This document shows positions 1 to 64,000 of a stretch of 64,000 nt of DNA, piece after piece; within the stretch, counting starts at the first letter, position 1, and each line of letters opens with the position of its first letter. Location of the stretch: assembly GCA_017545535.1 (NCBI GenBank), contig JAFWMS010000005.1:30013-94012 (forward strand). The letters run 5' to 3'. Below the pieces are notes generated by a model, which was given only the letters and a program-made list of their open reading frames with translations, made no database searches and was not told the origin of the DNA. The DNA comes from Clostridia bacterium (lineage in GTDB: Bacteria; Bacillota; Clostridia; Christensenellales; CAG-138). Position numbers and translations under genes: made by a program.

Positions 1-1274
1 TACGCAAGAACATGTCGTCCATGAGTTTTCATAGATGGATCGACGTATTGGAACCCGTCACCATCCAAAACGGCATCCTGATCATCCAATGCCCGGACGG
101 GACCACCAAGTCTACCCTTACGGAGTACTACAAGGATACTCTGCGCATGGCAGCCAAGCAGGCCAACACTCAGATCGTGGACATCATGCTCATCCTGCCC
201 GATCAGCGGCGGGATTTCGACCATGACGAGCAGACCGCCACGCCCAGTATCTATGCCCTGAATCCGCGCTATACCTTCGACACCTTCGTGGTGGGCAACT
301 CCAACCGGTCCGCCCATGCCGCCGCCCAGGCGGTGGCCAAGGCTCCCGGCCGGGTCTACAATCCCCTCTCCCTCTACGGAGGTGTGGGATTGGGCAAGAC
401 CCACCTGATGCACGCCATCGGTCACGCCGTGAAACAAAACTTTCCCACGGCCCGGGTTCTCTATGTAACCAGCGAAACCTTCACCAACGAGCTTATCGAG
501 GCCATCCGCATGGGCAAGAACGCGGAGTTCCGCCATCGGTTTAGGAACGTGGATCTGCTTATGATCGACGACGTCCAGTTCATCGCCAACCGGCAATCCG
601 TTCAGGAAGAGTTTTTCAACACCTTCAACACCCTGCACAACGCAGGCAAGGGCATCGTCATCAGCTCCGACCGGCCGCCTCAGGAGATCGCAAATTTGGA
701 AGAACGAATCCGCTCCCGGCTGGTGGGGGGGTTGAGCGTGGATATCCAGGAGCCGGACGTGGAGACCCGTATTGCTATCCTGCGGAACAAGGCACAGCAG
801 GAGGGCCGAACGGTGGACGACGCCATCATCCAGTTCATTGCCGAGCACGTGCCCAACAACATTCGCCAGCTGGAGGGCAGTCTCACCAAAGTTTTCTTCT
901 ATTCTAATTTAAAGGAAGAGCCCATCACCATGGCCCTGGCCCGGGAAGCCCTGAAGGACCTGCTGCCCGAGGACAAGAAGGTGGACGTGACCCCCACCCG
1001 GATCAAGGAGATCGTGGCGGATTACTACCACATCACCCTCCAAAGCCTCATGTCCCAGCGTCGGGACAAGGAGGTGGTGGTACCTCGGCAGATCGCCATG
1101 TACCTGTGCCACGACATGCTCTCCCTCCCCTACAAGCGGATCGCCCTGTTGTTCGACCGCACGGACCACACCACCGCCATATCTGCCTGCGGTCGAATCG
1201 AGGCCATGATGAAGGAAGACACTGAGTTCAAGCGGAACCTGGAGGATATCCGCAAGAAGATTGCCGAAGGGTAA
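1..1274 (+). CDS. dnaA: Chromosomal replication initiator DnaA (probably 5'-truncated by the window edge)
   Basis: LNPRYTFDTFVVG, Walker A GGVGLGKTHL, Walker B LLMIDDVQF, domain IV PRQIAMYL and DHTT. The frame is open upstream of ATG 12 and the first residues look internal to domain I. Confidence 0.99.
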   Translation, partial: RKNMSSMSFHRWIDVLEPVTIQNGILIIQCPDGTTKSTLTEYYKDTLRMAAKQANTQIVDIMLILPDQRRDFDHDEQTATPSIYALNPRYTFDTFVVGNSNRSAHAAAQAVAKAPGRVYNPLSLYGGVGLGKTHLMHAIGHAVKQNFPTARVLYVTSETFTNELIEAIRMGKNAEFRHRFRNVDLLMIDDVQFIANRQSVQEEFFNTFNTLHNAGKGIVISSDRPPQEIANLEERIRSRLVGGLSVDIQEPDVETRIAILRNKAQQEGRTVDDAIIQFIAEHVPNNIRQLEGSLTKVFFYSNLKEEPITMALAREALKDLLPEDKKVDVTPTRIKEIVADYYHITLQSLMSQRRDKEVVVPRQIAMYLCHDMLSLPYKRIALLFDRTDHTTAISACGRIEAMMKEDTEFKRNLEDIRKKIAEG

Positions 1275-1520
1275 AGAGCCACAAAAGAGGGACGGCGGTG
1301 CCCATCCACCGTGGTGGATATCCGGTGGATGAAATGAGTGGAAACCATGGACAGCGGGGACAAGACGAGCATCCCATCCTCTTTTCCACAGGCCGCCCAC
1401 AGCCCTTTCCACAGGCTTTTTCCCCGGACTGCGGCCTTTTTCTCCCCTTATCCCCGGGCACCACACCCCCTACTAAAACTACTACTATAAAAATATAAAT
1501 ACTCTCCCCCGTCAAATTTT
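1275..1520. other. Replication origin oriC (dnaA-dnaN intergenic part)
   Basis: DnaA-box-like 9-mers: TTTTCCACA 1382-1390, CTTTCCACA 1405-1413, TTATCCCCG 1448-1456, and reverse boxes 1313-1321 and 1324-1332. Then a C-run, the trio tract CTACTAAAACTACTACTA (1470-1487) and an AT-rich stretch, matching the B. subtilis basal unwinding layout. Confidence 0.88.
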
Positions 1521-1550
1521 TACCATCTTGTAAAAATGGGACGTCAGGGG

Positions 1551-1579
1551 TTGAGAAACCCCACGGACCGTGCTATCCT
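1551..1579 (+). promoter_or_regulatory. Putative sigma-A promoter of dnaN
   Basis: TTGAGA-17 bp-TATCCT with extended -10 TG, followed by SD GAGAGGT. Confidence 0.5.
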
Positions 1580-1601
1580 GACATAAAGAGAGGTCAAATA
1601 T

Positions 1602-2699
1602 ATGAGATTTTGTGTAGATTCAAAAGTTTTGAACGACGGCATCCTGTCCGTGAGCAAGGCGTTGCCCGTACGCTCCACAATGCCCGTGCTGGACGGCATC
1701 CAGATCATGGCGGATGCGGCGGGCGTTTTACTGCGCTGCTCCGATCTGACGCTCCAAAAGGAGTATCGGCTCCCCGCCACCGTGGAGGAGGAGGGCGAAT
1801 GTGTCATCCGCGGCCGCATCTTTTCCGACATCGTCCGCAAGCTCCCCGAGGAGAGCGCTTTCTTCTCCATGGACGGGCGCACGCTGACCATCCGCTGCGG
1901 ACGGACGGTGAACCAGCTTCAGTGCATGGAGTATGACGAGTATCCTCAGATGAGCTTCGACGGGGACGATCAGTTCACCATCACCTTCGATAGGGACAAG
2001 GCAAAGAAGACCATCGAGCATACCTCCTTTGCCGTGGCTCAGGACGACAGCCGTCCCATGCTGGCCGGCGTGTTGCTGGAATGCGAGGGAAAAAATCTAT
2101 CCATGGTGGCCACGGACTCCTATCAGTTCGCCAAAAACACCATGGTCATCGAGGAGGAAGCTCCCTCCAAGCGGGTGGTCCTCCCCGGCAAGACCATTAA
2201 CGAGATCGCCCGCATGATGGAGGAAGGGGAAGGCAAAGCTTCCCTCACCTTCTCCCGGACCCACATGAAGGCGGATATGGGCAGCACCATTCTCATTTCT
2301 CGCCTCATCGACAGCGATTATATCGACTACAAGCGCATCCTGCCCAAGGACTGCAGGACCCGGGTTTTAGTGGATAAGGATTCTCTTATGGAGAGTGTGG
2401 ATCGGGCGCAGCTGGTTTCCCGGGAAGGGAACAACAGCGTCCTCTTTAAGATTGGTTCCGAAGCCGTGGCCATCAAAGCGGAAAGCATCATCGGCAAGGT
2501 GGAGGACGAGCTTCCCGCCCAGGTCATGGGCGACGGACTGGATATCGCTTTCAATCCCCGATTCATGCTGAACGTGCTTAAAAACATGGAGGACGATAAG
2601 GTATATTTGGAGTGCAACAGCCCCATCAATCCCTGCGTGATCCGGCCGGTGAACGGAGAGGATTACTTCTATCTCATCGTTCCCATGCGGATATTCTGA
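1602..2699 (+). CDS. dnaN: DNA polymerase III beta sliding clamp
   Basis: 365 aa directly after dnaA; SRPMLAGV, MVATDSY, IAFNPRF and C-terminal LIVPMR motifs. Confidence 0.98.
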   Translation: MRFCVDSKVLNDGILSVSKALPVRSTMPVLDGIQIMADAAGVLLRCSDLTLQKEYRLPATVEEEGECVIRGRIFSDIVRKLPEESAFFSMDGRTLTIRCGRTVNQLQCMEYDEYPQMSFDGDDQFTITFDRDKAKKTIEHTSFAVAQDDSRPMLAGVLLECEGKNLSMVATDSYQFAKNTMVIEEEAPSKRVVLPGKTINEIARMMEEGEGKASLTFSRTHMKADMGSTILISRLIDSDYIDYKRILPKDCRTRVLVDKDSLMESVDRAQLVSREGNNSVLFKIGSEAVAIKAESIIGKVEDELPAQVMGDGLDIAFNPRFMLNVLKNMEDDKVYLECNSPINPCVIRPVNGEDYFYLIVPMRIF

Positions 2700-2701
2700 A
2701 C

Positions 2702-5242
2702 ATGAAGCGACTAAAAAGGATATGCATACTTTTGCTCACGGTATTGCTGCTCGCGGCCAATACCGTGTTTTCTGTGGCCGAGGGAGAGGAAGAAGCGGTG
2801 GACATGCGGGAGGTGTTGACTCTCTCCGATGAAAAGCACGCTGCCCATACCGCTCGGCTGACGGACGGCTTCTTCAACAGCCGGGTGAGCTATGCATCCG
2901 GCGAGTCGGTGAGCGTGTACGCCGCCATCGATATAGGGTATGCGTACGTCGCCTGGAACATCCTGCCCGCCGGCGTGAAGATCGCCTGGCTCGACGCTGA
3001 CAAAAAGGAAATTTCCAGCCAAGACCACGTGCCCGTTCAGTATTCCGAGATCATTCCCGTGCCCCAATCCGGGGTCCGTGGCTTCATGATCTATTTTCAA
3101 AACGAGGGCTCCGTCAGCGAGCTTTCCGCCTATACCACCGGAGAACTACCCCGGGAACTGCCTCAATTCAAGGCGCCGGAGAAGAACCCCGCCGTCATGC
3201 TGGTCTGCGGGTATCCCGGAGAGGAGCTGTCCTGCTTCGGCGGGCTGCTCCCCACGCTGATAGGAAAGGGCGTGCCCGTACAGCTGGTGTACCTGAATCC
3301 CTATAACAGGGCCCGGCAGGAGGAGTGCTTCCTGACCCTGTGGAAGATGGGGCTCACCTACGCGCCCATCTTTTTGGAGACCACCGGAAAGCGGTCTCTG
3401 GACGCGGAGGTGCTCAAATCCACCTGGGAACACAACGGAAACGTGTCCCGGGAGCTGTTGAACGTTATCGAAACCTATCGTCCCTCGGTTGTCGTAAGTT
3501 ATGGGAAGGATAAAATTCATCCCCTTATGGCGCAGAACGAGGTGGCTTACTCCGTCCTGACCGGCATCTATAGCCACATCAAAGGCAACGCCTGGCTGAA
3601 AAAAATCTATTTTGTCGTAAACAGCGACAACAAGAAGGGGGAAAAGTACGACTTTTCCGCAGGGTATGCCCAGGCGGCGGAACTGTATGAAGAAGGATAC
3701 GCTTCCTGGCGCACCTTTCACTACGTTCCCTACGCAGACGACACCTATGTTCTTTACCACACCGGTGTGGGAAAGGATACGAAGGGAGATATGCTGGAGG
3801 GCGTCTCCTTCGAGGCTTTGAGCACCCCCGTGCCCACGGCTGCGCCCACCCCGGAACCTACGGAGGAGCCTACGCCCACGCCGACAGAGGAACCGACAGC
3901 CACCCCCACGGCGGAACCTACGGCTACGCCGACCCTGGTGCCCTCCACGGAAGCGCCCGTCATCGGGGCGGCGGTCGTAGACATGTCCACGCCAGTACCC
4001 ACGCCCATGCCGCGTCTGGCAGAAACGAGAACGGTGCTGTTGCCCGTCCTGCTTTCTATGGCGCTGGCGGCGATGCTGTTCGTGGCCATGGTGCTGTTGA
4101 AGAGGCTGCTCAAAACCCGGCTGCCGGTGTTCGTAGGCATCCTAGTGCCTATCCTGGCCGGGACGATCCTCTGCTTCGGGCTGTATCGGGCGGCGTCCGT
4201 CAATGAACGGCAGGCCGCGGCGGCGGAGCGTTTTGACGCCATATTGGCGGAGGCGGCGACCCGGACGCCGGTGCCGACCTTTACCCCGACGCCTACGGAT
4301 ACGCCGGCGCCCACGGATACGCCCACCCCGGCGCCTACGGATACGCCGGAACCCACGCCGATGCCTACGGAGGAGCCCACGCCGGAGCCTACGTCCACTC
4401 CGAACCCGGAAGATGTTTGGTACAGCGACACGGAGATCGTGGAGGCGAGCCCGGAATTTGGCAAGTGGTCCTATAAGAACAAGACCCTTTCCATCACGAT
4501 CAATGAGTTGACAGGCACCTGCGCCTACGGCAAGAGTACCCTGGACTTCCCCTACTATGTGGCGGAAATCCGCATGCGGGCAGACGAGTTCAGGACCGGC
4601 TTCGGTCACGAGAGCCGCAACGGTATGACCTCGGCAGACGCCAAACAGATTGCCCGTCGGTATAAGGCGGTGCTTATGGTCACCGGCGACAATATTCGGA
4701 ACATGGATATCGAAAAGAAGGGCGTGTTGATCCGAGACGGATATCTGTACAACGGCGGTAAGAAGGCGGACGTGATGGCGTGGCGGTCGGAATACATGTC
4801 CATCGATCTTATTCCCAAGGAGAACATCGTTTCTGCCCAGGATTTGATGGAGCAGGGCGTAGAAAACTCCATTTCCTTCGGGCCGTCTCTGATTTTGAAC
4901 GGGGAAAGGGCCACAGATAAGGTGTTGGAAAAGCATTGGTTATATAAGACGAACCCCCGGGTGGGAATCGGTATGGTGGAACCGGGGCACTTCATCGTGG
5001 TGGTCGGAGGATATCGGAGCGACAACCCCAAGGCGAATCTTGGCTGGAATTTGATAGAGTTTGCAGATTTGATGGTGTCGCTTGGCTGCCGACAGGCCTA
5101 TAACGTGGACGGCGGCGTATCCGCCTGCATGATTTTTATGGGCGAACGACTGAACCGGGGCGGCAATAAGAAGGACTGGAGCGCTCTTCGCAACCTGCCC
5201 GATGGCATCATCTTTGGATATTCCGAAAACGTGCCGGATTGA
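2702..5242 (+). CDS. Membrane-anchored surface protein: degenerate PIG-L-like domain, Pro/Thr linker, TM hairpin, Pro/Thr linker, phosphodiester glycosidase (NAGPA-like) domain
   Basis: Signal peptide from ATG 2702, 2 nt after the dnaN stop. GYPGEE in place of HPDDE; two TM helices; NPRVGIGMVEPGHF and AYNVDGGVS motifs. Same architecture as 54530..57076. Confidence 0.8.
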   Translation: MKRLKRICILLLTVLLLAANTVFSVAEGEEEAVDMREVLTLSDEKHAAHTARLTDGFFNSRVSYASGESVSVYAAIDIGYAYVAWNILPAGVKIAWLDADKKEISSQDHVPVQYSEIIPVPQSGVRGFMIYFQNEGSVSELSAYTTGELPRELPQFKAPEKNPAVMLVCGYPGEELSCFGGLLPTLIGKGVPVQLVYLNPYNRARQEECFLTLWKMGLTYAPIFLETTGKRSLDAEVLKSTWEHNGNVSRELLNVIETYRPSVVVSYGKDKIHPLMAQNEVAYSVLTGIYSHIKGNAWLKKIYFVVNSDNKKGEKYDFSAGYAQAAELYEEGYASWRTFHYVPYADDTYVLYHTGVGKDTKGDMLEGVSFEALSTPVPTAAPTPEPTEEPTPTPTEEPTATPTAEPTATPTLVPSTEAPVIGAAVVDMSTPVPTPMPRLAETRTVLLPVLLSMALAAMLFVAMVLLKRLLKTRLPVFVGILVPILAGTILCFGLYRAASVNERQAAAAERFDAILAEAATRTPVPTFTPTPTDTPAPTDTPTPAPTDTPEPTPMPTEEPTPEPTSTPNPEDVWYSDTEIVEASPEFGKWSYKNKTLSITINELTGTCAYGKSTLDFPYYVAEIRMRADEFRTGFGHESRNGMTSADAKQIARRYKAVLMVTGDNIRNMDIEKKGVLIRDGYLYNGGKKADVMAWRSEYMSIDLIPKENIVSAQDLMEQGVENSISFGPSLILNGERATDKVLEKHWLYKTNPRVGIGMVEPGHFIVVVGGYRSDNPKANLGWNLIEFADLMVSLGCRQAYNVDGGVSACMIFMGERLNRGGNKKDWSALRNLPDGIIFGYSENVPD

Positions 5243-5252
5243 GACGTGATCA

Positions 5253-5342
5253 TTACAGAAGGATATTTCAAGGGCTTGTCTTCTGCTTTTCGCAGAAAAC
5301 AAGCCCTTTTCCTTACATTCGCTCTTTTTGATCAAAAGAAGC
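5253..5342. repeat. Partial copy of intergenic multi-hairpin repeat; probable bidirectional terminator
   Basis: TTACAGAAGGATAT-hairpin-TCCTTACATTCGCTCTTTTT aligns with 33101-33160; lies between convergent genes. Confidence 0.55.
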
Positions 5343-5963
5343 TTATGCCTCTATCATTACGCCCAGCTCCCTGAGCTCCCGCCGGAGCCGCGGCATGTCC
5401 CCACGGAAGACCAGGGCCCAAAAGCCCAGCCGCCGGGCGGCCTCCACGTTCATGGCGTTGTCGTCGATAAAGACGCATGCGGCGGGGTCAAGCCCGAATT
5501 TCTCCAGGAACAGCTCGTAGATCTCATGCTGGGGTTTCAGCAGCCGATAGTCCGAGGACACGAGCCGGCGCTCCTTCGGCAGATACTCACTGCCGGGGAT
5601 CAAATCGAAGTAGGTGTGGAAGTCCTGGGACGCGTTGGAGAGCACGTACAAATCGTACCCCTTGCTGTGGAGCTCTTGCACCAATTCTTTGGCTCCGGGA
5701 ACGGGCAGGATATCCTTCCACCAGTGGAAAACCAGCTCCCGCGCCGCCGGGTGCAGCCGCTCCGGAAGCCGCGAACAGGCGCTGTCCACCACGTCCTGTC
5801 CGGTCACGTCCCCCCGGTCGAAGGCTATCCACTCCCAGCCCTTGAACACCTCCTGCAGCAGCGCTTCTGCGTCCTCGCCGGTGTACCCGAGCCGGGCGAT
5901 AAACTTCATGGGGGCAAACTCCATCAGAACCTGCCCCATGTCGAAGACGATGTTCGGCTTCAT
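5343..5963 (-). CDS. HAD-family phosphatase
   Basis: FDMGQVL motif I, LSN, KP and FIDD motifs; overlaps the permease stop. Confidence 0.92.
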   Translation of the reverse strand: MKPNIVFDMGQVLMEFAPMKFIARLGYTGEDAEALLQEVFKGWEWIAFDRGDVTGQDVVDSACSRLPERLHPAARELVFHWWKDILPVPGAKELVQELHSKGYDLYVLSNASQDFHTYFDLIPGSEYLPKERRLVSSDYRLLKPQHEIYELFLEKFGLDPAACVFIDDNAMNVEAARRLGFWALVFRGDMPRLRRELRELGVMIEA

Positions 5964-7849
5964 ACGTTCAGGCCCTTTTTGCTCTTGCCCGTGAGCCTGT
6001 CAAGCCGATCCCTCCACCGCTTCTTGGCCTCCAGCCGCTCGCCCAGATCCCGGGCGCCCACGCCGTAGACCAGATACAGGATCAACCCGGACACGATCAT
6101 GATGAACACCGTGCTGGCGCAGCGGCGGCCCAAAGCGTTCATGTTGGCGCCGCGGGTGGCGTCGGCCAGCATGCCCTGGATGACCATGGCGTAGGTGATG
6201 CCGTTGGGGCTCTGGAAGGTGGCGGACATATCATACTCCGTGAACAGGGCGTTGAAGTTCAGCGCGAATACGGCGAGCACGCTGGGCAGGATGATGGGCA
6301 GCTTCACCTGCAGGAAGGTCCTTAGCCCGCTGGAGCCCAGGTTCCTGGCCGCGTCCTCCAGCTCCTCATCGATGGCGTAGAAGGCGGCCTTGATCATGCG
6401 CAGGGAGAACGGTAACTTGACCACCGTGTAGGCCAGTATGATCAATATCCGCACATACTTGCCGAAGTACAGGTTCTGGTTTCCCACGTACCAGACGGCG
6501 TCCGAATTGAAGTAGGTCCTGAAGGAATAGCAGATGAGGATCGTGGGCAGCAGCCAGGGGAACAGCAGCGCGTATTCCACGACGGCGCTCATCTTCTTGC
6601 CCTTCTTTTTGAAGATATAGTTGCAGGCCACGATGACGATGATGCAGGCGAGAGCCGCCGCCACCGCCGACAGCAGGAAGCTCAGCTTGATGCCGCTCAA
6701 CGTCTTCTCGTTGGAGAACACGCCGGAGATGGCGCCCACCACGGTCTTCTCCCGGCCCCGGTCGTTGGTGTAGGTGTAGTCCGCCTTGCCGATGAAGTTG
6801 ATCAGCGTCCACTCGTGCAGGTTCAGCCGCCGCTCCTTGATGGCTGTGTAGCTCTGGAAGGAGAACACGATGATCATCACCACGGGGGTCATGTAGATGA
6901 TGAAGAGGATATAGGCGTAGATGTGGGCCAGCACGTTGGCCAGGGGGCTGTTGATTTTCTGCTTCTGGAGCTTGGCCTTGGTCTTGCTGACGGACAGGTA
7001 GTGTCCCTTGCGCTCGTAAGCGGAGAGGACGGTGAGCAGCACGATGGTGAACAAGGCCAGGATGATGGACAGCAGCGCCGCCCGGGCCTGGGGGAAGGAT
7101 TCATCCGCCGTGGTGGACCCGGCCAAGCGCACGATCTCCGGGTTGATGGAGTCATACCCCAGCAGGGTTGGTGCGGACATGGCGCAAAGGCCCGTGATGA
7201 AGGTCATGACCGTCAGGGAGAACAAGGTGGGGATCAGGGTGGGGAACACCACCTTCCACAGCACTTTGAAGGGGTTGGCGCCCATGTTTCGGGCCGCTTC
7301 CACGGTGTTGTAGTCGATGCCCCGGATGGCGTTGCGCAGGAACAGCATGTGGTTGCTGGTACAGGCGAAGGTCATGGTGAAGAGCACCGCGTTGAAGCCT
7401 GAGAACCAGTTGGGGTTGAAGTTCGGGAAAGCGTTTTTGATCACCGAGGTGAGCATGCCGTCCCCGGCGTAGAGGAACATGTAGCCTGTGACCAGGGCCA
7501 CGCCGGAGTAGATCATGGTGGTCATGTATCCCATGCGCAGGATCTTGGCGCCCTTGATGTCGAAGTACTCCGTCAGCAGCACCAAAGAGATGCCCACCAC
7601 GTTCACCGTGATCACCAGGCAGATGGCCAGCTTCAGGGAGTTCCACACGAATCGGGGCATGCTGCCCGCCAGGAAGAACCGGATCACCTTCAGGGGATCC
7701 CGGACGCCGTTGGTCCGCTCGTTGAAGATGCTGGTCAGGGTGTTGAGACAGGGGACCAGCATGAACCCGAAGAAGAAGTAGGCGAACAGGATCAGCAAGA
7801 TGATCCTGAGCACCAGCTCCGGGGTGAAGCGTCGTTTATTGCCGTTCAT
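5960..7849 (-). CDS. ABC transporter permease (AfuB/FbpB-type, duplicated)
   Basis: Many TM segments; two EAA loops (EAARNMGA, EDAARNLGS). Confidence 0.93.
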   Translation of the reverse strand: MNGNKRRFTPELVLRIILLILFAYFFFGFMLVPCLNTLTSIFNERTNGVRDPLKVIRFFLAGSMPRFVWNSLKLAICLVITVNVVGISLVLLTEYFDIKGAKILRMGYMTTMIYSGVALVTGYMFLYAGDGMLTSVIKNAFPNFNPNWFSGFNAVLFTMTFACTSNHMLFLRNAIRGIDYNTVEAARNMGANPFKVLWKVVFPTLIPTLFSLTVMTFITGLCAMSAPTLLGYDSINPEIVRLAGSTTADESFPQARAALLSIILALFTIVLLTVLSAYERKGHYLSVSKTKAKLQKQKINSPLANVLAHIYAYILFIIYMTPVVMIIVFSFQSYTAIKERRLNLHEWTLINFIGKADYTYTNDRGREKTVVGAISGVFSNEKTLSGIKLSFLLSAVAAALACIIVIVACNYIFKKKGKKMSAVVEYALLFPWLLPTILICYSFRTYFNSDAVWYVGNQNLYFGKYVRILIILAYTVVKLPFSLRMIKAAFYAIDEELEDAARNLGSSGLRTFLQVKLPIILPSVLAVFALNFNALFTEYDMSATFQSPNGITYAMVIQGMLADATRGANMNALGRRCASTVFIMIVSGLILYLVYGVGARDLGERLEAKKRWRDRLDRLTGKSKKGLNV

Positions 7850-7850
7850 C

Positions 7851-8876
7851 TCATGCCTCCTCCTTGGCTTCGTAGGCCATGATATCCCGGGGATTCAGCA
7901 GAACGGTCACCTCCTGACCGGGCTCGTAAATGTTCACGCCGTCGTTCTTTTCGATGACCTTCATGGTCTGGCCGTCCAAGGTGATATAATACTTGATGTA
8001 CAGGCCGTAATACTCCCGCATCTCCACCACGCCCTTCAAGGATACCTCCCCCTCCGCAGGGGTCTGGTTCACGTGGAGCCGCTCCAGACGGATGTAGTTG
8101 TGCTTGTTCGAATCCACATCGGCCCCGGCCGCCTTCAGTTCCTTCAAAACGCCCTCGCCCAGCCGGTTGATGTCGCCGATGAAGTTGCAGACGAACTCGG
8201 TCTGGGAGAAGTTGTAGACCTCGTTGGGGGTGCCGATCTGCTCGATGTAGCCCTTGTTGAACACGGCGATCCTATCGGACAGGGTCAGGGCCTCCTCCTG
8301 GTCGTGGGTCACGTAGATGGTGGTGATGCCGAAATCCTTCTGCATCTTCTTGAGTTCGTTGCGAAGCTGGACCCGGAGCTTGGCATCCAGGTTGGAGAGG
8401 GGCTCGTCCATGCAGATGATGGCGGGGTTGGTGACCAGGGCCCGGGCGATGGCCACACGCTGCTGCTGGCCGCCGGAGAGCTGGGACACGGCCTTTTGAA
8501 GCTGTTCGTCGGAGAGATCCACCTTTTTGGCGATCTCCCGGACCCGCTTATCGATCTCCGCCTTCTTGACCTTCTTCACCTTCAGGCCGAAGGCGATGTT
8601 GTCATAGACCGTCATGGTGGGGAAGAGCGCGTAGCTCTGGAACACGATGCCGATGTTGCGGTCCTCGATGGGCACATGGGTGATGTCTCGTCCCTTGACG
8701 AACACGCTGCCGGCCACGGGCTCGATAAAGCCGGTGATGGTCCGAAGCGTGGTGGTCTTGCCGCAGCCGGACGGCCCTAAAAAAGTGAAGAATTCGCCCT
8801 CCTTCACATGGACGTTGATGTCGTGCAGGGCGGTGAAGTCGCCGAATTTAACGACGATATCGTTGAGCTTGATCAT
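7851..8876 (-). CDS. ABC transporter ATP-binding protein (AfuC/FbpC/PotA-type)
   Basis: [34 protein letters not shown]. Confidence 0.97.
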
Positions 8877-8911
8877 GCGCTGTTCCCCCTCATGTATCTG
8901 TTTTGAATAGG

Positions 8912-8942
8912 GATATGGCGAGCCGTTTCCGACTCGCCATAT
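8912..8942 (-). promoter_or_regulatory. Intercistronic stem-loop after the binding-protein gene (mRNA stabiliser or partial terminator)
   Basis: Inverted repeat ATATGGCGAG...CTCGCCATAT with no U-tract on the minus strand. Confidence 0.55.
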
Positions 8943-8962
8943 CTAAATGCTTTCCTGTTTGT

Positions 8963-10165
8963 TTAATCAGCCTTCTGCGTCAGCGTGGCCCAGTCCAGGG
9001 TGTCCCAAGCGGGCTCGGCGGGGGCGGCATTGGCGTCCTTCCAGTAGAAGCCCAGGTTGGTCATGATGTTGGTCCACTCGGCGGAGTGGGCGGCCACATA
9101 CTCGGCATAGGTCATCTCCGTGCCTTCGATCTTGTTGAGAGCGAAGTTGGGGATCTGGTAGATGGCGGGGATGCCATTGGGATAGAGCTCAGCGGCAGCC
9201 ACGGTGTTGCAGGGGAAGGAGTCGAACTCTTCGCCCCAGGCAGCCTGGACGGCAGCGGAACCGAACCACTCGGCAAAGGCCTTCACGGCTTCGGTCTCGG
9301 CATCGGTACGGCCAGCCTTGTCGAGGATGCCCAGATACTCAGCGATGTAGTAGGTACCGTCGGCCACGTCCACCAGCGCCCAGTTCTCGGGGTTCAGGGT
9401 GCCCTTCAGGGGGTGATCGCCAGCGGCGGTGTCGATGGAGCCGTACAGGGAGGAGGAGTAGTACTCGGACACGGCCACGTCACCCCGGTTCAAGGGATCA
9501 AAGCCGTACTTCCAGTCGTCGCCGCCGAACTTGCCCTCGGCGCAGAACTTCCACAGGGTCTTCCAGCCGTCCACGGTGATGCCGCCGGCGGGAGAGGCGG
9601 GATCCACGAAGGGATAGAGCATGGCGGAGTTGATGTTGGCGTTGGTGGTGCCGCCGACCTTGTTCTGGCGGTACCAGGTGTAACCGGAGTTCACCACGTC
9701 AGCCCAGTGATCGAAGTGGAGCTCCTGGCCGTTGGTGCCCAGCTCGTCGTTCCGATAGAGCATCAGAACGTTCTGGATGACGATGCCGTAGGCCTTGCCG
9801 TCATACTTGTACGCACCGACCTCGTCGGCCCAGGTGGGGGTCCAATCCATGACCTTCAGGTTCTCATACTGGCCGTTGACCAGCTGGCCCCAGCGGGTCT
9901 CGTTGAGACCGAAAATCAGATCGCCGTCCTTGTTCTCGTTGGCGGCCTGGATGGCAGCGGTGTCGCCGGAATAGACCTCGTTGGTGTCCAGGCTGATGGT
10001 GAAGCCGGCCTTCTTGGCCTCTTCGACGAGCCAGGTCACGCGCTCAGTGGAGTTGGAGTTGGAATAGATCCGGATGGTGTAGCCGGAATAATCCGCCGCG
10101 AAAGCCGCGGGAACCAGCGCGAACACCATGACCAGTGCCAGCATCAGTGCAAAAACTTTCTTCAT
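8963..10165 (-). CDS. ABC transporter substrate-binding protein (AfuA/FbpA-like)
   Basis: Signal peptide, SD AAGGAG, first gene of the ABC operon. Confidence 0.88.
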   Translation of the reverse strand: MKKVFALMLALVMVFALVPAAFAADYSGYTIRIYSNSNSTERVTWLVEEAKKAGFTISLDTNEVYSGDTAAIQAANENKDGDLIFGLNETRWGQLVNGQYENLKVMDWTPTWADEVGAYKYDGKAYGIVIQNVLMLYRNDELGTNGQELHFDHWADVVNSGYTWYRQNKVGGTTNANINSAMLYPFVDPASPAGGITVDGWKTLWKFCAEGKFGGDDWKYGFDPLNRGDVAVSEYYSSSLYGSIDTAAGDHPLKGTLNPENWALVDVADGTYYIAEYLGILDKAGRTDAETEAVKAFAEWFGSAAVQAAWGEEFDSFPCNTVAAAELYPNGIPAIYQIPNFALNKIEGTEMTYAEYVAAHSAEWTNIMTNLGFYWKDANAAPAEPAWDTLDWATLTQKAD

Positions 10166-10210
10166 GTTGCTTCTCCTTTGACTACGATTTGGGTATACGC
10201 CCTATCTGTT

Positions 10211-10239
10211 ATTATACTGTTTCTTTATTGGATAATCAA
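10211..10239 (-). promoter_or_regulatory. Sigma-A promoter of the ABC operon
   Basis: TTGATT-17 bp-TATAAT on the minus strand. Confidence 0.7.
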
Positions 10240-10276
10240 GCAGATTATGGCCAAATCATGAAAAAACAGCGCTTGC

Positions 10277-12295
10277 CTATTTCCGCGACCGCCCCCGGCT
10301 TTTCTTGGCGGAGCCCACCATGCCGGGCCGGACCTGTCGGGAGGCGGTGACGGTCTCGCCCCGGAGCTTTTTGATCTCGTCCCGGAGCTTGGCCGCTTGC
10401 TCGAATTCCAGCTCCCGGGCCGCCTGGCGCATCTGCTCCTGGAGGAGCTCAATCCGCTCCTCCCGCTGCTGCTGGTCGAAGACGGTCTCCCCCGCCTCCG
10501 CCTTGTGGCTGATGCCGAGAAGGGCGGAGACCTCCTTGCGGATGGTCCGGGGGGTGATGCCGTGGGCCGCGTTGTAGGCCATCTGCTTCTGCCGGCGGCG
10601 CTCCGTCTCGTCCATGGCTCGCCGCATGGAGGGGGTGACGGTGTCCGCGTAGAGGAGCACCCGGGCCTCCGCGTTCCGGGCGGCCCGGCCGATGGTCTGG
10701 ATGAGGGAGGTCTCGGACCGAAGGAAGCCCTCCTTGTCCGCGTCCAGTATGGCCACCAGGCCCACCTCCGGAAGGTCCAACCCCTCCCGCAGCAGGTTGA
10801 TGCCCACCAGCACGTCGAAGTCCCCCAGGCGAAGATCCCGGATGATCTCCATGCGGTCCAGGGTGTCGATGTCGCTGTGCATGTACCGGACCCGGACGCC
10901 CATGCCGTCCAGATATTCCGTCAGATCCTCCGCCATCCGCTTGGTCAGGGTGGTGATGAGGGTCCGATACCCCTTCTGGGCGGTGAGGCGCACCTCGGAC
11001 AGGATGTCGTCGATCTGTCCCTCGATGGGCCTGAGGAAGATCTCCGGGTCTACGAGGCCCGTGGGCCGGATGATCTGCTCCGCCACCTGGGTGCAGCGGG
11101 AGAGCTCCCAGGGACCGGGCGTAGCCGACACGCAGAGCATCTGGGGGATCCGCTGCAAAAATTCGTCGAACTGCAGCGGCCGGTTGTCATAGGCGGAGGG
11201 GAGGCGGAAGCCGTACTTCACCAGCTCCTCCTTCCGCATGCGGTCCCCCCGGTACATGGCGCCGATCTGGGGAATGGTCACGTGGCTTTCGTCGATGATG
11301 AGCAAAAAGTCCTTGGGGAAGTAGTCGATGAGGGTGTAGGGGGGCTCCCCCGGCTGGCGGCCGTCGAAGTAGCGGGAGTAGTTCTCGATGCCGTTGCAGT
11401 AGCCGATCTCCTGCATCATCTCCATGTCGTGGCGTACCCGCTGCTCGATGCGCTCCGCCTCCAGGGGCTTGTTTTCGTCCAGGAACTGGTCCCGGCGGAG
11501 CTCCATGTCCCTCTCGATGTCCTTCATGGCGGCCATGAGCTTGGCCTGGCCCGTGGCGTAGTGGGAGGCGGGGAAGATAGCCGCGTGGTCCTGGCGGCTC
11601 AAGACCTCGCCGGTGAGGGTGTTGATCTCGGTGATCTTCTCGATCTCGTCCCCGAAGAAGCTGACCCGAAGAGCCCGGCCCTCGTTGCCCATGGGGAAGA
11701 TGTCCAGGGTGTCCCCCCGGACCCGGAAGGTGCCCCGCTGAAAATCGAGATCGTTCCGCTGGAACTGGATGTCCACCAGGCGGCGCATGACCTCCTCCCG
11801 GCTCACCTCCATGCCGGGTCTGAGGGAGAGGGACAGGTGCAGATACTCCTCCGGGTCGCCCAGGGCGTAGATGCAGCTCACCGAAGCCACGATGATCACG
11901 TCGCTGCGCTCGTTCAGCGCACAGGTGGCGGAGTGTCGGAGCCGGTCGATCTCCTCGTTCACCGCGGTGGTCTTTTCGATATAGGTGTCGCTGGAGGCGA
12001 TGTAGGCCTCCGGCTGATAGTAATCGTAATAGGAAACGAAGTACTCCACCGCCGAGTCCGGGAAGAAGCTCTTGAGCTCGGAGCAGAGCTGGGCCGCCAA
12101 CGTCTTGTTGTGGGCCAGGACCAACGTGGGCTTTTGGACCTTTTCTATGACCTTGGCCATGGTGTAGGTCTTGCCGGAGCCGGTGACGCCCAGCAGGACC
12201 TGGAGCTTGTCGCCCCGAAGGACGCCTTCGCTGAGCTTTTCTATGGCCTCGGGCTGGTCGCCCTGGGGCGTGAAGGGGGAAACGACCTTGAACAT
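10277..12295 (-). CDS. uvrB: Excinuclease ABC subunit B
   Basis: [37 protein letters not shown]-terminal UVR domain. Start corrected to MFKVVSPF. Confidence 0.99.
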
Positions 12296-12296
12296 A

Positions 12297-12581
12297 TCAG
12301 TACTCAAAATCGACGGTGTGGGATTCCTGGACGTGCTGGTGGATGTATTTCCTTGCCTCGTTGTGGCTGGGGGCCTGGTCATAGGCCAAATACCCCGCCT
12401 TGTCCCGGCAGGTGACGATAAGCACCGCATCGTAGCTCCGGCCCTTGTGGAGCTGGTCAAGACCATATTCGATCTCCACGATCTCCGGCACGGTCTGCTT
12501 CAGCGCCAGGAGCTTCTCCCCCACCACGGGCGCGCACACCTCGGGATCGATAAACTTGAACAACAGCACATGCTTGAACAT
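12297..12581 (-). CDS. Dabb-family stress-responsive alpha/beta barrel protein
   Basis: [10 protein letters not shown]...YDQAPSH...VDFEY; SD AAGGAG; stop 1 nt before the uvrB ATG. Confidence 0.85.
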
Positions 12582-12629
12582 CTTTTTCGTCTCCTTTGTC
12601 AGTATGGATACAGTATAGCGTATATGGGC

Positions 12630-12765
12630 TTCTCTTTCAATTTTTCTTTGCTCCTTTTTCTCTTCGGTGAAGAGGAAAAAAGAACCGAAAAAAAGAGAAG
12701 CATAAAAAACAAAAGAAACGCCTTCTGTCGTCATGGACGAGGGAAGGCGCTTTCGTATTCAGAAA
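12630..12765 (-). repeat. Copy of intergenic multi-hairpin repeat
   Basis: Reverse complement reads TTCTCTTTTT-N-TTCTTTTTTCCTCTTC-accg-AAGAGAAAAAGGAGC, similar to 33151-33200. Confidence 0.55.
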
Positions 12766-12768
12766 AGC

Positions 12769-12951
12769 TTATTGTATCTCAATATTGTCTACGCCGTGAG
12801 CCAAAATGAGGTTGATCAGCTCGTTGCGGGAGTGATTGGTTTCCGCAGACAGCTTGTCCAGCTTGGCCAAAATGTCCTCTCGTATGCGGACGGAGATGAT
12901 GCGATTTCCATCTTCACCGCGCTTTTTGATGATAAGGGGTTCAGTGTTCAT
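12769..12951 (-). CDS. Ribbon-helix-helix (CopG-like) regulator
   Basis: ISVRI beta strand, LAKLDKLS, SRNELINLIL; SD GAGGTGG. Confidence 0.8.
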   Translation of the reverse strand: MNTEPLIIKKRGEDGNRIISVRIREDILAKLDKLSAETNHSRNELINLILAHGVDNIEIQ

Positions 12952-13067
12952 GTACTCCACCTCGCAATCTGATTACATATAAGTATATGTTGACGAACGA
13001 AATGTATGTATGATACAATACAGATACAAGATAAATATTCTTGTAATACAAACTGAGGAGGGCGCAG

Positions 13068-13301
13068 ATGAGAAGGAGGGTGTCAATCTTGCTAATCTGT
13101 TGCATTGTTGCCAGCATGGTTCTTTGCCTGCTGGGATGCGAGAAAAGCAAGGTGGATGAAAATCAACGAATACTCGATTCGCTTCATGAAGGTTCGGAAC
13201 AGGCAGCGAGGAGAGCAGAGGAAGCACGGCAGGAATATGAAAAACTGCAAAAAGATTGGGCGGAGTATGAACGCCTATTGAAGGCGATTGGCGGAAATTA
13301 A
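13068..13301 (+). CDS. Small putative lipoprotein with coiled coil
   Basis: SD GAGGAGG, signal peptide ending LLGC, helical charged C-terminus; low GC. Confidence 0.7.
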   Translation: MRRRVSILLICCIVASMVLCLLGCEKSKVDENQRILDSLHEGSEQAARRAEEARQEYEKLQKDWAEYERLLKAIGGN

Positions 13302-13325
13302 TAATAACAAAAAAGGAGCGGAAAA

Positions 13326-13493
13326 ATGGAAATCGCATATTTGATTGGGTATTTGGTTGTTGGCGTTATTTGTGGTTTTATCACGAAAGCTATCACGAAT
13401 AACAGGGGCATGGAGGGCGGATTCTGGTGGGGGTTCTTCCTGGGCATTATCGGGATCATTATTGTCGCCGTCCGTCCCAATGACAAAAAATAA
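13326..13493 (+). CDS. 55-aa two-TM membrane protein (absent from the ORF track)
   Basis: SD AAGGAG; MEIAYLIGYLVVGVICGFITKAITNNRGMEGGFWWGFFLGIIGIIIVAVRPNDKK; followed by a terminator. Confidence 0.75.
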   Translation: MEIAYLIGYLVVGVICGFITKAITNNRGMEGGFWWGFFLGIIGIIIVAVRPNDKK

Positions 13494-13518
13494 AGGAAAT
13501 ACAGCTGATTTTAGCAAG

Positions 13519-13547
13519 GCAGGGAGCAAGAGCTCTCTGCTTTTTTT
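13519..13547 (+). terminator. Rho-independent terminator
   Basis: GCAGGGAGC-aaga-GCTCTCTGC followed by a T-run. Confidence 0.8.
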
Positions 13548-13607
13548 ATGGTGGCATTCCTCGCCACCGCCTGCGCTTCTCCCGGAGGAAAGCCTTGGAT
13601 TAGGTAA

Positions 13608-13660
13608 GTTTCTCTTTTTGGGCGACTTTTTCATCTTTGTATAAAGAGAAAAAGTCGCAG
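13608..13660 (+). repeat. Partial copy of intergenic multi-hairpin repeat
   Basis: TTTCTCTTTTTGG-GCGACTTTTTCATCTTT-gtat-AAAGAGAAAAAGTCGC. Confidence 0.6.
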
Positions 13661-13804
13661 GAACAACCTTGTGAAGGAACATATCCTCCTAGAACCGGCC
13701 TCCGCCGATATTCGCCGCCCATTCGCCAGGGGTCGCTGAATTTGCACTCTAACCAGTTGAGGAGGGGGATGGTACAATCGAAGCACAGCGAAGGAGGAGG
13801 CAAC

Positions 13805-14584
13805 ATGGCAAAGTACAAAGCTCTTTTGATCGACGACAACACCCAGTTCACGGAGAGCGTGAAGGGGTATCTGCTCTCCCAGGACCGGTTTTCCGAGGTG
13901 GACACGGCCCAGGACGGCCGGGAGGCCCTGAAGAAGCTTCGGGAGAAGACCTACGACGTGATGACGCTGGATCTCATCATGCCCAACGCGGACGGGCTGG
14001 CGGTTTTGGAGCAGCTGTCGCTCCTGCCGTTGGACCCGGCGCCGGCGGTGGTGGTGATCTCCGCTTTAAAGAACGAGGCCATGGTCCGCCGCTGCTGCGG
14101 GCTGGGCGCCCGATACTATATGGTGAAGCCCGTGGACCCGGACACGATTTCAAAACGCTTGCTGGAGACGCTGGAAGGAGAGCCGGTGAAAGGGGGCGTC
14201 ATGCCCTACGCCCCCACCCACCGGTCCTTCGAGGAGAAGGTGACCGCCATCTTCCTGGTGGCGGGGATCCCGGCCCACATCAAGGGGTACCACTACCTGA
14301 GGGAGGGGATCCGCCTGGTGTACAACGACCCGGATCTCATCAATCGGATCACCAAGGAGCTGTACCCGGGCATCGCCAAGCGGTTCGACACCTCCCCCAG
14401 CAAGGTGGAGCGGGCCATCCGCCACGCCATCGAGGTGGCCTGGACCCGGGGCAAGATCGAGAACCTCAACGCCCTCTTCGGCTACAACATCTACGGCAAG
14501 AACGACAAGCCCACCAATGGCGAATTCATCGCCCTGGTGGCGGACAAGCTCTTGATGGAGGAGCAGGGGAAAAAGGCGGGGTAA
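13805..14584 (+). CDS. spo0A: Sporulation master regulator Spo0A
   Basis: Receiver domain (DD, DLIMP, KP) plus GIPAHIKGYHYLR, ITKELYP, SKVERAIRHAIE, KPTNGEFIALVADKL; SD GGAGGAGG. Confidence 0.98.
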   Translation: MAKYKALLIDDNTQFTESVKGYLLSQDRFSEVDTAQDGREALKKLREKTYDVMTLDLIMPNADGLAVLEQLSLLPLDPAPAVVVISALKNEAMVRRCCGLGARYYMVKPVDPDTISKRLLETLEGEPVKGGVMPYAPTHRSFEEKVTAIFLVAGIPAHIKGYHYLREGIRLVYNDPDLINRITKELYPGIAKRFDTSPSKVERAIRHAIEVAWTRGKIENLNALFGYNIYGKNDKPTNGEFIALVADKLLMEEQGKKAG

Positions 14585-14606
14585 GTGGAGTTTATTAGAA
14601 GCCTGA

Positions 14607-14730
14607 TCCTTTTTCTTGAAAGAAAAAGGACCAAAAAGAACTTTAGAAGGATATTTTTCTCCCTCCCCTATCCCAAATCCTTTCTTAAGCTTTTCTTTTA
14701 ACCGAAAAGAAAAAGCGACAAAAACAAAAA
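14607..14730 (+). repeat. Copy of intergenic multi-hairpin repeat, probably terminating spo0A
   Basis: TCCTTTTTCT-TGAA-AGAAAAAGGA-CCAAAAAGAACTTTA...GCTTTTCTTTT-aacc-GAAAAGAAAAAGC; collinear with 33065-33210. Confidence 0.7.
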
Positions 14731-14866
14731 CTCCCCTCAGATAATAGCTTGCAGGACGGTTCCCCTCGTCCTGCAGGGTGCCCCGACCTCATGATCCGCG
14801 GAAGGCTGCCGCATCGATCCCACGCCCAAGGGACCGACGGCAGCTTTTCGCATCCTTTTCGCCCCC

Positions 14867-14955
14867 TTATCCACACCCAAAAGAGCAGGAATTTCGTGCT
14901 CGGTGGATAAGACGGTGGACAATGTGGATAATTTTCCGGTTGCCGGTGTGGATAA
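14867..14955. promoter_or_regulatory. DnaA-box cluster
   Basis: Perfect TTATCCACA at 14867-14875 (+), 14923-14931 (-) and 14947-14955 (-); near matches at 14902-14910 and 14914-14922. Confidence 0.85.
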
Positions 14956-15025
14956 ATGGCAGCCGGAGGCCCCGGACCGGGAATCCCGACAAATGGGCAT
15001 TTTTGGCGGACGCCCCTTCGGCGCG

Positions 15026-15060
15026 TTGACAGAGGCCCGGGGATGGGCTACAATGTCGAA
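15026..15060 (+). promoter_or_regulatory. Sigma-A promoter with overlapping 0A box
   Basis: TTGACA-17 bp-TACAAT; TGTCGAA at 15054-15060. Confidence 0.65.
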
Positions 15061-15100
15061 AAAGAACGATCCTGCAGGATGCGGCGGAAGGGACGGCAAA

Positions 15101-16465
15101 ATGGAAGCAAACTTCGGATACTTCGGCACCATGGGCGCCATCGCCCTGGCGTTGCTGGCCCTGTTTTGCCTGGATCGGCTCTGTTGCCGCCGGGAACCTC
15201 CCGAACGGCCCCTGCCCCGGCGGGAGGGAACGATGGAGCTGATGCTGTTTTTGCTGAGCTTCCTCGTTTTATTCCTGCTCAACGATCACCGGTTCGTCTA
15301 TTATAACAATTACAGCTACCTGGCGGACGCCCTGCTCCACGGCCGCCTGTACGTGGACGGGATGCCGGCGTATCTGGAGTCGGTGGAATTCGGCGGCCAC
15401 GTGTACATGCACTTCGCCCCCGGCCCCGCCATCCTGTGTCTGCCCTTCGTGGCCGTCTTCGGCGTGGGCGGGTTCAACATCGCCTGGCTCTCCCTGTTGC
15501 TGGGGGCGGCCAACACGTCCCTTGCCTATCGGGTGCTCCGGCAGATGGGCATCGGCCGGGACCGGCGGGAGCGGCTCTGGTGCGCGGCCCTGTTGACCTT
15601 CGGCACGGTCCACTGCTTCCTGGCGGCATTGGGGCACGGTTGGTTTTTGGGCCACGTGTCCAGCTGGTTCTTCCTGCTCCTCGGCATGGCGTTTTTGACC
15701 ACGCCGGAGGAAAAGCGGAAGGACGTCCACCTGTTCCTGGCCGGATTGTTCTACGGCTGCGCCGTCACCTGCCGGATGCCGAACCTGCTGGGGGCCCTGT
15801 TTTTCGGCGGGTACATCCTGACCCGGTACAAGCGTGAAACGCGGCTTCGGTCCCTTCTGTTCTTCTGCCTGGGAGCGGCGGTGCCCGGGGGCCTCTATAT
15901 GCTCTATAACTACGTGCGCTTCGGCACCATCATGGACAAGGGCTATAACCTGACCCACCTGAAGGACAAGCACCGGGCTCTGTACCTCGAGATGCAGGAG
16001 CTCCCCAGGGTGGAGCAGCTGTCCTATCTCAAGGCGGCGGAACAGGAGGTGGGCGGCCCCCTGCAAAAGAAATACATAGCCTTCAACCTCTATTCCATCT
16101 TCCTGCTGGGGCCGGAGTTCAAGGCGGAGTACCCCTACGTGATCCCCACCCTGGCGGGGGTGTCCCTGACCCACCTGTCCCCGGCCCTGTACGCCGCGGG
16201 CTGGGTGGACTACCGGAAGGACAAGCTTCCCTGGTTCCTGCTGGCCACGGCCGTCGTCTGCGCCGTGCCCTTCCTCATGAACTACGGCAACGGATTCGCT
16301 CAGTTCGGCATGCGCTACGCCATGGACTTCCTCCCCTATGTGGGCATCCTGGCCGCCATGGGCATGACCCGGAAGCCTCTGGGAGGATGGAAGGCGGCGC
16401 TGATCCTCCTCTGCATGCTGCTGAACATGTGGGGACCGGTGTACTGGAACATCTTTTACGCCTGA
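15101..16465 (+). CDS. Polytopic membrane protein, GT-C-like glycosyltransferase
   Basis: About 11 TM segments; YLADALLHG, AVTCR, YNYVRFG, RYAMDFLP motifs. Start moved downstream of the promoter. Confidence 0.65.
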   Translation: MEANFGYFGTMGAIALALLALFCLDRLCCRREPPERPLPRREGTMELMLFLLSFLVLFLLNDHRFVYYNNYSYLADALLHGRLYVDGMPAYLESVEFGGHVYMHFAPGPAILCLPFVAVFGVGGFNIAWLSLLLGAANTSLAYRVLRQMGIGRDRRERLWCAALLTFGTVHCFLAALGHGWFLGHVSSWFFLLLGMAFLTTPEEKRKDVHLFLAGLFYGCAVTCRMPNLLGALFFGGYILTRYKRETRLRSLLFFCLGAAVPGGLYMLYNYVRFGTIMDKGYNLTHLKDKHRALYLEMQELPRVEQLSYLKAAEQEVGGPLQKKYIAFNLYSIFLLGPEFKAEYPYVIPTLAGVSLTHLSPALYAAGWVDYRKDKLPWFLLATAVVCAVPFLMNYGNGFAQFGMRYAMDFLPYVGILAAMGMTRKPLGGWKAALILLCMLLNMWGPVYWNIFYA

Positions 16466-16527
16466 GACTGTGACCGGCGGTCCCGAGCTTGCCCTATATA
16501 TTTGAAGCGAAGTCTGGGAGGGAACGG

Positions 16528-17475
16528 ATGAACTTTCAAAATCTGCAATACTTTTTGATCGTGACCGAGGAGATGAACGTGACGAGGGCCGCCAAGCGGC
16601 TGCACATCTCCGAGCAGGCCCTTTCCCGGCAGATCGGCAAGCTGGAGAAGGAGCTGGGGGCCAAGCTCTTCGAACGGTACCCCCGGTTCACCCTCTCCGC
16701 CGCCGGAAAGCGCCTGAAGGCCGCCGCCGAGCAGATCGGTACCATCGAGCGGCAGCTCCACCTGGAGCTGGACGACCTGAGCCACAACAACACCGGCGAG
16801 CTTCGGATCGGCGTCAGCTACACCCGGGGCCAGGCCCTGCTCCCCCGGCTGCTGCCACCCTTTCACCAGCGGCATCCGGGCATCACCGTGACCATTCTGG
16901 AGGGATCCTCCTCGGAGCTCCAGGAAAACCTGTCCAAGGGCCGGATCGATCTGTTCATCGGCTATGTGCCCCGGGATCTGGACGCCTTTGAGGCCGCCGA
17001 GATCGGCCGGGAGCGGCTGTTTCTGGTGGTGCCCAAGCCCTTCATGGGGGAGCTGTTTGGGGCGCGGGCCGACGAGATGCGCCGCGCCTTCGCCGACGGG
17101 GTGGACATCACCGCCTTCCGGGATCTGCCCTTTATCCTCCTCGATCGGGAGGATCGGGTCCGGCGCATGGCGGACAGGCTCTTTTCCCGATACGACATCA
17201 CGCCCCGGATCCTGCTGGAAACGCGGAACATCCAAACCGCCTTCGCCCTGGCCATGGAGGGCATGGGCCTCACCATCTATCCGGAGCTGTTTTTGTCCAG
17301 CCAGTCCCTGCTGCCATCGGCCCAGGCCGCCCGGGATGCGGTGGACGCCTTCCCCCTGGACAGCGACCTTGCCCAAACCATCGTGGTGGCCTATCACCCG
17401 GAAAAGTATCTTTCCAACGCCGCGCGGGATTTCATCCAGGAGGCCCAAAGCATCCTGCAGGGGGACCGCCCGTAA
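16528..17475 (+). CDS. LysR-family transcriptional regulator
   Basis: N-terminal HTH (NVTRAAKRLHISEQALSRQIGKLEKELGAKLFER) plus substrate-binding domain. Confidence 0.96.
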   Translation: MNFQNLQYFLIVTEEMNVTRAAKRLHISEQALSRQIGKLEKELGAKLFERYPRFTLSAAGKRLKAAAEQIGTIERQLHLELDDLSHNNTGELRIGVSYTRGQALLPRLLPPFHQRHPGITVTILEGSSSELQENLSKGRIDLFIGYVPRDLDAFEAAEIGRERLFLVVPKPFMGELFGARADEMRRAFADGVDITAFRDLPFILLDREDRVRRMADRLFSRYDITPRILLETRNIQTAFALAMEGMGLTIYPELFLSSQSLLPSAQAARDAVDAFPLDSDLAQTIVVAYHPEKYLSNAARDFIQEAQSILQGDRP

Positions 17476-17495
17476 AGCGGGGAACACATTCTTTT

Positions 17496-17546
17496 TGCAA
17501 GCAATCCTGCATGCCGTGACGAAGGCTGCAGGATTGCTTGCATTTT
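17496..17546 (+). terminator. Terminator-like hairpin after the LysR gene
   Basis: 16-bp perfect inverted repeat TGCAAGCAATCCTGCA/TGCAGGATTGCTTGCA followed by TTTT. Confidence 0.7.
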
Positions 17547-17567
17547 GGTTTCAATTATCCCATTTTT

Positions 17568-17636
17568 AACAACCAAAAGGTTGTTGCCAACCGGCCTATA
17601 AAACTGCTTTCCCATCTTGGCCCGGCATGGTATCAT
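17568..17636 (+). promoter_or_regulatory. Putative LysR operator and extended -10 promoter of the oxidoreductase operon
   Basis: Palindrome AACAACC-AAAA-GGTTGTT (17568-17585); TGgTATCAT ending at 17636; no good -35. Confidence 0.5.
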
Positions 17637-17687
17637 ACTAAAAGGATGTTTTATACTTCCGTTATATATCATGGAAAGGGGAAACAC

Positions 17688-17894
17688 ATGGTTAACAAAC
17701 GGCTGATCATCAACGAAAAGTGGTGCAAGGGCTGCGGGATCTGCGTGGCCTTTTGCCCCAAGCAGGTGCTCGTGCTGAAGAAGGGGAAGGTCACCAAGGC
17801 CAATCCCGACGCTTGCATCAAGTGCGGGCAGTGCGAACAGAGGTGTCCCGACTACGCCATCTATCTGGAAAAAGTTGAGGAGGGTGCAAACTAA
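17688..17894 (+). CDS. korD: 2[4Fe-4S] ferredoxin, delta subunit of 2-oxoacid:ferredoxin oxidoreductase
   Basis: Two CxxCxxCxxxCP motifs; TAATG overlap with the alpha subunit. Confidence 0.9.
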   Translation: MVNKRLIINEKWCKGCGICVAFCPKQVLVLKKGKVTKANPDACIKCGQCEQRCPDYAIYLEKVEEGAN

Positions 17895-19021
17895 TGGGTA
17901 AGAAAGTTTTAATGCAGGGCAACGAAGCCTGCGTCATGGGCGCCATCGCCGCCGGTATGCGGTTCTTCGCCGGATACCCCATCACGCCCTCCACCGAGAT
18001 CGCTGAGATCTCCGCCCAGGAGCTGCCCAAGGTGGGCGGCCGCTTCCTCCAGATGGAGGACGAGATCTCCGGCGCCGCCGCCGCCATCGGCGCTTCCGTG
18101 GCCGGCGTCAAGGCCATGACCGCCACCTCCGGCCCGGGCTTCTCCCTGAAGCAGGAGCACATCGGGTACGCCGCCGAGGCGGAGATCCCCGTTGTGGTGG
18201 TGGACGTGCAGCGCGTGGGCCCCTCCACGGGTCTTCCCACCAGCCCCGCCCAGGGCGACCTCATGCAGGCTCGCTGGGGCACGCACGGCGACCATCCCGC
18301 CATCGTCATCTCCCCCGCCACGGTGAAGGAGACCTATCTCGAGGCCGTCCGCTGCTTCAACCTGGCGGAGAAGTATCGGACCCCCGTCATCTTCCTCATG
18401 GACGAGATGGTGGGCCACCTCCGCGAGGGCATCGAGATCCCCGAAGCCGACGAGCTCGAGGTCATCGACCGCACCGTCAACAAGAACCTGACCGACGAGC
18501 AGGCCTACGCTATCCCCGAGGGCAAGTACGCTCCCGAGATGGCTCCCTTCGGCGAGGGCATGCACTACAACATCTCCGGTCTGTTCCACGATGAGACCGG
18601 CTTCCCCCGCGGCACCGCTCAGAGCTATGAGAAGTTCATGAACCGGCTGCTGGACAAGGTGGAGAAGAACCGGGCCGACATCGAGAAGTGGGAAGAGAAG
18701 TTCCTGGACGACGCCGAGATCGCCGTGGTCAGCTTCGGCGGCGCCGCCCGTTCCGCTGAGGAAGCGGTTATCGAGGCACGCAAGCAGGGCATCAAGGCGG
18801 GTCTGTTCCGTCCCATCACCGTGTGGCCATTCCCCGAGAAGGCTCTGGAAGAGCTGGCAAAGAAGGTCAAGCGCTTCCTGGTGGTGGAGAACAACGCCGG
18901 TCAGATGGTCATCGAAGTGAAGGCCCATGCCGGCAACGTGCCCGTGGACTTCCTGGGCCGGTTCAACGGCTCCGTGGTGGATCCCGATGAAGTGCTCGCG
19001 AAACTCAAGGAGGAGGCATAA
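17894..19021 (+). CDS. korA: 2-oxoacid:ferredoxin oxidoreductase alpha subunit (2-oxoglutarate type likely)
   Basis: GYPITPSTE, QMEDE, TATSGPGFSL, QRVGPSTGLPT. Confidence 0.92.
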   Translation: MGKKVLMQGNEACVMGAIAAGMRFFAGYPITPSTEIAEISAQELPKVGGRFLQMEDEISGAAAAIGASVAGVKAMTATSGPGFSLKQEHIGYAAEAEIPVVVVDVQRVGPSTGLPTSPAQGDLMQARWGTHGDHPAIVISPATVKETYLEAVRCFNLAEKYRTPVIFLMDEMVGHLREGIEIPEADELEVIDRTVNKNLTDEQAYAIPEGKYAPEMAPFGEGMHYNISGLFHDETGFPRGTAQSYEKFMNRLLDKVEKNRADIEKWEEKFLDDAEIAVVSFGGAARSAEEAVIEARKQGIKAGLFRPITVWPFPEKALEELAKKVKRFLVVENNAGQMVIEVKAHAGNVPVDFLGRFNGSVVDPDEVLAKLKEEA

Positions 19022-19024
19022 GCT

Positions 19025-19846
19025 ATGGCAAGCGAATTGATCAACAACACCATGCGGCTTCGGAACCTGCCGCACATCTGGTGCCCCGGCTGCGGCAACG
19101 GCATCCTCATGCGGGACGTGGCCCAGGCCATCACCAACCTGGGGCTTGACCGCGACAAGGTGGTCATCGTCTCCGGTATCGGCTGCTCCTCCCGGGCCGC
19201 CGGCTATATGAACTACAACACCCTGCACACGACCCATGGCCGGGCCATCGCCTTCGCCACGGGCATCAAGATGGCCAAGCCCGAGCTCACCGTCATCGTC
19301 ATCACCGGCGACGGCGACAGCTCCGCCATCGGCGGCAACCACCTGATCCACGCCGCCCGCAGGAACATCGACCTCACCGTGGTCGTGTTCAACAACAACA
19401 TCTACGGCATGACCGGCGGTCAGTTCTCGCCCACCACGCCCACCGGCTCCTTCGCCACCACGGCCCCCTACGGCAGCATCGACCGTACCTTCGACCTGCC
19501 CACGCTGGCCATGGGCGCCGGCGCCACCTACGCCGCCCGGGGTTCCGCCTATCACGTGCCCCAGACCACCAAGCTCATCCAGGACGGTATCGCCCACAAG
19601 GGCTTCGCCCTCATCGACTGCATGGCTGTCTGCCCCACCTACTACGGCCGCAAGAACAAGAAGGGCGACGCCGTGAAGATGATGACCTGGCAGAAGGACA
19701 ACGTGGTGCTGAAGGCCAAGGCCGACACCATGACTCCCGAAGAGCTGGAAGGCAAGGCTGTCATCGGCTGCTTCCGCAACGAGCCGAACGTGCCCGAGTA
19801 CACCGCGGAATACACCAAGCTCATCGAACGACTGAAGAAGGCATAA
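19025..19846 (+). CDS. korB: 2-oxoacid:ferredoxin oxidoreductase beta subunit
   Basis: WCPGCG, SGIGCS, HGR, TPP-binding GDGD...NN. Confidence 0.92.
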   Translation: MASELINNTMRLRNLPHIWCPGCGNGILMRDVAQAITNLGLDRDKVVIVSGIGCSSRAAGYMNYNTLHTTHGRAIAFATGIKMAKPELTVIVITGDGDSSAIGGNHLIHAARRNIDLTVVVFNNNIYGMTGGQFSPTTPTGSFATTAPYGSIDRTFDLPTLAMGAGATYAARGSAYHVPQTTKLIQDGIAHKGFALIDCMAVCPTYYGRKNKKGDAVKMMTWQKDNVVLKAKADTMTPEELEGKAVIGCFRNEPNVPEYTAEYTKLIERLKKA

Positions 19847-19861
19847 AAGGAGAGAAATCGT

Positions 19862-20392
19862 ATGCGTAATAGAGAAGAGATCAGGCTCGTCGGCAGCGGC
19901 GGCCAGGGCGTCATTCTTGCTTCCGTCATTCTCGCTGAGGCGGCGATCCTCGCCGGCAAAAACGCGGCTCAGAGCCAGAGCTACGGCCCCGAGGCCCGCG
20001 GCGGCGCCTGCATGGCCCAGGCGGTCATCAGCAACGGCGATCTTGGCTTCCCCAAGGTCCGCGTCCCCAGCTTCCTCATGGCTCTCACCGAGCAGTCCCT
20101 GGAGAAGTACGGCAAGAACCTGCCTGAGGACACCATCATCCTGGTGGACAGCTCCCTGGAGATCCCCGATTGGCTCGCCGCCCGCAAGTACTATCAGGCG
20201 CCCATCCTGCAGGCCGCCATCGAGCAGGTGGGTAAGGCCCAGACCGCCAACATCGTGTCCGTGGCCGTGGTGAACAAGATCCTGGATCTGGTTCCCCCCG
20301 AGGTGCTGAAGGAGGCCGTCGCGGCCCGCATCCCCAAGGGCACCGAGGCCGCCAACTTCAAAGCTCTTGAAGTCGGCATGAATCTGCTGTAA
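19862..20392 (+). CDS. korC: 2-oxoacid:ferredoxin oxidoreductase gamma subunit
   Basis: GSGGQGV and QSYGPEARGG. Confidence 0.92.
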   Translation: MRNREEIRLVGSGGQGVILASVILAEAAILAGKNAAQSQSYGPEARGGACMAQAVISNGDLGFPKVRVPSFLMALTEQSLEKYGKNLPEDTIILVDSSLEIPDWLAARKYYQAPILQAAIEQVGKAQTANIVSVAVVNKILDLVPPEVLKEAVAARIPKGTEAANFKALEVGMNLL

Positions 20393-20431
20393 GACAAACT
20401 GCCGCCGGATCGGGTTTAGGAGGAACACGCT

Positions 20432-20833
20432 ATGGAACGAAAACTGAAAATGCGTGTCCTCATCGCCAAGCCCGGCCTGGGCGGCCATGACCGGCGCGCC
20501 AAGCAGATCGCCCAGGGGCTCAAGGAGCAGGGCTTCGAGGTGATCTTCACCGGCCTTCGCCAGACCCCCAGCCAGATCGTAGACGCCGCCCTCCTTCATG
20601 AGGTGGACGCGGTGGGCCTGAGCCTGTCCGACATGGACCAAGGGGCCTTGACGACCCAGATGCACAGCCTTATAGCCAGGGACGTGGTCCTCTTCGGCTT
20701 CGGCAGCATCCGGGAGGAGGACGTGCCCGCCCTTTTGGGCGCCGGGCTGGAGGCCGTGTTCCCCGCGGAATCCTCCGTGGAGGATATGGCGGACTTCCTG
20801 CGGCGTCGCTGTGCGCTGACCGGGACCTATTGA
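20432..20833 (+). CDS. Cobalamin-binding domain of the methylmalonyl-CoA mutase small-subunit type, degenerate
   Basis: RVLIAKPGLGGHDRRAK versus canonical KPGLDGHDRGAK; GFEVIFTGLRQTP. Confidence 0.8.
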   Translation: MERKLKMRVLIAKPGLGGHDRRAKQIAQGLKEQGFEVIFTGLRQTPSQIVDAALLHEVDAVGLSLSDMDQGALTTQMHSLIARDVVLFGFGSIREEDVPALLGAGLEAVFPAESSVEDMADFLRRRCALTGTY

Positions 20834-20847
20834 AAAGAAGGCGTGCG

Positions 20848-20878
20848 CCCACCGTGACGCACGCCTTCCCGTATTTTT
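20848..20878 (+). terminator. Intercistronic hairpin
   Basis: GAAGGCGTGCG...CGCACGCCTTC followed by a T-rich tract. Confidence 0.5.
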
Positions 20879-20908
20879 GAAATCAAAATGCAAACAGGAG
20901 GATTGATT

Positions 20909-21313
20909 ATGGAACTCAAACGCGTTGACCATATCGGTATCGCCGTGAAGGATCTGGACGAGGCTGTGAAATTCTATGAGACCGCCATCGGCCTCAAGGC
21001 CGTGGGCTTCGAGACCGTGGAGGAGCAGAAGGTGAAGGTCGCCTTCCTGCCCTGCGGCGACAGCGAGCTGGAGCTTTTGGAGAGCACCGAGCCTGACGGC
21101 CCCATCGCCCGCTTCATCGAGAAGAACGGCCCCGGCATCCAGCACATCGCCATCCGGGTGGACGACATCGACAAGGCTCTCGAGGAGCTGAAGGAGAAGG
21201 GCGTCCGCCTTATCGACCAGACTCCCCGCTACGGCGCTGGCGGCGCGCGCATCGCGTTCGTCCATCCCAAGGCCACCGGCGGCGTGTTGCTGGAGCTCAC
21301 CCAGCGGATGTAA
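20909..21313 (+). CDS. mce: Methylmalonyl-CoA epimerase
   Basis: DHIGIAV, GIQHIAIRVDD, FVHPKATGGVLLEL. Confidence 0.95.
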   Translation: MELKRVDHIGIAVKDLDEAVKFYETAIGLKAVGFETVEEQKVKVAFLPCGDSELELLESTEPDGPIARFIEKNGPGIQHIAIRVDDIDKALEELKEKGVRLIDQTPRYGAGGARIAFVHPKATGGVLLELTQRM

Positions 21314-21325
21314 TGAGGTGAAAGC

Positions 21326-22912
21326 ATGACGACTCAGGAAAAAATCTACGATTTTCAGGCGCGCTGCGAAAAAATCCTCGCCATGGGCGGGGACAAGGCC
21401 GTAGAGAAGCAGCATGGCCGGGGCAAGTTCACCGCCCGCGAGCGGCTGGACATGCTCTTTGACGAGGGCACCTTCAAGGAGGTGGACCGGTTCGTCAACC
21501 ATCGCTGCAACAACTTCGGTATGGAGAAAAAGGTTGTGGCGGCCGACGGCGTGGTCACGGGTTACGGTCTCGTGGACGGCCGGAAGGTCTTCGCCTATGC
21601 CCAGGACTTCACCAGCGTGGGCGGCGCTCTGGGCGAGATGCACGCGGCCAAGATCTGCAAGGTCATGGACATGGCCCTGGAAGCCGGCTGCCCCTGCATC
21701 GGCCTTAACGACTCCGGCGGCGCCCGTATCCAGGAGGCGGTGGACGCCCTCTCCGGCTACGGCCAGATCTTCCGCCGCAACTCCCTGGCCTCCGGTCTCA
21801 TCCCCCAGATCTCCGTGATCATGGGGCCCTGCGCCGGCGGCGCGGTCTATAGCCCGGCGCTCACCGACCTCATCATCATGGTGGATCAGAAGAGCCAGAT
21901 GTTCATCACCGGCCCCCGGGTCATCGAAGCCACCACCGGCGAGCAGGTCTCCGAGGAGGAGCTGGGCGGCGCCAACACCCAGACTTCCGTTTCCGGCGTG
22001 GCCCATCTCATGGCCGCCGACGAGGAGGAGGCCATCTGGTTCATCCGGATGATCCTCTCTTACCTGCCCAGCAGCGCCCGGGACAAGGCCCCCGTCTACG
22101 AGTTCGAGCGCGGCGACGAGTACCGCCCCCTCCTCAACGACATCGTGCCCGACAGCTCCCGCCGCGCCTACGACGTGCGCACGGTCATCGGCGAGATCGC
22201 CGATCCCGACACCTTCTTCGAGCTGCAGCCCAATTACGCCACAAACATCGTCACCGGCTTCGGTCGGATCGGCGGTCGGTCCGTGGGCTTCATCTGCAAC
22301 CAGCCCATGATCATGGGCGGCTGCCTCGATATCAACGCCTCCGACAAGGCCTCCCGGTTCATCCAGATGTGCGACGCCTTCGGGCTGCCCCTCATCAACC
22401 TGGTGGACGTGCCCGGGTTCCTCCCCGGCACCAACCAGGAGTACGGCGGCATCATTCGTCACGGCGCCAAGCTTCTCTACGTCTACTCCGTGGCTGAGAG
22501 CCCCAAGATCACCGTGATCATGCGCAAGGCCTACGGCGGCAGCTATCTGGCCATGTGCTCCAAGGATCTGGGCGCCGATATGGTGCTGGCCTGGCCCACC
22601 AGTGAGATCGCCGTCATGGGCGCCGAGGGCGCTGCCAACATCATCTTCGCCAAGGACATCAAGGCCGCCAAGGACAACGCCCTGGCCGCCGGTTCCGACG
22701 AGGCCGCCGCCAAGGCCGCCGCTGAGGCCGTCCGTCAGGAGAAGATCGCGGAATACACCGCCCAGTTCGCCACGCCCTATGTGGCTGCTTCCCACGGTTA
22801 CGTGGACTGTGTCATCGAGCCCGCCGAGACCCGGGAGTACATCCTGGACGCCCTGGAGCTCTTTGAGAACAAGAAGCGGGAAGGCCGCGTCCGCGGCAAC
22901 ATGCCCCTCTGA
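21326..22912 (+). CDS. mmdA: Methylmalonyl-CoA decarboxylase alpha / acyl-CoA carboxyltransferase subunit
   Basis: DSGGARIQE, GPCAGGAVYSP, DVPGFLPG, RKAYGG; follows mce. Confidence 0.88.
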   Translation: MTTQEKIYDFQARCEKILAMGGDKAVEKQHGRGKFTARERLDMLFDEGTFKEVDRFVNHRCNNFGMEKKVVAADGVVTGYGLVDGRKVFAYAQDFTSVGGALGEMHAAKICKVMDMALEAGCPCIGLNDSGGARIQEAVDALSGYGQIFRRNSLASGLIPQISVIMGPCAGGAVYSPALTDLIIMVDQKSQMFITGPRVIEATTGEQVSEEELGGANTQTSVSGVAHLMAADEEEAIWFIRMILSYLPSSARDKAPVYEFERGDEYRPLLNDIVPDSSRRAYDVRTVIGEIADPDTFFELQPNYATNIVTGFGRIGGRSVGFICNQPMIMGGCLDINASDKASRFIQMCDAFGLPLINLVDVPGFLPGTNQEYGGIIRHGAKLLYVYSVAESPKITVIMRKAYGGSYLAMCSKDLGADMVLAWPTSEIAVMGAEGAANIIFAKDIKAAKDNALAAGSDEAAAKAAAEAVRQEKIAEYTAQFATPYVAASHGYVDCVIEPAETREYILDALELFENKKREGRVRGNMPL

Positions 22913-22925
22913 TTTCCCCAACGAC

Positions 22926-22960
22926 AAAAGGACGCTGCTTCGACGGGCAGCGTCCTTTTC
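22926..22960 (+). terminator. Rho-independent terminator
   Basis: AAAAGGACGCTGC...GCAGCGTCCTTTT. Confidence 0.85.
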
Positions 22961-23053
22961 TGTTATTTTGCGGGGATCAAAAAAGGATCGTGCGCTGAGA
23001 GAAAAGGGGTCTGCACGGAGACGGACGCCTGCAGGAGAAGCGCCGATGCGTCC

Positions 23054-23082
23054 TTGCATTTTCCCAAAAAACATGCTATATT
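23054..23082 (+). promoter_or_regulatory. Sigma-A promoter of the glycerol operon
   Basis: TTGCAT-17 bp-TATATT with extended -10 TG. Confidence 0.65.
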
Positions 23083-23160
23083 CATAGGGCTGTGAAACAA
23101 TGTGCGACCGGTGAGGTATGATAAGCGGCATGACACGCAGGCATACGAATATCGAAACAT

Positions 23161-23202
23161 ACAAAAACCATACGTTCCTTGAGGGACGCATGGTTTTTGT
23201 TC
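23161..23202 (+). promoter_or_regulatory. Leader terminator/attenuator upstream of glpK
   Basis: ACAAAAACCATACGTTCC-ttga-GGGACGCATGGTTTTTGT between the promoter and the start codon. Confidence 0.6.
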
Positions 23203-23266
23203 TGTCACAAAGCTTTGTGTATCCGCTTACAGAGCGAATGTCACGATAAAGGAGGCCGAAACGCTA

Positions 23267-24772
23267 ATGGCAAAATACATCATGGCGCTGGACGCAGGCA
23301 CCACCAGCAACCGCTGCATCCTGTTCAACGAGAAGGGGGAGATCTGCAGCGTCGCCCAGAAGGAGTTTACGCAGATCTATCCTCAGCCTGGCTGGGTGGA
23401 GCACAACGCCAATGAGATCTGGGACACCCAGCTGCTGGTTTGCCGGCAGGCGATGGAGAACATCGGCGCCAAGGCGGCCGATATCGCCGCTATCGGCATC
23501 ACCAACCAGCGGGAAACCACCATCGTGTGGGACAAGAAGACCGGCGAACCCGTCTATAACGCCATCGTGTGGCAGTGCCGCCGCACGGCGGACATGAAGG
23601 ATGAGCTGATGAAGCGGTATCCCGGCATCGCCGATGAGGCCTATCACAAGACCGGTCTGGTGTTTGACCCTTATTTTTCCGGCACCAAGCTCCGTTGGAT
23701 CCTCAACAACGTGCCCGGCGTCCGCGCCCGGGCGGAGGCCGGCAATCTGGCCTTCGGTACCGTGGACACCTGGCTCATCTATAAGCTGACCCGCGGCCGC
23801 GTCCATGCCACCGACTTTTCCAACGCCTCCCGCACGCTGATGTTCAATATCAACACCTGCGCCTGGGACGCGGAGCTGTGCCGGCAGCTGGAAGTGCCCA
23901 TGAGCATGCTGCCGGAAGCTTTGCCTTCCAGCTGCATCTTCGGGGAGGCCGATCCCGAATTCTTTGGCGGCTCCATCAAGATCGCCGGCGTGGCCGGAGA
24001 TCAGCAGGCCGCCCTCTTCGGCCAGACCTGCTTTGCGCCCGGCATGGCCAAGAACACCTACGGCACGGGCTGCTTCATGCTGATGAACATCGGCGACAAG
24101 CCCATTTACCCCAACAACGGCCTTTTGACCACCATCGCCTGGGGCCTGGACGGAAAGGTGGAATATGCCCTGGAGGGCTCCGTCTTTGTGGCCGGGGCTG
24201 CCATCCAGTGGCTTCGTGACGAGGTCAAGCTGGTGGATGCCTCCCCCGATTCCGAATACTATGCCACCAAGGTGAAGGACACCAACGGCTGCTATGTGGT
24301 GCCTGCCTTCACGGGCCTGGGCGCGCCCTACTGGGACCCCTACGCCCGCGGCGCCATCACCGGCCTCACCCGCGGCGTCAACAAGGCTCACATCATCCGC
24401 GCCACCCTGGAATCCCTGGCCTTCCAGACCAACGATGTGCTGGCGGCCATGGAGGAGGGCTCCGGCGTGAAGCTGAACGCCCTCAAGGTGGACGGCGGCG
24501 CCTGCAAGAACAATTTCCTCATGCAGTTCCAATCCGATATCATCCATGCGCCGGTCCATCGCCCGGTCTGTGTGGAGACCACCGCCATGGGCGCCAGCTA
24601 TCTGGCGGGCCTGGCCGTGGGTTACTGGACCAGCAAGGAGGACGTCGTCCAGAACTGGGCCATGGATCGGGAGTTCATGCCCGAGATGGACGAAGAGACC
24701 CGCGCCAGGGAGCTCAAGGGCTGGAAGAAAGCGGTCCGGACCACCTTCGGCTGGGCCAAAGAGGATCGATAA
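23267..24772 (+). CDS. glpK: Glycerol kinase
   Basis: [42 protein letters not shown]. Confidence 0.98.
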
Positions 24773-24785
24773 AGGAGAGAGAACG

Positions 24786-26249
24786 GTGAAGAATGTGTAT
24801 GATGTAATCATCATCGGCGGCGGGGTGGTGGGCTGCGCCGTCGCCCGGGAACTGGCCCGGTATCGGACCAAAACGCTGCTGCTGGAAAAAACCAACGATA
24901 TCTGCAACGGGCAGAGCAAGGCCAACACCGCCATCCTCCATGGCGGATATGACGCCAAGCCCGGAACGTTGAAGGCGAAGTTCAACGTGCTGGGCAACGC
25001 CATGTTCGACAGGATCCACGAGGAGCTGGAGGTGCCCGTGCAGTGGAACACCTCTCTGGTGGTCTCCTTCAGCAAGGAGGGCCATCCGGCTCTGGAAAGG
25101 CTCCTGGATCAGGGTATCCAAAACGGATGCCGGGGGGAGCTTCGGATCATCGACGAGCAGGAGCTCCGCCGCCGGGAGCCCAACGTAGGCAGCACCGCCT
25201 GCGAGGCCCTGCTGGTGGGTTCCGGCGGCATCGTCTGTCCCTATGAGTTGACAGAGGCCTATGCGGAGAACGCTGCCATGAACGGCGCCCAGTTTTTGCG
25301 CAACGCCGGGGTGACCAACCTTCGGAGGCTCCCCAACGGCCATTGGCAGGTGATCTCCACGGTGGGGACCTTCGAGACCCGGGCCGTGGTCAACGCCGCC
25401 GGCGTCTACTCCGATGTGTTCAACAACATGGTTTCGGAGCGGAAGGTCCATATCCATCCCCGCCGGGGCGAATACTATATCGTAGACAAAAAGTATCACA
25501 ACATGTTCCACGCGGCCATGTTCCAGCTGCCCACCAAGATGGGCAAGGGCGTCCTGGTGGCGCCTACGGTGGACGGCACCGTGCTGATCGGACCCACCGC
25601 GGAGGACATCGAGGACAAGGAGGATAAGCAAACCACGGCGGAAGGCCTGGCCAAGGCCCTGCAGGAGGCCAGCCGCACCTGGGAGAACATCCCCACCCGG
25701 GCCTTCATCACCACCTTCTCGGGCCTCAGGTCCACCGGCGACACCGGCGATTTCATCCTGGGCGAGCCCGAGGATGCGCCCCTGTTCTTCAACTGCTGCG
25801 CCGTGGAGTCTCCGGGCCTGACCTCCTCCCCTGCCATCGCCAAGTGGATCTCCGAGCAGATCGCCGGCAAGCTGGAGCTGAAGGAGAATCCCGACTTCAA
25901 TCCCATCCGCAAGGCCATCCCCAAGTTCCGGGAGATGACCGCGGCGGAGCGGGAGGCGGCCATCGCGGCCAACCCCGACTTCGGCAAGGTAGTCTGCCGC
26001 TGCGAGACCGTCACCGAGGCGGAGATCCGGGAAGCCATCCGCCGCCCTGTGGGCGCGCTGGACATCGACGGCATCAAGCGCCGCACCCGGGCCGGCATGG
26101 GCCGGTGCCAGGCGGGCTTCTGCACGCCCAGGACCGTGGAGATCCTGGCCGAGGAGCTGGGTATCTCTCCCCTGGAGGTGACCAAGTTCGGCGGCGGCTC
26201 CCGGCTTCTGGAAGGGTATCTTTTTGAGGAGGGCAAGAACCATGCGTAA
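24786..26249 (+). CDS. FAD-dependent glycerol-3-phosphate dehydrogenase-like oxidoreductase with BFD-like [2Fe-2S] C-terminus
   Basis: GTG start after AAGGAG; GGGVVG; CRCE...GMGRCQAGFC. Confidence 0.9.
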   Translation: MKNVYDVIIIGGGVVGCAVARELARYRTKTLLLEKTNDICNGQSKANTAILHGGYDAKPGTLKAKFNVLGNAMFDRIHEELEVPVQWNTSLVVSFSKEGHPALERLLDQGIQNGCRGELRIIDEQELRRREPNVGSTACEALLVGSGGIVCPYELTEAYAENAAMNGAQFLRNAGVTNLRRLPNGHWQVISTVGTFETRAVVNAAGVYSDVFNNMVSERKVHIHPRRGEYYIVDKKYHNMFHAAMFQLPTKMGKGVLVAPTVDGTVLIGPTAEDIEDKEDKQTTAEGLAKALQEASRTWENIPTRAFITTFSGLRSTGDTGDFILGEPEDAPLFFNCCAVESPGLTSSPAIAKWISEQIAGKLELKENPDFNPIRKAIPKFREMTAAEREAAIAANPDFGKVVCRCETVTEAEIREAIRRPVGALDIDGIKRRTRAGMGRCQAGFCTPRTVEILAEELGISPLEVTKFGGGSRLLEGYLFEEGKNHA

Positions 26250-27507
26250 AACGGATATCCTCATTATCGGCGGCGGCCCGGCGGGCCTGGCCGCGGCGGT
26301 AGGCGCCTATGAAGCCGGTGCCCGCGACATCCTGATCCTGGACCGGGAGGAGCGGTTGGGTGGCATCCTCAAGCAGTGCATCCACAACGGCTTCGGCCTC
26401 CACACATTCAAGGAGGAGCTGACGGGCCCCGAATACGCTCAGAGGTTCATCGAGAAGGTTTTGGAATACCAAATCCCCTATCAAACCGAGACCATGGTCA
26501 TCGACGTGTCCCCGGAAAAGGTGGCCACCTGCGTCTCCCGTCAAAAGGGGCTGGAGCGCATCGAGGCCAAGGCCATTATCCTGTGCATGGGCTGTCGGGA
26601 GCGGCCCCGGGGCTCCCTGGGCACCCCCGGCGAGCGGTGCCCCGGCATCTTCACCGCCGGCACCGCCCAAAGGTTCACCAACCTGGAGGGCCTCATGCCC
26701 GGCAAAGAGGTGGTCATCCTGGGGTCCGGCGACATCGGCCTTATCATGGCCCGCCGCATGACCTTCCTGGGGGCCAAGGTCCACGCCTGCGTGGAGCTGA
26801 TGCCCTACAGCAGCGGCCTCAAGCGGAACATCGTCCAATGCCTGGACGACTTCGGCATCCCCCTGCTGCTCAGCCACACCGTGGTGGACATCCACGGTCG
26901 GGAACATCTCACCGGCGTCACCGTGGCGGAGGTGGGTCCTGATCTCAAGCCCATCCCCGGCACGGAGAAGTACTTCCCCTGCGATACCCTGCTTTTGTCC
27001 GTGGGCCTGATCCCGGAGAACGAGCTCTCCGAGATGGCCGGCGTGAAGATCGCTCCCACCACCTCCGGCGCGGAGGTGGACGAGCAGCTGCAGACCTCGG
27101 TGCCCGGCATCTTCTCCGCCGGCAACGTGCTCCACGTCCACGACCTGGTGGACTTCGTCTCCGAGGAGGCCATGAAGGCCGGCGCCAACGCCTTCCGCTA
27201 TGTGCAGGGCACCCTGTCCAAGGGCGGTCGGAAGGTGCCCGTACAGATGGGCTTCGGCGTGGGGGGCATCGTGCCCCAGTTCGTGTCTGAAAACGCGGAG
27301 GACAAGGTCAGCTTCATGTTCCGGCCCCGGAACGTGTACCGGAACGCCAAGGTGATCGTGGAGCTGAACGGGGAGCAGATCTACTCCAAGAAATCCATGA
27401 TCCTGGCTCCCGGCGAGATGGTCAATCTGAGCCTCCCCCCGGAGAAGCTGGCGGGGCTGAAGACAGCCGACTCCATTTTGGTAAGAATCGAGGTGCCGGA
27501 AGCATGA
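26242..27507 (+). CDS. FAD/NAD(P)-dependent oxidoreductase, partner of the G3P dehydrogenase
   Basis: GGGPAG, QCIHNGFG, GSGDIGLIMARR. Confidence 0.9.
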   Translation: MRKTDILIIGGGPAGLAAAVGAYEAGARDILILDREERLGGILKQCIHNGFGLHTFKEELTGPEYAQRFIEKVLEYQIPYQTETMVIDVSPEKVATCVSRQKGLERIEAKAIILCMGCRERPRGSLGTPGERCPGIFTAGTAQRFTNLEGLMPGKEVVILGSGDIGLIMARRMTFLGAKVHACVELMPYSSGLKRNIVQCLDDFGIPLLLSHTVVDIHGREHLTGVTVAEVGPDLKPIPGTEKYFPCDTLLLSVGLIPENELSEMAGVKIAPTTSGAEVDEQLQTSVPGIFSAGNVLHVHDLVDFVSEEAMKAGANAFRYVQGTLSKGGRKVPVQMGFGVGGIVPQFVSENAEDKVSFMFRPRNVYRNAKVIVELNGEQIYSKKSMILAPGEMVNLSLPPEKLAGLKTADSILVRIEVPEA

Positions 27508-27857
27508 AATACGAACTGACCTGTATCAACTGCCCCATGGGCTGCCGCATCACGGCGGACTATGACGGGAAGGAAGTCACCAACATCCAGGGCTTCACCT
27601 GCGCCCGGGGCAAGGCCTATGCCCAGACAGAGATCACCGATCCCACCCGAATGGTCACGGCCCTGGTGGGCGCGGCGGGAACCCACGCGCCCCTGTCCGT
27701 CAAGACCCAGAGCCCCATCCGCAAGCCCCTGATCTTCGACGCCTTACAGGAGATCCGCAAGACCGTGGTCAATCCCCCCGTCCACATCGGGGACGTGGTG
27801 ATCGCGGACGTCTGCGGCTCCGGCGTGAACGTGATCGCTACGGAGAACATCGAATAA
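27504..27857 (+). CDS. DUF1667-like CxxC metal-binding protein
   Basis: CINCPMGC...CARG; usual last gene of this operon type. Confidence 0.85.
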   Translation: MKYELTCINCPMGCRITADYDGKEVTNIQGFTCARGKAYAQTEITDPTRMVTALVGAAGTHAPLSVKTQSPIRKPLIFDALQEIRKTVVNPPVHIGDVVIADVCGSGVNVIATENIE

Positions 27858-27892
27858 AAACGCAGCCCCTGGCTTGATGCCGGGGGCGTTTT
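27857..27892. terminator. Bidirectional terminator
   Basis: AAAACGC-CCCTGGC...GCCGGGG-GCGTTTT between convergent genes. Confidence 0.65.
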
Positions 27893-27924
27893 CATAGCTT
27901 GTTCGATATGCGTAAATGCGATGC

Positions 27925-28653
27925 TTACTCCGCGTACCGCTCGATGGCCTTGAGGGCCACGTCCAGGGCCCGGCCCTTGTGCTGAGCGGAGATGTTCAAA
28001 AGATCCTCGTCGGTCACGTCCTGGTCCATGCCCGTGGCGTAGCGGGCGATGATGCCGATGGAGGCGTACTTGATGCAGACCTCCCGGCACAGGGGCGCTT
28101 CCGGCACCAGGGTGTTGCCCAGGACCTGGGCGTCCAGGGCCCGGATCATGCGGGCTTCGGCGGCGGTCTCGTACCGGGGGCCGTCCAGTGCGGCGTAGAC
28201 CGCCCGGCCCTCGTAGGGGATCTTCTCCCCTTCGATGATCTGCTCCAGCACGTCGGTCATGCGGGCGTCGAACACGTCGTCCATGCCCGCGTGGCGGACC
28301 AACCGGTGCTCCATGCGGAAGGAGCTCTCCCGAAGCTTGGTGAAGTCGATGAAGTCGGTGATGAGGCAGAAGCTGCCCAGCCGGAAGGAGTAATCGCAGG
28401 TGCCCATGACGGAGATGCTGATGATATGGGTCACGCCGCACAGGTAGAGGGCGAAGATGTTGGCCCTGAAATTGGTCTCGTAGGCGTCCTCCTGGAGGCA
28501 GATGCTGTGCCGGGTCAAAAAGTCCACTTCCTTGCCGCTGGGAAGCGTGGCATGGATGACCCGGGCGTTGCCGTAGGGGGTGATGACCACTTCCGTATGA
28601 TGGGGATAGGTGATGGCGTCCTCGGAGTTGCAGCCGATGATGGCAAACTTCAT
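27925..28653 (-). CDS. MTAP/MtiP-family purine nucleoside phosphorylase, divergent
   Basis: TPYG, FLTRH, NFRANIFAL, DFIDFTK, GPRYETAAE, PEAPL. Confidence 0.82.
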   Translation of the reverse strand: MKFAIIGCNSEDAITYPHHTEVVITPYGNARVIHATLPSGKEVDFLTRHSICLQEDAYETNFRANIFALYLCGVTHIISISVMGTCDYSFRLGSFCLITDFIDFTKLRESSFRMEHRLVRHAGMDDVFDARMTDVLEQIIEGEKIPYEGRAVYAALDGPRYETAAEARMIRALDAQVLGNTLVPEAPLCREVCIKYASIGIIARYATGMDQDVTDEDLLNISAQHKGRALDVALKAIERYAE

Positions 28654-29651
28654 TTGATGACCTCCTCTTTCTTTTCAAAGGTATTCAATACGGCCAGGAG
28701 CAGGGCGTCCCGGTCCCGGTATATGCCCTGCTTGATGTTCCCGTCCACGGCGGCAAAGGCGGCCACGGCCCGCCGCAGGGCGGGGGCGGTCCGCTTTTGG
28801 GCGTTCTTCACGGCGATCTGGGCGGCATAGGGGCTGCCGGGCAGCTGCCGGGCGGCGGCGCGGGGGTCCAATCCCCGGTCCAGCTGCTCCCGGGCGGTGA
28901 GGATGAGCCTGAGCCGCCCCTCCAAAAACCCGGATAAGCTCAGGGGGCTCTCCCCCTGATCCAGGGCATTGAGGAGCATGGCGTAGCCCTTCTTTCGCCT
29001 TCCGTCCAGCAGGGCGTCCAGCATCTCGAAGGCGTCGTACTCCGGGGAGGGAGTGACGGTATCGCCCAGCACCGCCATGGTGACGGCACCTCCCTGGCCC
29101 ACATAGTCCGCCGCCTTGGAAAACTCGTTTTTGAGCCGGTAGGCGTCGAAGCCCACCCGATCCACCAGGGTCTGGGCCACGGCCTTGGTGAGGGTCACGC
29201 CCTTCAGCGCCGATTCCCGGATGAGCATGTTCACGGCCCGCTCCATGGTCAGCTTCTCGAAGACCACCACCCGGTTTTCCGGGGCCAGGGCCTTGAACAG
29301 GTGGTTGGTCTTGCGGCACTCCCCCCGATACAGGAACAGGATGACGGTGGTGTCCGGCAGATGCAGCAGCCGGCCCCGCTTTTCCAGGGCGTCGATGAGC
29401 CCATCCTCCCACGCCTCCACCAGCAGCAGCCGCATCTCGTCGAAGAAGGGCAGCTGATCGGCGGCGGACAAAAAGCCGTCCACGTCGGGGTTCCGCAGGC
29501 TCTGGCAGTTCAGGTCCAGCACCCCCGGGTCCAGGAGCTTCTTTACCCGGGCCACGGCGTCGGCCTTGGTCAGCTCTTCCTCCCCGTGCAGCAGGTATGG
29601 CCCCTTCAGGGCGCGGCTTTGGGTCGCCTTGTAGAATTCGGACTCGTTCAC
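28650..29651 (-). CDS. holA: DNA polymerase III delta subunit
   Basis: YLLHGEE, QLPFFDEMRL, LKNEFSK, DGNIKQG; likely GTG start at 29651. Confidence 0.9.
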   Translation of the reverse strand: MNESEFYKATQSRALKGPYLLHGEEELTKADAVARVKKLLDPGVLDLNCQSLRNPDVDGFLSAADQLPFFDEMRLLLVEAWEDGLIDALEKRGRLLHLPDTTVILFLYRGECRKTNHLFKALAPENRVVVFEKLTMERAVNMLIRESALKGVTLTKAVAQTLVDRVGFDAYRLKNEFSKAADYVGQGGAVTMAVLGDTVTPSPEYDAFEMLDALLDGRRKKGYAMLLNALDQGESPLSLSGFLEGRLRLILTAREQLDRGLDPRAAARQLPGSPYAAQIAVKNAQKRTAPALRRAVAAFAAVDGNIKQGIYRDRDALLLAVLNTFEKKEEVIK

Positions 29652-29730
29652 CTTCTCATGATACCACGGGGGCGAAAAAGAAACAACCAATATATTATGA
29701 ATAGCGTGGCCGTGCTTTTTTGGTTTCGGT

Positions 29731-29765
29731 AAAAAAACAGCGCCCTTCCGGAGAAGGACGCTGTG
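29731..29765 (-). terminator. Terminator of rpsF-ssb-rpsR
   Basis: ACAGCGTCCTTC-tccg-GAAGGGCGCTGT followed by a T-run on the minus strand. Confidence 0.85.
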
Positions 29766-29802
29766 CTAAACGGTCTTGAGTCGATGAATGTGTGAGATTC
29801 CC

Positions 29803-30051
29803 TTAGAATCTTTCCCCTGCGAAGGGCAGCAGAGCCATTACGCGGGCCCGCTTGATCGCGACGGCCAGATCGCGCTGATGCTCTGCGCAGACACCGGACA
29901 TGCGGCGGGGCATGATCTTGCCCGTTTCGGAAATGAAGCCGGTCAGCTTCTTGATGTCCTTGTAGTCGATACCGGTAGCCTTTTCAACGCAGAACTTGCA
30001 AACCTTGCGTCTGCTTCTTCTGGGACGGGGACGCATCTTGCGTTCTTCCAT
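29803..30051 (-). CDS. rpsR: 30S ribosomal protein S18 (Zn-binding C+ type)
   Basis: [26 protein letters not shown]. Confidence 0.99.
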
Positions 30052-30082
30052 GGTGCAAGCCTCCTATAAAAATTAAGTAGTT

Positions 30083-30511
30083 TTAAAACGGAATGTCGTC
30101 CGAGGAGATATCGGTGAAACCGGCCACATCCTGGTTCCGGTTCTGCTGGGGACGGGGGGCGGTGGGCGCAGAGTAGCTGCTGCCCTGATCGTCACTCTTG
30201 GGGGTGAGGAATTCCACCTCGTCCGCCGATACATCCAGAGACATACGGGTCGTGCCATCCTTCGCTTCGTAGGTCCGGGCCTGAAGCTCGCCGATCACCG
30301 CCACCTTGCGCCCCTTGGCCAAATACCGGGAGCACACGTCGCCCAGCTGCCGCCAGGCGTTGATGCGGAAGAAATCGGTCTGCCTTTCGCCGCCCTGAGA
30401 CGCAAACCTGCGGTTAACGGCGATGGTAAAGGAGCAAACCGTCACGCCGTTGGACGTGGAACGGGTTTCGGGATCATGGGTCAGATTCCCGATCAAAACG
30501 ATCTTATTCAT
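30083..30511 (-). CDS. ssb: Single-stranded DNA-binding protein
   Basis: MNKIVLIGNLTHDPE; C-terminal DDIPF. Confidence 0.99.
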   Translation of the reverse strand: MNKIVLIGNLTHDPETRSTSNGVTVCSFTIAVNRRFASQGGERQTDFFRINAWRQLGDVCSRYLAKGRKVAVIGELQARTYEAKDGTTRMSLDVSADEVEFLTPKSDDQGSSYSAPTAPRPQQNRNQDVAGFTDISSDDIPF

Positions 30512-30569
30512 GCTATACCTCTTTCAAAAACTCTCTCGTGCTTGTTCTGTTCGGGTCTCGACGTGTGCC

Positions 30570-30857
30570 TTATGCTTCCTTACGGGTAACCATGTAGCGC
30601 AGAATGCGCTCATCGTTTCTGAAGTTACGCTCCAACTCACGGGGCAGTTCCGCGGGCGCGTTAAAGGTAACGAGCACGTAGAATCCCTCGGTCTTGTAGT
30701 CGATGGCGTAGGCCAGCTTCCGCTTGCCCCACTCGTCCTGCTTCACGATCTCACCGCCGTTGCCGGTGATGATGCCCGCGAACTTGTCCATGACGGCCCG
30801 ATTGGCCTCCTCGTCCAGTTCCGGCGTGATCAGGTACAAAACTTCATACTGATTCAT
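30570..30857 (-). CDS. rpsF: 30S ribosomal protein S6
   Basis: YEVLYLI, WGKRKLAYAI, ILRYMV. Confidence 0.99.
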   Translation of the reverse strand: MNQYEVLYLITPELDEEANRAVMDKFAGIITGNGGEIVKQDEWGKRKLAYAIDYKTEGFYVLVTFNAPAELPRELERNFRNDERILRYMVTRKEA

Positions 30858-30862
30858 TCTTT

Positions 30863-30915
30863 CACCTCCTTATGGTCTGTTGGCTTTCTTCTCCAAGAAA
30901 GCAAGAAGGACCGTT
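30863..30915 (-). ncRNA. Putative S6:S18 ribosomal protein leader (cis-regulatory RNA)
   Basis: CCTT..GCTTTCTT-ggag-AAGAAAGC..CCA.AAGGAGG: hairpin plus basal pairing over the SD, in the known position of S6:S18 leaders. Confidence 0.6.
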
Positions 30916-30924
30916 AGCCGTAAC

Positions 30925-30953
30925 AATATAGCACACCTTTTCCCCGATTGCAA
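30925..30953 (-). promoter_or_regulatory. Sigma-A promoter of the rpsF operon
   Basis: TTGCAA-17 bp-TATATT with extended -10 TG. Confidence 0.75.
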
Positions 30954-30992
30954 GGCTTTTTTTAGATTTTTTCGAGAAAACGGCGTTCGCCC

Positions 30993-31907
30993 TTACTTCT
31001 TTCCCAACCGGTCGAAGGCCAAAGGATACACGCCCACCAGCAGGAAAAGGAGCACCCCGTACCGCAGGGACCGGACCAGGTGGGCGAGGAAGGTTTCGGA
31101 GGACAGGAACGCGGAGGAGAAGGGAAGCTTCAGCAGATAATTGAGGCCGAAATAGATCGAGCCGCCGCAAAGGACCCGCAGAACGACCTTCCACCAGCAT
31201 TTCGTGTTTTTGAATTTTACAAACCGTTCCTCGAACAGATCTCCGGCGAAGAAGCCGGCCATCATGCCGAAGCTGTTGAAATAATCGTTGGTCTTGCAAT
31301 AAAACCAGCCGGGGAGAGCGAGGAGCAGCAGGATAAGGTAGAACACCCACCGCTTTTCAAACTTCTTCTGGAAGAAGGGAACCAGCAAAACAACACACAG
31401 GCCCAGCGCCCACCCGAAGAGCACGTCCGTGGGGAAATGGACGCCCACGCAAAAGCGGCTTACGCCCACCAGCAGGGGAATGAGAACGGCTAAGACCGTG
31501 GCCCATTTCTTCTTCAGGAACACGCCGATGGACGTGAAGTTGGCCACGGATCCGGAGGAATGGCCGCTGGGGAAGGAATAGCCCTGGGCGGCAACGTCCA
31601 TGATGTCGGCGCTGGGGTCCACAGGCTTCAGGCATTTCACCTCGGGGCAGACCATGTAGGGCCGGAGCCGCAAAAACACGTTTTTGATCATGGGGTTCGC
31701 CACCATGGCCACGCAGGCGTTCCGGCCGATGAACTTGCCCAGCTCCTTGTGCACGCCCCAGTAGCAGACGCCCAAGACCAGGATGGTGGCCATCTCCTCG
31801 CCGAACATGGAGAAGATGGAGGCCAGGGTGAGGCCGAAGGCCCCCAGATGGCTTTGGAGCCAGACCATCAGCGCCGGTTCCCAGGAAAAAAAGAAGGTGT
31901 TGCCCAT
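30993..31907 (-). CDS. PAP2-family membrane phosphatase
   Basis: KxxxxxxRP, SFPSGHS, SRxxxGVHFPTDV. Confidence 0.93.
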   Translation of the reverse strand: MGNTFFFSWEPALMVWLQSHLGAFGLTLASIFSMFGEEMATILVLGVCYWGVHKELGKFIGRNACVAMVANPMIKNVFLRLRPYMVCPEVKCLKPVDPSADIMDVAAQGYSFPSGHSSGSVANFTSIGVFLKKKWATVLAVLIPLLVGVSRFCVGVHFPTDVLFGWALGLCVVLLVPFFQKKFEKRWVFYLILLLLALPGWFYCKTNDYFNSFGMMAGFFAGDLFEERFVKFKNTKCWWKVVLRVLCGGSIYFGLNYLLKLPFSSAFLSSETFLAHLVRSLRYGVLLFLLVGVYPLAFDRLGKK

Positions 31908-31974
31908 ATGGTGTCCTCTCTGTCGATCGTTGCTCCTATCATATCCCATTTTTCCCCGCTTGACAACGGAAACC

Positions 31975-32003
31975 TTGCAACCGGTCGGCGGCCGTGATAC
32001 ACT
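31975..32003 (+). promoter_or_regulatory. Sigma-A promoter
   Basis: TTGCAA-17 bp-TACACT with extended -10 TG. Confidence 0.6.
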
Positions 32004-32028
32004 ACCTCCAAGGATCGGAGGGTCGTCT

Positions 32029-32712
32029 ATGAAAAAACCGGTGCTGTATTCCGAGGTCGCCTATGGGCTGGGCATGGTGGGGCTGAGCCTCAGTGTAGCC
32101 CTCATGACGCGGGCTGACTTCGGCGTGTCCATGGTGGTGGCGCCGGCATACCTGCTGTATATGAAGATCAACGCCCTGTGGCCCACCTTCACCTTCGGCA
32201 TGGCGGAATACATCCTGCAGGGGGCGCTGCTGGTTGGCACGGCCCTGGCGGTGAAAAAGCTGCGGCCCTATTTCCTCTTTTCCTTCGTCACCGCCGTGGT
32301 CTATGGGTTTTTGCTGGACGGATGGATGCTGCTGACGAACCAGCTGCCGGCGGACGGCTTTGGTCTGCGGGTTTTGTGGTATGTGCTGGGGATCCTGCTG
32401 GGGGCGGCCAGCATCTCCTGCTTCTTCAAGACCTACATCGCCCCGGAGGCGTATGAGCTGCTGGTGAAGGAGCTGGCCCTGAAGCTCAATGCGCCAACCC
32501 ATCGGGTGAAGACGGTATACGATTGCGTGAGCTGCGCCGTAGCGATTCTGATGTCCTTCGCCTTCTTCGGCTTCGGTCGGTTTGAGGGAGTGAAGCTGGG
32601 CACGGTGATCTGCGCCCTGGTGAACGGGCTTTTGATCGGCCGGTTCACCGCGTTTATGGACCGCCGCTTCGAATACAAGGATGCCCTGCCCTGGCGCAGA
32701 TATTTTTCCTGA
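32029..32712 (+). CDS. YczE/YitT-like (DUF6198-type) membrane protein
   Basis: ADFGVS, TFG, KTVYD, GVKLGTVICALVNG; SD GGAGG. Confidence 0.8.
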   Translation: MKKPVLYSEVAYGLGMVGLSLSVALMTRADFGVSMVVAPAYLLYMKINALWPTFTFGMAEYILQGALLVGTALAVKKLRPYFLFSFVTAVVYGFLLDGWMLLTNQLPADGFGLRVLWYVLGILLGAASISCFFKTYIAPEAYELLVKELALKLNAPTHRVKTVYDCVSCAVAILMSFAFFGFGRFEGVKLGTVICALVNGLLIGRFTAFMDRRFEYKDALPWRRYFS

Positions 32713-32758
32713 GCCGGGCTTGAAATACACGAACATCACGCCATAAGGAGGAAGAACC

Positions 32759-33052
32759 ATGGGCTTTTTGAAAAGACTGCTGGGCTTCGGCACCACCGTG
32801 GCCGGGACCGTGGCCGCCGTGAAGGTGAGCGAGAAGGTGAAGGAGAACAACCCTGACGGCGTTCAGGACGTGAACGGCGATGGGAAGGTGGACTACAAGG
32901 ACTACGTTATCGAGACCAAGAAGGCCGCCAAGGAGACCTACGACGAGTTCATGCAGAAGGCTCCCGGGGTGGTGGCCGAGGCCAAGGAGAAGGGCGCCGA
33001 GATCTACGAGGATGCCAAGAAGACCGTCCAGGAGACGTTCAGCGGAAAGTAG
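32759..33052 (+). CDS. Small protein with one EF-hand/dockerin-like loop
   Basis: SD AAGGAGG; DVNGDGKVDYKD; amphipathic repeats; strong codon bias. Confidence 0.8.
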   Translation: MGFLKRLLGFGTTVAGTVAAVKVSEKVKENNPDGVQDVNGDGKVDYKDYVIETKKAAKETYDEFMQKAPGVVAEAKEKGAEIYEDAKKTVQETFSGK

Positions 33053-33064
33053 CGGGGTTGTTTT

Positions 33065-33210
33065 GCAGCTTTTCTTGAAAGAAAAGCTGCCCAAAAGAAC
33101 TTTACGGAGGGATATCGCTTTTGGTACGAAAGCTGTATCCCTTCTTGCATTTCTCTTTTTCCGCCGCTTTTTCTCTTTAGCCCAAAGAGAAAAAGCGGCA
33201 AAAAAAGACA
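33065..33210 (+). repeat. Most complete copy of the intergenic three-hairpin repeat
   Basis: GCAGCTTTTCT-TGAA-AGAAAAGCTGC, CCAAAAGAACTTTA, GGGATA...TATCCC, GCCGCTTTTTCTCTTT-agccc-AAAGAGAAAAAGCGGC. Confidence 0.72.
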
Positions 33211-33218
33211 CAGCAAAA

Positions 33219-33246
33219 TGAACCTTTGGCGTATTCCCTTCGTCTA
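33219..33246 (+). promoter_or_regulatory. ECF-type (autoregulatory) promoter
   Basis: TGAACC-16 bp-CGTCTA, the AAC/CGT pattern of SigW/SigM-type promoters, directly upstream of the ECF gene. Confidence 0.7.
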
Positions 33247-33279
33247 TTAGGGTGAACATGCGGAAAGGAGGTGCGCGGC

Positions 33280-34560
33280 ATGGACGAGTTTGAAAGATTG
33301 CTCAGCGAAAACCGGCTGGGCGTGGAACGGTTCGTCAAGTTCCATGTCAGCGGCCCGGACGCGGAGGACATCCTGCAGGAGACGTATTTGGCCGCCTACC
33401 AGGCGTTCCCCCGGCTGAAGGATCCGGCCGCCTTCCGTCCCTGGCTCATCAACATCGCCCGGAACAAGTGGCGGGACTGGTACCGGGCCCAGAGCCGCCG
33501 CCTGGATATGCCCGTGGAGGAGCTGCCCGAGGTGCCCGCGGAAACCGAGCCGGACACCGCCGTGGAGGAGACCTTGGCCCGGCTCAGCGACCGGGACGCC
33601 CGGATGCTGCGGCTGTTCTATCTGGAGGAGCTCCCCCAGCGGGAGATCGCCCGGCAGCTCAGCATCCCCGAGGGCACGGTAAAGAGCCGCCTGAGCGCCG
33701 CCCGCAGCCGGTTCCGCGCCGCATACACCTATCCGCCGAAAGGAGAGAAGACTATGAAGAAACTGCCGCTGTTTTTGCCGCCTTATTCCGTCCGCTGGAC
33801 GAAGGAGCCCCCCTTCCCCGTGGTGTGGGAGGAGATGATGGGCTGGGGCATCGTCCCCAGGCTGGGCGAGACTTTGATCTGGGGCATGTACGATCTGCCC
33901 AGCCGGAAGCTGGACGTGGCCTACGACATGGCCGTCACCGGCAAAGCCAAGGTCCACGGCCTGGAGGGCGTGAGCTTCACGGCCCGGGTCATCGAGCCCC
34001 AGCCGGAACTGAAGGAAGGCGATCTGATGATCGAGCCTGTGGCCTGCTCCGGCGCGCCCCAGGCGGAATGGACATTCGTGGGTCAGCTGCAGGACGGGTA
34101 CACCCGCTTCCTTTCCGCTGAGCGCATGGAGGACGGGGTCCGCACCCTGACCACCTTCCTGGACGGGGAGGAGTTTATGGCCAACTGGGGCTTCGGCGAG
34201 GACAACCGGGGCAACAGCATCCACCCCACGGCCCAGGGATTCATCGTTCGGGACGGCGCCGATTACACCGCCCAGCAGGAGGGCGTGCTGGACGTGGTGG
34301 GCCGCTGCGAACTGAAACTGGACGGGCGGATCACGGACTGCATCGCCGTCATGGACCTGAGCGCCTATGAGGAGGGCGTGGCCTCCCTTCAGTTCCTGGA
34401 CAAAGCCGGCCGGACCCTGCTCTGGCAGCGGTACAACCGGGACGACTGGGCGTTGGATCGGTACAAAAAGCGCTGGTCCGAGCTGCTGCCGGGGAACGAC
34501 AGGATCACCGTCAACGGCGTGACCTACGTGCACTGGTACGACTGCTACTACCTGAGATAA
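33280..34560 (+). CDS. ECF sigma-70 factor with about 270-aa C-terminal extension
   Basis: DAEDILQE, FRPWLINIARN, EIARQLSIPEGTVKSRL; SD AGGAGGT. Confidence 0.92.
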   Translation: MDEFERLLSENRLGVERFVKFHVSGPDAEDILQETYLAAYQAFPRLKDPAAFRPWLINIARNKWRDWYRAQSRRLDMPVEELPEVPAETEPDTAVEETLARLSDRDARMLRLFYLEELPQREIARQLSIPEGTVKSRLSAARSRFRAAYTYPPKGEKTMKKLPLFLPPYSVRWTKEPPFPVVWEEMMGWGIVPRLGETLIWGMYDLPSRKLDVAYDMAVTGKAKVHGLEGVSFTARVIEPQPELKEGDLMIEPVACSGAPQAEWTFVGQLQDGYTRFLSAERMEDGVRTLTTFLDGEEFMANWGFGEDNRGNSIHPTAQGFIVRDGADYTAQQEGVLDVVGRCELKLDGRITDCIAVMDLSAYEEGVASLQFLDKAGRTLLWQRYNRDDWALDRYKKRWSELLPGNDRITVNGVTYVHWYDCYYLR

Positions 34561-34568
34561 GGAACAGA

Positions 34569-34623
34569 GGGCGATTCACGGATCGCCCGTTTTTATTGAC
34601 AAAAGAACGAAATCCGGTATAAT
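34569..34623 (+). promoter_or_regulatory. Terminator followed by a consensus sigma-A promoter
   Basis: GGGCGAT...ATCGCCC plus T-run; then TTGACA (34596)-16 bp-TATAAT (34618). Confidence 0.75.
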
Positions 34624-34662
34624 CATATACAATATGTGGATGCTGAACGAGGAGGAATGCCT

Positions 34663-35154
34663 ATGGATAAAATCGATGCAGCCCTGCTGGAACTTTTGGA
34701 GGAGGACGCTCGGCGGACGCCCAAACAGGTGGGCGTGCTGCTGGGCCTGTCGGAGGCGGAAGCGAAGGCCCGGATCGAGGGTTTGGAGGCGACGGGCATC
34801 ATCCGCGGGTACACGACCCTTGTGGACCGGGAGCAGATGGACGAGGAGACCATCAGTGCCCTCATCGAGGTGAAGGTTCAGCCGGAGCGGAACCGGGGCT
34901 TCGACGCCATCGCCGAACAGCTGTACCGGTTCGACGAGGTGAAGGATTGCTACCTCATGTCCGGTGCCTATGATCTCATGCTCATCGTGGAGGGGAAGAA
35001 CATCCGCTCCGTGTCCCGATTCGTGTCGGAACGACTCAGCATTTTGGACAATGTTCAGAGCTGCGCCACCCATTTCATATTGAAGAGATATAAGACCGAC
35101 GGCGTGATCTTCGAGAAGCAGCCCGAGGATCGGCGCATGGTGGTGAGTCCATGA
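34663..35154 (+). CDS. Lrp/AsnC-family regulator (YugG/AlaR-like)
   Basis: LLEEDAR HTH, YLMSGAYDL, CATHFILKRYK. Confidence 0.92.
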   Translation: MDKIDAALLELLEEDARRTPKQVGVLLGLSEAEAKARIEGLEATGIIRGYTTLVDREQMDEETISALIEVKVQPERNRGFDAIAEQLYRFDEVKDCYLMSGAYDLMLIVEGKNIRSVSRFVSERLSILDNVQSCATHFILKRYKTDGVIFEKQPEDRRMVVSP

Positions 35155-36329
35155 ACATCGACACCCTGATCTCCCAGCGGGCAAAGGCCATCCAGCCCTC
35201 CCCCATCCGGCGGTTCTTCGATCTGGCCAACGCCATGGAAGGGACCATCTCCCTGGGCATCGGCGAACCGGACTTCGTCACGCCCTGGCATATCCGGGAT
35301 GCGGCCATGGCCTCCCTTCGGGCCGGCGAGACCGCCTACACCCCCAACGCGGGCACCCTGCAGCTCAGGCAGGCCATCGCCGACTATTTGTACGCCCGGT
35401 TTGGATTGGAATATGACCCCAAAACGGAGATATTCGTCACCGTTGGCGCGTCGGAGGCCATCGACCTGGCTCTGCGGGTGCTGGTGGACCCCGGCGACGA
35501 GGTGCTCATCCCCGATCCCAGCTACATCTCCTACAGCCCCGGCGCCCTGCTGGCGGGGGGCAAAAGCGTGCTGCTGCCCACCTATGCGGAGGACGGGTTC
35601 GCCCTTCGGGGGGACGTGCTCCGGGCGGCCATCACACCCCGGACCAAGGCCCTGGTGCTGCCCTATCCCAACAACCCCACCGGCGGGATCATGACCCGGC
35701 CTCAGCTCGAGGAGCTGGCGGCGGTGCTGAAAGGAACGAACGTGCCCGTGATTGCCGACGAGATATACGGGGAGCTGACCTATTCTGGGGACCATGCGTC
35801 CCTGGCCCAGATCCCGGGCATGAAGGAGCAGACCATCCTGATCTCCGGCTTCTCCAAGGCCTTCGCCATGACCGGCTGGCGGCTGGGGTTCGTGGCCGCG
35901 GATCGGCGGTTCGTCAGCCAGATGCTGAAGGTCCATCAGTACGTGATCATGTGCGCCTCCACCATGAGCCAGGCGGCGGCCGCCGAGGCGCTGAACGGCC
36001 TTCTAAGAGGAGAGTTCGACGACGTGGAAAAGATGCGCCGGGCCTACGACCAGCGGCGGCGGTATATCTTCGACCGGCTGAACGGCATGGGGCTGAAGTG
36101 CTTCGAGCCCCGGGGCGCCTTCTATATCTTCCCGGACATCACCTGCACCGGCCTCACCAGTGAGCAGTTCGCCGAATCCCTGCTGCGGGAGGAACGGGTG
36201 GCCGTGGTGCCGGGGAACGCCTTCGGCAGCCGGGGCGAGGGATTCGTTCGCTGCTCCTACGCAGCCAGCCTGAAGAACATAGAGGCGGCCATGGATCGGA
36301 TGGAGCGATTCGTGAAGGGGAGACAATAA
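35151..36329 (+). CDS. PLP-dependent aminotransferase class I/II (YugH/AlaT-like)
   Basis: GEPDF, PNNPTG, DEIY, SKAFAMTGWRLG. Confidence 0.95.
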   Translation: MNIDTLISQRAKAIQPSPIRRFFDLANAMEGTISLGIGEPDFVTPWHIRDAAMASLRAGETAYTPNAGTLQLRQAIADYLYARFGLEYDPKTEIFVTVGASEAIDLALRVLVDPGDEVLIPDPSYISYSPGALLAGGKSVLLPTYAEDGFALRGDVLRAAITPRTKALVLPYPNNPTGGIMTRPQLEELAAVLKGTNVPVIADEIYGELTYSGDHASLAQIPGMKEQTILISGFSKAFAMTGWRLGFVAADRRFVSQMLKVHQYVIMCASTMSQAAAAEALNGLLRGEFDDVEKMRRAYDQRRRYIFDRLNGMGLKCFEPRGAFYIFPDITCTGLTSEQFAESLLREERVAVVPGNAFGSRGEGFVRCSYAASLKNIEAAMDRMERFVKGRQ

Positions 36330-36355
36330 ACCCGAAGGTCTGGTTGCCTGTAGCG

Positions 36356-36392
36356 GAGATCGCGGCTTGGCTGTGATCTCCTGTTTTCTTTT
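36356..36392 (+). terminator. Rho-independent terminator
   Basis: GGAGATCGCGGC-ttg-GCTGTGATCTCC followed by a T-rich tail. Confidence 0.75.
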
Positions 36393-36475
36393 GGACGGCC
36401 TTCATTTTTTATATGTTGCGCAGGGCGGCAAATCTGATATAATAAAGTGTTACAAGATCTGAAGGAGGGAAGCCC

Positions 36476-38083
36476 ATGGACCCCGTATACGTCTTTGGAC
36501 ATAAGAACCCGGACACCGACTCCATCGTGGCCGCCATCGCCTACGCCAGCCTCCACAACGCTCTGGGGGACAGGGAGTACGTGGCCTGCCGTCTGGGGGT
36601 GCTGAGCGACGAGACCAGCCGCATTTTGCAGCGGTTCGGCTTCGAGTCGCCCCTGCGGCTTCACGACGTGCGCACCCAGGTGAAGGATCTGTCCTTTGAC
36701 CGGCCCCCCATCCTCTCCGACGCGGTGACGGTCCACAAGGCTTGGGAGCTGATGAACGAAAGCGATCTGCCCTCTGCGTCGCTGCCCATCGCCAACGAGG
36801 AGGGGAAGCTCTTCGGCATGCTCACCTCCGGGGACATCGCCCAATACGATCTTCGGTTCGTGGAGGAGACGCTGCTGCAGGACGTGCCCCTTTTCAACCT
36901 CCTCTCCTGCCTGGACGGGCAGATTTGGGGGGACTACGGGGACGTGACCGGCCTCTCCGGAGAGCTGTGCATCGCCGTCCCCGGCATGACCCAGGCTTTT
37001 CCGGAGCACGGCATCGTGATCACCGGCCGGGACAGCGCCGTGCTCCGGGCCGCCTACGCCGCCGGGGCCGCCGCCGTCATCGTCTGCGGCGGGCAGCTCC
37101 AGCCGGAGGACATGCCGGATCGGGGGACCTCGGTGATCATCACCACCCCCTACGACCCCTACCGGGCCGCCCGGCTCATGATCCAGTCCATCCCCATCTC
37201 CCGCATCGCCCGGACAAAGGATCTGATCGTGTTCCACGAGGAGGACTATCTGGACACCGTCCGGGAGGCCACCTTGAAGAGCCGCTACAGGAGTTACCCC
37301 GTGCTGGACAGCCAGGAGAACGTGGTGGGGACACTGTCCCGGTACCACCTGCTGCGGCCCAACCGGAAGAAGGTGGTCCTGGTGGACCACAGCGAGACCG
37401 CCCAGAGCGTGGAGGGCCTGGACCAGGCCCAGATCCTGGCCATCATCGACCACCACCGCCTGGCGGACGTGGAGACCGTGGACCCCATATATGTGCGGAC
37501 CGAGGCCGTGGGCGCCAGCACCACCATCATCGCCACCATGTTCCAGGAGCGGGGCATCATGCCCGGACAAAAGCTGGCAGGGCTCATGGCGGCGGGGATC
37601 CTGTCCGACACCATCCTTTTCCAGTCCCCCACCTGTACGGACCGGGACAAGATCATGGCCGAGCGCATGGCGCGCCTGGCCGGCCTGTCCCTGACGGAGC
37701 TGGGCAAGGACATCTTCTCCTCCACGCTGCCGGCGGACGCGGACGTGAAGGAGCTGCTGTTCACTGACTTCAAGCAGTTCCAGATTGCGGGCCACTCCCT
37801 GGGCATCGGCCAGTTCACCAGCACCGACTGCGAGCAGCTCGTCTCCCGCCACGACGAGGTCATCGCCATCATGGAGGAGGAGCGGAACAAACGGGGCTAT
37901 GAGATGCTCCTGTTCATGCTCACCGACGTGCTCAAACGAAGCACCCGGCTGTTGGCCGTGGGAGACCTGAACGAGCTGGGTCAGGTGTTCAACGTGAAGT
38001 TCAAGGACAACGCGGCCACCCTGCCCGGGGTCATGAGCCGGAAGAAGCAGATCGTGCCGACTTTGTCCCTGATTTGGGGCTAA
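36476..38083 (+). CDS. ppaC: Mn-dependent inorganic pyrophosphatase with CBS/DRTGG insert
   Basis: GHKNPDTDS, LVDH, IDHH, SRKKQ. Confidence 0.95.
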   Translation: MDPVYVFGHKNPDTDSIVAAIAYASLHNALGDREYVACRLGVLSDETSRILQRFGFESPLRLHDVRTQVKDLSFDRPPILSDAVTVHKAWELMNESDLPSASLPIANEEGKLFGMLTSGDIAQYDLRFVEETLLQDVPLFNLLSCLDGQIWGDYGDVTGLSGELCIAVPGMTQAFPEHGIVITGRDSAVLRAAYAAGAAAVIVCGGQLQPEDMPDRGTSVIITTPYDPYRAARLMIQSIPISRIARTKDLIVFHEEDYLDTVREATLKSRYRSYPVLDSQENVVGTLSRYHLLRPNRKKVVLVDHSETAQSVEGLDQAQILAIIDHHRLADVETVDPIYVRTEAVGASTTIIATMFQERGIMPGQKLAGLMAAGILSDTILFQSPTCTDRDKIMAERMARLAGLSLTELGKDIFSSTLPADADVKELLFTDFKQFQIAGHSLGIGQFTSTDCEQLVSRHDEVIAIMEEERNKRGYEMLLFMLTDVLKRSTRLLAVGDLNELGQVFNVKFKDNAATLPGVMSRKKQIVPTLSLIWG

Positions 38084-38108
38084 AGCAGTCAATCCAAGGG
38101 AGGTTCCC

Positions 38109-39830
38109 ATGCAGATATTCATCGACGGCAATCCGGTGGAGGCACAGGCGGGCGAAAGTCTGCTTTCCATCGTGCAGCGGCTGGGGCTCGATTCCCCGGA
38201 TCTCGGCAAGCGGCCTTTGGCCGCGGACCTGGGGGGCGAGGTTTTCACCCTCAACTACGTCCCCTGCCGGGAGCAGGATCGGCTTCCTGCGGCCATGGGC
38301 TATCGGGAGCGTCGGGGCATCCGCCGCAGCAAGGGCCAAATCAGCCTCATCCGTTACGGGGAGAACCGGGGCCAGCGGGTCTATGAGCGGACCCTTCTCT
38401 TCGTGTTCCTCTTGGCCGTGCGGGAGCTGTTCCCGGAGGCCCACGTGAAGGTGAACTACGCCATCGGCGCGGGGCTGTACATCACTATCCAGAAGCAGAC
38501 GCCGCTGACGAAGACCGAGGTGGACGCCCTGCGGCGCAAGTGCCGGGAGATCGTGGCCGCAGACTACATCCTGGAACGCAAGCGGCTGGATATCGACGAG
38601 GCCATCACATTCTTTGAGAAGGACGGGCAAACCGACAAGGTCCGGCTGCTGAACTACCGGCAGTTCACCTTCTTCGACATCTACCGGCACGGGGACTACG
38701 TGGATTATTTCTATGGCGAGATGTGCCCCTCCACGGGCTACGCCAGCGTCATGAACCTGCAGTACGAGGCCCCGGGGCTGTTTTTGCTCCGGCCCTCCGC
38801 CAAGGACGTGAACAAGCCCTCCACCTACGTGAAATCCCCCCGGTTCGCCGCCGTCTTCGCCGAAAGCAACCGGTGGGCGGGCCTCATGCGCTGCGCCTCG
38901 GTGGCGGATCTGAACGACATGGTCATGAGCGGTTCCGTGCGGGAGCTCATTCGGGTCAACGAGGCACTCCACGAGAAGCGGTTCGCGGAGATCGCCTCTG
39001 AGATCGTCTCCCGCGGCGCCCGGGCCATCCTCATCGCCGGGCCCTCCTCCTCCGGCAAGACCACCAGCGCCAACCGGCTCTGCACCCAGCTCAGGGTGCT
39101 GGGTAAGACGCCGCTGCTCTTCTCCCTGGACGATTATTATAAGGATCGGAGCCTGGTGGAGCCGGAGCCCGACGGCACCTTTGACTTTGAGCACATCAAG
39201 ATGATCGACGTGGAACGGTTCAACCGGGACCTGTCCGCCCTGCTGCGGGGGGAAGAGGTGGAGCCGCCCATCTTTGATTTTTCCACGGGCCAGAGCCTGC
39301 CCGGGGGCCGGACCATTCGCCTCACCGCGGATACGCCCCTCATCATCGAGGGGCTCCACGCCCTGAATCCCCAGCTTCTCACCCCCGAGATCGACCCCAG
39401 GGACGTGTTCAAGCTCTACGTGTCCGCCCTGACCACCCTGAATCTGGACGACCACAACCGGATCCCCACCTCGGACGTGCGGCTCCTTCGGCGGCTGGTC
39501 CGGGACTATCTCACCCGGGGCGCCACCATCGAGCGGACGCTGAACATGTGGGACAGCGTCCAGCGGGGTGAGCAGCGATGGATATTCCCCTATCAGGAGG
39601 GAGCCGACGCCATCTTCAACACGGCCCTGGTCTATGAGTTGGCGGTGCTGAAGAAGCATATCTTCCCCCTGCTCCAGTCCGCCGATCCCACCAGCCCCTG
39701 CTACGACCAGGTGCGCAACATCATCAAGTTCCTGAACTACGTGCAGGACGCCTCGGTGGAGGACGAGATCCCGCCCACCAGCATCCTGAGGGAGTTCATC
39801 GGCGGCAACACCTTCTATCTGAAGGGCTGA
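38109..39830 (+). CDS. Nucleoside (uridine) kinase-family protein with ThrRS-like N-terminal domain
   Basis: AGPSSSGKTT, SLDDYY, EGLHALN, RRLVRD. Confidence 0.88.
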   Translation: MQIFIDGNPVEAQAGESLLSIVQRLGLDSPDLGKRPLAADLGGEVFTLNYVPCREQDRLPAAMGYRERRGIRRSKGQISLIRYGENRGQRVYERTLLFVFLLAVRELFPEAHVKVNYAIGAGLYITIQKQTPLTKTEVDALRRKCREIVAADYILERKRLDIDEAITFFEKDGQTDKVRLLNYRQFTFFDIYRHGDYVDYFYGEMCPSTGYASVMNLQYEAPGLFLLRPSAKDVNKPSTYVKSPRFAAVFAESNRWAGLMRCASVADLNDMVMSGSVRELIRVNEALHEKRFAEIASEIVSRGARAILIAGPSSSGKTTSANRLCTQLRVLGKTPLLFSLDDYYKDRSLVEPEPDGTFDFEHIKMIDVERFNRDLSALLRGEEVEPPIFDFSTGQSLPGGRTIRLTADTPLIIEGLHALNPQLLTPEIDPRDVFKLYVSALTTLNLDDHNRIPTSDVRLLRRLVRDYLTRGATIERTLNMWDSVQRGEQRWIFPYQEGADAIFNTALVYELAVLKKHIFPLLQSADPTSPCYDQVRNIIKFLNYVQDASVEDEIPPTSILREFIGGNTFYLKG

Positions 39831-39846
39831 AGGGGGGCAGGGCTGC

Positions 39847-40911
39847 ATGCGTAAGACCGTTGCGATCACTTTGCTGGCGCTGGGCTTTTTGTGCCTGATC
39901 CTCTGCGCCGCTTTCACCGTGGTCCAACTTACCGCCTCGGAGACCGCCTGGTTCGAGCAGGAGTTCACCAAGCTGTCCGTTGCCGAGCAGATGAACATGA
40001 CCCTGGGGGATCTGGGCGCCTCCCTCCGCACGCTGGTGGACTATATGAACGGGGGCCCGGAGACCATCGACCTGCTGGTCACCGTGAACGGACAGCAGGT
40101 GCGCATGTTCGATCTGGATATCGAGATCGTCCACATGCGGGAGGTCCGGGACCTGTGGCAATGGTTCGTCGGCGCCCGGAACGTGGGTCTGCTTTTGGGC
40201 ATCATTCTGTGCCTGGGGGGCGTGGTCCTGGACGGAAAGGATGCCCTGCGCAACGCCTGCGTGGTGTACTTTTGGGCCCTGGGTCTGTTTTTGGTGCTGG
40301 TGGCCTTCGGGGGCACCTGGGCGGCCATCAGCTTCGACAGCTTCTGGACCGCGTTCCACCGGCTCATCTTCCCCGGCAGCGAAAATTGGCTGCTGCCGGC
40401 GGAATCTCGGATGATCCAGATGCTGCCCTCCCGGCTCTTCCGGGATCTGGTGATGCGCATGGGCGGGCGGATGCTCCTTCTGTTCCTGGCGGTGGCGGCC
40501 GGATGCGGGCTCATCCTCTACCTTCGGCAGCGGAAGCAAATCTTGGCGGAGGCCATCCCTCAGGAGGTGAAACCCAAGACTCCGGAGGAGGAGCTGGCCG
40601 CCGTCAAGGGACCGGACATGCTCATCGTCCACAAGAAAGCCAACATGAGCGTCACCGAGCGGCGTAAGCTGAACGAAGAGCTGGACCGGGAGAAAAAGGC
40701 CTTGACAGGGGAGGAAGAACCTGAATCGGCAGAAGAACTCCAGCCGGAGACGGCCATTGGGTCTCTCGACGAAGCGGTCGCCGCCGACTTCAGGGACGCG
40801 GCGCTGGACGTCCCGGTGGAGGGCCGGAAAAAGATCGAATTCGCGCCTGTCGACGAAACGACGGCAAAAAAAACGGAAGAGGAAGATGACGACTACGATG
40901 AGCTACTTTGA
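39847..40911 (+). CDS. DUF1461/TIGR01906-like membrane protein with acidic tail
   Basis: EIVHMREVR, FWTAFHRLIF, NWLL; four TM segments. Confidence 0.78.
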   Translation: MRKTVAITLLALGFLCLILCAAFTVVQLTASETAWFEQEFTKLSVAEQMNMTLGDLGASLRTLVDYMNGGPETIDLLVTVNGQQVRMFDLDIEIVHMREVRDLWQWFVGARNVGLLLGIILCLGGVVLDGKDALRNACVVYFWALGLFLVLVAFGGTWAAISFDSFWTAFHRLIFPGSENWLLPAESRMIQMLPSRLFRDLVMRMGGRMLLLFLAVAAGCGLILYLRQRKQILAEAIPQEVKPKTPEEELAAVKGPDMLIVHKKANMSVTERRKLNEELDREKKALTGEEEPESAEELQPETAIGSLDEAVAADFRDAALDVPVEGRKKIEFAPVDETTAKKTEEEDDDYDELL

Positions 40912-41959
40912 GGCCGCCCAGGAAAGGCTCCGGGCCCTGCAGACCCGGGGCGAGGCCACGGTCCTGTCCATAGAGACCTCCTGCGACGAGACCGCCGCCG
41001 CCGTGGTGAAAAACGGGCGGCAGGTCCTCAGCAACGCCGTCTACACCCAGATCCCCATCCACCGCCAGTTCGGCGGCGTGGTGCCGGAGCTGGCCAGCCG
41101 CAACCACGTGGACCAGGTGGGTCCCGTGGTGGAATCGGCCCTTCTGGACGCGGGCATGACCCTGGACGACGTGGACGCCATCGCCGTCACCGGCGGGCCG
41201 GGCCTGGTGGGCGCCCTGCTGGTGGGCGTGAGCTACGCAAAGGGGCTGGCCTTCGCCACAGGGAAGCCCCTGGTGAACACCCACCACATTTTGGGCCATA
41301 TCGCCGCCAACTATCTCACGTTTCCTGACCTCGTGCCCCCCTTCACCTGCCTGGTGGCCTCGGGGGGCCACAGCCACATCATCGAGGTGGCGGACTACGA
41401 CCGGTGCGTCCTTCTGGGCCGGACCCGGGACGACGCCGCCGGGGAAGCCTACGACAAGGTGGCCCGGGTGCTGGAGCTTCCCTACCCCGGCGGGCCGGAG
41501 CTGGAAAAGCTGGCCCAGGCGGGGGATCCCCACGCCATCCGCTTCCATTCCGCCTTCAACGAGGGGGAGGGCTTCGACATGAGCTTTTCCGGCCTAAAGA
41601 CCGCGGTCATCAACCACCTGAGCAACGCCAAGCAACGGGGCGAAACCGTAAACCGAGCGGACGTGGCCGCCAGCTTCCAGTTTGCCGTGAACACCATCCT
41701 CTCCGACAAGGCCGTTCGGGCCGCTGTGGAGAACGGCCATGGGACGCTGGCTCTGGCGGGGGGAGTGTCGGCCAACAAAAACCTGCGGCAGATGCTGGCC
41801 CAGAAGGCCGCAAAGCGGGGTATCCGCTTCTGCTGCCCGGACTTCAAATACTGCACGGACAACGGGGCTATGATCGGCTCGGCGGCCTTCTATCTTCTGA
41901 TGAAGGGTCATATCGCCGATTTAAGCTTCAACGCCGTGCCCTATCAGCCCATCGCATAG
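40898..41959 (+). CDS. tsaD: tRNA N6-threonylcarbamoyltransferase
   Basis: IETSCDET, GGVVPELASRNH, HILGH, DDAAGEAYDK, CTDNGAMI. Confidence 0.98.
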   Translation: MSYFEAAQERLRALQTRGEATVLSIETSCDETAAAVVKNGRQVLSNAVYTQIPIHRQFGGVVPELASRNHVDQVGPVVESALLDAGMTLDDVDAIAVTGGPGLVGALLVGVSYAKGLAFATGKPLVNTHHILGHIAANYLTFPDLVPPFTCLVASGGHSHIIEVADYDRCVLLGRTRDDAAGEAYDKVARVLELPYPGGPELEKLAQAGDPHAIRFHSAFNEGEGFDMSFSGLKTAVINHLSNAKQRGETVNRADVAASFQFAVNTILSDKAVRAAVENGHGTLALAGGVSANKNLRQMLAQKAAKRGIRFCCPDFKYCTDNGAMIGSAAFYLLMKGHIADLSFNAVPYQPIA

Positions 41960-41961
41960 CC

Positions 41962-42411
41962 ATGATCGAATATCGAAAGCTTTCCATAGACCAAATCGAG
42001 ACCTTTGCCCGTATGCGCATCCGGCAGCTGGTGGAGGAGGGGGCCAAAGAGGATGCGGACCTGTTGCCCGCGCTGCTGGACTACTACCGCCGCCATCTTT
42101 CGGACGGCACCTTCATCTCCTATCTGGCTATGGACGGGGAAAGGATCGTGGGCACCAGCGGCGTCTCCGTCGTGGAGAAGCCTGCCTGGTTCGGCTGTCC
42201 CACGGGTCGGATCGGCCTCATCTCCAGCATGTATACCGACAAAGGCTACCGGCGGCAGGGGATCGCCAAACGGCTTTTAGCTCTGGTGGTGGACGCGGCC
42301 AGGGAGCAGGGTTGCGGCACCGTGTGGGTCACCGCGTCGAATATGGGCGTGCCCTTCTACGGCAGCAACGGCTTTATTCACAACGGGAACTTCATGCAGT
42401 GCAAGCTATGA
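41962..42411 (+). CDS. GNAT acetyltransferase
   Basis: Motif A MYTDKGYRRQGIA; start corrected to MIEYRK. Confidence 0.88.
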   Translation: MIEYRKLSIDQIETFARMRIRQLVEEGAKEDADLLPALLDYYRRHLSDGTFISYLAMDGERIVGTSGVSVVEKPAWFGCPTGRIGLISSMYTDKGYRRQGIAKRLLALVVDAAREQGCGTVWVTASNMGVPFYGSNGFIHNGNFMQCKL

Positions 42412-42926
42412 ACGAGCTCTATTTGGAACTGAAGGACAACGAGTGGCCCTTCACCTATACGGACCACGACCGGCAGATCGTCCGCGCCATCGTCTTCGAC
42501 GACGAGGGCTGGTTCTATTTCGTGCGGGCCAGCCGAGACGATCAGTTCGGCAAGGCCACCCTCATCGAGACCTCCGGCGGCGGCGTGGAACAGGGCGAGG
42601 ACCTGCTCTCGGCCATCCATCGGGAGCTCAGGGAGGAGCTGGGGGCCGAGGTGGAGGTGGTGGCGAAGATCGGGGTGATCAGTGACTACTACAACCTCAT
42701 CCACCGCCACAATGTGAACCACTACTTCCTCTGCCGTGCCACCTCCTTCGGCGAAAAGCACCTGATGCCTGACGAGATCGAGGCCTTCCACCTGTCCACC
42801 CTGCGGCTCACCTTCGAAGAGGCGGTTCAGGAATATGAGCGCAGGGCCTGCACTCCCATCGGCCGGCTGATCGCCGCACGGGAACTGCCCATTCTTCGGC
42901 GAGCCAGGGAAAATCTGGATCAATAG
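42408..42926 (+). CDS. NUDIX hydrolase
   Basis: Nudix box GGGVEQGEDLLSAIHRELREELG; ATGA overlap with the GNAT gene. Confidence 0.9.
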   Translation: MNELYLELKDNEWPFTYTDHDRQIVRAIVFDDEGWFYFVRASRDDQFGKATLIETSGGGVEQGEDLLSAIHRELREELGAEVEVVAKIGVISDYYNLIHRHNVNHYFLCRATSFGEKHLMPDEIEAFHLSTLRLTFEEAVQEYERRACTPIGRLIAARELPILRRARENLDQ

Positions 42927-42960
42927 CTTTCTTTCCTTTCACATCGTCCATACTAAGGGC

Positions 42961-44460
42961 ATGGAGGACTATGACCGCTTCGTCGCCCTTTCCATGCTGA
43001 CGCCCCAGGCTGCCGCCGCCCAAAGGCGGGCGGTGTTTTTGACCGCGCCCCAGTTCGCCGTGATCGAGACTGCGCCGGGCCGCCGGCTGAAGGCTTCCCT
43101 GTTGCAGCAGACCTACATGAACTATATCCACAGCAACCTTGCCCGAAGGGTGGCGGCGGATTATTATCTGTTCCTCCCCGGCGAAGCACGGCTCCGGCCG
43201 GACGCCCTCTTTCGCCTGGCCATGGCCGCAGGTGGCGGGCGGGAACTTCTGTATGCGGACGAGGACGCGCTCCTCCGCGGCCGCCGGTGCCGTCCCCGGT
43301 TCAAACCCGATTTCAGCCCCCACACTCTGCTCTGCTATGACTATCTGGGCCGGGGCATCTGTGTCTCCCGAGCCCTCCTTCGGACCGTGGGGAGCTGGCC
43401 CGGCCCCGACGCCGCCCGGCGATACGCATTTTCGCTGCGGGCCGCGGCCCTGGCGGAGCGGATCGTCCATTTGCCCTTCGTGCTGTTCAGCCTGCCGCCG
43501 GAGGCGCCCTGCACCGATCCCGGTCCTCTAAAATCTTTTTTAGGGGATAGCGCCCTTCTTCTGCCCGGGCCCGTGCCGGGGACCTTTTTGCCCCGATTCG
43601 GCGTACGGCGGGAGCAGCTCGTTTCCGTGATCGTTTCAGATGAGAACGGTTCCGACGCTCTCAAAAGTACCCTTTTGGCCGTGGAACAGCGGATGCAGCT
43701 CCCCCGCTACGAGCTGGTGGTGGCTGCAAGCCGCCCCCTGACGCCCTTCCTCCGGGCCCTGCAAAGCAGTGACGTGCCCGTGGTGGAGCGGCCCGACGCC
43801 TCCCCCTGCGCCCTGTGGAACGCGGCCGCCCGGGCCGCCCGAGGCAGGTTTTTGCTGTTCCTTTTCGGGGGCTGTGAGCCCCTGTCCCCGGACTTCGGCC
43901 AGCGACTGACGGAGTGGGCGGCCCTGCCGGACGCGGGCGCCGTGGGCCCCCTGGTGCTGGACGGAGAGAGCCGCGTCCTCTCTCTGGGCACGGTGGTGGG
44001 GCTGTTGGGCGGCCTGGCGTCCCCCGGCTTCGGCCAAGGGGAGGATATCGTGCACAGCAGCGCCCCACGGCTGCTGTGTACCCGGGACGTGTCCTGTCTG
44101 CCGCCCTGGGCGCTGACGATCCGCCGGGACCGGTTCCTGGCGGCGGGCGGCTTTGACCCGGACATGGACCATGTGGGCTATGTGGAGGAGCTGTGTCTGC
44201 GCCTGGGCAGACGGGGGCTCCACTCCTTGTGCGTGCCTTCCGTCCGTTTCCGACTGCCCATCCTGCCGGACCTGGGCCCAAGCCCCGCCAACTTGCGCCG
44301 CTGCCGAGACGCCTTCTGCCCCCTGCTGCGGACGGGCGACCCCTTCTACAACCCCAATTTGAACATGGCCAGCTCCCTGCCCCGACCGGCCCTGCCGCCC
44401 CGATCGCCCCTGCATCTTCACGCTTCGGATCGCTGGCCGCCCTTTTTCTGTGACCCATAG
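42961..44460 (+). CDS. Divergent GT2-like glycosyltransferase homologue
   Basis: LYADED, PRFKPDFSP, VSVIV, AGAVGP, GGFD, DPFYNPNL; the DxD of the second domain is not visible. Confidence 0.7.
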   Translation: MEDYDRFVALSMLTPQAAAAQRRAVFLTAPQFAVIETAPGRRLKASLLQQTYMNYIHSNLARRVAADYYLFLPGEARLRPDALFRLAMAAGGGRELLYADEDALLRGRRCRPRFKPDFSPHTLLCYDYLGRGICVSRALLRTVGSWPGPDAARRYAFSLRAAALAERIVHLPFVLFSLPPEAPCTDPGPLKSFLGDSALLLPGPVPGTFLPRFGVRREQLVSVIVSDENGSDALKSTLLAVEQRMQLPRYELVVAASRPLTPFLRALQSSDVPVVERPDASPCALWNAAARAARGRFLLFLFGGCEPLSPDFGQRLTEWAALPDAGAVGPLVLDGESRVLSLGTVVGLLGGLASPGFGQGEDIVHSSAPRLLCTRDVSCLPPWALTIRRDRFLAAGGFDPDMDHVGYVEELCLRLGRRGLHSLCVPSVRFRLPILPDLGPSPANLRRCRDAFCPLLRTGDPFYNPNLNMASSLPRPALPPRSPLHLHASDRWPPFFCDP

Positions 44461-44470
44461 AAAAAAACTA

Positions 44471-44499
44471 TTGACAGCCCCCCTGTTTTTCTGTATTAT
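44471..44499 (+). promoter_or_regulatory. Sigma-A promoter of the tRNA gene
   Basis: TTGACA-17 bp-TATTAT. Confidence 0.8.
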
Positions 44500-44514
44500 A
44501 TTACCTGCAATCGC

Positions 44515-44590
44515 GCTCGGTTCGTCTAGTGGCCTAGGACACCGCCCTCTCACGGCGGTAACAGGGGTTCGACTCCCCTACCGGGTACCA
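44515..44590 (+). tRNA. tRNA-Glu(CTC)
   Basis: 76-nt cloverleaf; anticodon arm CCGCC-CTCTCAC-GGCGG; GTTCGAC T-loop; encoded CCA. Confidence 0.97.
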
Positions 44591-44744
44591 ACCCCGCCAA
44601 ATGGCGGGGTTATTCTTTTGTAGGGGATTCGGTAGTGAATGAGGCGCCTGTGGCGCCTCAGAGCCGAATCCCGACCAAGCCCGCAGGCGCGAATCGACTC
44701 CCCTACCGGGTACCAACCCTGCCAAACGGCGGGGTTATTCTTTT
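44569..44744 (+). repeat. Direct repeat of the tRNA 3' end plus terminator (period 125 bp) around a hairpin element
   Basis: 44569-44619 versus 44694-44744, 49/51 identical. Confidence 0.9.
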
Positions 44745-44886
44745 TTGGGGAATCGAACCGAAAAAAAGATAAAAATTATTTACAAGTATGTTGCGTCTTA
44801 GACAATAAGCTTGTGGTATTATTAAAAAGGAAAAAAAGCACGCGGCCGATCTGGGAGGATCCTGTCGCATGAGAGGAGATAAGCAT

Positions 44887-46161
44887 ATGGCCAAGAAATG
44901 GATCAGTTTGGTGCTGGCAGCCATAATGGTGCTTTTGCTGGTGCCTGCCGCTTTGGCGGAGGAGTCCTCTGCAGAGTCGACGGCGAGTGCGGAGCTGAAT
45001 GGAACGACGTTGACGGCTTCCGGCGGGCCCTATTCTTTTGACGGGAAAGCTCACGCCGTTTCCTGCCGGCTGGAGAACGGTAAAGAATATAAGAACATAT
45101 ACTATTCCGTCGATAACGGTAAAACCTGGACGAAGACGGCGCCGCGGCTGACTGACCCAGGTCAGCTCACTGTGACGGTGAGAGCCGTCAAGGAGAACGG
45201 AAGGGATCCTTTGACCGTTCAGGTGAAGCTGGAGGTGACGAAGACGGCGGCTGATGGTCTGGTGGTGCGGGTCAACAGCTCGTCTGTCAACATTCGCAAA
45301 AAAGCTGACGCCAACAGCAAGAGGCTGGGTAGGGCCAAAAAGGGCGAGACATTCAAACTCTTGGAGTCCCGCGGCAAATGGTATAAGATCCAGTATTCCT
45401 CTTCGCAAGAAGGGTATGTATACGCCCAGTATGTGGATGTAGTCAAAGAAGAGGATGCAGGATCGACCCCCAAGCCCACGGGAAAAATCACAGGGGATAC
45501 CGGTGTCGTGGTCAACAGCAAGGGCCGAGTGAATATCCGGTCCAAGGCCAGCAGCTCCAGCAAGATCCTGGGCACGGCCACAAACGGGGATACCTTCAAG
45601 GTCCTGGGCTCTCAGGGCAATTGGGTGAAAATCGAGTATAAGGGAAAGACCGCCTATATATACGGTCATTATATCGAGATGTCCGACAGCGACAGCCAGA
45701 AGCCTACGCCCACGCCCAAACCGACGCGCACCCCTAAGCCCACGACCGTGACCGGGGAAAAGGCCTATATCGTCAACTGCAAGCGGTATGTAAACGTGCG
45801 TGAAGAAGCCAGCGTTTCCAGCAAAAAACTGGGGACTTTGAAAAAAGATGCCGAGGTCACGGTGATCTCCATCGGTGAAAAATGGACCAAGATCGCCTAT
45901 AAGGACGGAATTGCCTATGTTTTCAACGAATATGTGTCCCCCGTCAGACCGGACGACGATGTAGCCGGGATCGTTGCCACCATCGTAAATGTCAAGTACG
46001 GTGTGAACATCCGTGCCAAGGCCACCAGCTCCAGCAAGATCCTGGGCGTGGCATATAACGGAGACACCTTCACGGTCCAGGGCACCAGCGGCCGGTGGGT
46101 AAAGGTGGAGTACAACGGCGGCAGCGCCTATATTTACGATCGCTACGTGAAGATCGGATAA
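44887..46161 (+). CDS. Secreted protein with four SH3b domains
   Basis: Signal peptide; four VN(I/V)R...S..LG...W.KI.Y...Y(V/I)..Y repeats; no catalytic domain recognised. Confidence 0.88.
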   Translation: MAKKWISLVLAAIMVLLLVPAALAEESSAESTASAELNGTTLTASGGPYSFDGKAHAVSCRLENGKEYKNIYYSVDNGKTWTKTAPRLTDPGQLTVTVRAVKENGRDPLTVQVKLEVTKTAADGLVVRVNSSSVNIRKKADANSKRLGRAKKGETFKLLESRGKWYKIQYSSSQEGYVYAQYVDVVKEEDAGSTPKPTGKITGDTGVVVNSKGRVNIRSKASSSSKILGTATNGDTFKVLGSQGNWVKIEYKGKTAYIYGHYIEMSDSDSQKPTPTPKPTRTPKPTTVTGEKAYIVNCKRYVNVREEASVSSKKLGTLKKDAEVTVISIGEKWTKIAYKDGIAYVFNEYVSPVRPDDDVAGIVATIVNVKYGVNIRAKATSSSKILGVAYNGDTFTVQGTSGRWVKVEYNGGSAYIYDRYVKIG

Positions 46162-46175
46162 GAGCCGGACATATG

Positions 46176-46205
46176 GGGCCGCCAGAACGGCGGCCCTTTT
46201 TGTTT
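46176..46205 (+). terminator. Rho-independent terminator
   Basis: GGGCCGCC-agaac-GGCGGCCC followed by a T-run. Confidence 0.85.
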
Positions 46206-46267
46206 GGTCCGCCGAACGGTTGGGTCCGCGGGCCGAGCAGCGGGAGCTTTTTCCGGAGGCGTCCACC

Positions 46268-46296
46268 TTGACAGGGCCCCGGGGCCGTGCCATACT
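46268..46296 (+). promoter_or_regulatory. Sigma-A promoter
   Basis: TTGACA-17 bp-CATACT with extended -10 TG. Confidence 0.6.
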
Positions 46297-46345
46297 CGTG
46301 ATATGGGTGGAAACGCCCGGTGTTTTGCATAATAAGGAGAAACCT

Positions 46346-47386
46346 ATGAAAAAGATCGTTTTCGTTTGCCTCGCGCTGCTGTTGCTGGGTATGACGGCCT
46401 GCGTGAGCATTCCCATGGGGAGGACCGAGGCGTTCAAGACCGCCGAAAAGGCGTTCACCGCAGAGCCCACGGCTGAGCCTGTGGCCACGGAGGAGCCCAC
46501 GCCTGCCCCGACGGACACGCCGGCCCCCACCGACACACCCACGCCCGTGCCGACGGACACGCCGGCGCCCACGGAGATCCCGGCAGAGGTGGCTGTCGCC
46601 GACGCCATGGAAAAACTGGCCCGGGTGCAGAGCGTTCACATGGACATGGAGCTTGCCATGGAGGTGGAGATGGTCGTCTCCGTGGGCGAGGTGAAGCAGC
46701 GCCTGCCCATGGACATCACCATGACCGGGCGCACGGACATGTCCAGGGAGCCCTATCTCGTCAAGGCTGCCATATCCCTCTCCGCCATTGGGGAGAACAT
46801 GGACGCCCTGCTCTATGGGACCCGGGAGGACGATGCCGTGGTGCTGTACAGCTCCACGGACGGCGGCGCCACCTGGACCAAAACCAGGCAGAAGGGCGTC
46901 GAAGGGTTCCAACTGCCCCAGGATCCCACCGAATCTTTTGGACAGCTCCTGGACATGGGCGCAGCCGATCTAATGCGGGTCGGTACGGACGTGGTGGACG
47001 GCAAGCCGGTGACGGTCTATGCCGGCAAGGTGGAAGGGAAACACCTGCAGGAGGTGCTGGAAAGCACCGGCGCTGCCGAGGAGCTGACCGAAGCCATGAA
47101 CGACGATCTGCCGGCGGAAATGCTTGAAAATCTGGGCGATATCGACTTCACCGTGATGATCGAAGAGGAGAGCGGCCTGCCCGTTCGGTACTCTATGGAC
47201 ATGACCGAAGCGTTGAAGGGCCTGGTGGAGACCATCCTGCAGCAGAGCCTGGCCGGACAGGATCTGGAAGACATGGAGATCGGGATGGACGTCTCCTCCG
47301 CTACACTGGAGCTGACATTCTGCAAGTTCGACAGCATCGACCCCATCGTGATCCCCGAGGCGGTTTTAAAAGCGCCGGAGGCGTGA
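46346..47386 (+). CDS. Lipoprotein with Pro/Thr linker and LolA-like/DUF6612-type domain
   Basis: Lipobox MTAC; PTDTPA repeats; Met-rich beta domain ending FDSIDPIVIPE. Confidence 0.75.
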   Translation: MKKIVFVCLALLLLGMTACVSIPMGRTEAFKTAEKAFTAEPTAEPVATEEPTPAPTDTPAPTDTPTPVPTDTPAPTEIPAEVAVADAMEKLARVQSVHMDMELAMEVEMVVSVGEVKQRLPMDITMTGRTDMSREPYLVKAAISLSAIGENMDALLYGTREDDAVVLYSSTDGGATWTKTRQKGVEGFQLPQDPTESFGQLLDMGAADLMRVGTDVVDGKPVTVYAGKVEGKHLQEVLESTGAAEELTEAMNDDLPAEMLENLGDIDFTVMIEEESGLPVRYSMDMTEALKGLVETILQQSLAGQDLEDMEIGMDVSSATLELTFCKFDSIDPIVIPEAVLKAPEA

Positions 47387-47414
47387 GGGCACGATTCGAT
47401 CCCCCAAGGCGGGA

Positions 47415-47456
47415 AAAAGGGCTTGCTTCCTGTGAACGACAGGGGGCAGGCCCTTT
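47415..47456. terminator. Bidirectional terminator
   Basis: AAAGGGCTTGCTTCCTGT...ACAGGGGGCAGGCCCTTT between convergent genes. Confidence 0.7.
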
Positions 47457-47502
47457 GGCTATTTTAATAGACCACAAAGAAGCTCTTCTGAAAAACGAAC
47501 GC

Positions 47503-49917
47503 TTACGGGCCCGGGACGAGATCGCTGGTGAGGTAGCCCACCATGTCCCGCAGGCCCCGCCAGCCGCCGTTTGAAAAGGAGGATCGGTTGATCGTGTTGC
47601 CCATGAACACCATCATGCTGGAGCGGCCCCCGTCCAGGTTGTAGGCGATGACGCAGCCGTAGTCCAGCAGGCTTTCTACCACCTGCGCCAGGGTGGAGGA
47701 CCCGTAGGCGGCGCCGATGTGGTGATAGGGGCAGATGGAGGCCATGACGGAGCGCATGGTCACGTCGTTATAGGACAGTGGGTGCTTGTGGATGTCCATG
47801 GCCAAGCCGTCCTCGATGAGCGTGGGGCCGAACACCCAGGAATCGTTCACGCCCTGGGCCAGCAGTTCCTCGGCGGTGACCTCCGTCGGGTCGATGATCC
47901 GCATGGACCCGTCGGGGAAGAAGCCGAATCCAATCGTTTTTTTGTCCTGTTTAAACACGCGGCCCCGGCGGATCTGCAGGCCGTCAGCGTTGCGGCGGAA
48001 GGTGAAATAATCCCCCGTCAAGGCGAAGACCGCCCTGTTTTGACGAGCCAGTGTGGTGGCGCTGACGGGATCGCCGGGTTTGTCGCCGCCACCGGAAAAG
48101 ATGCCCACCGGCGGGTGTCCATAGGTGCAGATCAGGTCCGCCCGGGTGGCCTTGATTTTGCCGGTGTCCACGTCGAAGGCGATGACTACGCTGCCCTCGC
48201 CGCTGCAATAGAACCAGGGGCCGTCCCGTTGATCGCCCACGTAGACCAACTCCGTTTCCGCAGGATGGGCGGGAGCAATTCGCTGTTCCTGCTCCTCCGC
48301 CGGGAACAGGGCCGAGCCTTCCAGGGCGCACTGGCCGTGGCCGTTGGCTCCGGCGGAGACGACGGTGCCGTCGCTGAGCAGGGCCACGGTGTGCCAAAGC
48401 CCCGTGCCGAAGGCAATGACCTCCCGCCAGTCGGTCACAGCGCACTGGCCGCAGCCGTTGTCCCCCACGGCCAGCAGCCGCCAATCGGCGGTGAGGCCCA
48501 CCGTGAAGTTGCCTCCGCAGCGGATCTCGATCACGTTCTTCCAGTCGGTCACGCCGCATTGGCCGAAGCTGTTGTCCCCGGCGGCCACCACGCGGCCGTC
48601 CTTCAGCAAAGCCACGGTGTGCCGCAGCCCGGCGGAAACGGAGATCACGTCGGTCCAGTCCCCCACCTGGCATTGGCCATCCAGATCCAGGCCCGCCGCC
48701 ACCACCGTGCCGTCATCCATGAGACCCACGCTGTGGAAGCCACCGGCGGCAACCTTCGTGATGCGGGTCCATTCCTCCGCCGCGCCCCGGCCGTACTGCC
48801 GGGCGCCCAGGTGCGTTACGGTCCCGTCGTCATGGAGGACAAGGCCGTGGTTCAGCCCCAGGGCGGCGTCCCTGGCGTCGGTGATCCTATCCGCGGCATC
48901 CAGGGCCCCCAGGGTGTCCCCCAGCAGCTCCACCCGGCCTTCGGTCAGCCGGATCATGGAGAAGGGACCGCCTATCACCCGATCCTCCGAGGAAAAGACG
49001 GCTTTCAGATCATCGTATCGCTTGTCCCCCGTGAGAAGGGGCTCGCTCCCCAGGGCCAGGGAATACCAAACGCCGGCCAGGAGCCGGTCGGCATACTTGG
49101 CCCGCAGGTCAGAAAGCTTTTTGTTTCGGGCGTCCGTCAGGGCTGCCGCCGTGTCTTTTCGAAGGCTGTCGTCGGAAAGCCCCGAAAGGATATCCATGGC
49201 CCGCCGGGGGGCCAGCGCTTCCATGGCTTCCCACGCCTGGTCGATCAGCTTTCGGTCGTTTTCGTCCGTGATCTGCTGCTGGATCTCGCCGACGAGCTCC
49301 GGTTGGAGCCCGGATTCCTTCACCAGAGCCAGCGCCTCCGCCAGCCGTCCCTCCTCCCGGGCCTTCAATGCGGAGAGTAGGATCTCCTGCCGGTTCAATG
49401 TGCCTGTCAGCTCGTCTATCAGGGCAAGGGCCCTGGGCGAAGTCAGGCCGGACGCCTTCACCAAGGTCAGAGCCTCCTGCAGATCCCCCTCTTCGCTGGC
49501 CAGGATGGCCCGGGCGAACAGGGCCCGCAGATCCAGCGCCTCCCTCAGAAAAGCGACGGGCGCGTCGGGATGGGTGGCATGATCGGGCGCGGTCTCAAAG
49601 ACGTTCCGCTCCATCAGATAGCGGGGTCCGTCTTCCGTTTCCAAAAGGGCGTCCACACAGGAGAGGACCCCCTCGGCGCCTGCCTGGGGCAGCTCCTTCC
49701 CCAGGGGCGTATAGCGCAGGGGCGTTATGTCCTCCATAAGCTGGGCGTAGGCCTCCATCGCCTCGCCGTATTGGCCCTCGGCATACAGCTTGTCTCCGGT
49801 TTCCTTGGCTGTCTCCCGGCCCTGCAGCTGGCTGTACAGATACCAGCCTGCGGCCAACGCCGCTCCCAAGAGAAGGACGATGATTATATAAAACATGGTA
49901 CGTTTTTTCTGTTGCAT
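47503..49917 (-). CDS. Membrane-anchored protein: TPR-like helices, RCC1/BLIP-II repeats, phosphodiester glycosidase (NAGPA-like) domain
   Basis: N-terminal TM; repeats of AG.HTVAL..DG.V.A.G.N..GQC; C-terminal ALTGD, FGPTLI, AYNLDGGRS. Confidence 0.85.
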   Translation of the reverse strand: MQQKKRTMFYIIIVLLLGAALAAGWYLYSQLQGRETAKETGDKLYAEGQYGEAMEAYAQLMEDITPLRYTPLGKELPQAGAEGVLSCVDALLETEDGPRYLMERNVFETAPDHATHPDAPVAFLREALDLRALFARAILASEEGDLQEALTLVKASGLTSPRALALIDELTGTLNRQEILLSALKAREEGRLAEALALVKESGLQPELVGEIQQQITDENDRKLIDQAWEAMEALAPRRAMDILSGLSDDSLRKDTAAALTDARNKKLSDLRAKYADRLLAGVWYSLALGSEPLLTGDKRYDDLKAVFSSEDRVIGGPFSMIRLTEGRVELLGDTLGALDAADRITDARDAALGLNHGLVLHDDGTVTHLGARQYGRGAAEEWTRITKVAAGGFHSVGLMDDGTVVAAGLDLDGQCQVGDWTDVISVSAGLRHTVALLKDGRVVAAGDNSFGQCGVTDWKNVIEIRCGGNFTVGLTADWRLLAVGDNGCGQCAVTDWREVIAFGTGLWHTVALLSDGTVVSAGANGHGQCALEGSALFPAEEQEQRIAPAHPAETELVYVGDQRDGPWFYCSGEGSVVIAFDVDTGKIKATRADLICTYGHPPVGIFSGGGDKPGDPVSATTLARQNRAVFALTGDYFTFRRNADGLQIRRGRVFKQDKKTIGFGFFPDGSMRIIDPTEVTAEELLAQGVNDSWVFGPTLIEDGLAMDIHKHPLSYNDVTMRSVMASICPYHHIGAAYGSSTLAQVVESLLDYGCVIAYNLDGGRSSMMVFMGNTINRSSFSNGGWRGLRDMVGYLTSDLVPGP

Positions 49918-50053
49918 GGTTAATTGTATTGTAACAATATCCCGCTGATACTGTCAACATCCCTTGAAATGAATGCTCCTCTTGTTGTATACTAAATATC
50001 ATATACAGTTACACTTTCGATCAGCATCGTTTTGCGAGAAAGGGAGAGACAAA

Positions 50054-53000
50054 ATGAAGACGAAAAAATGGCTGCTCCTGGCCCTCTGCCTGCTGCTGGC
50101 CCTGGCCTTTGTCCCGGCGACGGCCCGCGCGGAGGAATATAGCGGACAATGCGGCGACGATTTGTATTGGTCCTATGATGAATCGAATGGCACACTGACT
50201 ATCACCGGAAGTGGGGCCATGTGGGATTATGATTCAAGACCGCCATGGCATGATCATCAATATGGTATTACAACAGTCAAGATTAGTGATGGTACAACGC
50301 ACATTGGGAAATATGCATTCGACTGTTGTTACTATCTGACAAGTGTTTCGTTCCCAAGCGGCATGGAAAGCATCGGCGACAATGCATTTCGCTATTGCAG
50401 CAGTATCAAAAGTCTGCGCTTTAGCAAGTGGATTAGAAACATTGGAGCATATGCTTTTTTTGGCTGTGACGAGCTGCAGAGCGTTTATTTTGAGAGTATC
50501 GGCTTACCAATTCCAGGAGAAGAAACCTACATCGTTAGTGGGGATCTATTCCTAAGCATTGGGAACTATGCTTTTGCGGGTTGTAAAGCGCTAAAAACAC
50601 TGTCGCTTTCTGACCACTTGGAGATCATTGGGGATCACGCTTTCGACGGATGCAAACGATTGACGAGTCTTACGCTGGGCGAATGGGTAAGGACAATCGG
50701 CGAGTCCGCTTTTGAAAGTTGTGATGGTCTGACTGGCGTCACTATCCCCGCCAGTGTGGTAAAGATCGGCCGTTTTGCGTTTACGTATTGCAACGATCTG
50801 GAGTGGATCGAAGTTGAAAATGGTAACTGGTACTATAGTAGTATTGATGGCGTGTTGTTCACCAGGGATAAACATGAATTGCTCTATTATCCTTTCGGCA
50901 GTTGGACGACCAGCTATACGATTCCTGAAAGCGTCACGCGTATTGGCGACTATGCTTTCTATCATTGCGTCAATCTGAGAAATATAACGATCCCCCCAAA
51001 TGTTGAAAGTATCGGCAATTCGGCTTTTGAGCACTGTATCAACCTGTCGCGGATAACCAATCAAGCGGGGTTTACGAGCATTGGGGAACGTGCCTTCTGG
51101 GAATGCTACAAGTTAACGAGCGTAACGCTGCCAGGCACCGTAACGAGCATTGGAAGTTGGGCTTTCTATCATTGCAACAACCTGACGGACATCAATATTC
51201 CAGACAGTGTGACGAGCATAGGGAAAGGCGTATTTTATGATTGCCGTAAATTATCGAATATACTTATTCCGGGCAGTATCGAAAGCGTCACTGTGAGTGC
51301 TTTTCGGTCCTGTCAAGGGCTGACGGAGGTGACGATCCAGGAGGGCGTGTTCAGAATTGAGGAAGAAGCTTTTAGAGAATGTGTGGGCCTTACGACCATA
51401 ACGCTTCCCAATAGCCTGACCAGCATCGACAGGAGTGCTTTTACTGACTGTACGGGGCTGACGAGTATCACTGTCGCGTCGGACAATCAGAACTACAAAG
51501 ATGTGGATGGGGTGCTCTTTACCAAGGACGGTAAGGAGCTGTTGGTTTATCCGGCAGGACGGGCTGGCAGCTACACCATCCCTAGCAGCGTCACCAGCAT
51601 CAGCGGAAATGCATTTTCTATGTGCACGGGGCTGACGAGTATCACGATCCCCAGCAGCGTCACCATCATCGGCTCCTATGCGTTTAATGGCTGTACGGGG
51701 CTGAAAACGGTAAAATATGGCGGGACTCAAGCACAAAAAGCCCAAATGAGCATTGGAGAGTATAATGAGCCTTTGCTGAACGCCACCTGGAAGTGCGCCA
51801 TAAACGTTTCCTTCAATGCCAACGACGGCGCCGTGAGCCCCACCACCAAGGTGGTGCAGTACGGCCAGGCCTACGGCACCCTGCCCACGCCCACCCGTAG
51901 CGGCTACATCTTTGACGGCTGGTGGACGACTAAGGAGACCGGCGGCAAGCAGGTGACGGCGTCCACGGTGTGCTACGCTTCCGGGAACTACACTCTGTAC
52001 GCCCGCTGGACACCCAAAACCTATACCGTCACCCTGAACCCCAACGGTGGCACTGTGAGCCCCACCACCAAGACCGTCACCTACGGCCAGGCCTACGGCG
52101 CCCTGCCCACGCCCACTCGAAGCGGATACACCTTCCTGGGCTGGTGGACCGCCAAGGAGACTGGCGGCAAGCAGGTGACGGCGACAACCGTCTGCTACGC
52201 CTCCGGGAACTACACCCTCTATGCCAGCTGGAAAGCGGGTCAGACCTACACCGTGACGCTGAACGCCAACGGCGGCACCTGCGGGACTTCCACCAAGACC
52301 GTGACCTACGGCACAGCCTACGGCACCATGCCCGTGCCCAAGCGGCTCGGGTACACCTTCGCCGGCTGGTGGACCGTCAAGGACGCCGGAGGGAAGAAGG
52401 TGACGGCCAGCACCATCTGCTATGCCACCGGGAACTACACCCTCTACGCCCGCTGGACGGAGGGGTACACCATGACCTTCGATCCCAACGGCGGCGCCGT
52501 GAGCCCTACCACCAAGGTGGTGAAGTACGGCCAGCAGTACGGCGCCATGCCCACGCCCACCCGGGCCGGGTACACATTCACCGGTTGGTGGACCACCAAG
52601 GCGGAGGGCGGCAAGAAGGTCGTGTCCACCACGGTGTGCTACGCCGCTTCCGGCTACACCCTGTACGCCCGGTGGACGGCGAAGAAGTTCGTCGTCACCC
52701 TGAACCCTAACGGCGGCGAATGCGCCACGGCCACCAAGACGGTGACCTACGGCCAGGCCTATGGGACCATGCCGGTGCCCTCGCCCCGGACGGGCTACAC
52801 CTTCGCCGGCTGGTACACCGCCAAGACCGGCGGCAAGAAGGTTACGGCCACCACGGTCTGCTACGCCTCCGGGAACTACACCCTCTACGCCCGCTGGACG
52901 CCCAAGACCTACACGATCACCTTCAACCCCAACGGCGGCAGCTGCTCCACGGCCAGCAAAAAGGTGACCTATGCCCAGCAGTATGGAACCCTGCCCACGC

Positions 53001-53131
53001 CCACGAGGGCGGGCTACACCTTCGCCGGCTGGTTCACCACCCAAACGACCGGCGGCAAGCAGGTGTTCTCCTCCACCGTCTGCTACGCCACGGGCAACTA
53101 CACCCTCTACGCCCGGTGGACGAAGAACTGA
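50054..53131 (+). CDS. Surface protein with BspA-like (LRR_5) leucine-rich repeats and six Listeria-Bacteroides (InlB B-repeat) domains
   Basis: Signal peptide; many IP.SV..IG..AF..C..L repeats; C-terminal repeats of about 73 aa containing LPTPTR.GY.F.GW...TLYARW. Confidence 0.92.
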   Translation: MKTKKWLLLALCLLLALAFVPATARAEEYSGQCGDDLYWSYDESNGTLTITGSGAMWDYDSRPPWHDHQYGITTVKISDGTTHIGKYAFDCCYYLTSVSFPSGMESIGDNAFRYCSSIKSLRFSKWIRNIGAYAFFGCDELQSVYFESIGLPIPGEETYIVSGDLFLSIGNYAFAGCKALKTLSLSDHLEIIGDHAFDGCKRLTSLTLGEWVRTIGESAFESCDGLTGVTIPASVVKIGRFAFTYCNDLEWIEVENGNWYYSSIDGVLFTRDKHELLYYPFGSWTTSYTIPESVTRIGDYAFYHCVNLRNITIPPNVESIGNSAFEHCINLSRITNQAGFTSIGERAFWECYKLTSVTLPGTVTSIGSWAFYHCNNLTDINIPDSVTSIGKGVFYDCRKLSNILIPGSIESVTVSAFRSCQGLTEVTIQEGVFRIEEEAFRECVGLTTITLPNSLTSIDRSAFTDCTGLTSITVASDNQNYKDVDGVLFTKDGKELLVYPAGRAGSYTIPSSVTSISGNAFSMCTGLTSITIPSSVTIIGSYAFNGCTGLKTVKYGGTQAQKAQMSIGEYNEPLLNATWKCAINVSFNANDGAVSPTTKVVQYGQAYGTLPTPTRSGYIFDGWWTTKETGGKQVTASTVCYASGNYTLYARWTPKTYTVTLNPNGGTVSPTTKTVTYGQAYGALPTPTRSGYTFLGWWTAKETGGKQVTATTVCYASGNYTLYASWKAGQTYTVTLNANGGTCGTSTKTVTYGTAYGTMPVPKRLGYTFAGWWTVKDAGGKKVTASTICYATGNYTLYARWTEGYTMTFDPNGGAVSPTTKVVKYGQQYGAMPTPTRAGYTFTGWWTTKAEGGKKVVSTTVCYAASGYTLYARWTAKKFVVTLNPNGGECATATKTVTYGQAYGTMPVPSPRTGYTFAGWYTAKTGGKKVTATTVCYASGNYTLYARWTPKTYTITFNPNGGSCSTASKKVTYAQQYGTLPTPTRAGYTFAGWFTTQTTGGKQVFSSTVCYATGNYTLYARWTKN

Positions 53132-53147
53132 CGACTTTACGCGCAAG

Positions 53148-53178
53148 GCAGCTGCCGGTCTGTCCGGCAGCTGTTTTT
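53148..53178 (+). terminator. Rho-independent terminator
   Basis: CAGCTGCCGG-tctgt-CCGGCAGCTG followed by a T-run. Confidence 0.85.
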
Positions 53179-53198
53179 CGTGGTGTTTCAGATACTTC

Positions 53199-53227
53199 TT
53201 GAAACTGCGGGCTGTTTACGGTATACT
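53199..53227 (+). promoter_or_regulatory. Sigma-A promoter
   Basis: TTGAAA-17 bp-TATACT. Confidence 0.65.
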
Positions 53228-53258
53228 TAATAATACTGTAAAAAAGCAAAGGGGCGGT

Positions 53259-54518
53259 ATGAAAGGAAGGCGCGCGTTCGGCTGCATGGTCCTGGGGCTG
53301 GGGCTGCTCCTGCTGCTCTCCTCTGCACAGGCGGCGGAGGAGACGGCGACGGAGCTGACCCGGCGCTGTCGATTCCGCAAGAACGACAGCGAGGCTTCGG
53401 CCACCTATGCCTGCGATCAGCGGCTCCTTTCTGTCTGCCCCCTAAGCGAAACGGACGTGCTCCGCGTGCAGCCCCGTCAGGCGGGAAAGACCATGGGCGC
53501 CCTGTATTTTTGTCTGGACCGGCAGGAGGCTTCGCTGACCGTGCGTCAATTTGACGCGGCGGAGACCCTTTTGGCGGAGTCCCGGGCCACCACGGAGACC
53601 TATCGTCTGGCCGTGCCTCTTGCCGCGGGCTGCGTCCGGGCGGAGGTCGCCGGGACAGTCGGCCCCGTGGGCATCGCGGAGATGAGCGTATGGAGCGAAG
53701 GGGCTCTGCCCGAAACGCTGCCCCTGCCTCAGCCGTCGGTGACGCGGACGGACTTTTTGATCGTCGCCACCCACCCCGACGACGAGTGGATCTTTTTGGG
53801 GGCCGTCTACCCCATCTATGGGGCGGAGCGGGGGTATACGGGCACCTTCGCCTATGTGACCTCCCCCGACATCGGCCGGGTCCACGAGGCCATCAACAGC
53901 CTGTGGGCCGCGGGCGTGCCCACCCTGCCCTATTTCCTGGGCTTTCCGGACGTGGATCGGGCCGCGCCCAAACGGCTCAAGGACACCTTTCAGGCGGAGG
54001 AGGTCACCTTGGCCCTGGTCCGGCTGTATCGGCGGATCAAGCCTCTGGTGGTGGTGAGTCAGGACCCCGTCCGAGGGGAATACGGCCACTGGCAGCATAT
54101 CATCTCCGCCCAATCCGCCTTAGAGGCGGCGCAGCTGGCCTCCGATCCAGCCTACGATCCGGGATCGGCGGCGAAGTTCGGCACCTGGACGGTGAAGAAG
54201 GTCTATCAGCACCTGGCGAAGGAGAACCCCATCGTCCTAGACGTGACCAGCCCCTTGTCGGCCTACGACGGGGAGACCGCATTGCAGGTGGCCAAGCGGG
54301 CCTTTCAGGAGCACCGCTCCCAGCTGAAGTACGTGTTCCGTCCCTCCATCGGGCGCAGGTCCAAGGGGGACATCCGCTATTTCGGCCTGACCTTCACCAC
54401 GGTGGGTCCGGACGCGGAAAACGACATGTTTGAGCATATCGGGCAGGGCGAGCTTGCAAAGGCCCTCCTGGGCGGAACAGAGGATCTTGACGGACCGAAC
54501 CCGGATCCTAAAGAATAA
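53259..54518 (+). CDS. Secreted PIG-L/LmbE-family deacetylase with intact active-site motifs
   Basis: Signal peptide; THPDDE, LGFPD, GEYGHWQH, HRSQ. Confidence 0.88.
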   Translation: MKGRRAFGCMVLGLGLLLLLSSAQAAEETATELTRRCRFRKNDSEASATYACDQRLLSVCPLSETDVLRVQPRQAGKTMGALYFCLDRQEASLTVRQFDAAETLLAESRATTETYRLAVPLAAGCVRAEVAGTVGPVGIAEMSVWSEGALPETLPLPQPSVTRTDFLIVATHPDDEWIFLGAVYPIYGAERGYTGTFAYVTSPDIGRVHEAINSLWAAGVPTLPYFLGFPDVDRAAPKRLKDTFQAEEVTLALVRLYRRIKPLVVVSQDPVRGEYGHWQHIISAQSALEAAQLASDPAYDPGSAAKFGTWTVKKVYQHLAKENPIVLDVTSPLSAYDGETALQVAKRAFQEHRSQLKYVFRPSIGRRSKGDIRYFGLTFTTVGPDAENDMFEHIGQGELAKALLGGTEDLDGPNPDPKE

Positions 54519-54529
54519 GGAAGGAACTC

Positions 54530-57076
54530 ATGGCAAAGCGAACGATCATCTGCTTACTTTTGCTGTTGTTGATGCTGACGGCCGCCGTTCCCGCGAAGGC
54601 GGAGACGGAGGCGGCTTCGCCGTTTCTGCCCTGCGACGTGGTCGCGCCCGTGGGCCGGGAAGCCTTTGCCGGGAACCTGACGGACGGCGATTACGCCACC
54701 CGCTTCACCCTGACCGCCGGCCAGGCCCTGTCCGTGGGCTGGACCGGGGAGGCCGAGGGGGTCATGCTCCAGTGGTACGACGTGAGATATCGGGCCACCA
54801 TCAACCTGTACGATCCCGAGGGGAAGCGGCTTTCCTCCACCGCGTATCCCTTCATGCAGTACCGCATGTTCCTGCCGGCGGCGGGGGCGAGCCGGATGGA
54901 GATTCTCTGTCCCAGAGGGGGGACGAACGTGTATGCCAGCCTCTGCGAGGTGCAGGTCTACGCGGCCGGCCATGAGCCGGCGTGCCTGACCCGGGTGGAG
55001 CCGGTGGACCTGATGCTGGTTTTGTCCGGCGTCAGCGAGGAGTTGGACCTGATGGGCGGGCTCCTGCCCCTGTACGCGGGGGAGCACCGCATCCGGACGG
55101 CGGTGGTCTACGTGGGCGTGGACGACGGCAACCAAATCCAGGAGGCCTTTCATGCCCTGGAAAAAATAGGGGCGGACGTGATCCCCGTGTTTTTGCTCCG
55201 GGACGATCAGGCGACCTGCAGTATCGATCGGATGGCGGGGTTGTGGGGCGAGGCCAAGCTTAAGGAGACGCTTGCCTCCCTGTTCCGGCAGTACGCGCCC
55301 AAGGTGGTGGTGACCTGTGATCCGACGGATCGCTTCTCCAGGGTGAGGACGCCCTACACCGGCCGTCTGGTGACCCAGATTTTGACCGGGACCCAGAACG
55401 GGAAACTGCCTGTCCAGAAGTTTTATCATCTGTCCCGGGACGGGGGCACGCTGGTGGACTGGACGAAGCCCCTGGCTGCCTACGGCGGGCGGACCGCCCA
55501 AGAGGTAGCCCAGGAGGGCTATGCCTGTTATGACTCGGAGGCGTCCTTTGGCACCATCATCCCGGAGAACAGCCGGTTCGTGCTGGCCTTCTCTCAAGTG
55601 GGTGAGGACGAAGGGAGGAACGATCTCTTCGAGCACATTCTGACCGAAAGCCTCCTTTGGTACGAGGCGCCCACACCCATCCCTACGGCCACGCCCACGC
55701 CGGAACCCACGAGGGAGCCGACGCCGGAGCCCACGGCCACGCCGGAGCTCACGGCCACGCCCACCGTCGAGCCCACGAAGGAACCGACGCCGGAGCCCAC
55801 GGAAGCGCCCACGGCCGCGCCTACGGTCGCGCCGACCGCCGTTCCGGAGAAAAAGGCAGGGGCCGTCCTGGGGCTCAGCGGCGGACAGCTGGCGCTGTAC
55901 GCCCTTAGCGGCGCAGCGTTGGTCCTTGCTCTGTTCCAGATGATAAAAAAGAAAAAGCGGGCGTTGGCCCTGTTTTTGCTGATCGCCGCAGGCTTGCTGG
56001 CCTATATGGGCTATTGGCTGATCGATATGACCCCTGGGGCGGCGATCGCCGAAGCTGCGGCGTCCACGGCGGCGCCTACGGAGAAGCCGACGCCGAAGCC
56101 CACGCCGGAGCCCACAAAAGCACCTACGCCGGAGCCCACAAAAGCACCTACGCCGGGGCCCACGGAAGTGCCCACGGCCGAACCCACCGAGGCGCCCACG
56201 CCCGAACCCACCCCCACCCCGGACCCCGACGCCCGATATTTCCGGCAGGAGGGAGAATCGGCGGAGGTGGTGGTCCAGGACTATGAGAACGGCCACTGGG
56301 AATATCGCTCGGACATCCTTTCCGTCATCATCGATCGGCAGATCAGCAATGAGGACAACAAGCCCTACTGCAAGTATATCGCCCACATCCGCATGCGGAA
56401 GGTGAATAGTTACCGGTCCATCGTCTCCTCCCACTATGCCGTGGCCACGGCTGCCGAGCCGCCCTGGCGGCTGGCGCGAAACTTCAAGGCGGTGCTGGCC
56501 ATCACCGGCGACAACATCAACAACGAGGACGTGCCCTTCAAGGGCATCCTGATCCGCCGGGGCATCCTCTATTCGGATATGGCAGGGGAGGACACCCTGG
56601 TGATCCGGGACAATATGACCATGGACATCCTGCATCGGGGCGAGGAGAAGGGCGTGGATCTGCTGGACAGCGGCGTGCTCGCCACCTACAGCTTCGGACC
56701 GACCCTGGTGGAGAACTACAGCATCAACCCGGACGTGGCTCGACACCGGGTCTTCCGGGAGAATCCCCGCTGCGGCATAGGCATGGTGGAGCCGGGCCAT
56801 TTCGTGGCCATCGTCACCGACGGGAGAGATGCCCGGCGCGCCTATGGGTATACCCTGGATCAGTTTGCCGAGATCTTCCAGAGGGAAGGCGTGAAGGTGG
56901 CGTATAATCTGGACGGAGGCGCATCCGCAGCCATGGTGTTCATGGGAGAGCACGTGAACTGGCAATCCGGCGATCATCAGCGCACGTGGGCGGACGCCCT
57001 GGCCTGGGGCTATTCGAATTTGATCCCCTTGGTGACGGACCCGGTGCTGCATCCGGGCGGCGGGGATTCCTATTGA
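54530..57076 (+). CDS. Membrane-anchored degenerate PIG-L-like plus NAGPA-like protein with two Pro/Thr stalks
   Basis: Signal peptide; SGVSEE in place of HPDDE; TM-KKKKR-TM; AITGDN, NPRCGIGMVEPGHF, AYNLDGGAS. Confidence 0.82.
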   Translation: MAKRTIICLLLLLLMLTAAVPAKAETEAASPFLPCDVVAPVGREAFAGNLTDGDYATRFTLTAGQALSVGWTGEAEGVMLQWYDVRYRATINLYDPEGKRLSSTAYPFMQYRMFLPAAGASRMEILCPRGGTNVYASLCEVQVYAAGHEPACLTRVEPVDLMLVLSGVSEELDLMGGLLPLYAGEHRIRTAVVYVGVDDGNQIQEAFHALEKIGADVIPVFLLRDDQATCSIDRMAGLWGEAKLKETLASLFRQYAPKVVVTCDPTDRFSRVRTPYTGRLVTQILTGTQNGKLPVQKFYHLSRDGGTLVDWTKPLAAYGGRTAQEVAQEGYACYDSEASFGTIIPENSRFVLAFSQVGEDEGRNDLFEHILTESLLWYEAPTPIPTATPTPEPTREPTPEPTATPELTATPTVEPTKEPTPEPTEAPTAAPTVAPTAVPEKKAGAVLGLSGGQLALYALSGAALVLALFQMIKKKKRALALFLLIAAGLLAYMGYWLIDMTPGAAIAEAAASTAAPTEKPTPKPTPEPTKAPTPEPTKAPTPGPTEVPTAEPTEAPTPEPTPTPDPDARYFRQEGESAEVVVQDYENGHWEYRSDILSVIIDRQISNEDNKPYCKYIAHIRMRKVNSYRSIVSSHYAVATAAEPPWRLARNFKAVLAITGDNINNEDVPFKGILIRRGILYSDMAGEDTLVIRDNMTMDILHRGEEKGVDLLDSGVLATYSFGPTLVENYSINPDVARHRVFRENPRCGIGMVEPGHFVAIVTDGRDARRAYGYTLDQFAEIFQREGVKVAYNLDGGASAAMVFMGEHVNWQSGDHQRTWADALAWGYSNLIPLVTDPVLHPGGGDSY

Positions 57077-57085
57077 GCACAACAT

Positions 57086-57150
57086 AAAAAACCACCCGTT
57101 GGACGAGTGGCCTGACAAAGCCTCCGGCTGGGCCGGGGGCTACTTTTGTT
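57086..57150. terminator. Paired terminators between convergent genes
   Basis: A-run plus CCACCCGT/ACGAGTGG (minus strand) and AGCCTCCGGC/GCCGGGGCT plus T-rich tail (plus strand). Confidence 0.6.
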
Positions 57151-57207
57151 GCGCCCTTTTCGTCAGAGGGACGTGAGGAACACAGCCCCGTCGAAAGGCG
57201 AATAGCA

Positions 57208-58353
57208 TCACTTCGACAGATATTTTTCCGGGTTCACGGGCAGCCCGTTTACCAGCAGCTCATACCGCAGCGTCGCCCTGTTCCTGCCGGGGGACTGGGG
57301 CAGCACGCCCACCTGTTCCCCTTTGCGCACCCGTTGATACAGCTCCACTACCGCCCGCTCGCAGCCGATGATCCGGGACAGGCACCCGGTCTCGTCGTGG
57401 AGGACGTCGATGACCAGCCCCAGTTGGCCGCGGGGGCCGCAATAGACGATCACGCCCTCCGCCGGCGACACCGCCCGGGCGCCGCTGTCGGCAACGATGT
57501 CTATCCCGTAATGGGGCAGCCCGTCCACCATGCCGAAGGAGGTCTCCACCGTCCCCGCCACCGGCCACTGGGGCGTGAACCCTTCGATGGGCGCAGCGGC
57601 CGGGCCGGCTTCCGCCGACGCGGCAGCCAGGATCAGGGACCCGTCCTCGACGACCTGATCGGCCTTGCCCTGGCCCACGGCGAACTCGTTGGTCTTCACT
57701 TCGGAGAAGGCGGCCTGACCCCGATAGGTGGTTTCATAGTAGGAAAGGATGAAGGAGCTCACTCCTATGGACCGATAGATCCGGCTCCCCGCCGCCAGCA
57801 GCGGGTTCTCCTGGGTCACGGTCTGGATCTCGCCGCGGTCGATGACGCAACGGACCACCGTACGGCTGATGGGCAAAAGCCCCTCGTCCGCCTTCAGGGT
57901 GTTCACCGCTTCCTCCACCTGCAGCAGCTCCCCGTCCCCCGAGGGCTCCTCCAAGGTCAGCGTTTGATCGAACCCGGCCCGGAGGAGTCGTTCGTTCTCC
58001 CCCAGATTCAAGCCGGCGGTCTCGGCAAGGTACTGTTCCAGCGCTTTTCTGGCGGCCCGAGCGTTCACTGCCGTATACAAAAGCTTTCCGTCCGCCCGCA
58101 CGTCCACGGCGTTCGGCGGATAGTCCCGCTGCACTTGGACCTGGATGGGCGTGGGCGCGGGGGTCACCTTGACCTGGGCGGTGGTGGCAGAGGGCCGGGC
58201 GGTGGCCGTAGGCGTGATCCGAGGCGAACGAAATCCCGCCTGCAGCTTGCCTTCGCTCCTGAGGAGCAATCCAAGCACCACGCTCAAAAACACGATCACC
58301 AGGACCGTGACCAGCATGCCGAACCGTATGGCTTTTTCCCGCTCGATCTTCAT
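57208..58353 (-). CDS. Membrane-anchored M23 peptidase-like protein, probably catalytically degenerate
   Basis: N-terminal TM; WPVAG, HYGID, LRYELLVNG.PVNP; HxH motif absent; likely start MKIERE. Confidence 0.75.
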   Translation of the reverse strand: MKIEREKAIRFGMLVTVLVIVFLSVVLGLLLRSEGKLQAGFRSPRITPTATARPSATTAQVKVTPAPTPIQVQVQRDYPPNAVDVRADGKLLYTAVNARAARKALEQYLAETAGLNLGENERLLRAGFDQTLTLEEPSGDGELLQVEEAVNTLKADEGLLPISRTVVRCVIDRGEIQTVTQENPLLAAGSRIYRSIGVSSFILSYYETTYRGQAAFSEVKTNEFAVGQGKADQVVEDGSLILAAASAEAGPAAAPIEGFTPQWPVAGTVETSFGMVDGLPHYGIDIVADSGARAVSPAEGVIVYCGPRGQLGLVIDVLHDETGCLSRIIGCERAVVELYQRVRKGEQVGVLPQSPGRNRATLRYELLVNGLPVNPEKYLSK

Positions 58354-58517
58354 ATGGGGCAGTATAGCATTTTTTCGCCTTTCCCGCAATAGAGAAGGAG
58401 AGGGACAACTCCAGCGAGAGGGCGGTTGAGCCCTTTCATACTGCGAGCGGCATTCAGATATCCTTTGCCGCAAATGGTCTGCCGCCTTTATTGACAGCCT
58501 GAAAACGTAAAACGGTA

Positions 58518-58546
58518 TTGGCAAATGGCGGGAAGGATGATATTAT
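58518..58546 (+). promoter_or_regulatory. Sigma-A promoter of the glg operon
   Basis: TTGGCA-17 bp-TATTAT with extended -10 TG. Confidence 0.55.
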
Positions 58547-58588
58547 ATATCTATACTTGACCTTACTATGTGCATATAGGGAGGAATC

Positions 58589-60430
58589 ATGACCGAGCTC
58601 ATTTCTCAATTCTATCACGGGAACTGCATCCGGGCCTACCAAGTGCTGGGATGCCATCGGGCGGAGGTGGGCTATCGCTTCCTCGTCTGGGCGCCCAACG
58701 CCCGATTTGTCACCGTGGCGGGGGATTTCAACGGCTGGAGCTACACGCAGAATCCGGCCTGGCGGCGGCAGGACGGGCTGTGGGAGGCCGTTATCGACAA
58801 CGCTCAACCCTATCAAAAGTATAAATACGTAGTGACCCGGGCGGACGGGTCCGTGGTGATGAAGGCGGACCCCTATGCGCGCATGGGCGAGCCTCACGGC
58901 ACAGCCTCTCTGGTCTATGATCCGGACCCCTATCCCTGGCAGGACGGGGCGTATCTGGCCGGCCTGGGGGACGCCCACACCCGCCCCATGAACATCTACG
59001 AATGCCATCTGGGCAGCTGGAAGGAGGGCCTCTCCTACCGGCAGCTGGCGGATGAGATGCTGCCCTATGTGCAGGACATGGGCTATACCCACATCGAGGT
59101 CATGCCCCTCATGGCCTATCCCTACGACCCCAGCTGGGGCTATCAGGTGACGGGCTATTTCGCCGCCACCAGCCGCTACGGGTCTCCGGATGATCTCAAA
59201 TACTTCGTGGACCAGGCCCACCAGCGGGGCATCGGCGTCATCATGGACTGGGTCCCCGCTCACTTCACCCGGGACGACCACGGCCTCAGGCTCTTCGACG
59301 GCACCCCCTGCTATGAGCATGGCGATCCCCGCCGGGGAGACATGCGTCAGTGGGGGACGCTCCTCTTTGACTATGGCAAGCCCGAGGTCCGCAGCTTCCT
59401 TACCTCCAGCGCCGTCTACTGGCTGGAGGAGTGCCATATGGATGGCCTTCGGGTGGACGCGGTCAGCTGCATGCTTTACATGGACTTCGGCCGGGACGGG
59501 GGCGACTGGCTCCCCAACAGCGAGGGCGGCCGGGAGGATCTTTCCGCCATCGCCCTGTTCAAGCACCTCTCCTGGGCGGTCCACAGCCTGGAGGGCCACA
59601 AGCTCCTCATCGCCGAGGAGAGCACCGCCTTCCCCAAGGTCACCAACAAGCATGAGGACAGTCTGGGCTTCGATTTCAAGTGGAACATGGGGTGGATGAA
59701 CGACATGCTCTCCTACATGGAGATGGACCCCATCTACCGCCAGTATCACCACAACAAGCTCACCTTCAGCCTGACCTACGCCTTCTCAGAGCACTACGTG
59801 CTGCCCTTCTCCCACGACGAGGTGGTCCACGGGAAAAAGTCCATGCTGAACAAGATGCCGGGCTCCTACGAGGAGAAGTTCGAGCAGCTTCGGCTCCTGC
59901 TCACCTATCAGATGGCCCATCCCGGCAAGAAGCTCACCTTCATGGGGATCGAGCTGGGTACCTTCATCGAGTGGCGGTTCTACGAGAGTTTGGAATGGTT
60001 CCTCCTCTCCTACCCCAAGCACGACGAGTTCCGCAAGTTCGTCCGTGGCCTGAACCGGTTCTACAAGGACAACCCCGCCCTCTACGAGCGGGACGACGGC
60101 TGGGACGGCTTCGAGTGGAGCGCGGTGGACGACAAGGACACCTCCGTGGTCTCCTTCTTCCGCAAGAGCCGGGAGGAAACGTTGCTGTGCGTCTTCAACT
60201 TCACCCCCGTGCCCCGGCCCGGCTATACCATGGGCGTGCCGAAAGCGGGGAAGCTCATCCCTGTGTTTTCCACGGGCGAGCTCCCGCCGGAGCAGAACAA
60301 GCCCCTGCGGGCGAAGAAGGCGGCCCCCGGCGGCAGGTTCCCCTACGAGGTCAGGATGGATCTGTTCCCCTTCTGCGGGATGTATTATAAATTCGAGAAA
60401 AGCGATGGAAAGGATGTGACTCAAGGATGA
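58589..60430 (+). CDS. glgB: 1,4-alpha-glucan branching enzyme
   Basis: [46 protein letters not shown]. Confidence 0.98.
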
Positions 60431-61659
60431 AAAAACGGATCGTGGTCATGCTGCTGGCTGGGGGTCAGGGCAGCCGGCTGGGGGTGCTCACCTCCAACAT
60501 GGCTAAGCCGGCCGTTCCCTTCGGCGGCAAGTATCGGATCATCGATTTCCCCCTCAGCAACTGTGTCAACTCCGGCTTCGACACGGTGGGCGTGCTCACC
60601 CAGTATCGGCCTCTGGCCCTGAATTCCTATTTGGGCACCGGTCAGCACTGGGATCTGGACCGCAACTACGGCGGCGTGTTCGTGCTGCCCCCCTATGTGA
60701 CCGAGGGGGAGAACGGCCACTGGTACAGCGGCACGGCCAACGCCATCTGGCAGAACCGGGAGTTTGTGGACCAGTACGATCCCGACTACGTGCTCATCCT
60801 CTCCGGCGATCACATCTATAAGATGGACTACGCCAAGATGCTCGCTTTCCATCGCCAGAAGCAGGCGGCGGCCACCATCGCCGTCCTTCAGGTGCCCTGG
60901 GAGGAGGCCCATCGCTTCGGCATCATGAACGCCAACGTGGACGGCCGCATCGAATCCTTCGAGGAGAAGCCCAAGGAGCCCAAGAGCAACCTGGCGTCCA
61001 TGGGCATCTATATCTTCGACTGGAAAAAGCTGCGGGCCTACATGGAGGCGGACGACGCCGATCCCAATTCCAGCAACGATTTCGGCAAGAACATAATTCC
61101 CGCCATGCTGAACGCCGGCGAGACCATGGTGGCCTATCCCTTCGAGGGCTACTGGCGGGACGTGGGCACCATCCAGAGTCTCTGGGAGGCCAACATGGAC
61201 CTGCTGGGCCAGAAGCCCGTGCTGGATCTGGACGACGACAGCTGGCGCATCTACACCCGCAACCCGGTCATGCCGCCCCACTACATCAGCCTTTCCGCCC
61301 AGGTGACCAACTCCCTGGTGTCCGAGGGGGCCGTGGTGGAGGGGACCGTGGAGAACTCCGTCATCTTCTCCGGCGCCCACATCGGCAAGGGCGCCACGGT
61401 GAAGGACAGCGTCATCTTCCCCGACGCCACCGTTGGCAAGAGCGTGGACGTGGAGAAGGCCATCGTGGGCGAGAACGCCGTCATCGGCGACTTCTGCGTG
61501 CTGGGCGGCCCGGTCCGCCCCGGCGAGAAGGTGAACAACAAGCTCACCGGCGACATCACCCTCATCGGCAACGACGTGACCATCCCGCCCCGGGCCTATA
61601 TCGCCAAGGGCGCCGTGGTCAACACCGAGAACCCTCACCAGCCCGCAAAGGAGGCGTAA
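60427..61659 (+). CDS. glgC: Glucose-1-phosphate adenylyltransferase
   Basis: [35 protein letters not shown]. Confidence 0.98.
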
Positions 61660-61662
61660 GCT

Positions 61663-62787
61663 ATGATCAACAATGCGTTCGGCCTCATCGTCACCGCTGA
61701 TCGGACTACCCATCTCAAGGACCTGACCCTTTCCCGCTCCGCGGCGGCAGTGCCCTTCGGCGGCCGGTATCGCTTCATCGATTTCACCCTCTCCAACATG
61801 GTCAACGCCGGCATCACCAGCGTGGGCCTGATCACGGAGAAGAACTATCACTCCCTCATGGACCATCTGGGCTCCGGCAAGGAGTGGGACCTGCACCGCA
61901 AACGGGACGGCCTCTTCATCCTGCCCCCCTTCATGACCAAGGACAACGCCGGCGTGTTCCGGGGCGCCATCGACGCCCTGCGCTCCGTCATGGGCTATGT
62001 GCGCCGGACCCAGGAGGACTACGCCGTCCTGTCCTGGCCCCGGGTGGTCATGAACATGGACCTGGTGCCCATGATGGAACAGCACGTGGCCACGGGCGCG
62101 GACATCACCATCCTCTATGCGGAGGACGGCTCCCTGAAGCCCGAGGACCAGAATCAGGATCTGCGGCTCGTTCTGGACGAGAAGGGCCGGGTCATCGACA
62201 TGGAGCTGGACGCCTTCCGGCCCCAGAGCGTGAACCGGAGCTGCGACGTGATGATCCTGAAGAAGGAACTGCTGGAGTATCTGGTGGAGGAGGCCTACGC
62301 CCGGGGCGAATACGATTTCCACCGGGACATCCTGCTCAAAAAGTATAAGACCCTGAACATCATGGGCTATAAGCACGAGGGCTTCCTGGCCCGGCTGGAA
62401 TCCATCGAGGACTATTTTGCCGGCAACATGGCCCTGCTGAACCCGGACGTGCAGAAGGATCTGTTCGATCCCCGGCGGCCCATCTACACCAAGGTGAAGG
62501 ACGAGGTGGCCGCCCGCTACTCCGTCAGTGCCCAGGTGAAAAACTCCCTGGTGGCCGACGGCTGCCTCATCGAGGGCCAGGTGGACAGCTGCATCCTCTT
62601 CAGGGGCGTCCATGTGAAGCCCGGCGCCCGCATCTTCAACAGCATCATCATGCAGGGGGCGGAGATCGGCGAAAACGCTCACCTGGAGCATGTGATCCTG
62701 GACAAGGGCGTGAAGATCCTGCCCGGCCGGACCCTCCAGGGGTACGACAGCTTCCCCATCGTGATCAGAAAGAATCAAACCGTATGA
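61663..62787 (+). CDS. glgD: Glucose-1-phosphate adenylyltransferase subunit GlgD
   Basis: PFGGRYRFIDF, SLMDHLGSGKEWDL; lacks the GGxGxR motif; follows glgC. Confidence 0.96.
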   Translation: MINNAFGLIVTADRTTHLKDLTLSRSAAAVPFGGRYRFIDFTLSNMVNAGITSVGLITEKNYHSLMDHLGSGKEWDLHRKRDGLFILPPFMTKDNAGVFRGAIDALRSVMGYVRRTQEDYAVLSWPRVVMNMDLVPMMEQHVATGADITILYAEDGSLKPEDQNQDLRLVLDEKGRVIDMELDAFRPQSVNRSCDVMILKKELLEYLVEEAYARGEYDFHRDILLKKYKTLNIMGYKHEGFLARLESIEDYFAGNMALLNPDVQKDLFDPRRPIYTKVKDEVAARYSVSAQVKNSLVADGCLIEGQVDSCILFRGVHVKPGARIFNSIIMQGAEIGENAHLEHVILDKGVKILPGRTLQGYDSFPIVIRKNQTV

Positions 62788-64000
62788 GCGCCGCAGAGAA
62801 AGCCGTGAAGCGACCCGCTTCCGAAAAAAAGATCGTAGCCCGCAAGGAGGCTTTGGCGGATAAGACGGTCGAAGTCGAAGCTCCGGCGGAGAAGAAGCCC
62901 GCCCGGAAGCCCCGCACCAAGAAGCAGCCCCCCCTGAAGGTGCTCCTGTGCGCCAGCGAGGCCATGCCCTTCATCAAAACCGGCGGCCTTGCGGACGTGG
63001 TGGGTGCCCTGCCTGTGGCCCTCCATCAGGAAGGGTTGGACGTGCGGGTGATCCTGCCCAAGTACCGGCTCATCCCCTATTCTTACATCTGCTCCATGGA
63101 GCATGTGACGGATTTCACCGTCCTCATGGGCGGGGATCGGCTTTACTGCGGCATCGACACCATGGTGGAGAACGGGGTCCGGTATTACTTCGTGGACAAT
63201 CTCGCCCTCTTCGGCGGGGATCGGGTCTACACCGGCGACCAGGAGGAGGGCTATCGGTATGCCTTCTTCTGCCGGGCCATTCTGGAGGCGCTCCCCCGGA
63301 TCGACTTCTTCCCCGACGTGCTCCACGGCAACGACTGGCAGTGCGGGCTCCTGAGCGTGCTCCTCAGGGGCCAGTACGGCATCGACGAGCGGTATCGGGC
63401 CATCCGCACGGTCTACACCATCCATAACCTGAAGTTCCAGGGGCTCTTCGACTTCCATTGGCTCAACGCCTACCTGGGCCTGAACGAGGGCTATTTCTCC
63501 CCGGAGAACCTGGAGTTTTACGGGCTCCTCTCCTGCATGAAGGGCGGCATCGTCTTTTCCGATCGGGTCACCACCGTGAGCCCCACCTACGCGGAGGAGA
63601 TCAAGTCCGCTTACTTCGGCGAGCGGCTGGACGGGCTTCTCAAGAAGCGGCAGAACGTTCTCTCCGGCATATTGAACGGCATCGATACCGACGCCTACGA
63701 CCCGGAGAACGATAGGTTCCTTCGCGTCACCTTCAGCGCCGACAATCGGCGGGGGAAAGCCATCCTGAAGGCGGACCTGCAGCAGGAATGCGGCCTGGAG
63801 CAGCGGCCTGAGGCGGCCGTCATCGGCTTCATCGCCCGGCTCACCGCCCAGAAGGGCCTGGATCTCATCGAGCGGGTGCTGGACGATATCATGCGTCAGG
63901 ACGTGCAGCTGGTGTTCCTGGGCAAAGGCGATCAGCACTATGAGGACTTCATCCGCACCGCCCAGTGGAAGTATCCCGGCCGGGTGGCGGCCCGGGTGGA
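62784..64000 (+). CDS. glgA: Glycogen synthase (3'-truncated by the window edge)
   Basis: ATGA overlap with glgD; PFIKTGGLADV, HGNDWQ, TIHNLKFQG, TVSPTYA, RLTAQKG. Confidence 0.97.
   Translation, partial: MSAAEKAVKRPASEKKIVARKEALADKTVEVEAPAEKKPARKPRTKKQPPLKVLLCASEAMPFIKTGGLADVVGALPVALHQEGLDVRVILPKYRLIPYSYICSMEHVTDFTVLMGGDRLYCGIDTMVENGVRYYFVDNLALFGGDRVYTGDQEEGYRYAFFCRAILEALPRIDFFPDVLHGNDWQCGLLSVLLRGQYGIDERYRAIRTVYTIHNLKFQGLFDFHWLNAYLGLNEGYFSPENLEFYGLLSCMKGGIVFSDRVTTVSPTYAEEIKSAYFGERLDGLLKKRQNVLSGILNGIDTDAYDPENDRFLRVTFSADNRRGKAILKADLQQECGLEQRPEAAVIGFIARLTAQKGLDLIERVLDDIMRQDVQLVFLGKGDQHYEDFIRTAQWKYPGRVAARV

What the first reader, a model, noticed from the sequence alone, without database searches (positions are those of the whole stretch)
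53259..57076. Candidate new extracytoplasmic system: active PIG-L deacetylase plus two-armed pseudo-PIG-L/NAGPA membrane proteins
Seen: a two-gene operon. The first gene encodes a secreted PIG-L protein with intact HPDDE and HWQH. The second encodes a paralogous domain lacking those residues (SGVSEE), then a Pro/Thr stalk, a TM hairpin with a short basic loop, a second stalk and a NAGPA-like domain. The same architecture recurs at 2702-5242 with a differently degenerate site (GYPGEE). All three appear to share an N-terminal beta-rich domain ending E(L/M/V)xx(Y/W). Known: PIG-L/LmbE proteins are metal-dependent GlcNAc de-N-acetylases; NAGPA cleaves GlcNAc-phosphodiesters. Inference: both arms face outward and form a module that binds, deacetylates and cuts a GlcNAc-phosphate-linked wall polymer or glycolipid, with the inactive domain as lectin or docking site for the active enzyme. 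I know no description of this combination but cannot search.
Basis: partly seen in the sequence, partly recalled or inferred. Interest (0 to 1): 0.75.

Follow-up and report, generated by a model that had tools for sequence, protein, structure and literature searches.

The report
Surface deacetylase plus dead-deacetylase glycosidase module
A gut Clostridia bacterium carries a two-gene set that should put on the cell surface an intact sugar deacetylase and a membrane-hairpin protein joining a dead copy of that deacetylase to an "uncovering-enzyme"-type glycosidase; the set recurs in many uncultured relatives and nobody has tested what it does.

Summary
Gene 1 (53259-54518) is a signal peptide, a CBM32-like beta-sandwich and an LmbE/PIG-L domain with the full HxDD+H metal and base set; the model has pLDDT 92.7 and matches BC1534 and MshB at Z about 20. 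Gene 2 (54530-57076) and its paralogue (2702-5242) are signal peptide, the same beta-domain, a PIG-L paralogue without those residues, Pro/Thr stalk, two-helix hairpin with a basic loop, second stalk, and a NAGPA domain that keeps its conserved residues.

The pattern is family-wide. None of 79 fused homologues keeps H172 or D174. In 22 adjacent pairs, 21 combine an intact stand-alone copy with a degenerate fused one, and one is reversed. Some relatives have an intact PIG-L gene beside a separate NAGPA gene, a fused protein with an intact site, or genes 1 and 2 joined in one 1225-residue protein. Six homologues lack the hairpin, so both arms lie on one side of the membrane, outside.

Best reading: an extracytoplasmic enzyme, pseudoenzyme and glycosidase module acting on a GlcNAc-bearing envelope polymer, perhaps phosphodiester-linked.

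The papers searched do not describe it. This scan noted the same module twice before in other genomes. It is a new variant of known kinds.

The parts
53199..53227 (+). promoter-like site TTGAAA-17-TATACT in front of gene 1
   Evidence: Consensus scan, 10 of 12 matches. This is a pattern match only.
53259..54518 (+). gene 1 (P0001, 419 aa): secreted CBM32-like domain plus an intact LmbE/PIG-L deacetylase; it has no membrane anchor of its own
   Evidence: The 98%-identical homologue P0124 also has 419 aa. The C-terminal tail anchor present in 75 of 116 homologues is absent here.
53259..53333 (+). signal peptide of gene 1 (residues 1-25, ending AQA)
   Evidence: Read; hydrophobic segment 5-27. 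The cleavage site is inferred from the usual -3/-1 rule.
53340..53702 (+). N-terminal beta-sandwich of gene 1 (residues 28-148), CBM32 / F5-8 type C-like fold
   Evidence: Model pLDDT is above 90 here. VIA-align gives Z 12.4 to 11.5, rmsd 2.6-3.2 over 111-128 residues, to CBM32 modules (5xnr, 4a42, 7w12, 2v72) and to an F5/8 type C domain (3nng). Foldseek gives 2v72 at E 3.3e-6. No sequence-level match.
53742..54467 (+). LmbE/PIG-L catalytic domain of gene 1 (residues 162-403); THPDDE at 53769-53786, GEYGHWQH at 54075-54098
   Evidence: Pfam 29.4 bits. MshB alignment. Z 20.5 to BC1534 and 20.1 to MshB. Foldseek gives MshB at E 1e-11.
54530..57076 (+). gene 2 (P0002, 848 aa): a two-armed hairpin membrane protein
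54602..54979 (+). N-terminal beta-domain of gene 2 (about residues 25-150), the same family as in gene 1
   Evidence: It is a row of alignment A3. BLASTP to gene 1 starts at residue 90.
54992..55645 (+). degenerate PIG-L paralogue (about residues 155-372); SGVSEE at 55025-55042 stands in place of THPDDE, and T stands at the position of the third metal ligand
   Evidence: The family profile hits MshB at E 4.4e-4 over positions 156-303. Language-model likeness to LmbE clusters is 0.95. No model was obtained.
55667..55855 (+). first Pro/Thr stalk (residues 380-442)
   Evidence: Pfam PT repeat 36.9 bits; coordinates.
55856..56029 (+). membrane hairpin: hydrophobic 443-472, loop KKKKR (55946-55960), hydrophobic 478-500
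56030..56242 (+). second stalk (residues 501-571)
56243..57073 (+). NAGPA-type phosphodiester glycosidase domain (Pfam match at residues 653-824); NLDGGAS at 56906-56926
   Evidence: Pfam E 9e-23. The profile hits 3OHG at 7.5e-12, 6OZD at 4.5e-9 and vertebrate NAGPA at 1.7e-6. 23 invariant columns lie in this part of 57 sequences.
57119..57141 (+). terminator-like hairpin after gene 2
   Evidence: 10 pairs, 8 of them G-C, then a T-rich tail. This is a pattern match only.
2702..5242 (+). paralogue P0003 (846 aa), same architecture. GYPGEE at 3209-3226; hairpin at 4028-4186 with loop KRLLKTR; NVDGGVS at 5102-5122. Its ATG lies 2 nt after the dnaN stop.
   Evidence: The orthologues L077 (58% identity) and L075 (52%) sit at the same place after dnaA-dnaN.
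47503..49917 (-). possibly associated: membrane-anchored RCC1-repeat plus NAGPA protein (804 aa)
   Evidence: Pfam RCC1_2 and NAGPA at 57.3 bits. The same kind of gene lies divergently upstream of the closest orthologous pair, in L017.
49973..53131 (+). possibly associated: BspA-type leucine-rich-repeat surface protein directly upstream
   Evidence: Pfam LRR_5 and Flg_new. LRR genes flank fused genes in L019 and L073, L072 (same gene layout; ORFs only), and flank NAGPA paralogues in the own genome. P0318 fuses an intact PIG-L to LRR_4. The LRR families differ, so this is a lead only.

Best explanation
This is a cell-surface enzyme module of a spore-forming gut Clostridia bacterium (its relatives are labelled Christensenellales or Oscillospiraceae).

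Gene 1 exports a soluble protein made of a CBM32-like sugar-binding-type domain and a zinc-dependent LmbE/PIG-L de-N-acetylase with a complete catalytic set.

Gene 2 is held in the membrane by a two-helix hairpin and sends two long Pro/Thr stalks outward:
- One stalk carries the same beta-domain plus a PIG-L paralogue that has lost two of its three metal ligands and the general base.
- The other carries a NAGPA-type glycosidase whose conserved residues are intact.

The architecture most likely arose by fusing a tail-anchored PIG-L gene to the N-anchored NAGPA gene next to it. After duplication, catalysis stayed in the stand-alone copy, and the fused copy became a non-catalytic partner: a dock for the active enzyme, a substrate-binding module, or both.

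Together the proteins process a GlcNAc-bearing envelope glycopolymer of the cell itself:
- The glycosidase cuts an alpha-GlcNAc-1-phosphate type linkage.
- The deacetylase converts GlcNAc to GlcN.

Shown here:
- the domain identities;
- the loss of catalytic residues;
- the family-wide one-intact, one-dead pattern;
- the fusions.

Strongly inferred: the outward topology.

Inferred only: physical docking, the substrate, and the order of the reactions.
For: Domains:
- Pfam, BLASTP, PDB profile hits and the MshB alignment.
- Gene 1 model: pLDDT 92.7, pTM 0.88.
- PIG-L part: Z 20.5 to BC1534 and 20.1 to MshB. N-domain: Z about 12 to CBM32 modules.

Dead site, in 79 fused homologues:
- H172 kept in 0, D174 in 0, H277 in 0, H280 in 12.
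- The structural residues E176, G181, E210, P224, P262 and K314 are kept in 74-78.
- All 60 stand-alone homologues checked keep HPDDE and GEYGHWQH.

In 75 genome loci plus the own genome:
- 65 of 67 fused domains lack at least one of the five key residues.
- 21 of 26 stand-alone copies keep all five.

Complementarity: 22 adjacent pairs were examined.
- They are the window's own pair, 15 in the loci, and 6 in the loci.
- 21 are intact stand-alone plus degenerate fused; 1 (L033) is the reverse.
- None has both intact or both degenerate.

Origin and coupling:
- 7 of 7 unfused adjacent PIG-L and NAGPA gene pairs have an intact PIG-L; 5 of those 7 are tail-anchored.
- Fused proteins with intact sites exist: L116, L042, L033.
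- P0243 (1225 aa) joins a gene-1-like part (47% identity over 374 columns) in frame to a gene-2-like part (42% over 823). Its cluster has 11 members, 5 of them 1150-1225 aa long.

Gene 1 lacks the Pro/Thr plus membrane tail that 75 of 116 homologues and all 14 partner proteins printed do have.

Topology:
- An N-terminal signal segment is present in 78 of 79 homologues and a central hydrophobic block in 73 of 79.
- The other 6 have a continuous linker.

Pointers to the cell's own envelope:
- P0003 orthologues sit after dnaN and before mraW and a PASTA-bearing PBP gene.
- One NAGPA paralogue overlaps a GT2-GtrA gene beside LCP, a Mur ligase and ddl.
- The genome has 4 LCP genes.
- A singleton homologue joins the dead module to an SLT lytic transglycosylase.

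The NAGPA half is under tight constraint: 23 invariant columns against 2 in the N-terminal half.

Weak support for expression:
- Short contigs from 4 RNA libraries of 3 studies cover parts of both genes.
- One contig (54416-54589) bridges the gap between the two genes.
Against: - No substrate evidence of any kind. No glycopolymer synthesis genes flank the operon itself: its neighbours are an LRR protein, an M23 peptidase and glycogen genes.
- The fused PIG-L domain evolves about three times faster than its active partner in the same two genomes (tree paths 0.85 against 0.26).
- 50 of the 65 fused genes in the loci have no stand-alone partner next to them, and neither does P0003.
- Of 25 genomes with a solitary degenerate fused gene, 4 showed no intact PIG-L at all; their completeness is unknown.
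- Degenerate stand-alone copies also exist: 5 of 26, two of them in this genome.
- P0243 has N in place of the general-base Asp.
- CBM32-like modules are typical of glycan-foraging enzymes, which fits the rival reading as well.
- The Gly-rich loop reads DGGAS or DGGVS, not the DGGGS that one paper calls invariant.
- The RNA-library contigs may be carried-over DNA.
- No model of gene 2 was obtained.
Confidence: 0.55

Rival explanations
1. Foraging. The proteins are surface-tethered catabolic enzymes that strip GlcNAc or GlcNAc-phosphate from foreign glycans (host, dietary, fungal or other bacteria's polymers), and the products are imported.
For: - The N-domain has the fold of CBM32 modules found on glycosidases of gut bacteria.
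- The DNA is found in animal gut metagenomes.
- Both families are expanded: 12 NAGPA matches and 7-8 PIG-L paralogues in 2.5 Mb.
- P0003 and the contig-7 RCC1-NAGPA gene each lie beside a HAD hydrolase and an ABC importer.
- LmbE relatives include the catabolic diacetylchitobiose deacetylase.
Against: - The operon has no sugar kinase, regulator or transporter of its own.
- P0003 orthologues keep a place between dnaN and cell-division genes.
- One NAGPA paralogue sits in a GT2-GtrA, LCP and ddl setting.
- Keeping a dead enzyme domain, and a strict intact/dead pairing, is not what a simple catabolic enzyme needs.
Confidence: 0.25
2. Relic. The degenerate PIG-L domain is a functionless remnant of the fusion that serves at most as a spacer. 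Gene 1 and gene 2 act independently.
For: - The catalytic residues are lost in all 79 fused homologues.
- The domain evolves faster than its active paralogue.
- Only 2 invariant columns lie in the N-terminal half of 57 sequences.
- Most fused genes stand alone.
Against: - The domain keeps its length, an open frame and its fold-type residues (74-78 of 79) down to about 25-30% identity.
- Several old clades all keep it.
- There are 22 of 22 complementary pairs.
- Gene 1 has lost its own anchor in just the lineage where a gene 1 and gene 2 fusion also occurs.
- The same dead module occurs on an SLT enzyme, though that is a single record.
Confidence: 0.12
3. Antagonism. The module attacks the walls of competing bacteria, as proposed for some NAGPA fusions in Bacillota.
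For: - A preprint places NAGPA in predicted conflict systems of spore-forming Bacillota (passage read).
- An SLT fusion exists.
- M23 peptidase and SH3b proteins lie nearby.
Against: - The proteins are tethered to the producer's own membrane by a hairpin or a tail anchor.
- No immunity gene, secretion system or polymorphic tip was seen in the window.
- The chromosomal position beside dnaN is conserved.
Confidence: 0.06

Closest known systems
LmbE-like / PIG-L superfamily (CAZy CE14): MshB, BshB (BC1534), TT1542, LnmX, diacetylchitobiose deacetylase
   Same: - Gene 1 has the fold: Z 20.5 to 19.8, rmsd 2.6-3.1 over 190-210 residues.
- It has the HXD1D2+H motif that the review gives as defining.
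   Different: - The characterised members reviewed act on small soluble or lipid-linked substrates. The words 'extracellular' and 'secreted' do not occur in the review's main text.
- Gene 1 has a signal peptide and an added CBM32-like domain.
- It reads HWQH where MshB has HPDH.
- The fused paralogues lack the motif altogether.
NAGPA, the mannose-6-phosphate uncovering enzyme, and bacterial DUF2233 proteins (3OHG, 6OZD, 5H3K)
   Same: - Pfam NAGPA scores well above the cut-off.
- The profile hits 3OHG and vertebrate NAGPA structures.
- The Asp-Gly-Gly loop and many other positions are invariant in the family.
   Different: - No bacterial member has a known substrate in the papers I could read. 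Das et al. 2013 is not held.
- The loop here is DGGAS or DGGVS.
- There is no EGF stalk and no propeptide.
- The domain sits on a Pro/Thr stalk after a membrane hairpin and is fused to a dead PIG-L domain.
CBM32 / F5-8 type C (galactose-binding-domain-like) modules
   Same: The fold of the shared N-terminal domain: Z 12.4 to 10 over about 115-130 residues.
   Different: - No sequence-level membership: no Pfam hit in any of 64 members.
- hhalign against 12 F5/8 type C domains of relatives gives probability 0.7%.
- Sugar binding is untested.
- The domain is almost always found with a PIG-L or dead PIG-L domain.
Two-activity exopolysaccharide processing proteins such as PgaB and PelA (recalled, not from a call)
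   Same: They pair a de-N-acetylase with a glycoside hydrolase outside the cytoplasm to process a GlcNAc-type polymer.
   Different: - Those deacetylase domains belong to other families (CE4-type), and their hydrolase domains are not NAGPA-like.
- They have no dead-enzyme partner and no hairpin tether.
- This is a resemblance in logic only.
The same module noted earlier in this scan (e1-4942653, e1-3569440; other genomes)
   Same: Surface-tethered PIG-L paralogues with a NAGPA glycosidase, in which only stand-alone copies keep the catalytic motifs, in gut or rumen Clostridia.
   Different: - Different genomes and gene sets: a four-gene cluster, and a three-gene set with an LRR lipoprotein.
- These are AI notes, not independent evidence.

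Membership tests
LmbE-like / PIG-L (PF02585, CE14) | Pfam PF02585 at its gathering score (28.2 bits) | tested here: met
   Gene 1 scores 29.4 bits, and all 64 members of its alignment hit PIG-L, best E 4.3e-12. Not met by gene 2 (19.4 bits) or by the 2702 protein (12.5 bits).
LmbE-like / PIG-L (PF02585, CE14) | HXD1D2 + H motif: two His and D2 bind the metal, and D1 is the general base (review PMC4101496, passages read) | tested here: met
   Gene 1 has H172-P-D174-D175 and H280, aligned to H13-P-D15-D16 and H147 of MshB.
LmbE-like / PIG-L, as active enzymes: the fused domains of gene 2 and of the 2702 protein | HXD1D2 + H motif | tested here: not met
   Gene 2 has G-V-S-E and T; the 2702 protein has Y-P-G-E, and its second motif is deleted. 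In 79 fused homologues H172 is kept in 0, D174 in 0 and H280 in 12. They are homologues, but I do not file them as active members.
LmbE-like / PIG-L | Rossmann-like alpha/beta fold of the family | tested here: met
   Gene 1 model has pLDDT 92.7. Z is 20.5 to 2ixd, 20.1 to 1q7t, 20.0 to 1uan and 19.8 to 3we7. Foldseek gives E 1e-11 to MshB.
LmbE-like / PIG-L: fold of the fused dead domains | the same fold | tested here: inconclusive
   No model: the jobs were interrupted or the machine did not answer. Indirect support: E 2e-23 to gene 1; the family profile hits MshB at E 4.4e-4; language-model likeness of 0.95 to LmbE clusters with 188 of 256 shared features.
LmbE-like / PIG-L | metal-dependent de-N-acetylation of a GlcNAc substrate | not testable with these tools
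   This needs enzyme assays.
NAGPA / phosphodiester glycosidase (PF09992) | Pfam PF09992 at its gathering score (25 bits) | tested here: met
   81.8 bits for gene 2 and 74.6 bits for the 2702 protein. The profile hits 3OHG at 7.5e-12 and 6PKU at 1.7e-6.
NAGPA / phosphodiester glycosidase (PF09992) | Gly-rich loop with the catalytic Asp (human 286-DGGGS-290, called strictly invariant in PMC13474241; passages read) | tested here: inconclusive
   D795, G796, G797 and S799 are invariant in 57 family members. The fourth position is A in gene 2 and V in the 2702 protein, and other residues in the genome's paralogues. The paper says this residue contacts phosphate through its backbone amide.
NAGPA / phosphodiester glycosidase (PF09992) | cleavage of a GlcNAc-alpha-1-phosphodiester at the glycosidic bond | not testable with these tools
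   This needs assays. No bacterial substrate is known from the papers read.
CBM32 / F5-8 type C | beta-sandwich fold of the galactose-binding-domain-like class | tested here: met
   Residues 28-148 of the gene 1 model: Z 12.4 (5xnr, 4a42), 11.8 (3nng, an F5/8 type C domain), 11.5 (2v72). Foldseek gives 2v72 at E 3.3e-6.
CBM32 / F5-8 type C | sequence membership (PF00754, PF18344) | tested here: not met
   No hit at E up to 1 in the three proteins or in any of 64 members. hhalign of the N-domain profile against 12 F5/8 type C domains gives probability 0.7%. The N-domain has the fold but is not filed as a member.

The most novel reading that the evidence does not exclude
Bacteria of this order have a counterpart of the eukaryotic 'uncovering' step.

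- Wall or membrane glycopolymers are made or attached with an alpha-GlcNAc-1-phosphate cap or linker.
- A membrane-tethered complex of an active deacetylase, a dead deacetylase and a NAGPA glycosidase matures or releases them.
- De-N-acetylation decides whether the glycosidase can cut, because NAGPA reads the N-acetyl group.

This would be a previously unknown type of wall-polymer turnover or release in Gram-positive bacteria, and the first enzyme/pseudoenzyme pair in the LmbE family.
Probability: 0.18. Interest if true: 0.8.

Novelty: new variant of a known kind. Interest (0 to 1): 0.6.

Why it matters
- No bacterial NAGPA-domain protein has a known substrate in what I could read.
- The LmbE enzymes in the 2014 review read here act on small soluble or lipid-linked substrates.
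- This module places both families on the outside of the cell, tied together by gene order, by fusion and by a strict one-live, one-dead rule.
- That gives a concrete handle on both families: a defined protein pair to test for binding, and a short list of GlcNAc and GlcNAc-phosphate substrates to test for activity.
- The bacteria concerned are abundant but poorly studied gut and rumen Clostridia whose envelope chemistry is largely unknown.
- It would also be a clean natural case of an enzyme turning into a pseudoenzyme partner after gene fusion.

Tried and rejected
Complex prediction of gene 1 with arm 1 of gene 2:
Nothing was folded.

Structure prediction:
- Two accepted jobs were interrupted.
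- The gene 1 job finally ran.
- The job for the N-terminal half of gene 2 (alignment A5) was never accepted.

Naming the N-domain by sequence failed, so only the fold assigns it:
- No Pfam hit in any of 64 members.
- The PDB profile search gave only antibody chains at E 0.01 or worse.
- hhalign against F5/8 type C domains gave probability 0.7%.
- DUF7402 is absent from the own genome and was found in 4 of 301 genomes of the phylum.
- One DUF7402 protein's domains do not match the N-domain profile: 4.5% and 0.3%.
- The language-model search gave only weak leads, 0.75-0.77.

Stealth (GNPTAB-like) family search in the own genome found nothing, but the control rang in no genome either, so the result is uninformative.

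Order-wide scan with the fused profile:
- 61 of 151 genomes matched some part.
- At most 6 candidates were scored per genome, so it gives no count of the full architecture.

Contexts of the genome's other paralogues are mostly scattered and give no common pathway.

RNA-library contigs leave many bins uncovered. That says nothing.

Papers:
- No paper listed holds NAGPA together with PIG-L or LmbE.
- The 'NAGPA' with 'teichoic' search brought 129 papers, and the 10 listed were off topic apart from the two already read.
- The CE14, extracellular and Clostridia search gave nothing relevant.
- C. difficile has an uncharacterised LmbE-like gene in the slpA locus without NAGPA.
- Das et al. 2013 on DUF2233 could not be read.

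Rows dropped:
- The tree used 84 of 93 domains. The 9 left out had fewer than 150 aligned columns filled, and P0003's domain was among them.

Full report
WHAT IS THERE

The two ORFs of the finding and the third at 2702-5242 exist as described.

Pfam results:
- Gene 1 (P0001, 419 aa): PIG-L at 29.4 bits, just over the 28.2-bit cut-off.
- Gene 2 (P0002, 848 aa): a strong NAGPA match (81.8 bits, E 9e-23, residues 653-824), PT repeats, and a sub-threshold PIG-L match (19.4 bits).
- P0003 (846 aa): NAGPA at 74.6 bits and a PIG-L trace (12.5 bits).

NCBIfam gave only far-sub-threshold MshB and Mca hits for gene 1.

Paralogy:
- Gene 1 aligns to the N-terminal half of gene 2 at 26% identity, E 2e-23.
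- It aligns to P0003 at 22%, E 1e-9.
- BLASTP of P0002 against P0003 aligned only the NAGPA parts (34%, E 6e-43). The N-terminal halves of the two long proteins are too far apart for a pairwise search.

Active-site motifs:
- The family profile of gene 1 aligns THPDDE and GEYGHWQH to AHPDDE and GGYGHPDH of MshB.
- These are the HXD1D2+H metal and base residues that the LmbE review gives as the family's constant feature (passages read).
- Gene 2 has SGVSEE and P0003 has GYPGEE at the first motif. Neither has the second.

FOLD

After several refusals one structure job ran. The gene 1 model has mean pLDDT 92.7 and pTM 0.88.

- Residues 162-403 match BC1534 (Z 20.5), MshB (20.1), LnmX (20.1), TT1542 (20.0) and diacetylchitobiose deacetylase (19.8). 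Foldseek gives MshB at E 1e-11.
Foldseek gives NanJ CBM32 at E 3.3e-6.
- No sequence method sees this relation, so I call the domain CBM32-like in fold only.
- P0003's N-domain matches the family's N-domain profile at 99.4% probability, so all three proteins share it.

No model of gene 2 could be obtained. Its PIG-L homology rests on three results:
- the BLASTP match to gene 1;
- a profile hit to MshB at E 4.4e-4;
- a language-model likeness of 0.95 to LmbE clusters.

THE DEAD SITE IS A FAMILY TRAIT

Full-length relatives of gene 2 are numerous but come almost only from metagenomes. Sources name them at most 'phosphodiester glycosidase family protein'. Relatives of gene 1 are named 'PIG-L family deacetylase'.

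In 79 fused homologues:
- H172, D174 and H277 are kept in none, and H280 in 12.
- The structural positions E176, G181, E210, P224, P262 and K314 are kept in 74-78.
- All 60 stand-alone homologues checked keep both motifs.

In 75 loci from species-representative genomes plus the own genome:
- 65 of 67 fused domains lack at least one of five key residues.
- 2 fused domains (L033, L042) keep all five.
- 21 of 26 stand-alone copies keep all five.
- One subgroup (AHPGDE with GEYG[HN]xAH) keeps the metal ligands but lacks the base.

A tree of 84 of the 93 domains places the degenerate fused domains in a few old clades. It needs 3 changes of label against 22.6 for shuffled labels. The 9 rows left out had too few aligned columns, and P0003's was one of them.

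Within one genome pair, the dead domain has diverged about three times as far as the live one (paths 0.85 and 0.26).

ONE LIVE, ONE DEAD

Among 65 fused genes in the loci, 15 have a stand-alone PIG-L gene next to them. Six more such pairs turned up in other genomes.

With the window's own pair that makes 22:
- 21 combine an intact stand-alone copy with a degenerate fused one.
- L033 is the reverse: an intact fused copy with a degenerate stand-alone one.
- None has two intact or two degenerate copies.

Of 25 genomes whose fetched fused gene stands alone:
- 20 hold an intact stand-alone PIG-L elsewhere;
- 1 holds an intact fused one;
- 4 showed none. Their completeness is not known.

HOW THE ARCHITECTURE AROSE

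In seven genomes of the order, an intact PIG-L gene lies next to a separate NAGPA gene.
- The PIG-L is tail-anchored in 5 of the 7, with a Pro/Thr stretch, one membrane helix and a basic tail.
- The NAGPA gene has an N-terminal signal, lipobox or anchor.

The own genome holds the same two kinds of stand-alone protein.

Joining a C-terminal anchor to an N-terminal anchor gives exactly the hairpin with a basic cytoplasmic loop. Fused proteins with an intact site exist: L116, L042, L033.

Six of 79 fused homologues have no membrane segment between the domains. Some carry a K[KR]G[LW]FSC[AG]GK remnant that looks like a decayed lipoprotein signal.

Since signal peptides start these proteins, both arms must be outside.

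COUPLING OF GENE 1 AND GENE 2

- Gene 1 lacks the tail anchor that 75 of 116 stand-alone homologues and all 14 partner proteins printed have.
- P0243 (1225 aa) is a gene-1-like protein (47% identity) fused in frame, without an intervening membrane segment, to a gene-2-like protein (42%). It is built of SGVTDE, hairpin and NAGPA.
- The P0243 cluster has 11 members. Five are 1150-1225 aa long and come from several contigs and two sources.
- Its first domain reads HPND, so the base is altered there.

In this lineage, then, the live enzyme is either soluble and encoded directly upstream, or covalently attached. That is what a docking model predicts, but it is not proof.

Operon signals and RNA:
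- Promoter-like, ribosome-binding and terminator-like signals fit a two-gene operon.
- Short contigs from four RNA libraries of three studies cover parts of both genes, and one bridges the 11-nt gap. DNA carry-over cannot be excluded.

WHAT IT ACTS ON

This is inference.

From the papers read:
- LmbE enzymes de-N-acetylate GlcNAc-type substrates.
- NAGPA cuts GlcNAc-alpha-1-phosphodiesters at the glycosidic bond and reads the N-acetyl group.

Pointers to the cell's own envelope:
- The P0003 ATG lies 2 nt after the dnaN stop.
- Its orthologues (58% and 52% identity) sit at the same place, followed by mraW and a PASTA-bearing PBP gene.
- One NAGPA paralogue overlaps a GT2-GtrA gene beside LCP, a Mur ligase and ddl.
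- The genome has 4 LCP genes.
- A singleton record joins the dead module to an SLT lytic transglycosylase.

Pointers to foraging instead:
- The N-domain has the CBM32-like fold.
- The habitat is the gut.
- The genome carries 12 NAGPA and 7-8 PIG-L paralogues in 2.5 Mb.
- HAD and ABC importer genes lie beside two NAGPA-bearing genes.

The operon's own neighbours are an LRR surface protein, an M23 peptidase and glycogen genes. They do not decide the matter.

KNOWN OR NEW

- No paper listed in my searches holds NAGPA together with PIG-L or LmbE.
- Two papers mention NAGPA fusions to other surface or conflict domains in passing (passages read).
- C. difficile has an uncharacterised LmbE-like gene in its S-layer locus.
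- The 2013 DUF2233 paper is not held.
- This scan had noted the same kind of module twice in other genomes. My results agree with those notes, but the notes are not independent evidence.

I rate it a new variant of known kinds. The enzyme families are known. The extracytoplasmic architecture, with a conserved dead-enzyme partner, is not described.

Noticed in passing
window 1602-5242; L077:4882-8556; L075:4856-8490: The P0003 gene starts 2 nt after the dnaN stop. Its orthologues in two other genomes sit at the same place after dnaA-dnaN, followed there by mraW, a small ORF and a PASTA-bearing PBP gene. It is unusual for a surface-protein gene to be tied to the replication-origin operon.
   Followed up: partly
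window 47503-49917 (-); G000 contig 7: 26213-28516; L017:3540-5513: There is a second NAGPA architecture: membrane anchor, helical region, RCC1 repeats, NAGPA. It occurs twice in this genome, and also divergently upstream of the closest orthologous gene 1 and gene 2 pair.
   Followed up: partly
whole genome G000: The 2.5-Mb genome has 12 NAGPA matches over the Pfam cut-off and 7-8 PIG-L paralogues. Most carry signal peptides, lipoboxes or anchors, and Pro/Thr linkers.
   Followed up: partly
homologues P0038, P0043, P0047, P0052, P0070 (mid-linker): Fused homologues without the hairpin carry a K[KR]G[LW]FSC[AG]GK motif in the linker. It looks like a decayed lipoprotein signal of a once separate NAGPA gene.
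   Followed up: no
P0318 (1140 aa); window 49973-53131; L019:4547-6223; L073:3902-5791; L099:1515-3380; L102:3552-5210: Leucine-rich-repeat proteins recur beside these genes. One 115-member cluster fuses the N-domain, an intact PIG-L, a stalk and an LRR_4 domain. The window's upstream neighbour is a BspA-type LRR protein, which belongs to a different LRR family.
   Followed up: partly
G000 contig 40: 184572-186994 (L096:4572-6992); L073:8485-11799: One NAGPA paralogue follows VTC-domain and DUF4956 genes in the same direction. In another genome a fused gene is followed by a Lamin-tail, CHB_HEX and CotH protein, and preceded by MBOAT and AlgX-like genes. This hints at a link to the little-understood VTC, DUF4956 and CotH gene sets.
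   Followed up: no
G000 contig 40: 20182-24250 (L103:6186-10248): A NAGPA paralogue overlaps the end of a GT2 plus GtrA-type gene. It lies back to back with an LCP gene, next to a Mur ligase and ddl.
   Followed up: no
window 5343-10165 (-); L102:8028-12085: A HAD hydrolase and an ABC importer (a solute-binding protein and a double permease; an ATPase with a TOBE domain was seen only in the window) lie beside P0003. A similar set lies beside the contig-7 RCC1-NAGPA gene.
   Followed up: no
P0379 (592 aa, single record on a 2.6-kb contig): Signal peptide, N-domain, degenerate PIG-L (AQPGEE), Pro/Thr linker and an SLT lytic transglycosylase: the dead module on a different wall enzyme.
   Followed up: partly
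window 17909-23191 (-): A 1760-aa ORF has no Pfam family at E 1e-5 and lower third-position G+C (0.62) than its neighbours. It is flanked by short low-G+C stretches. I did not check whether it is the same place.
   Followed up: no
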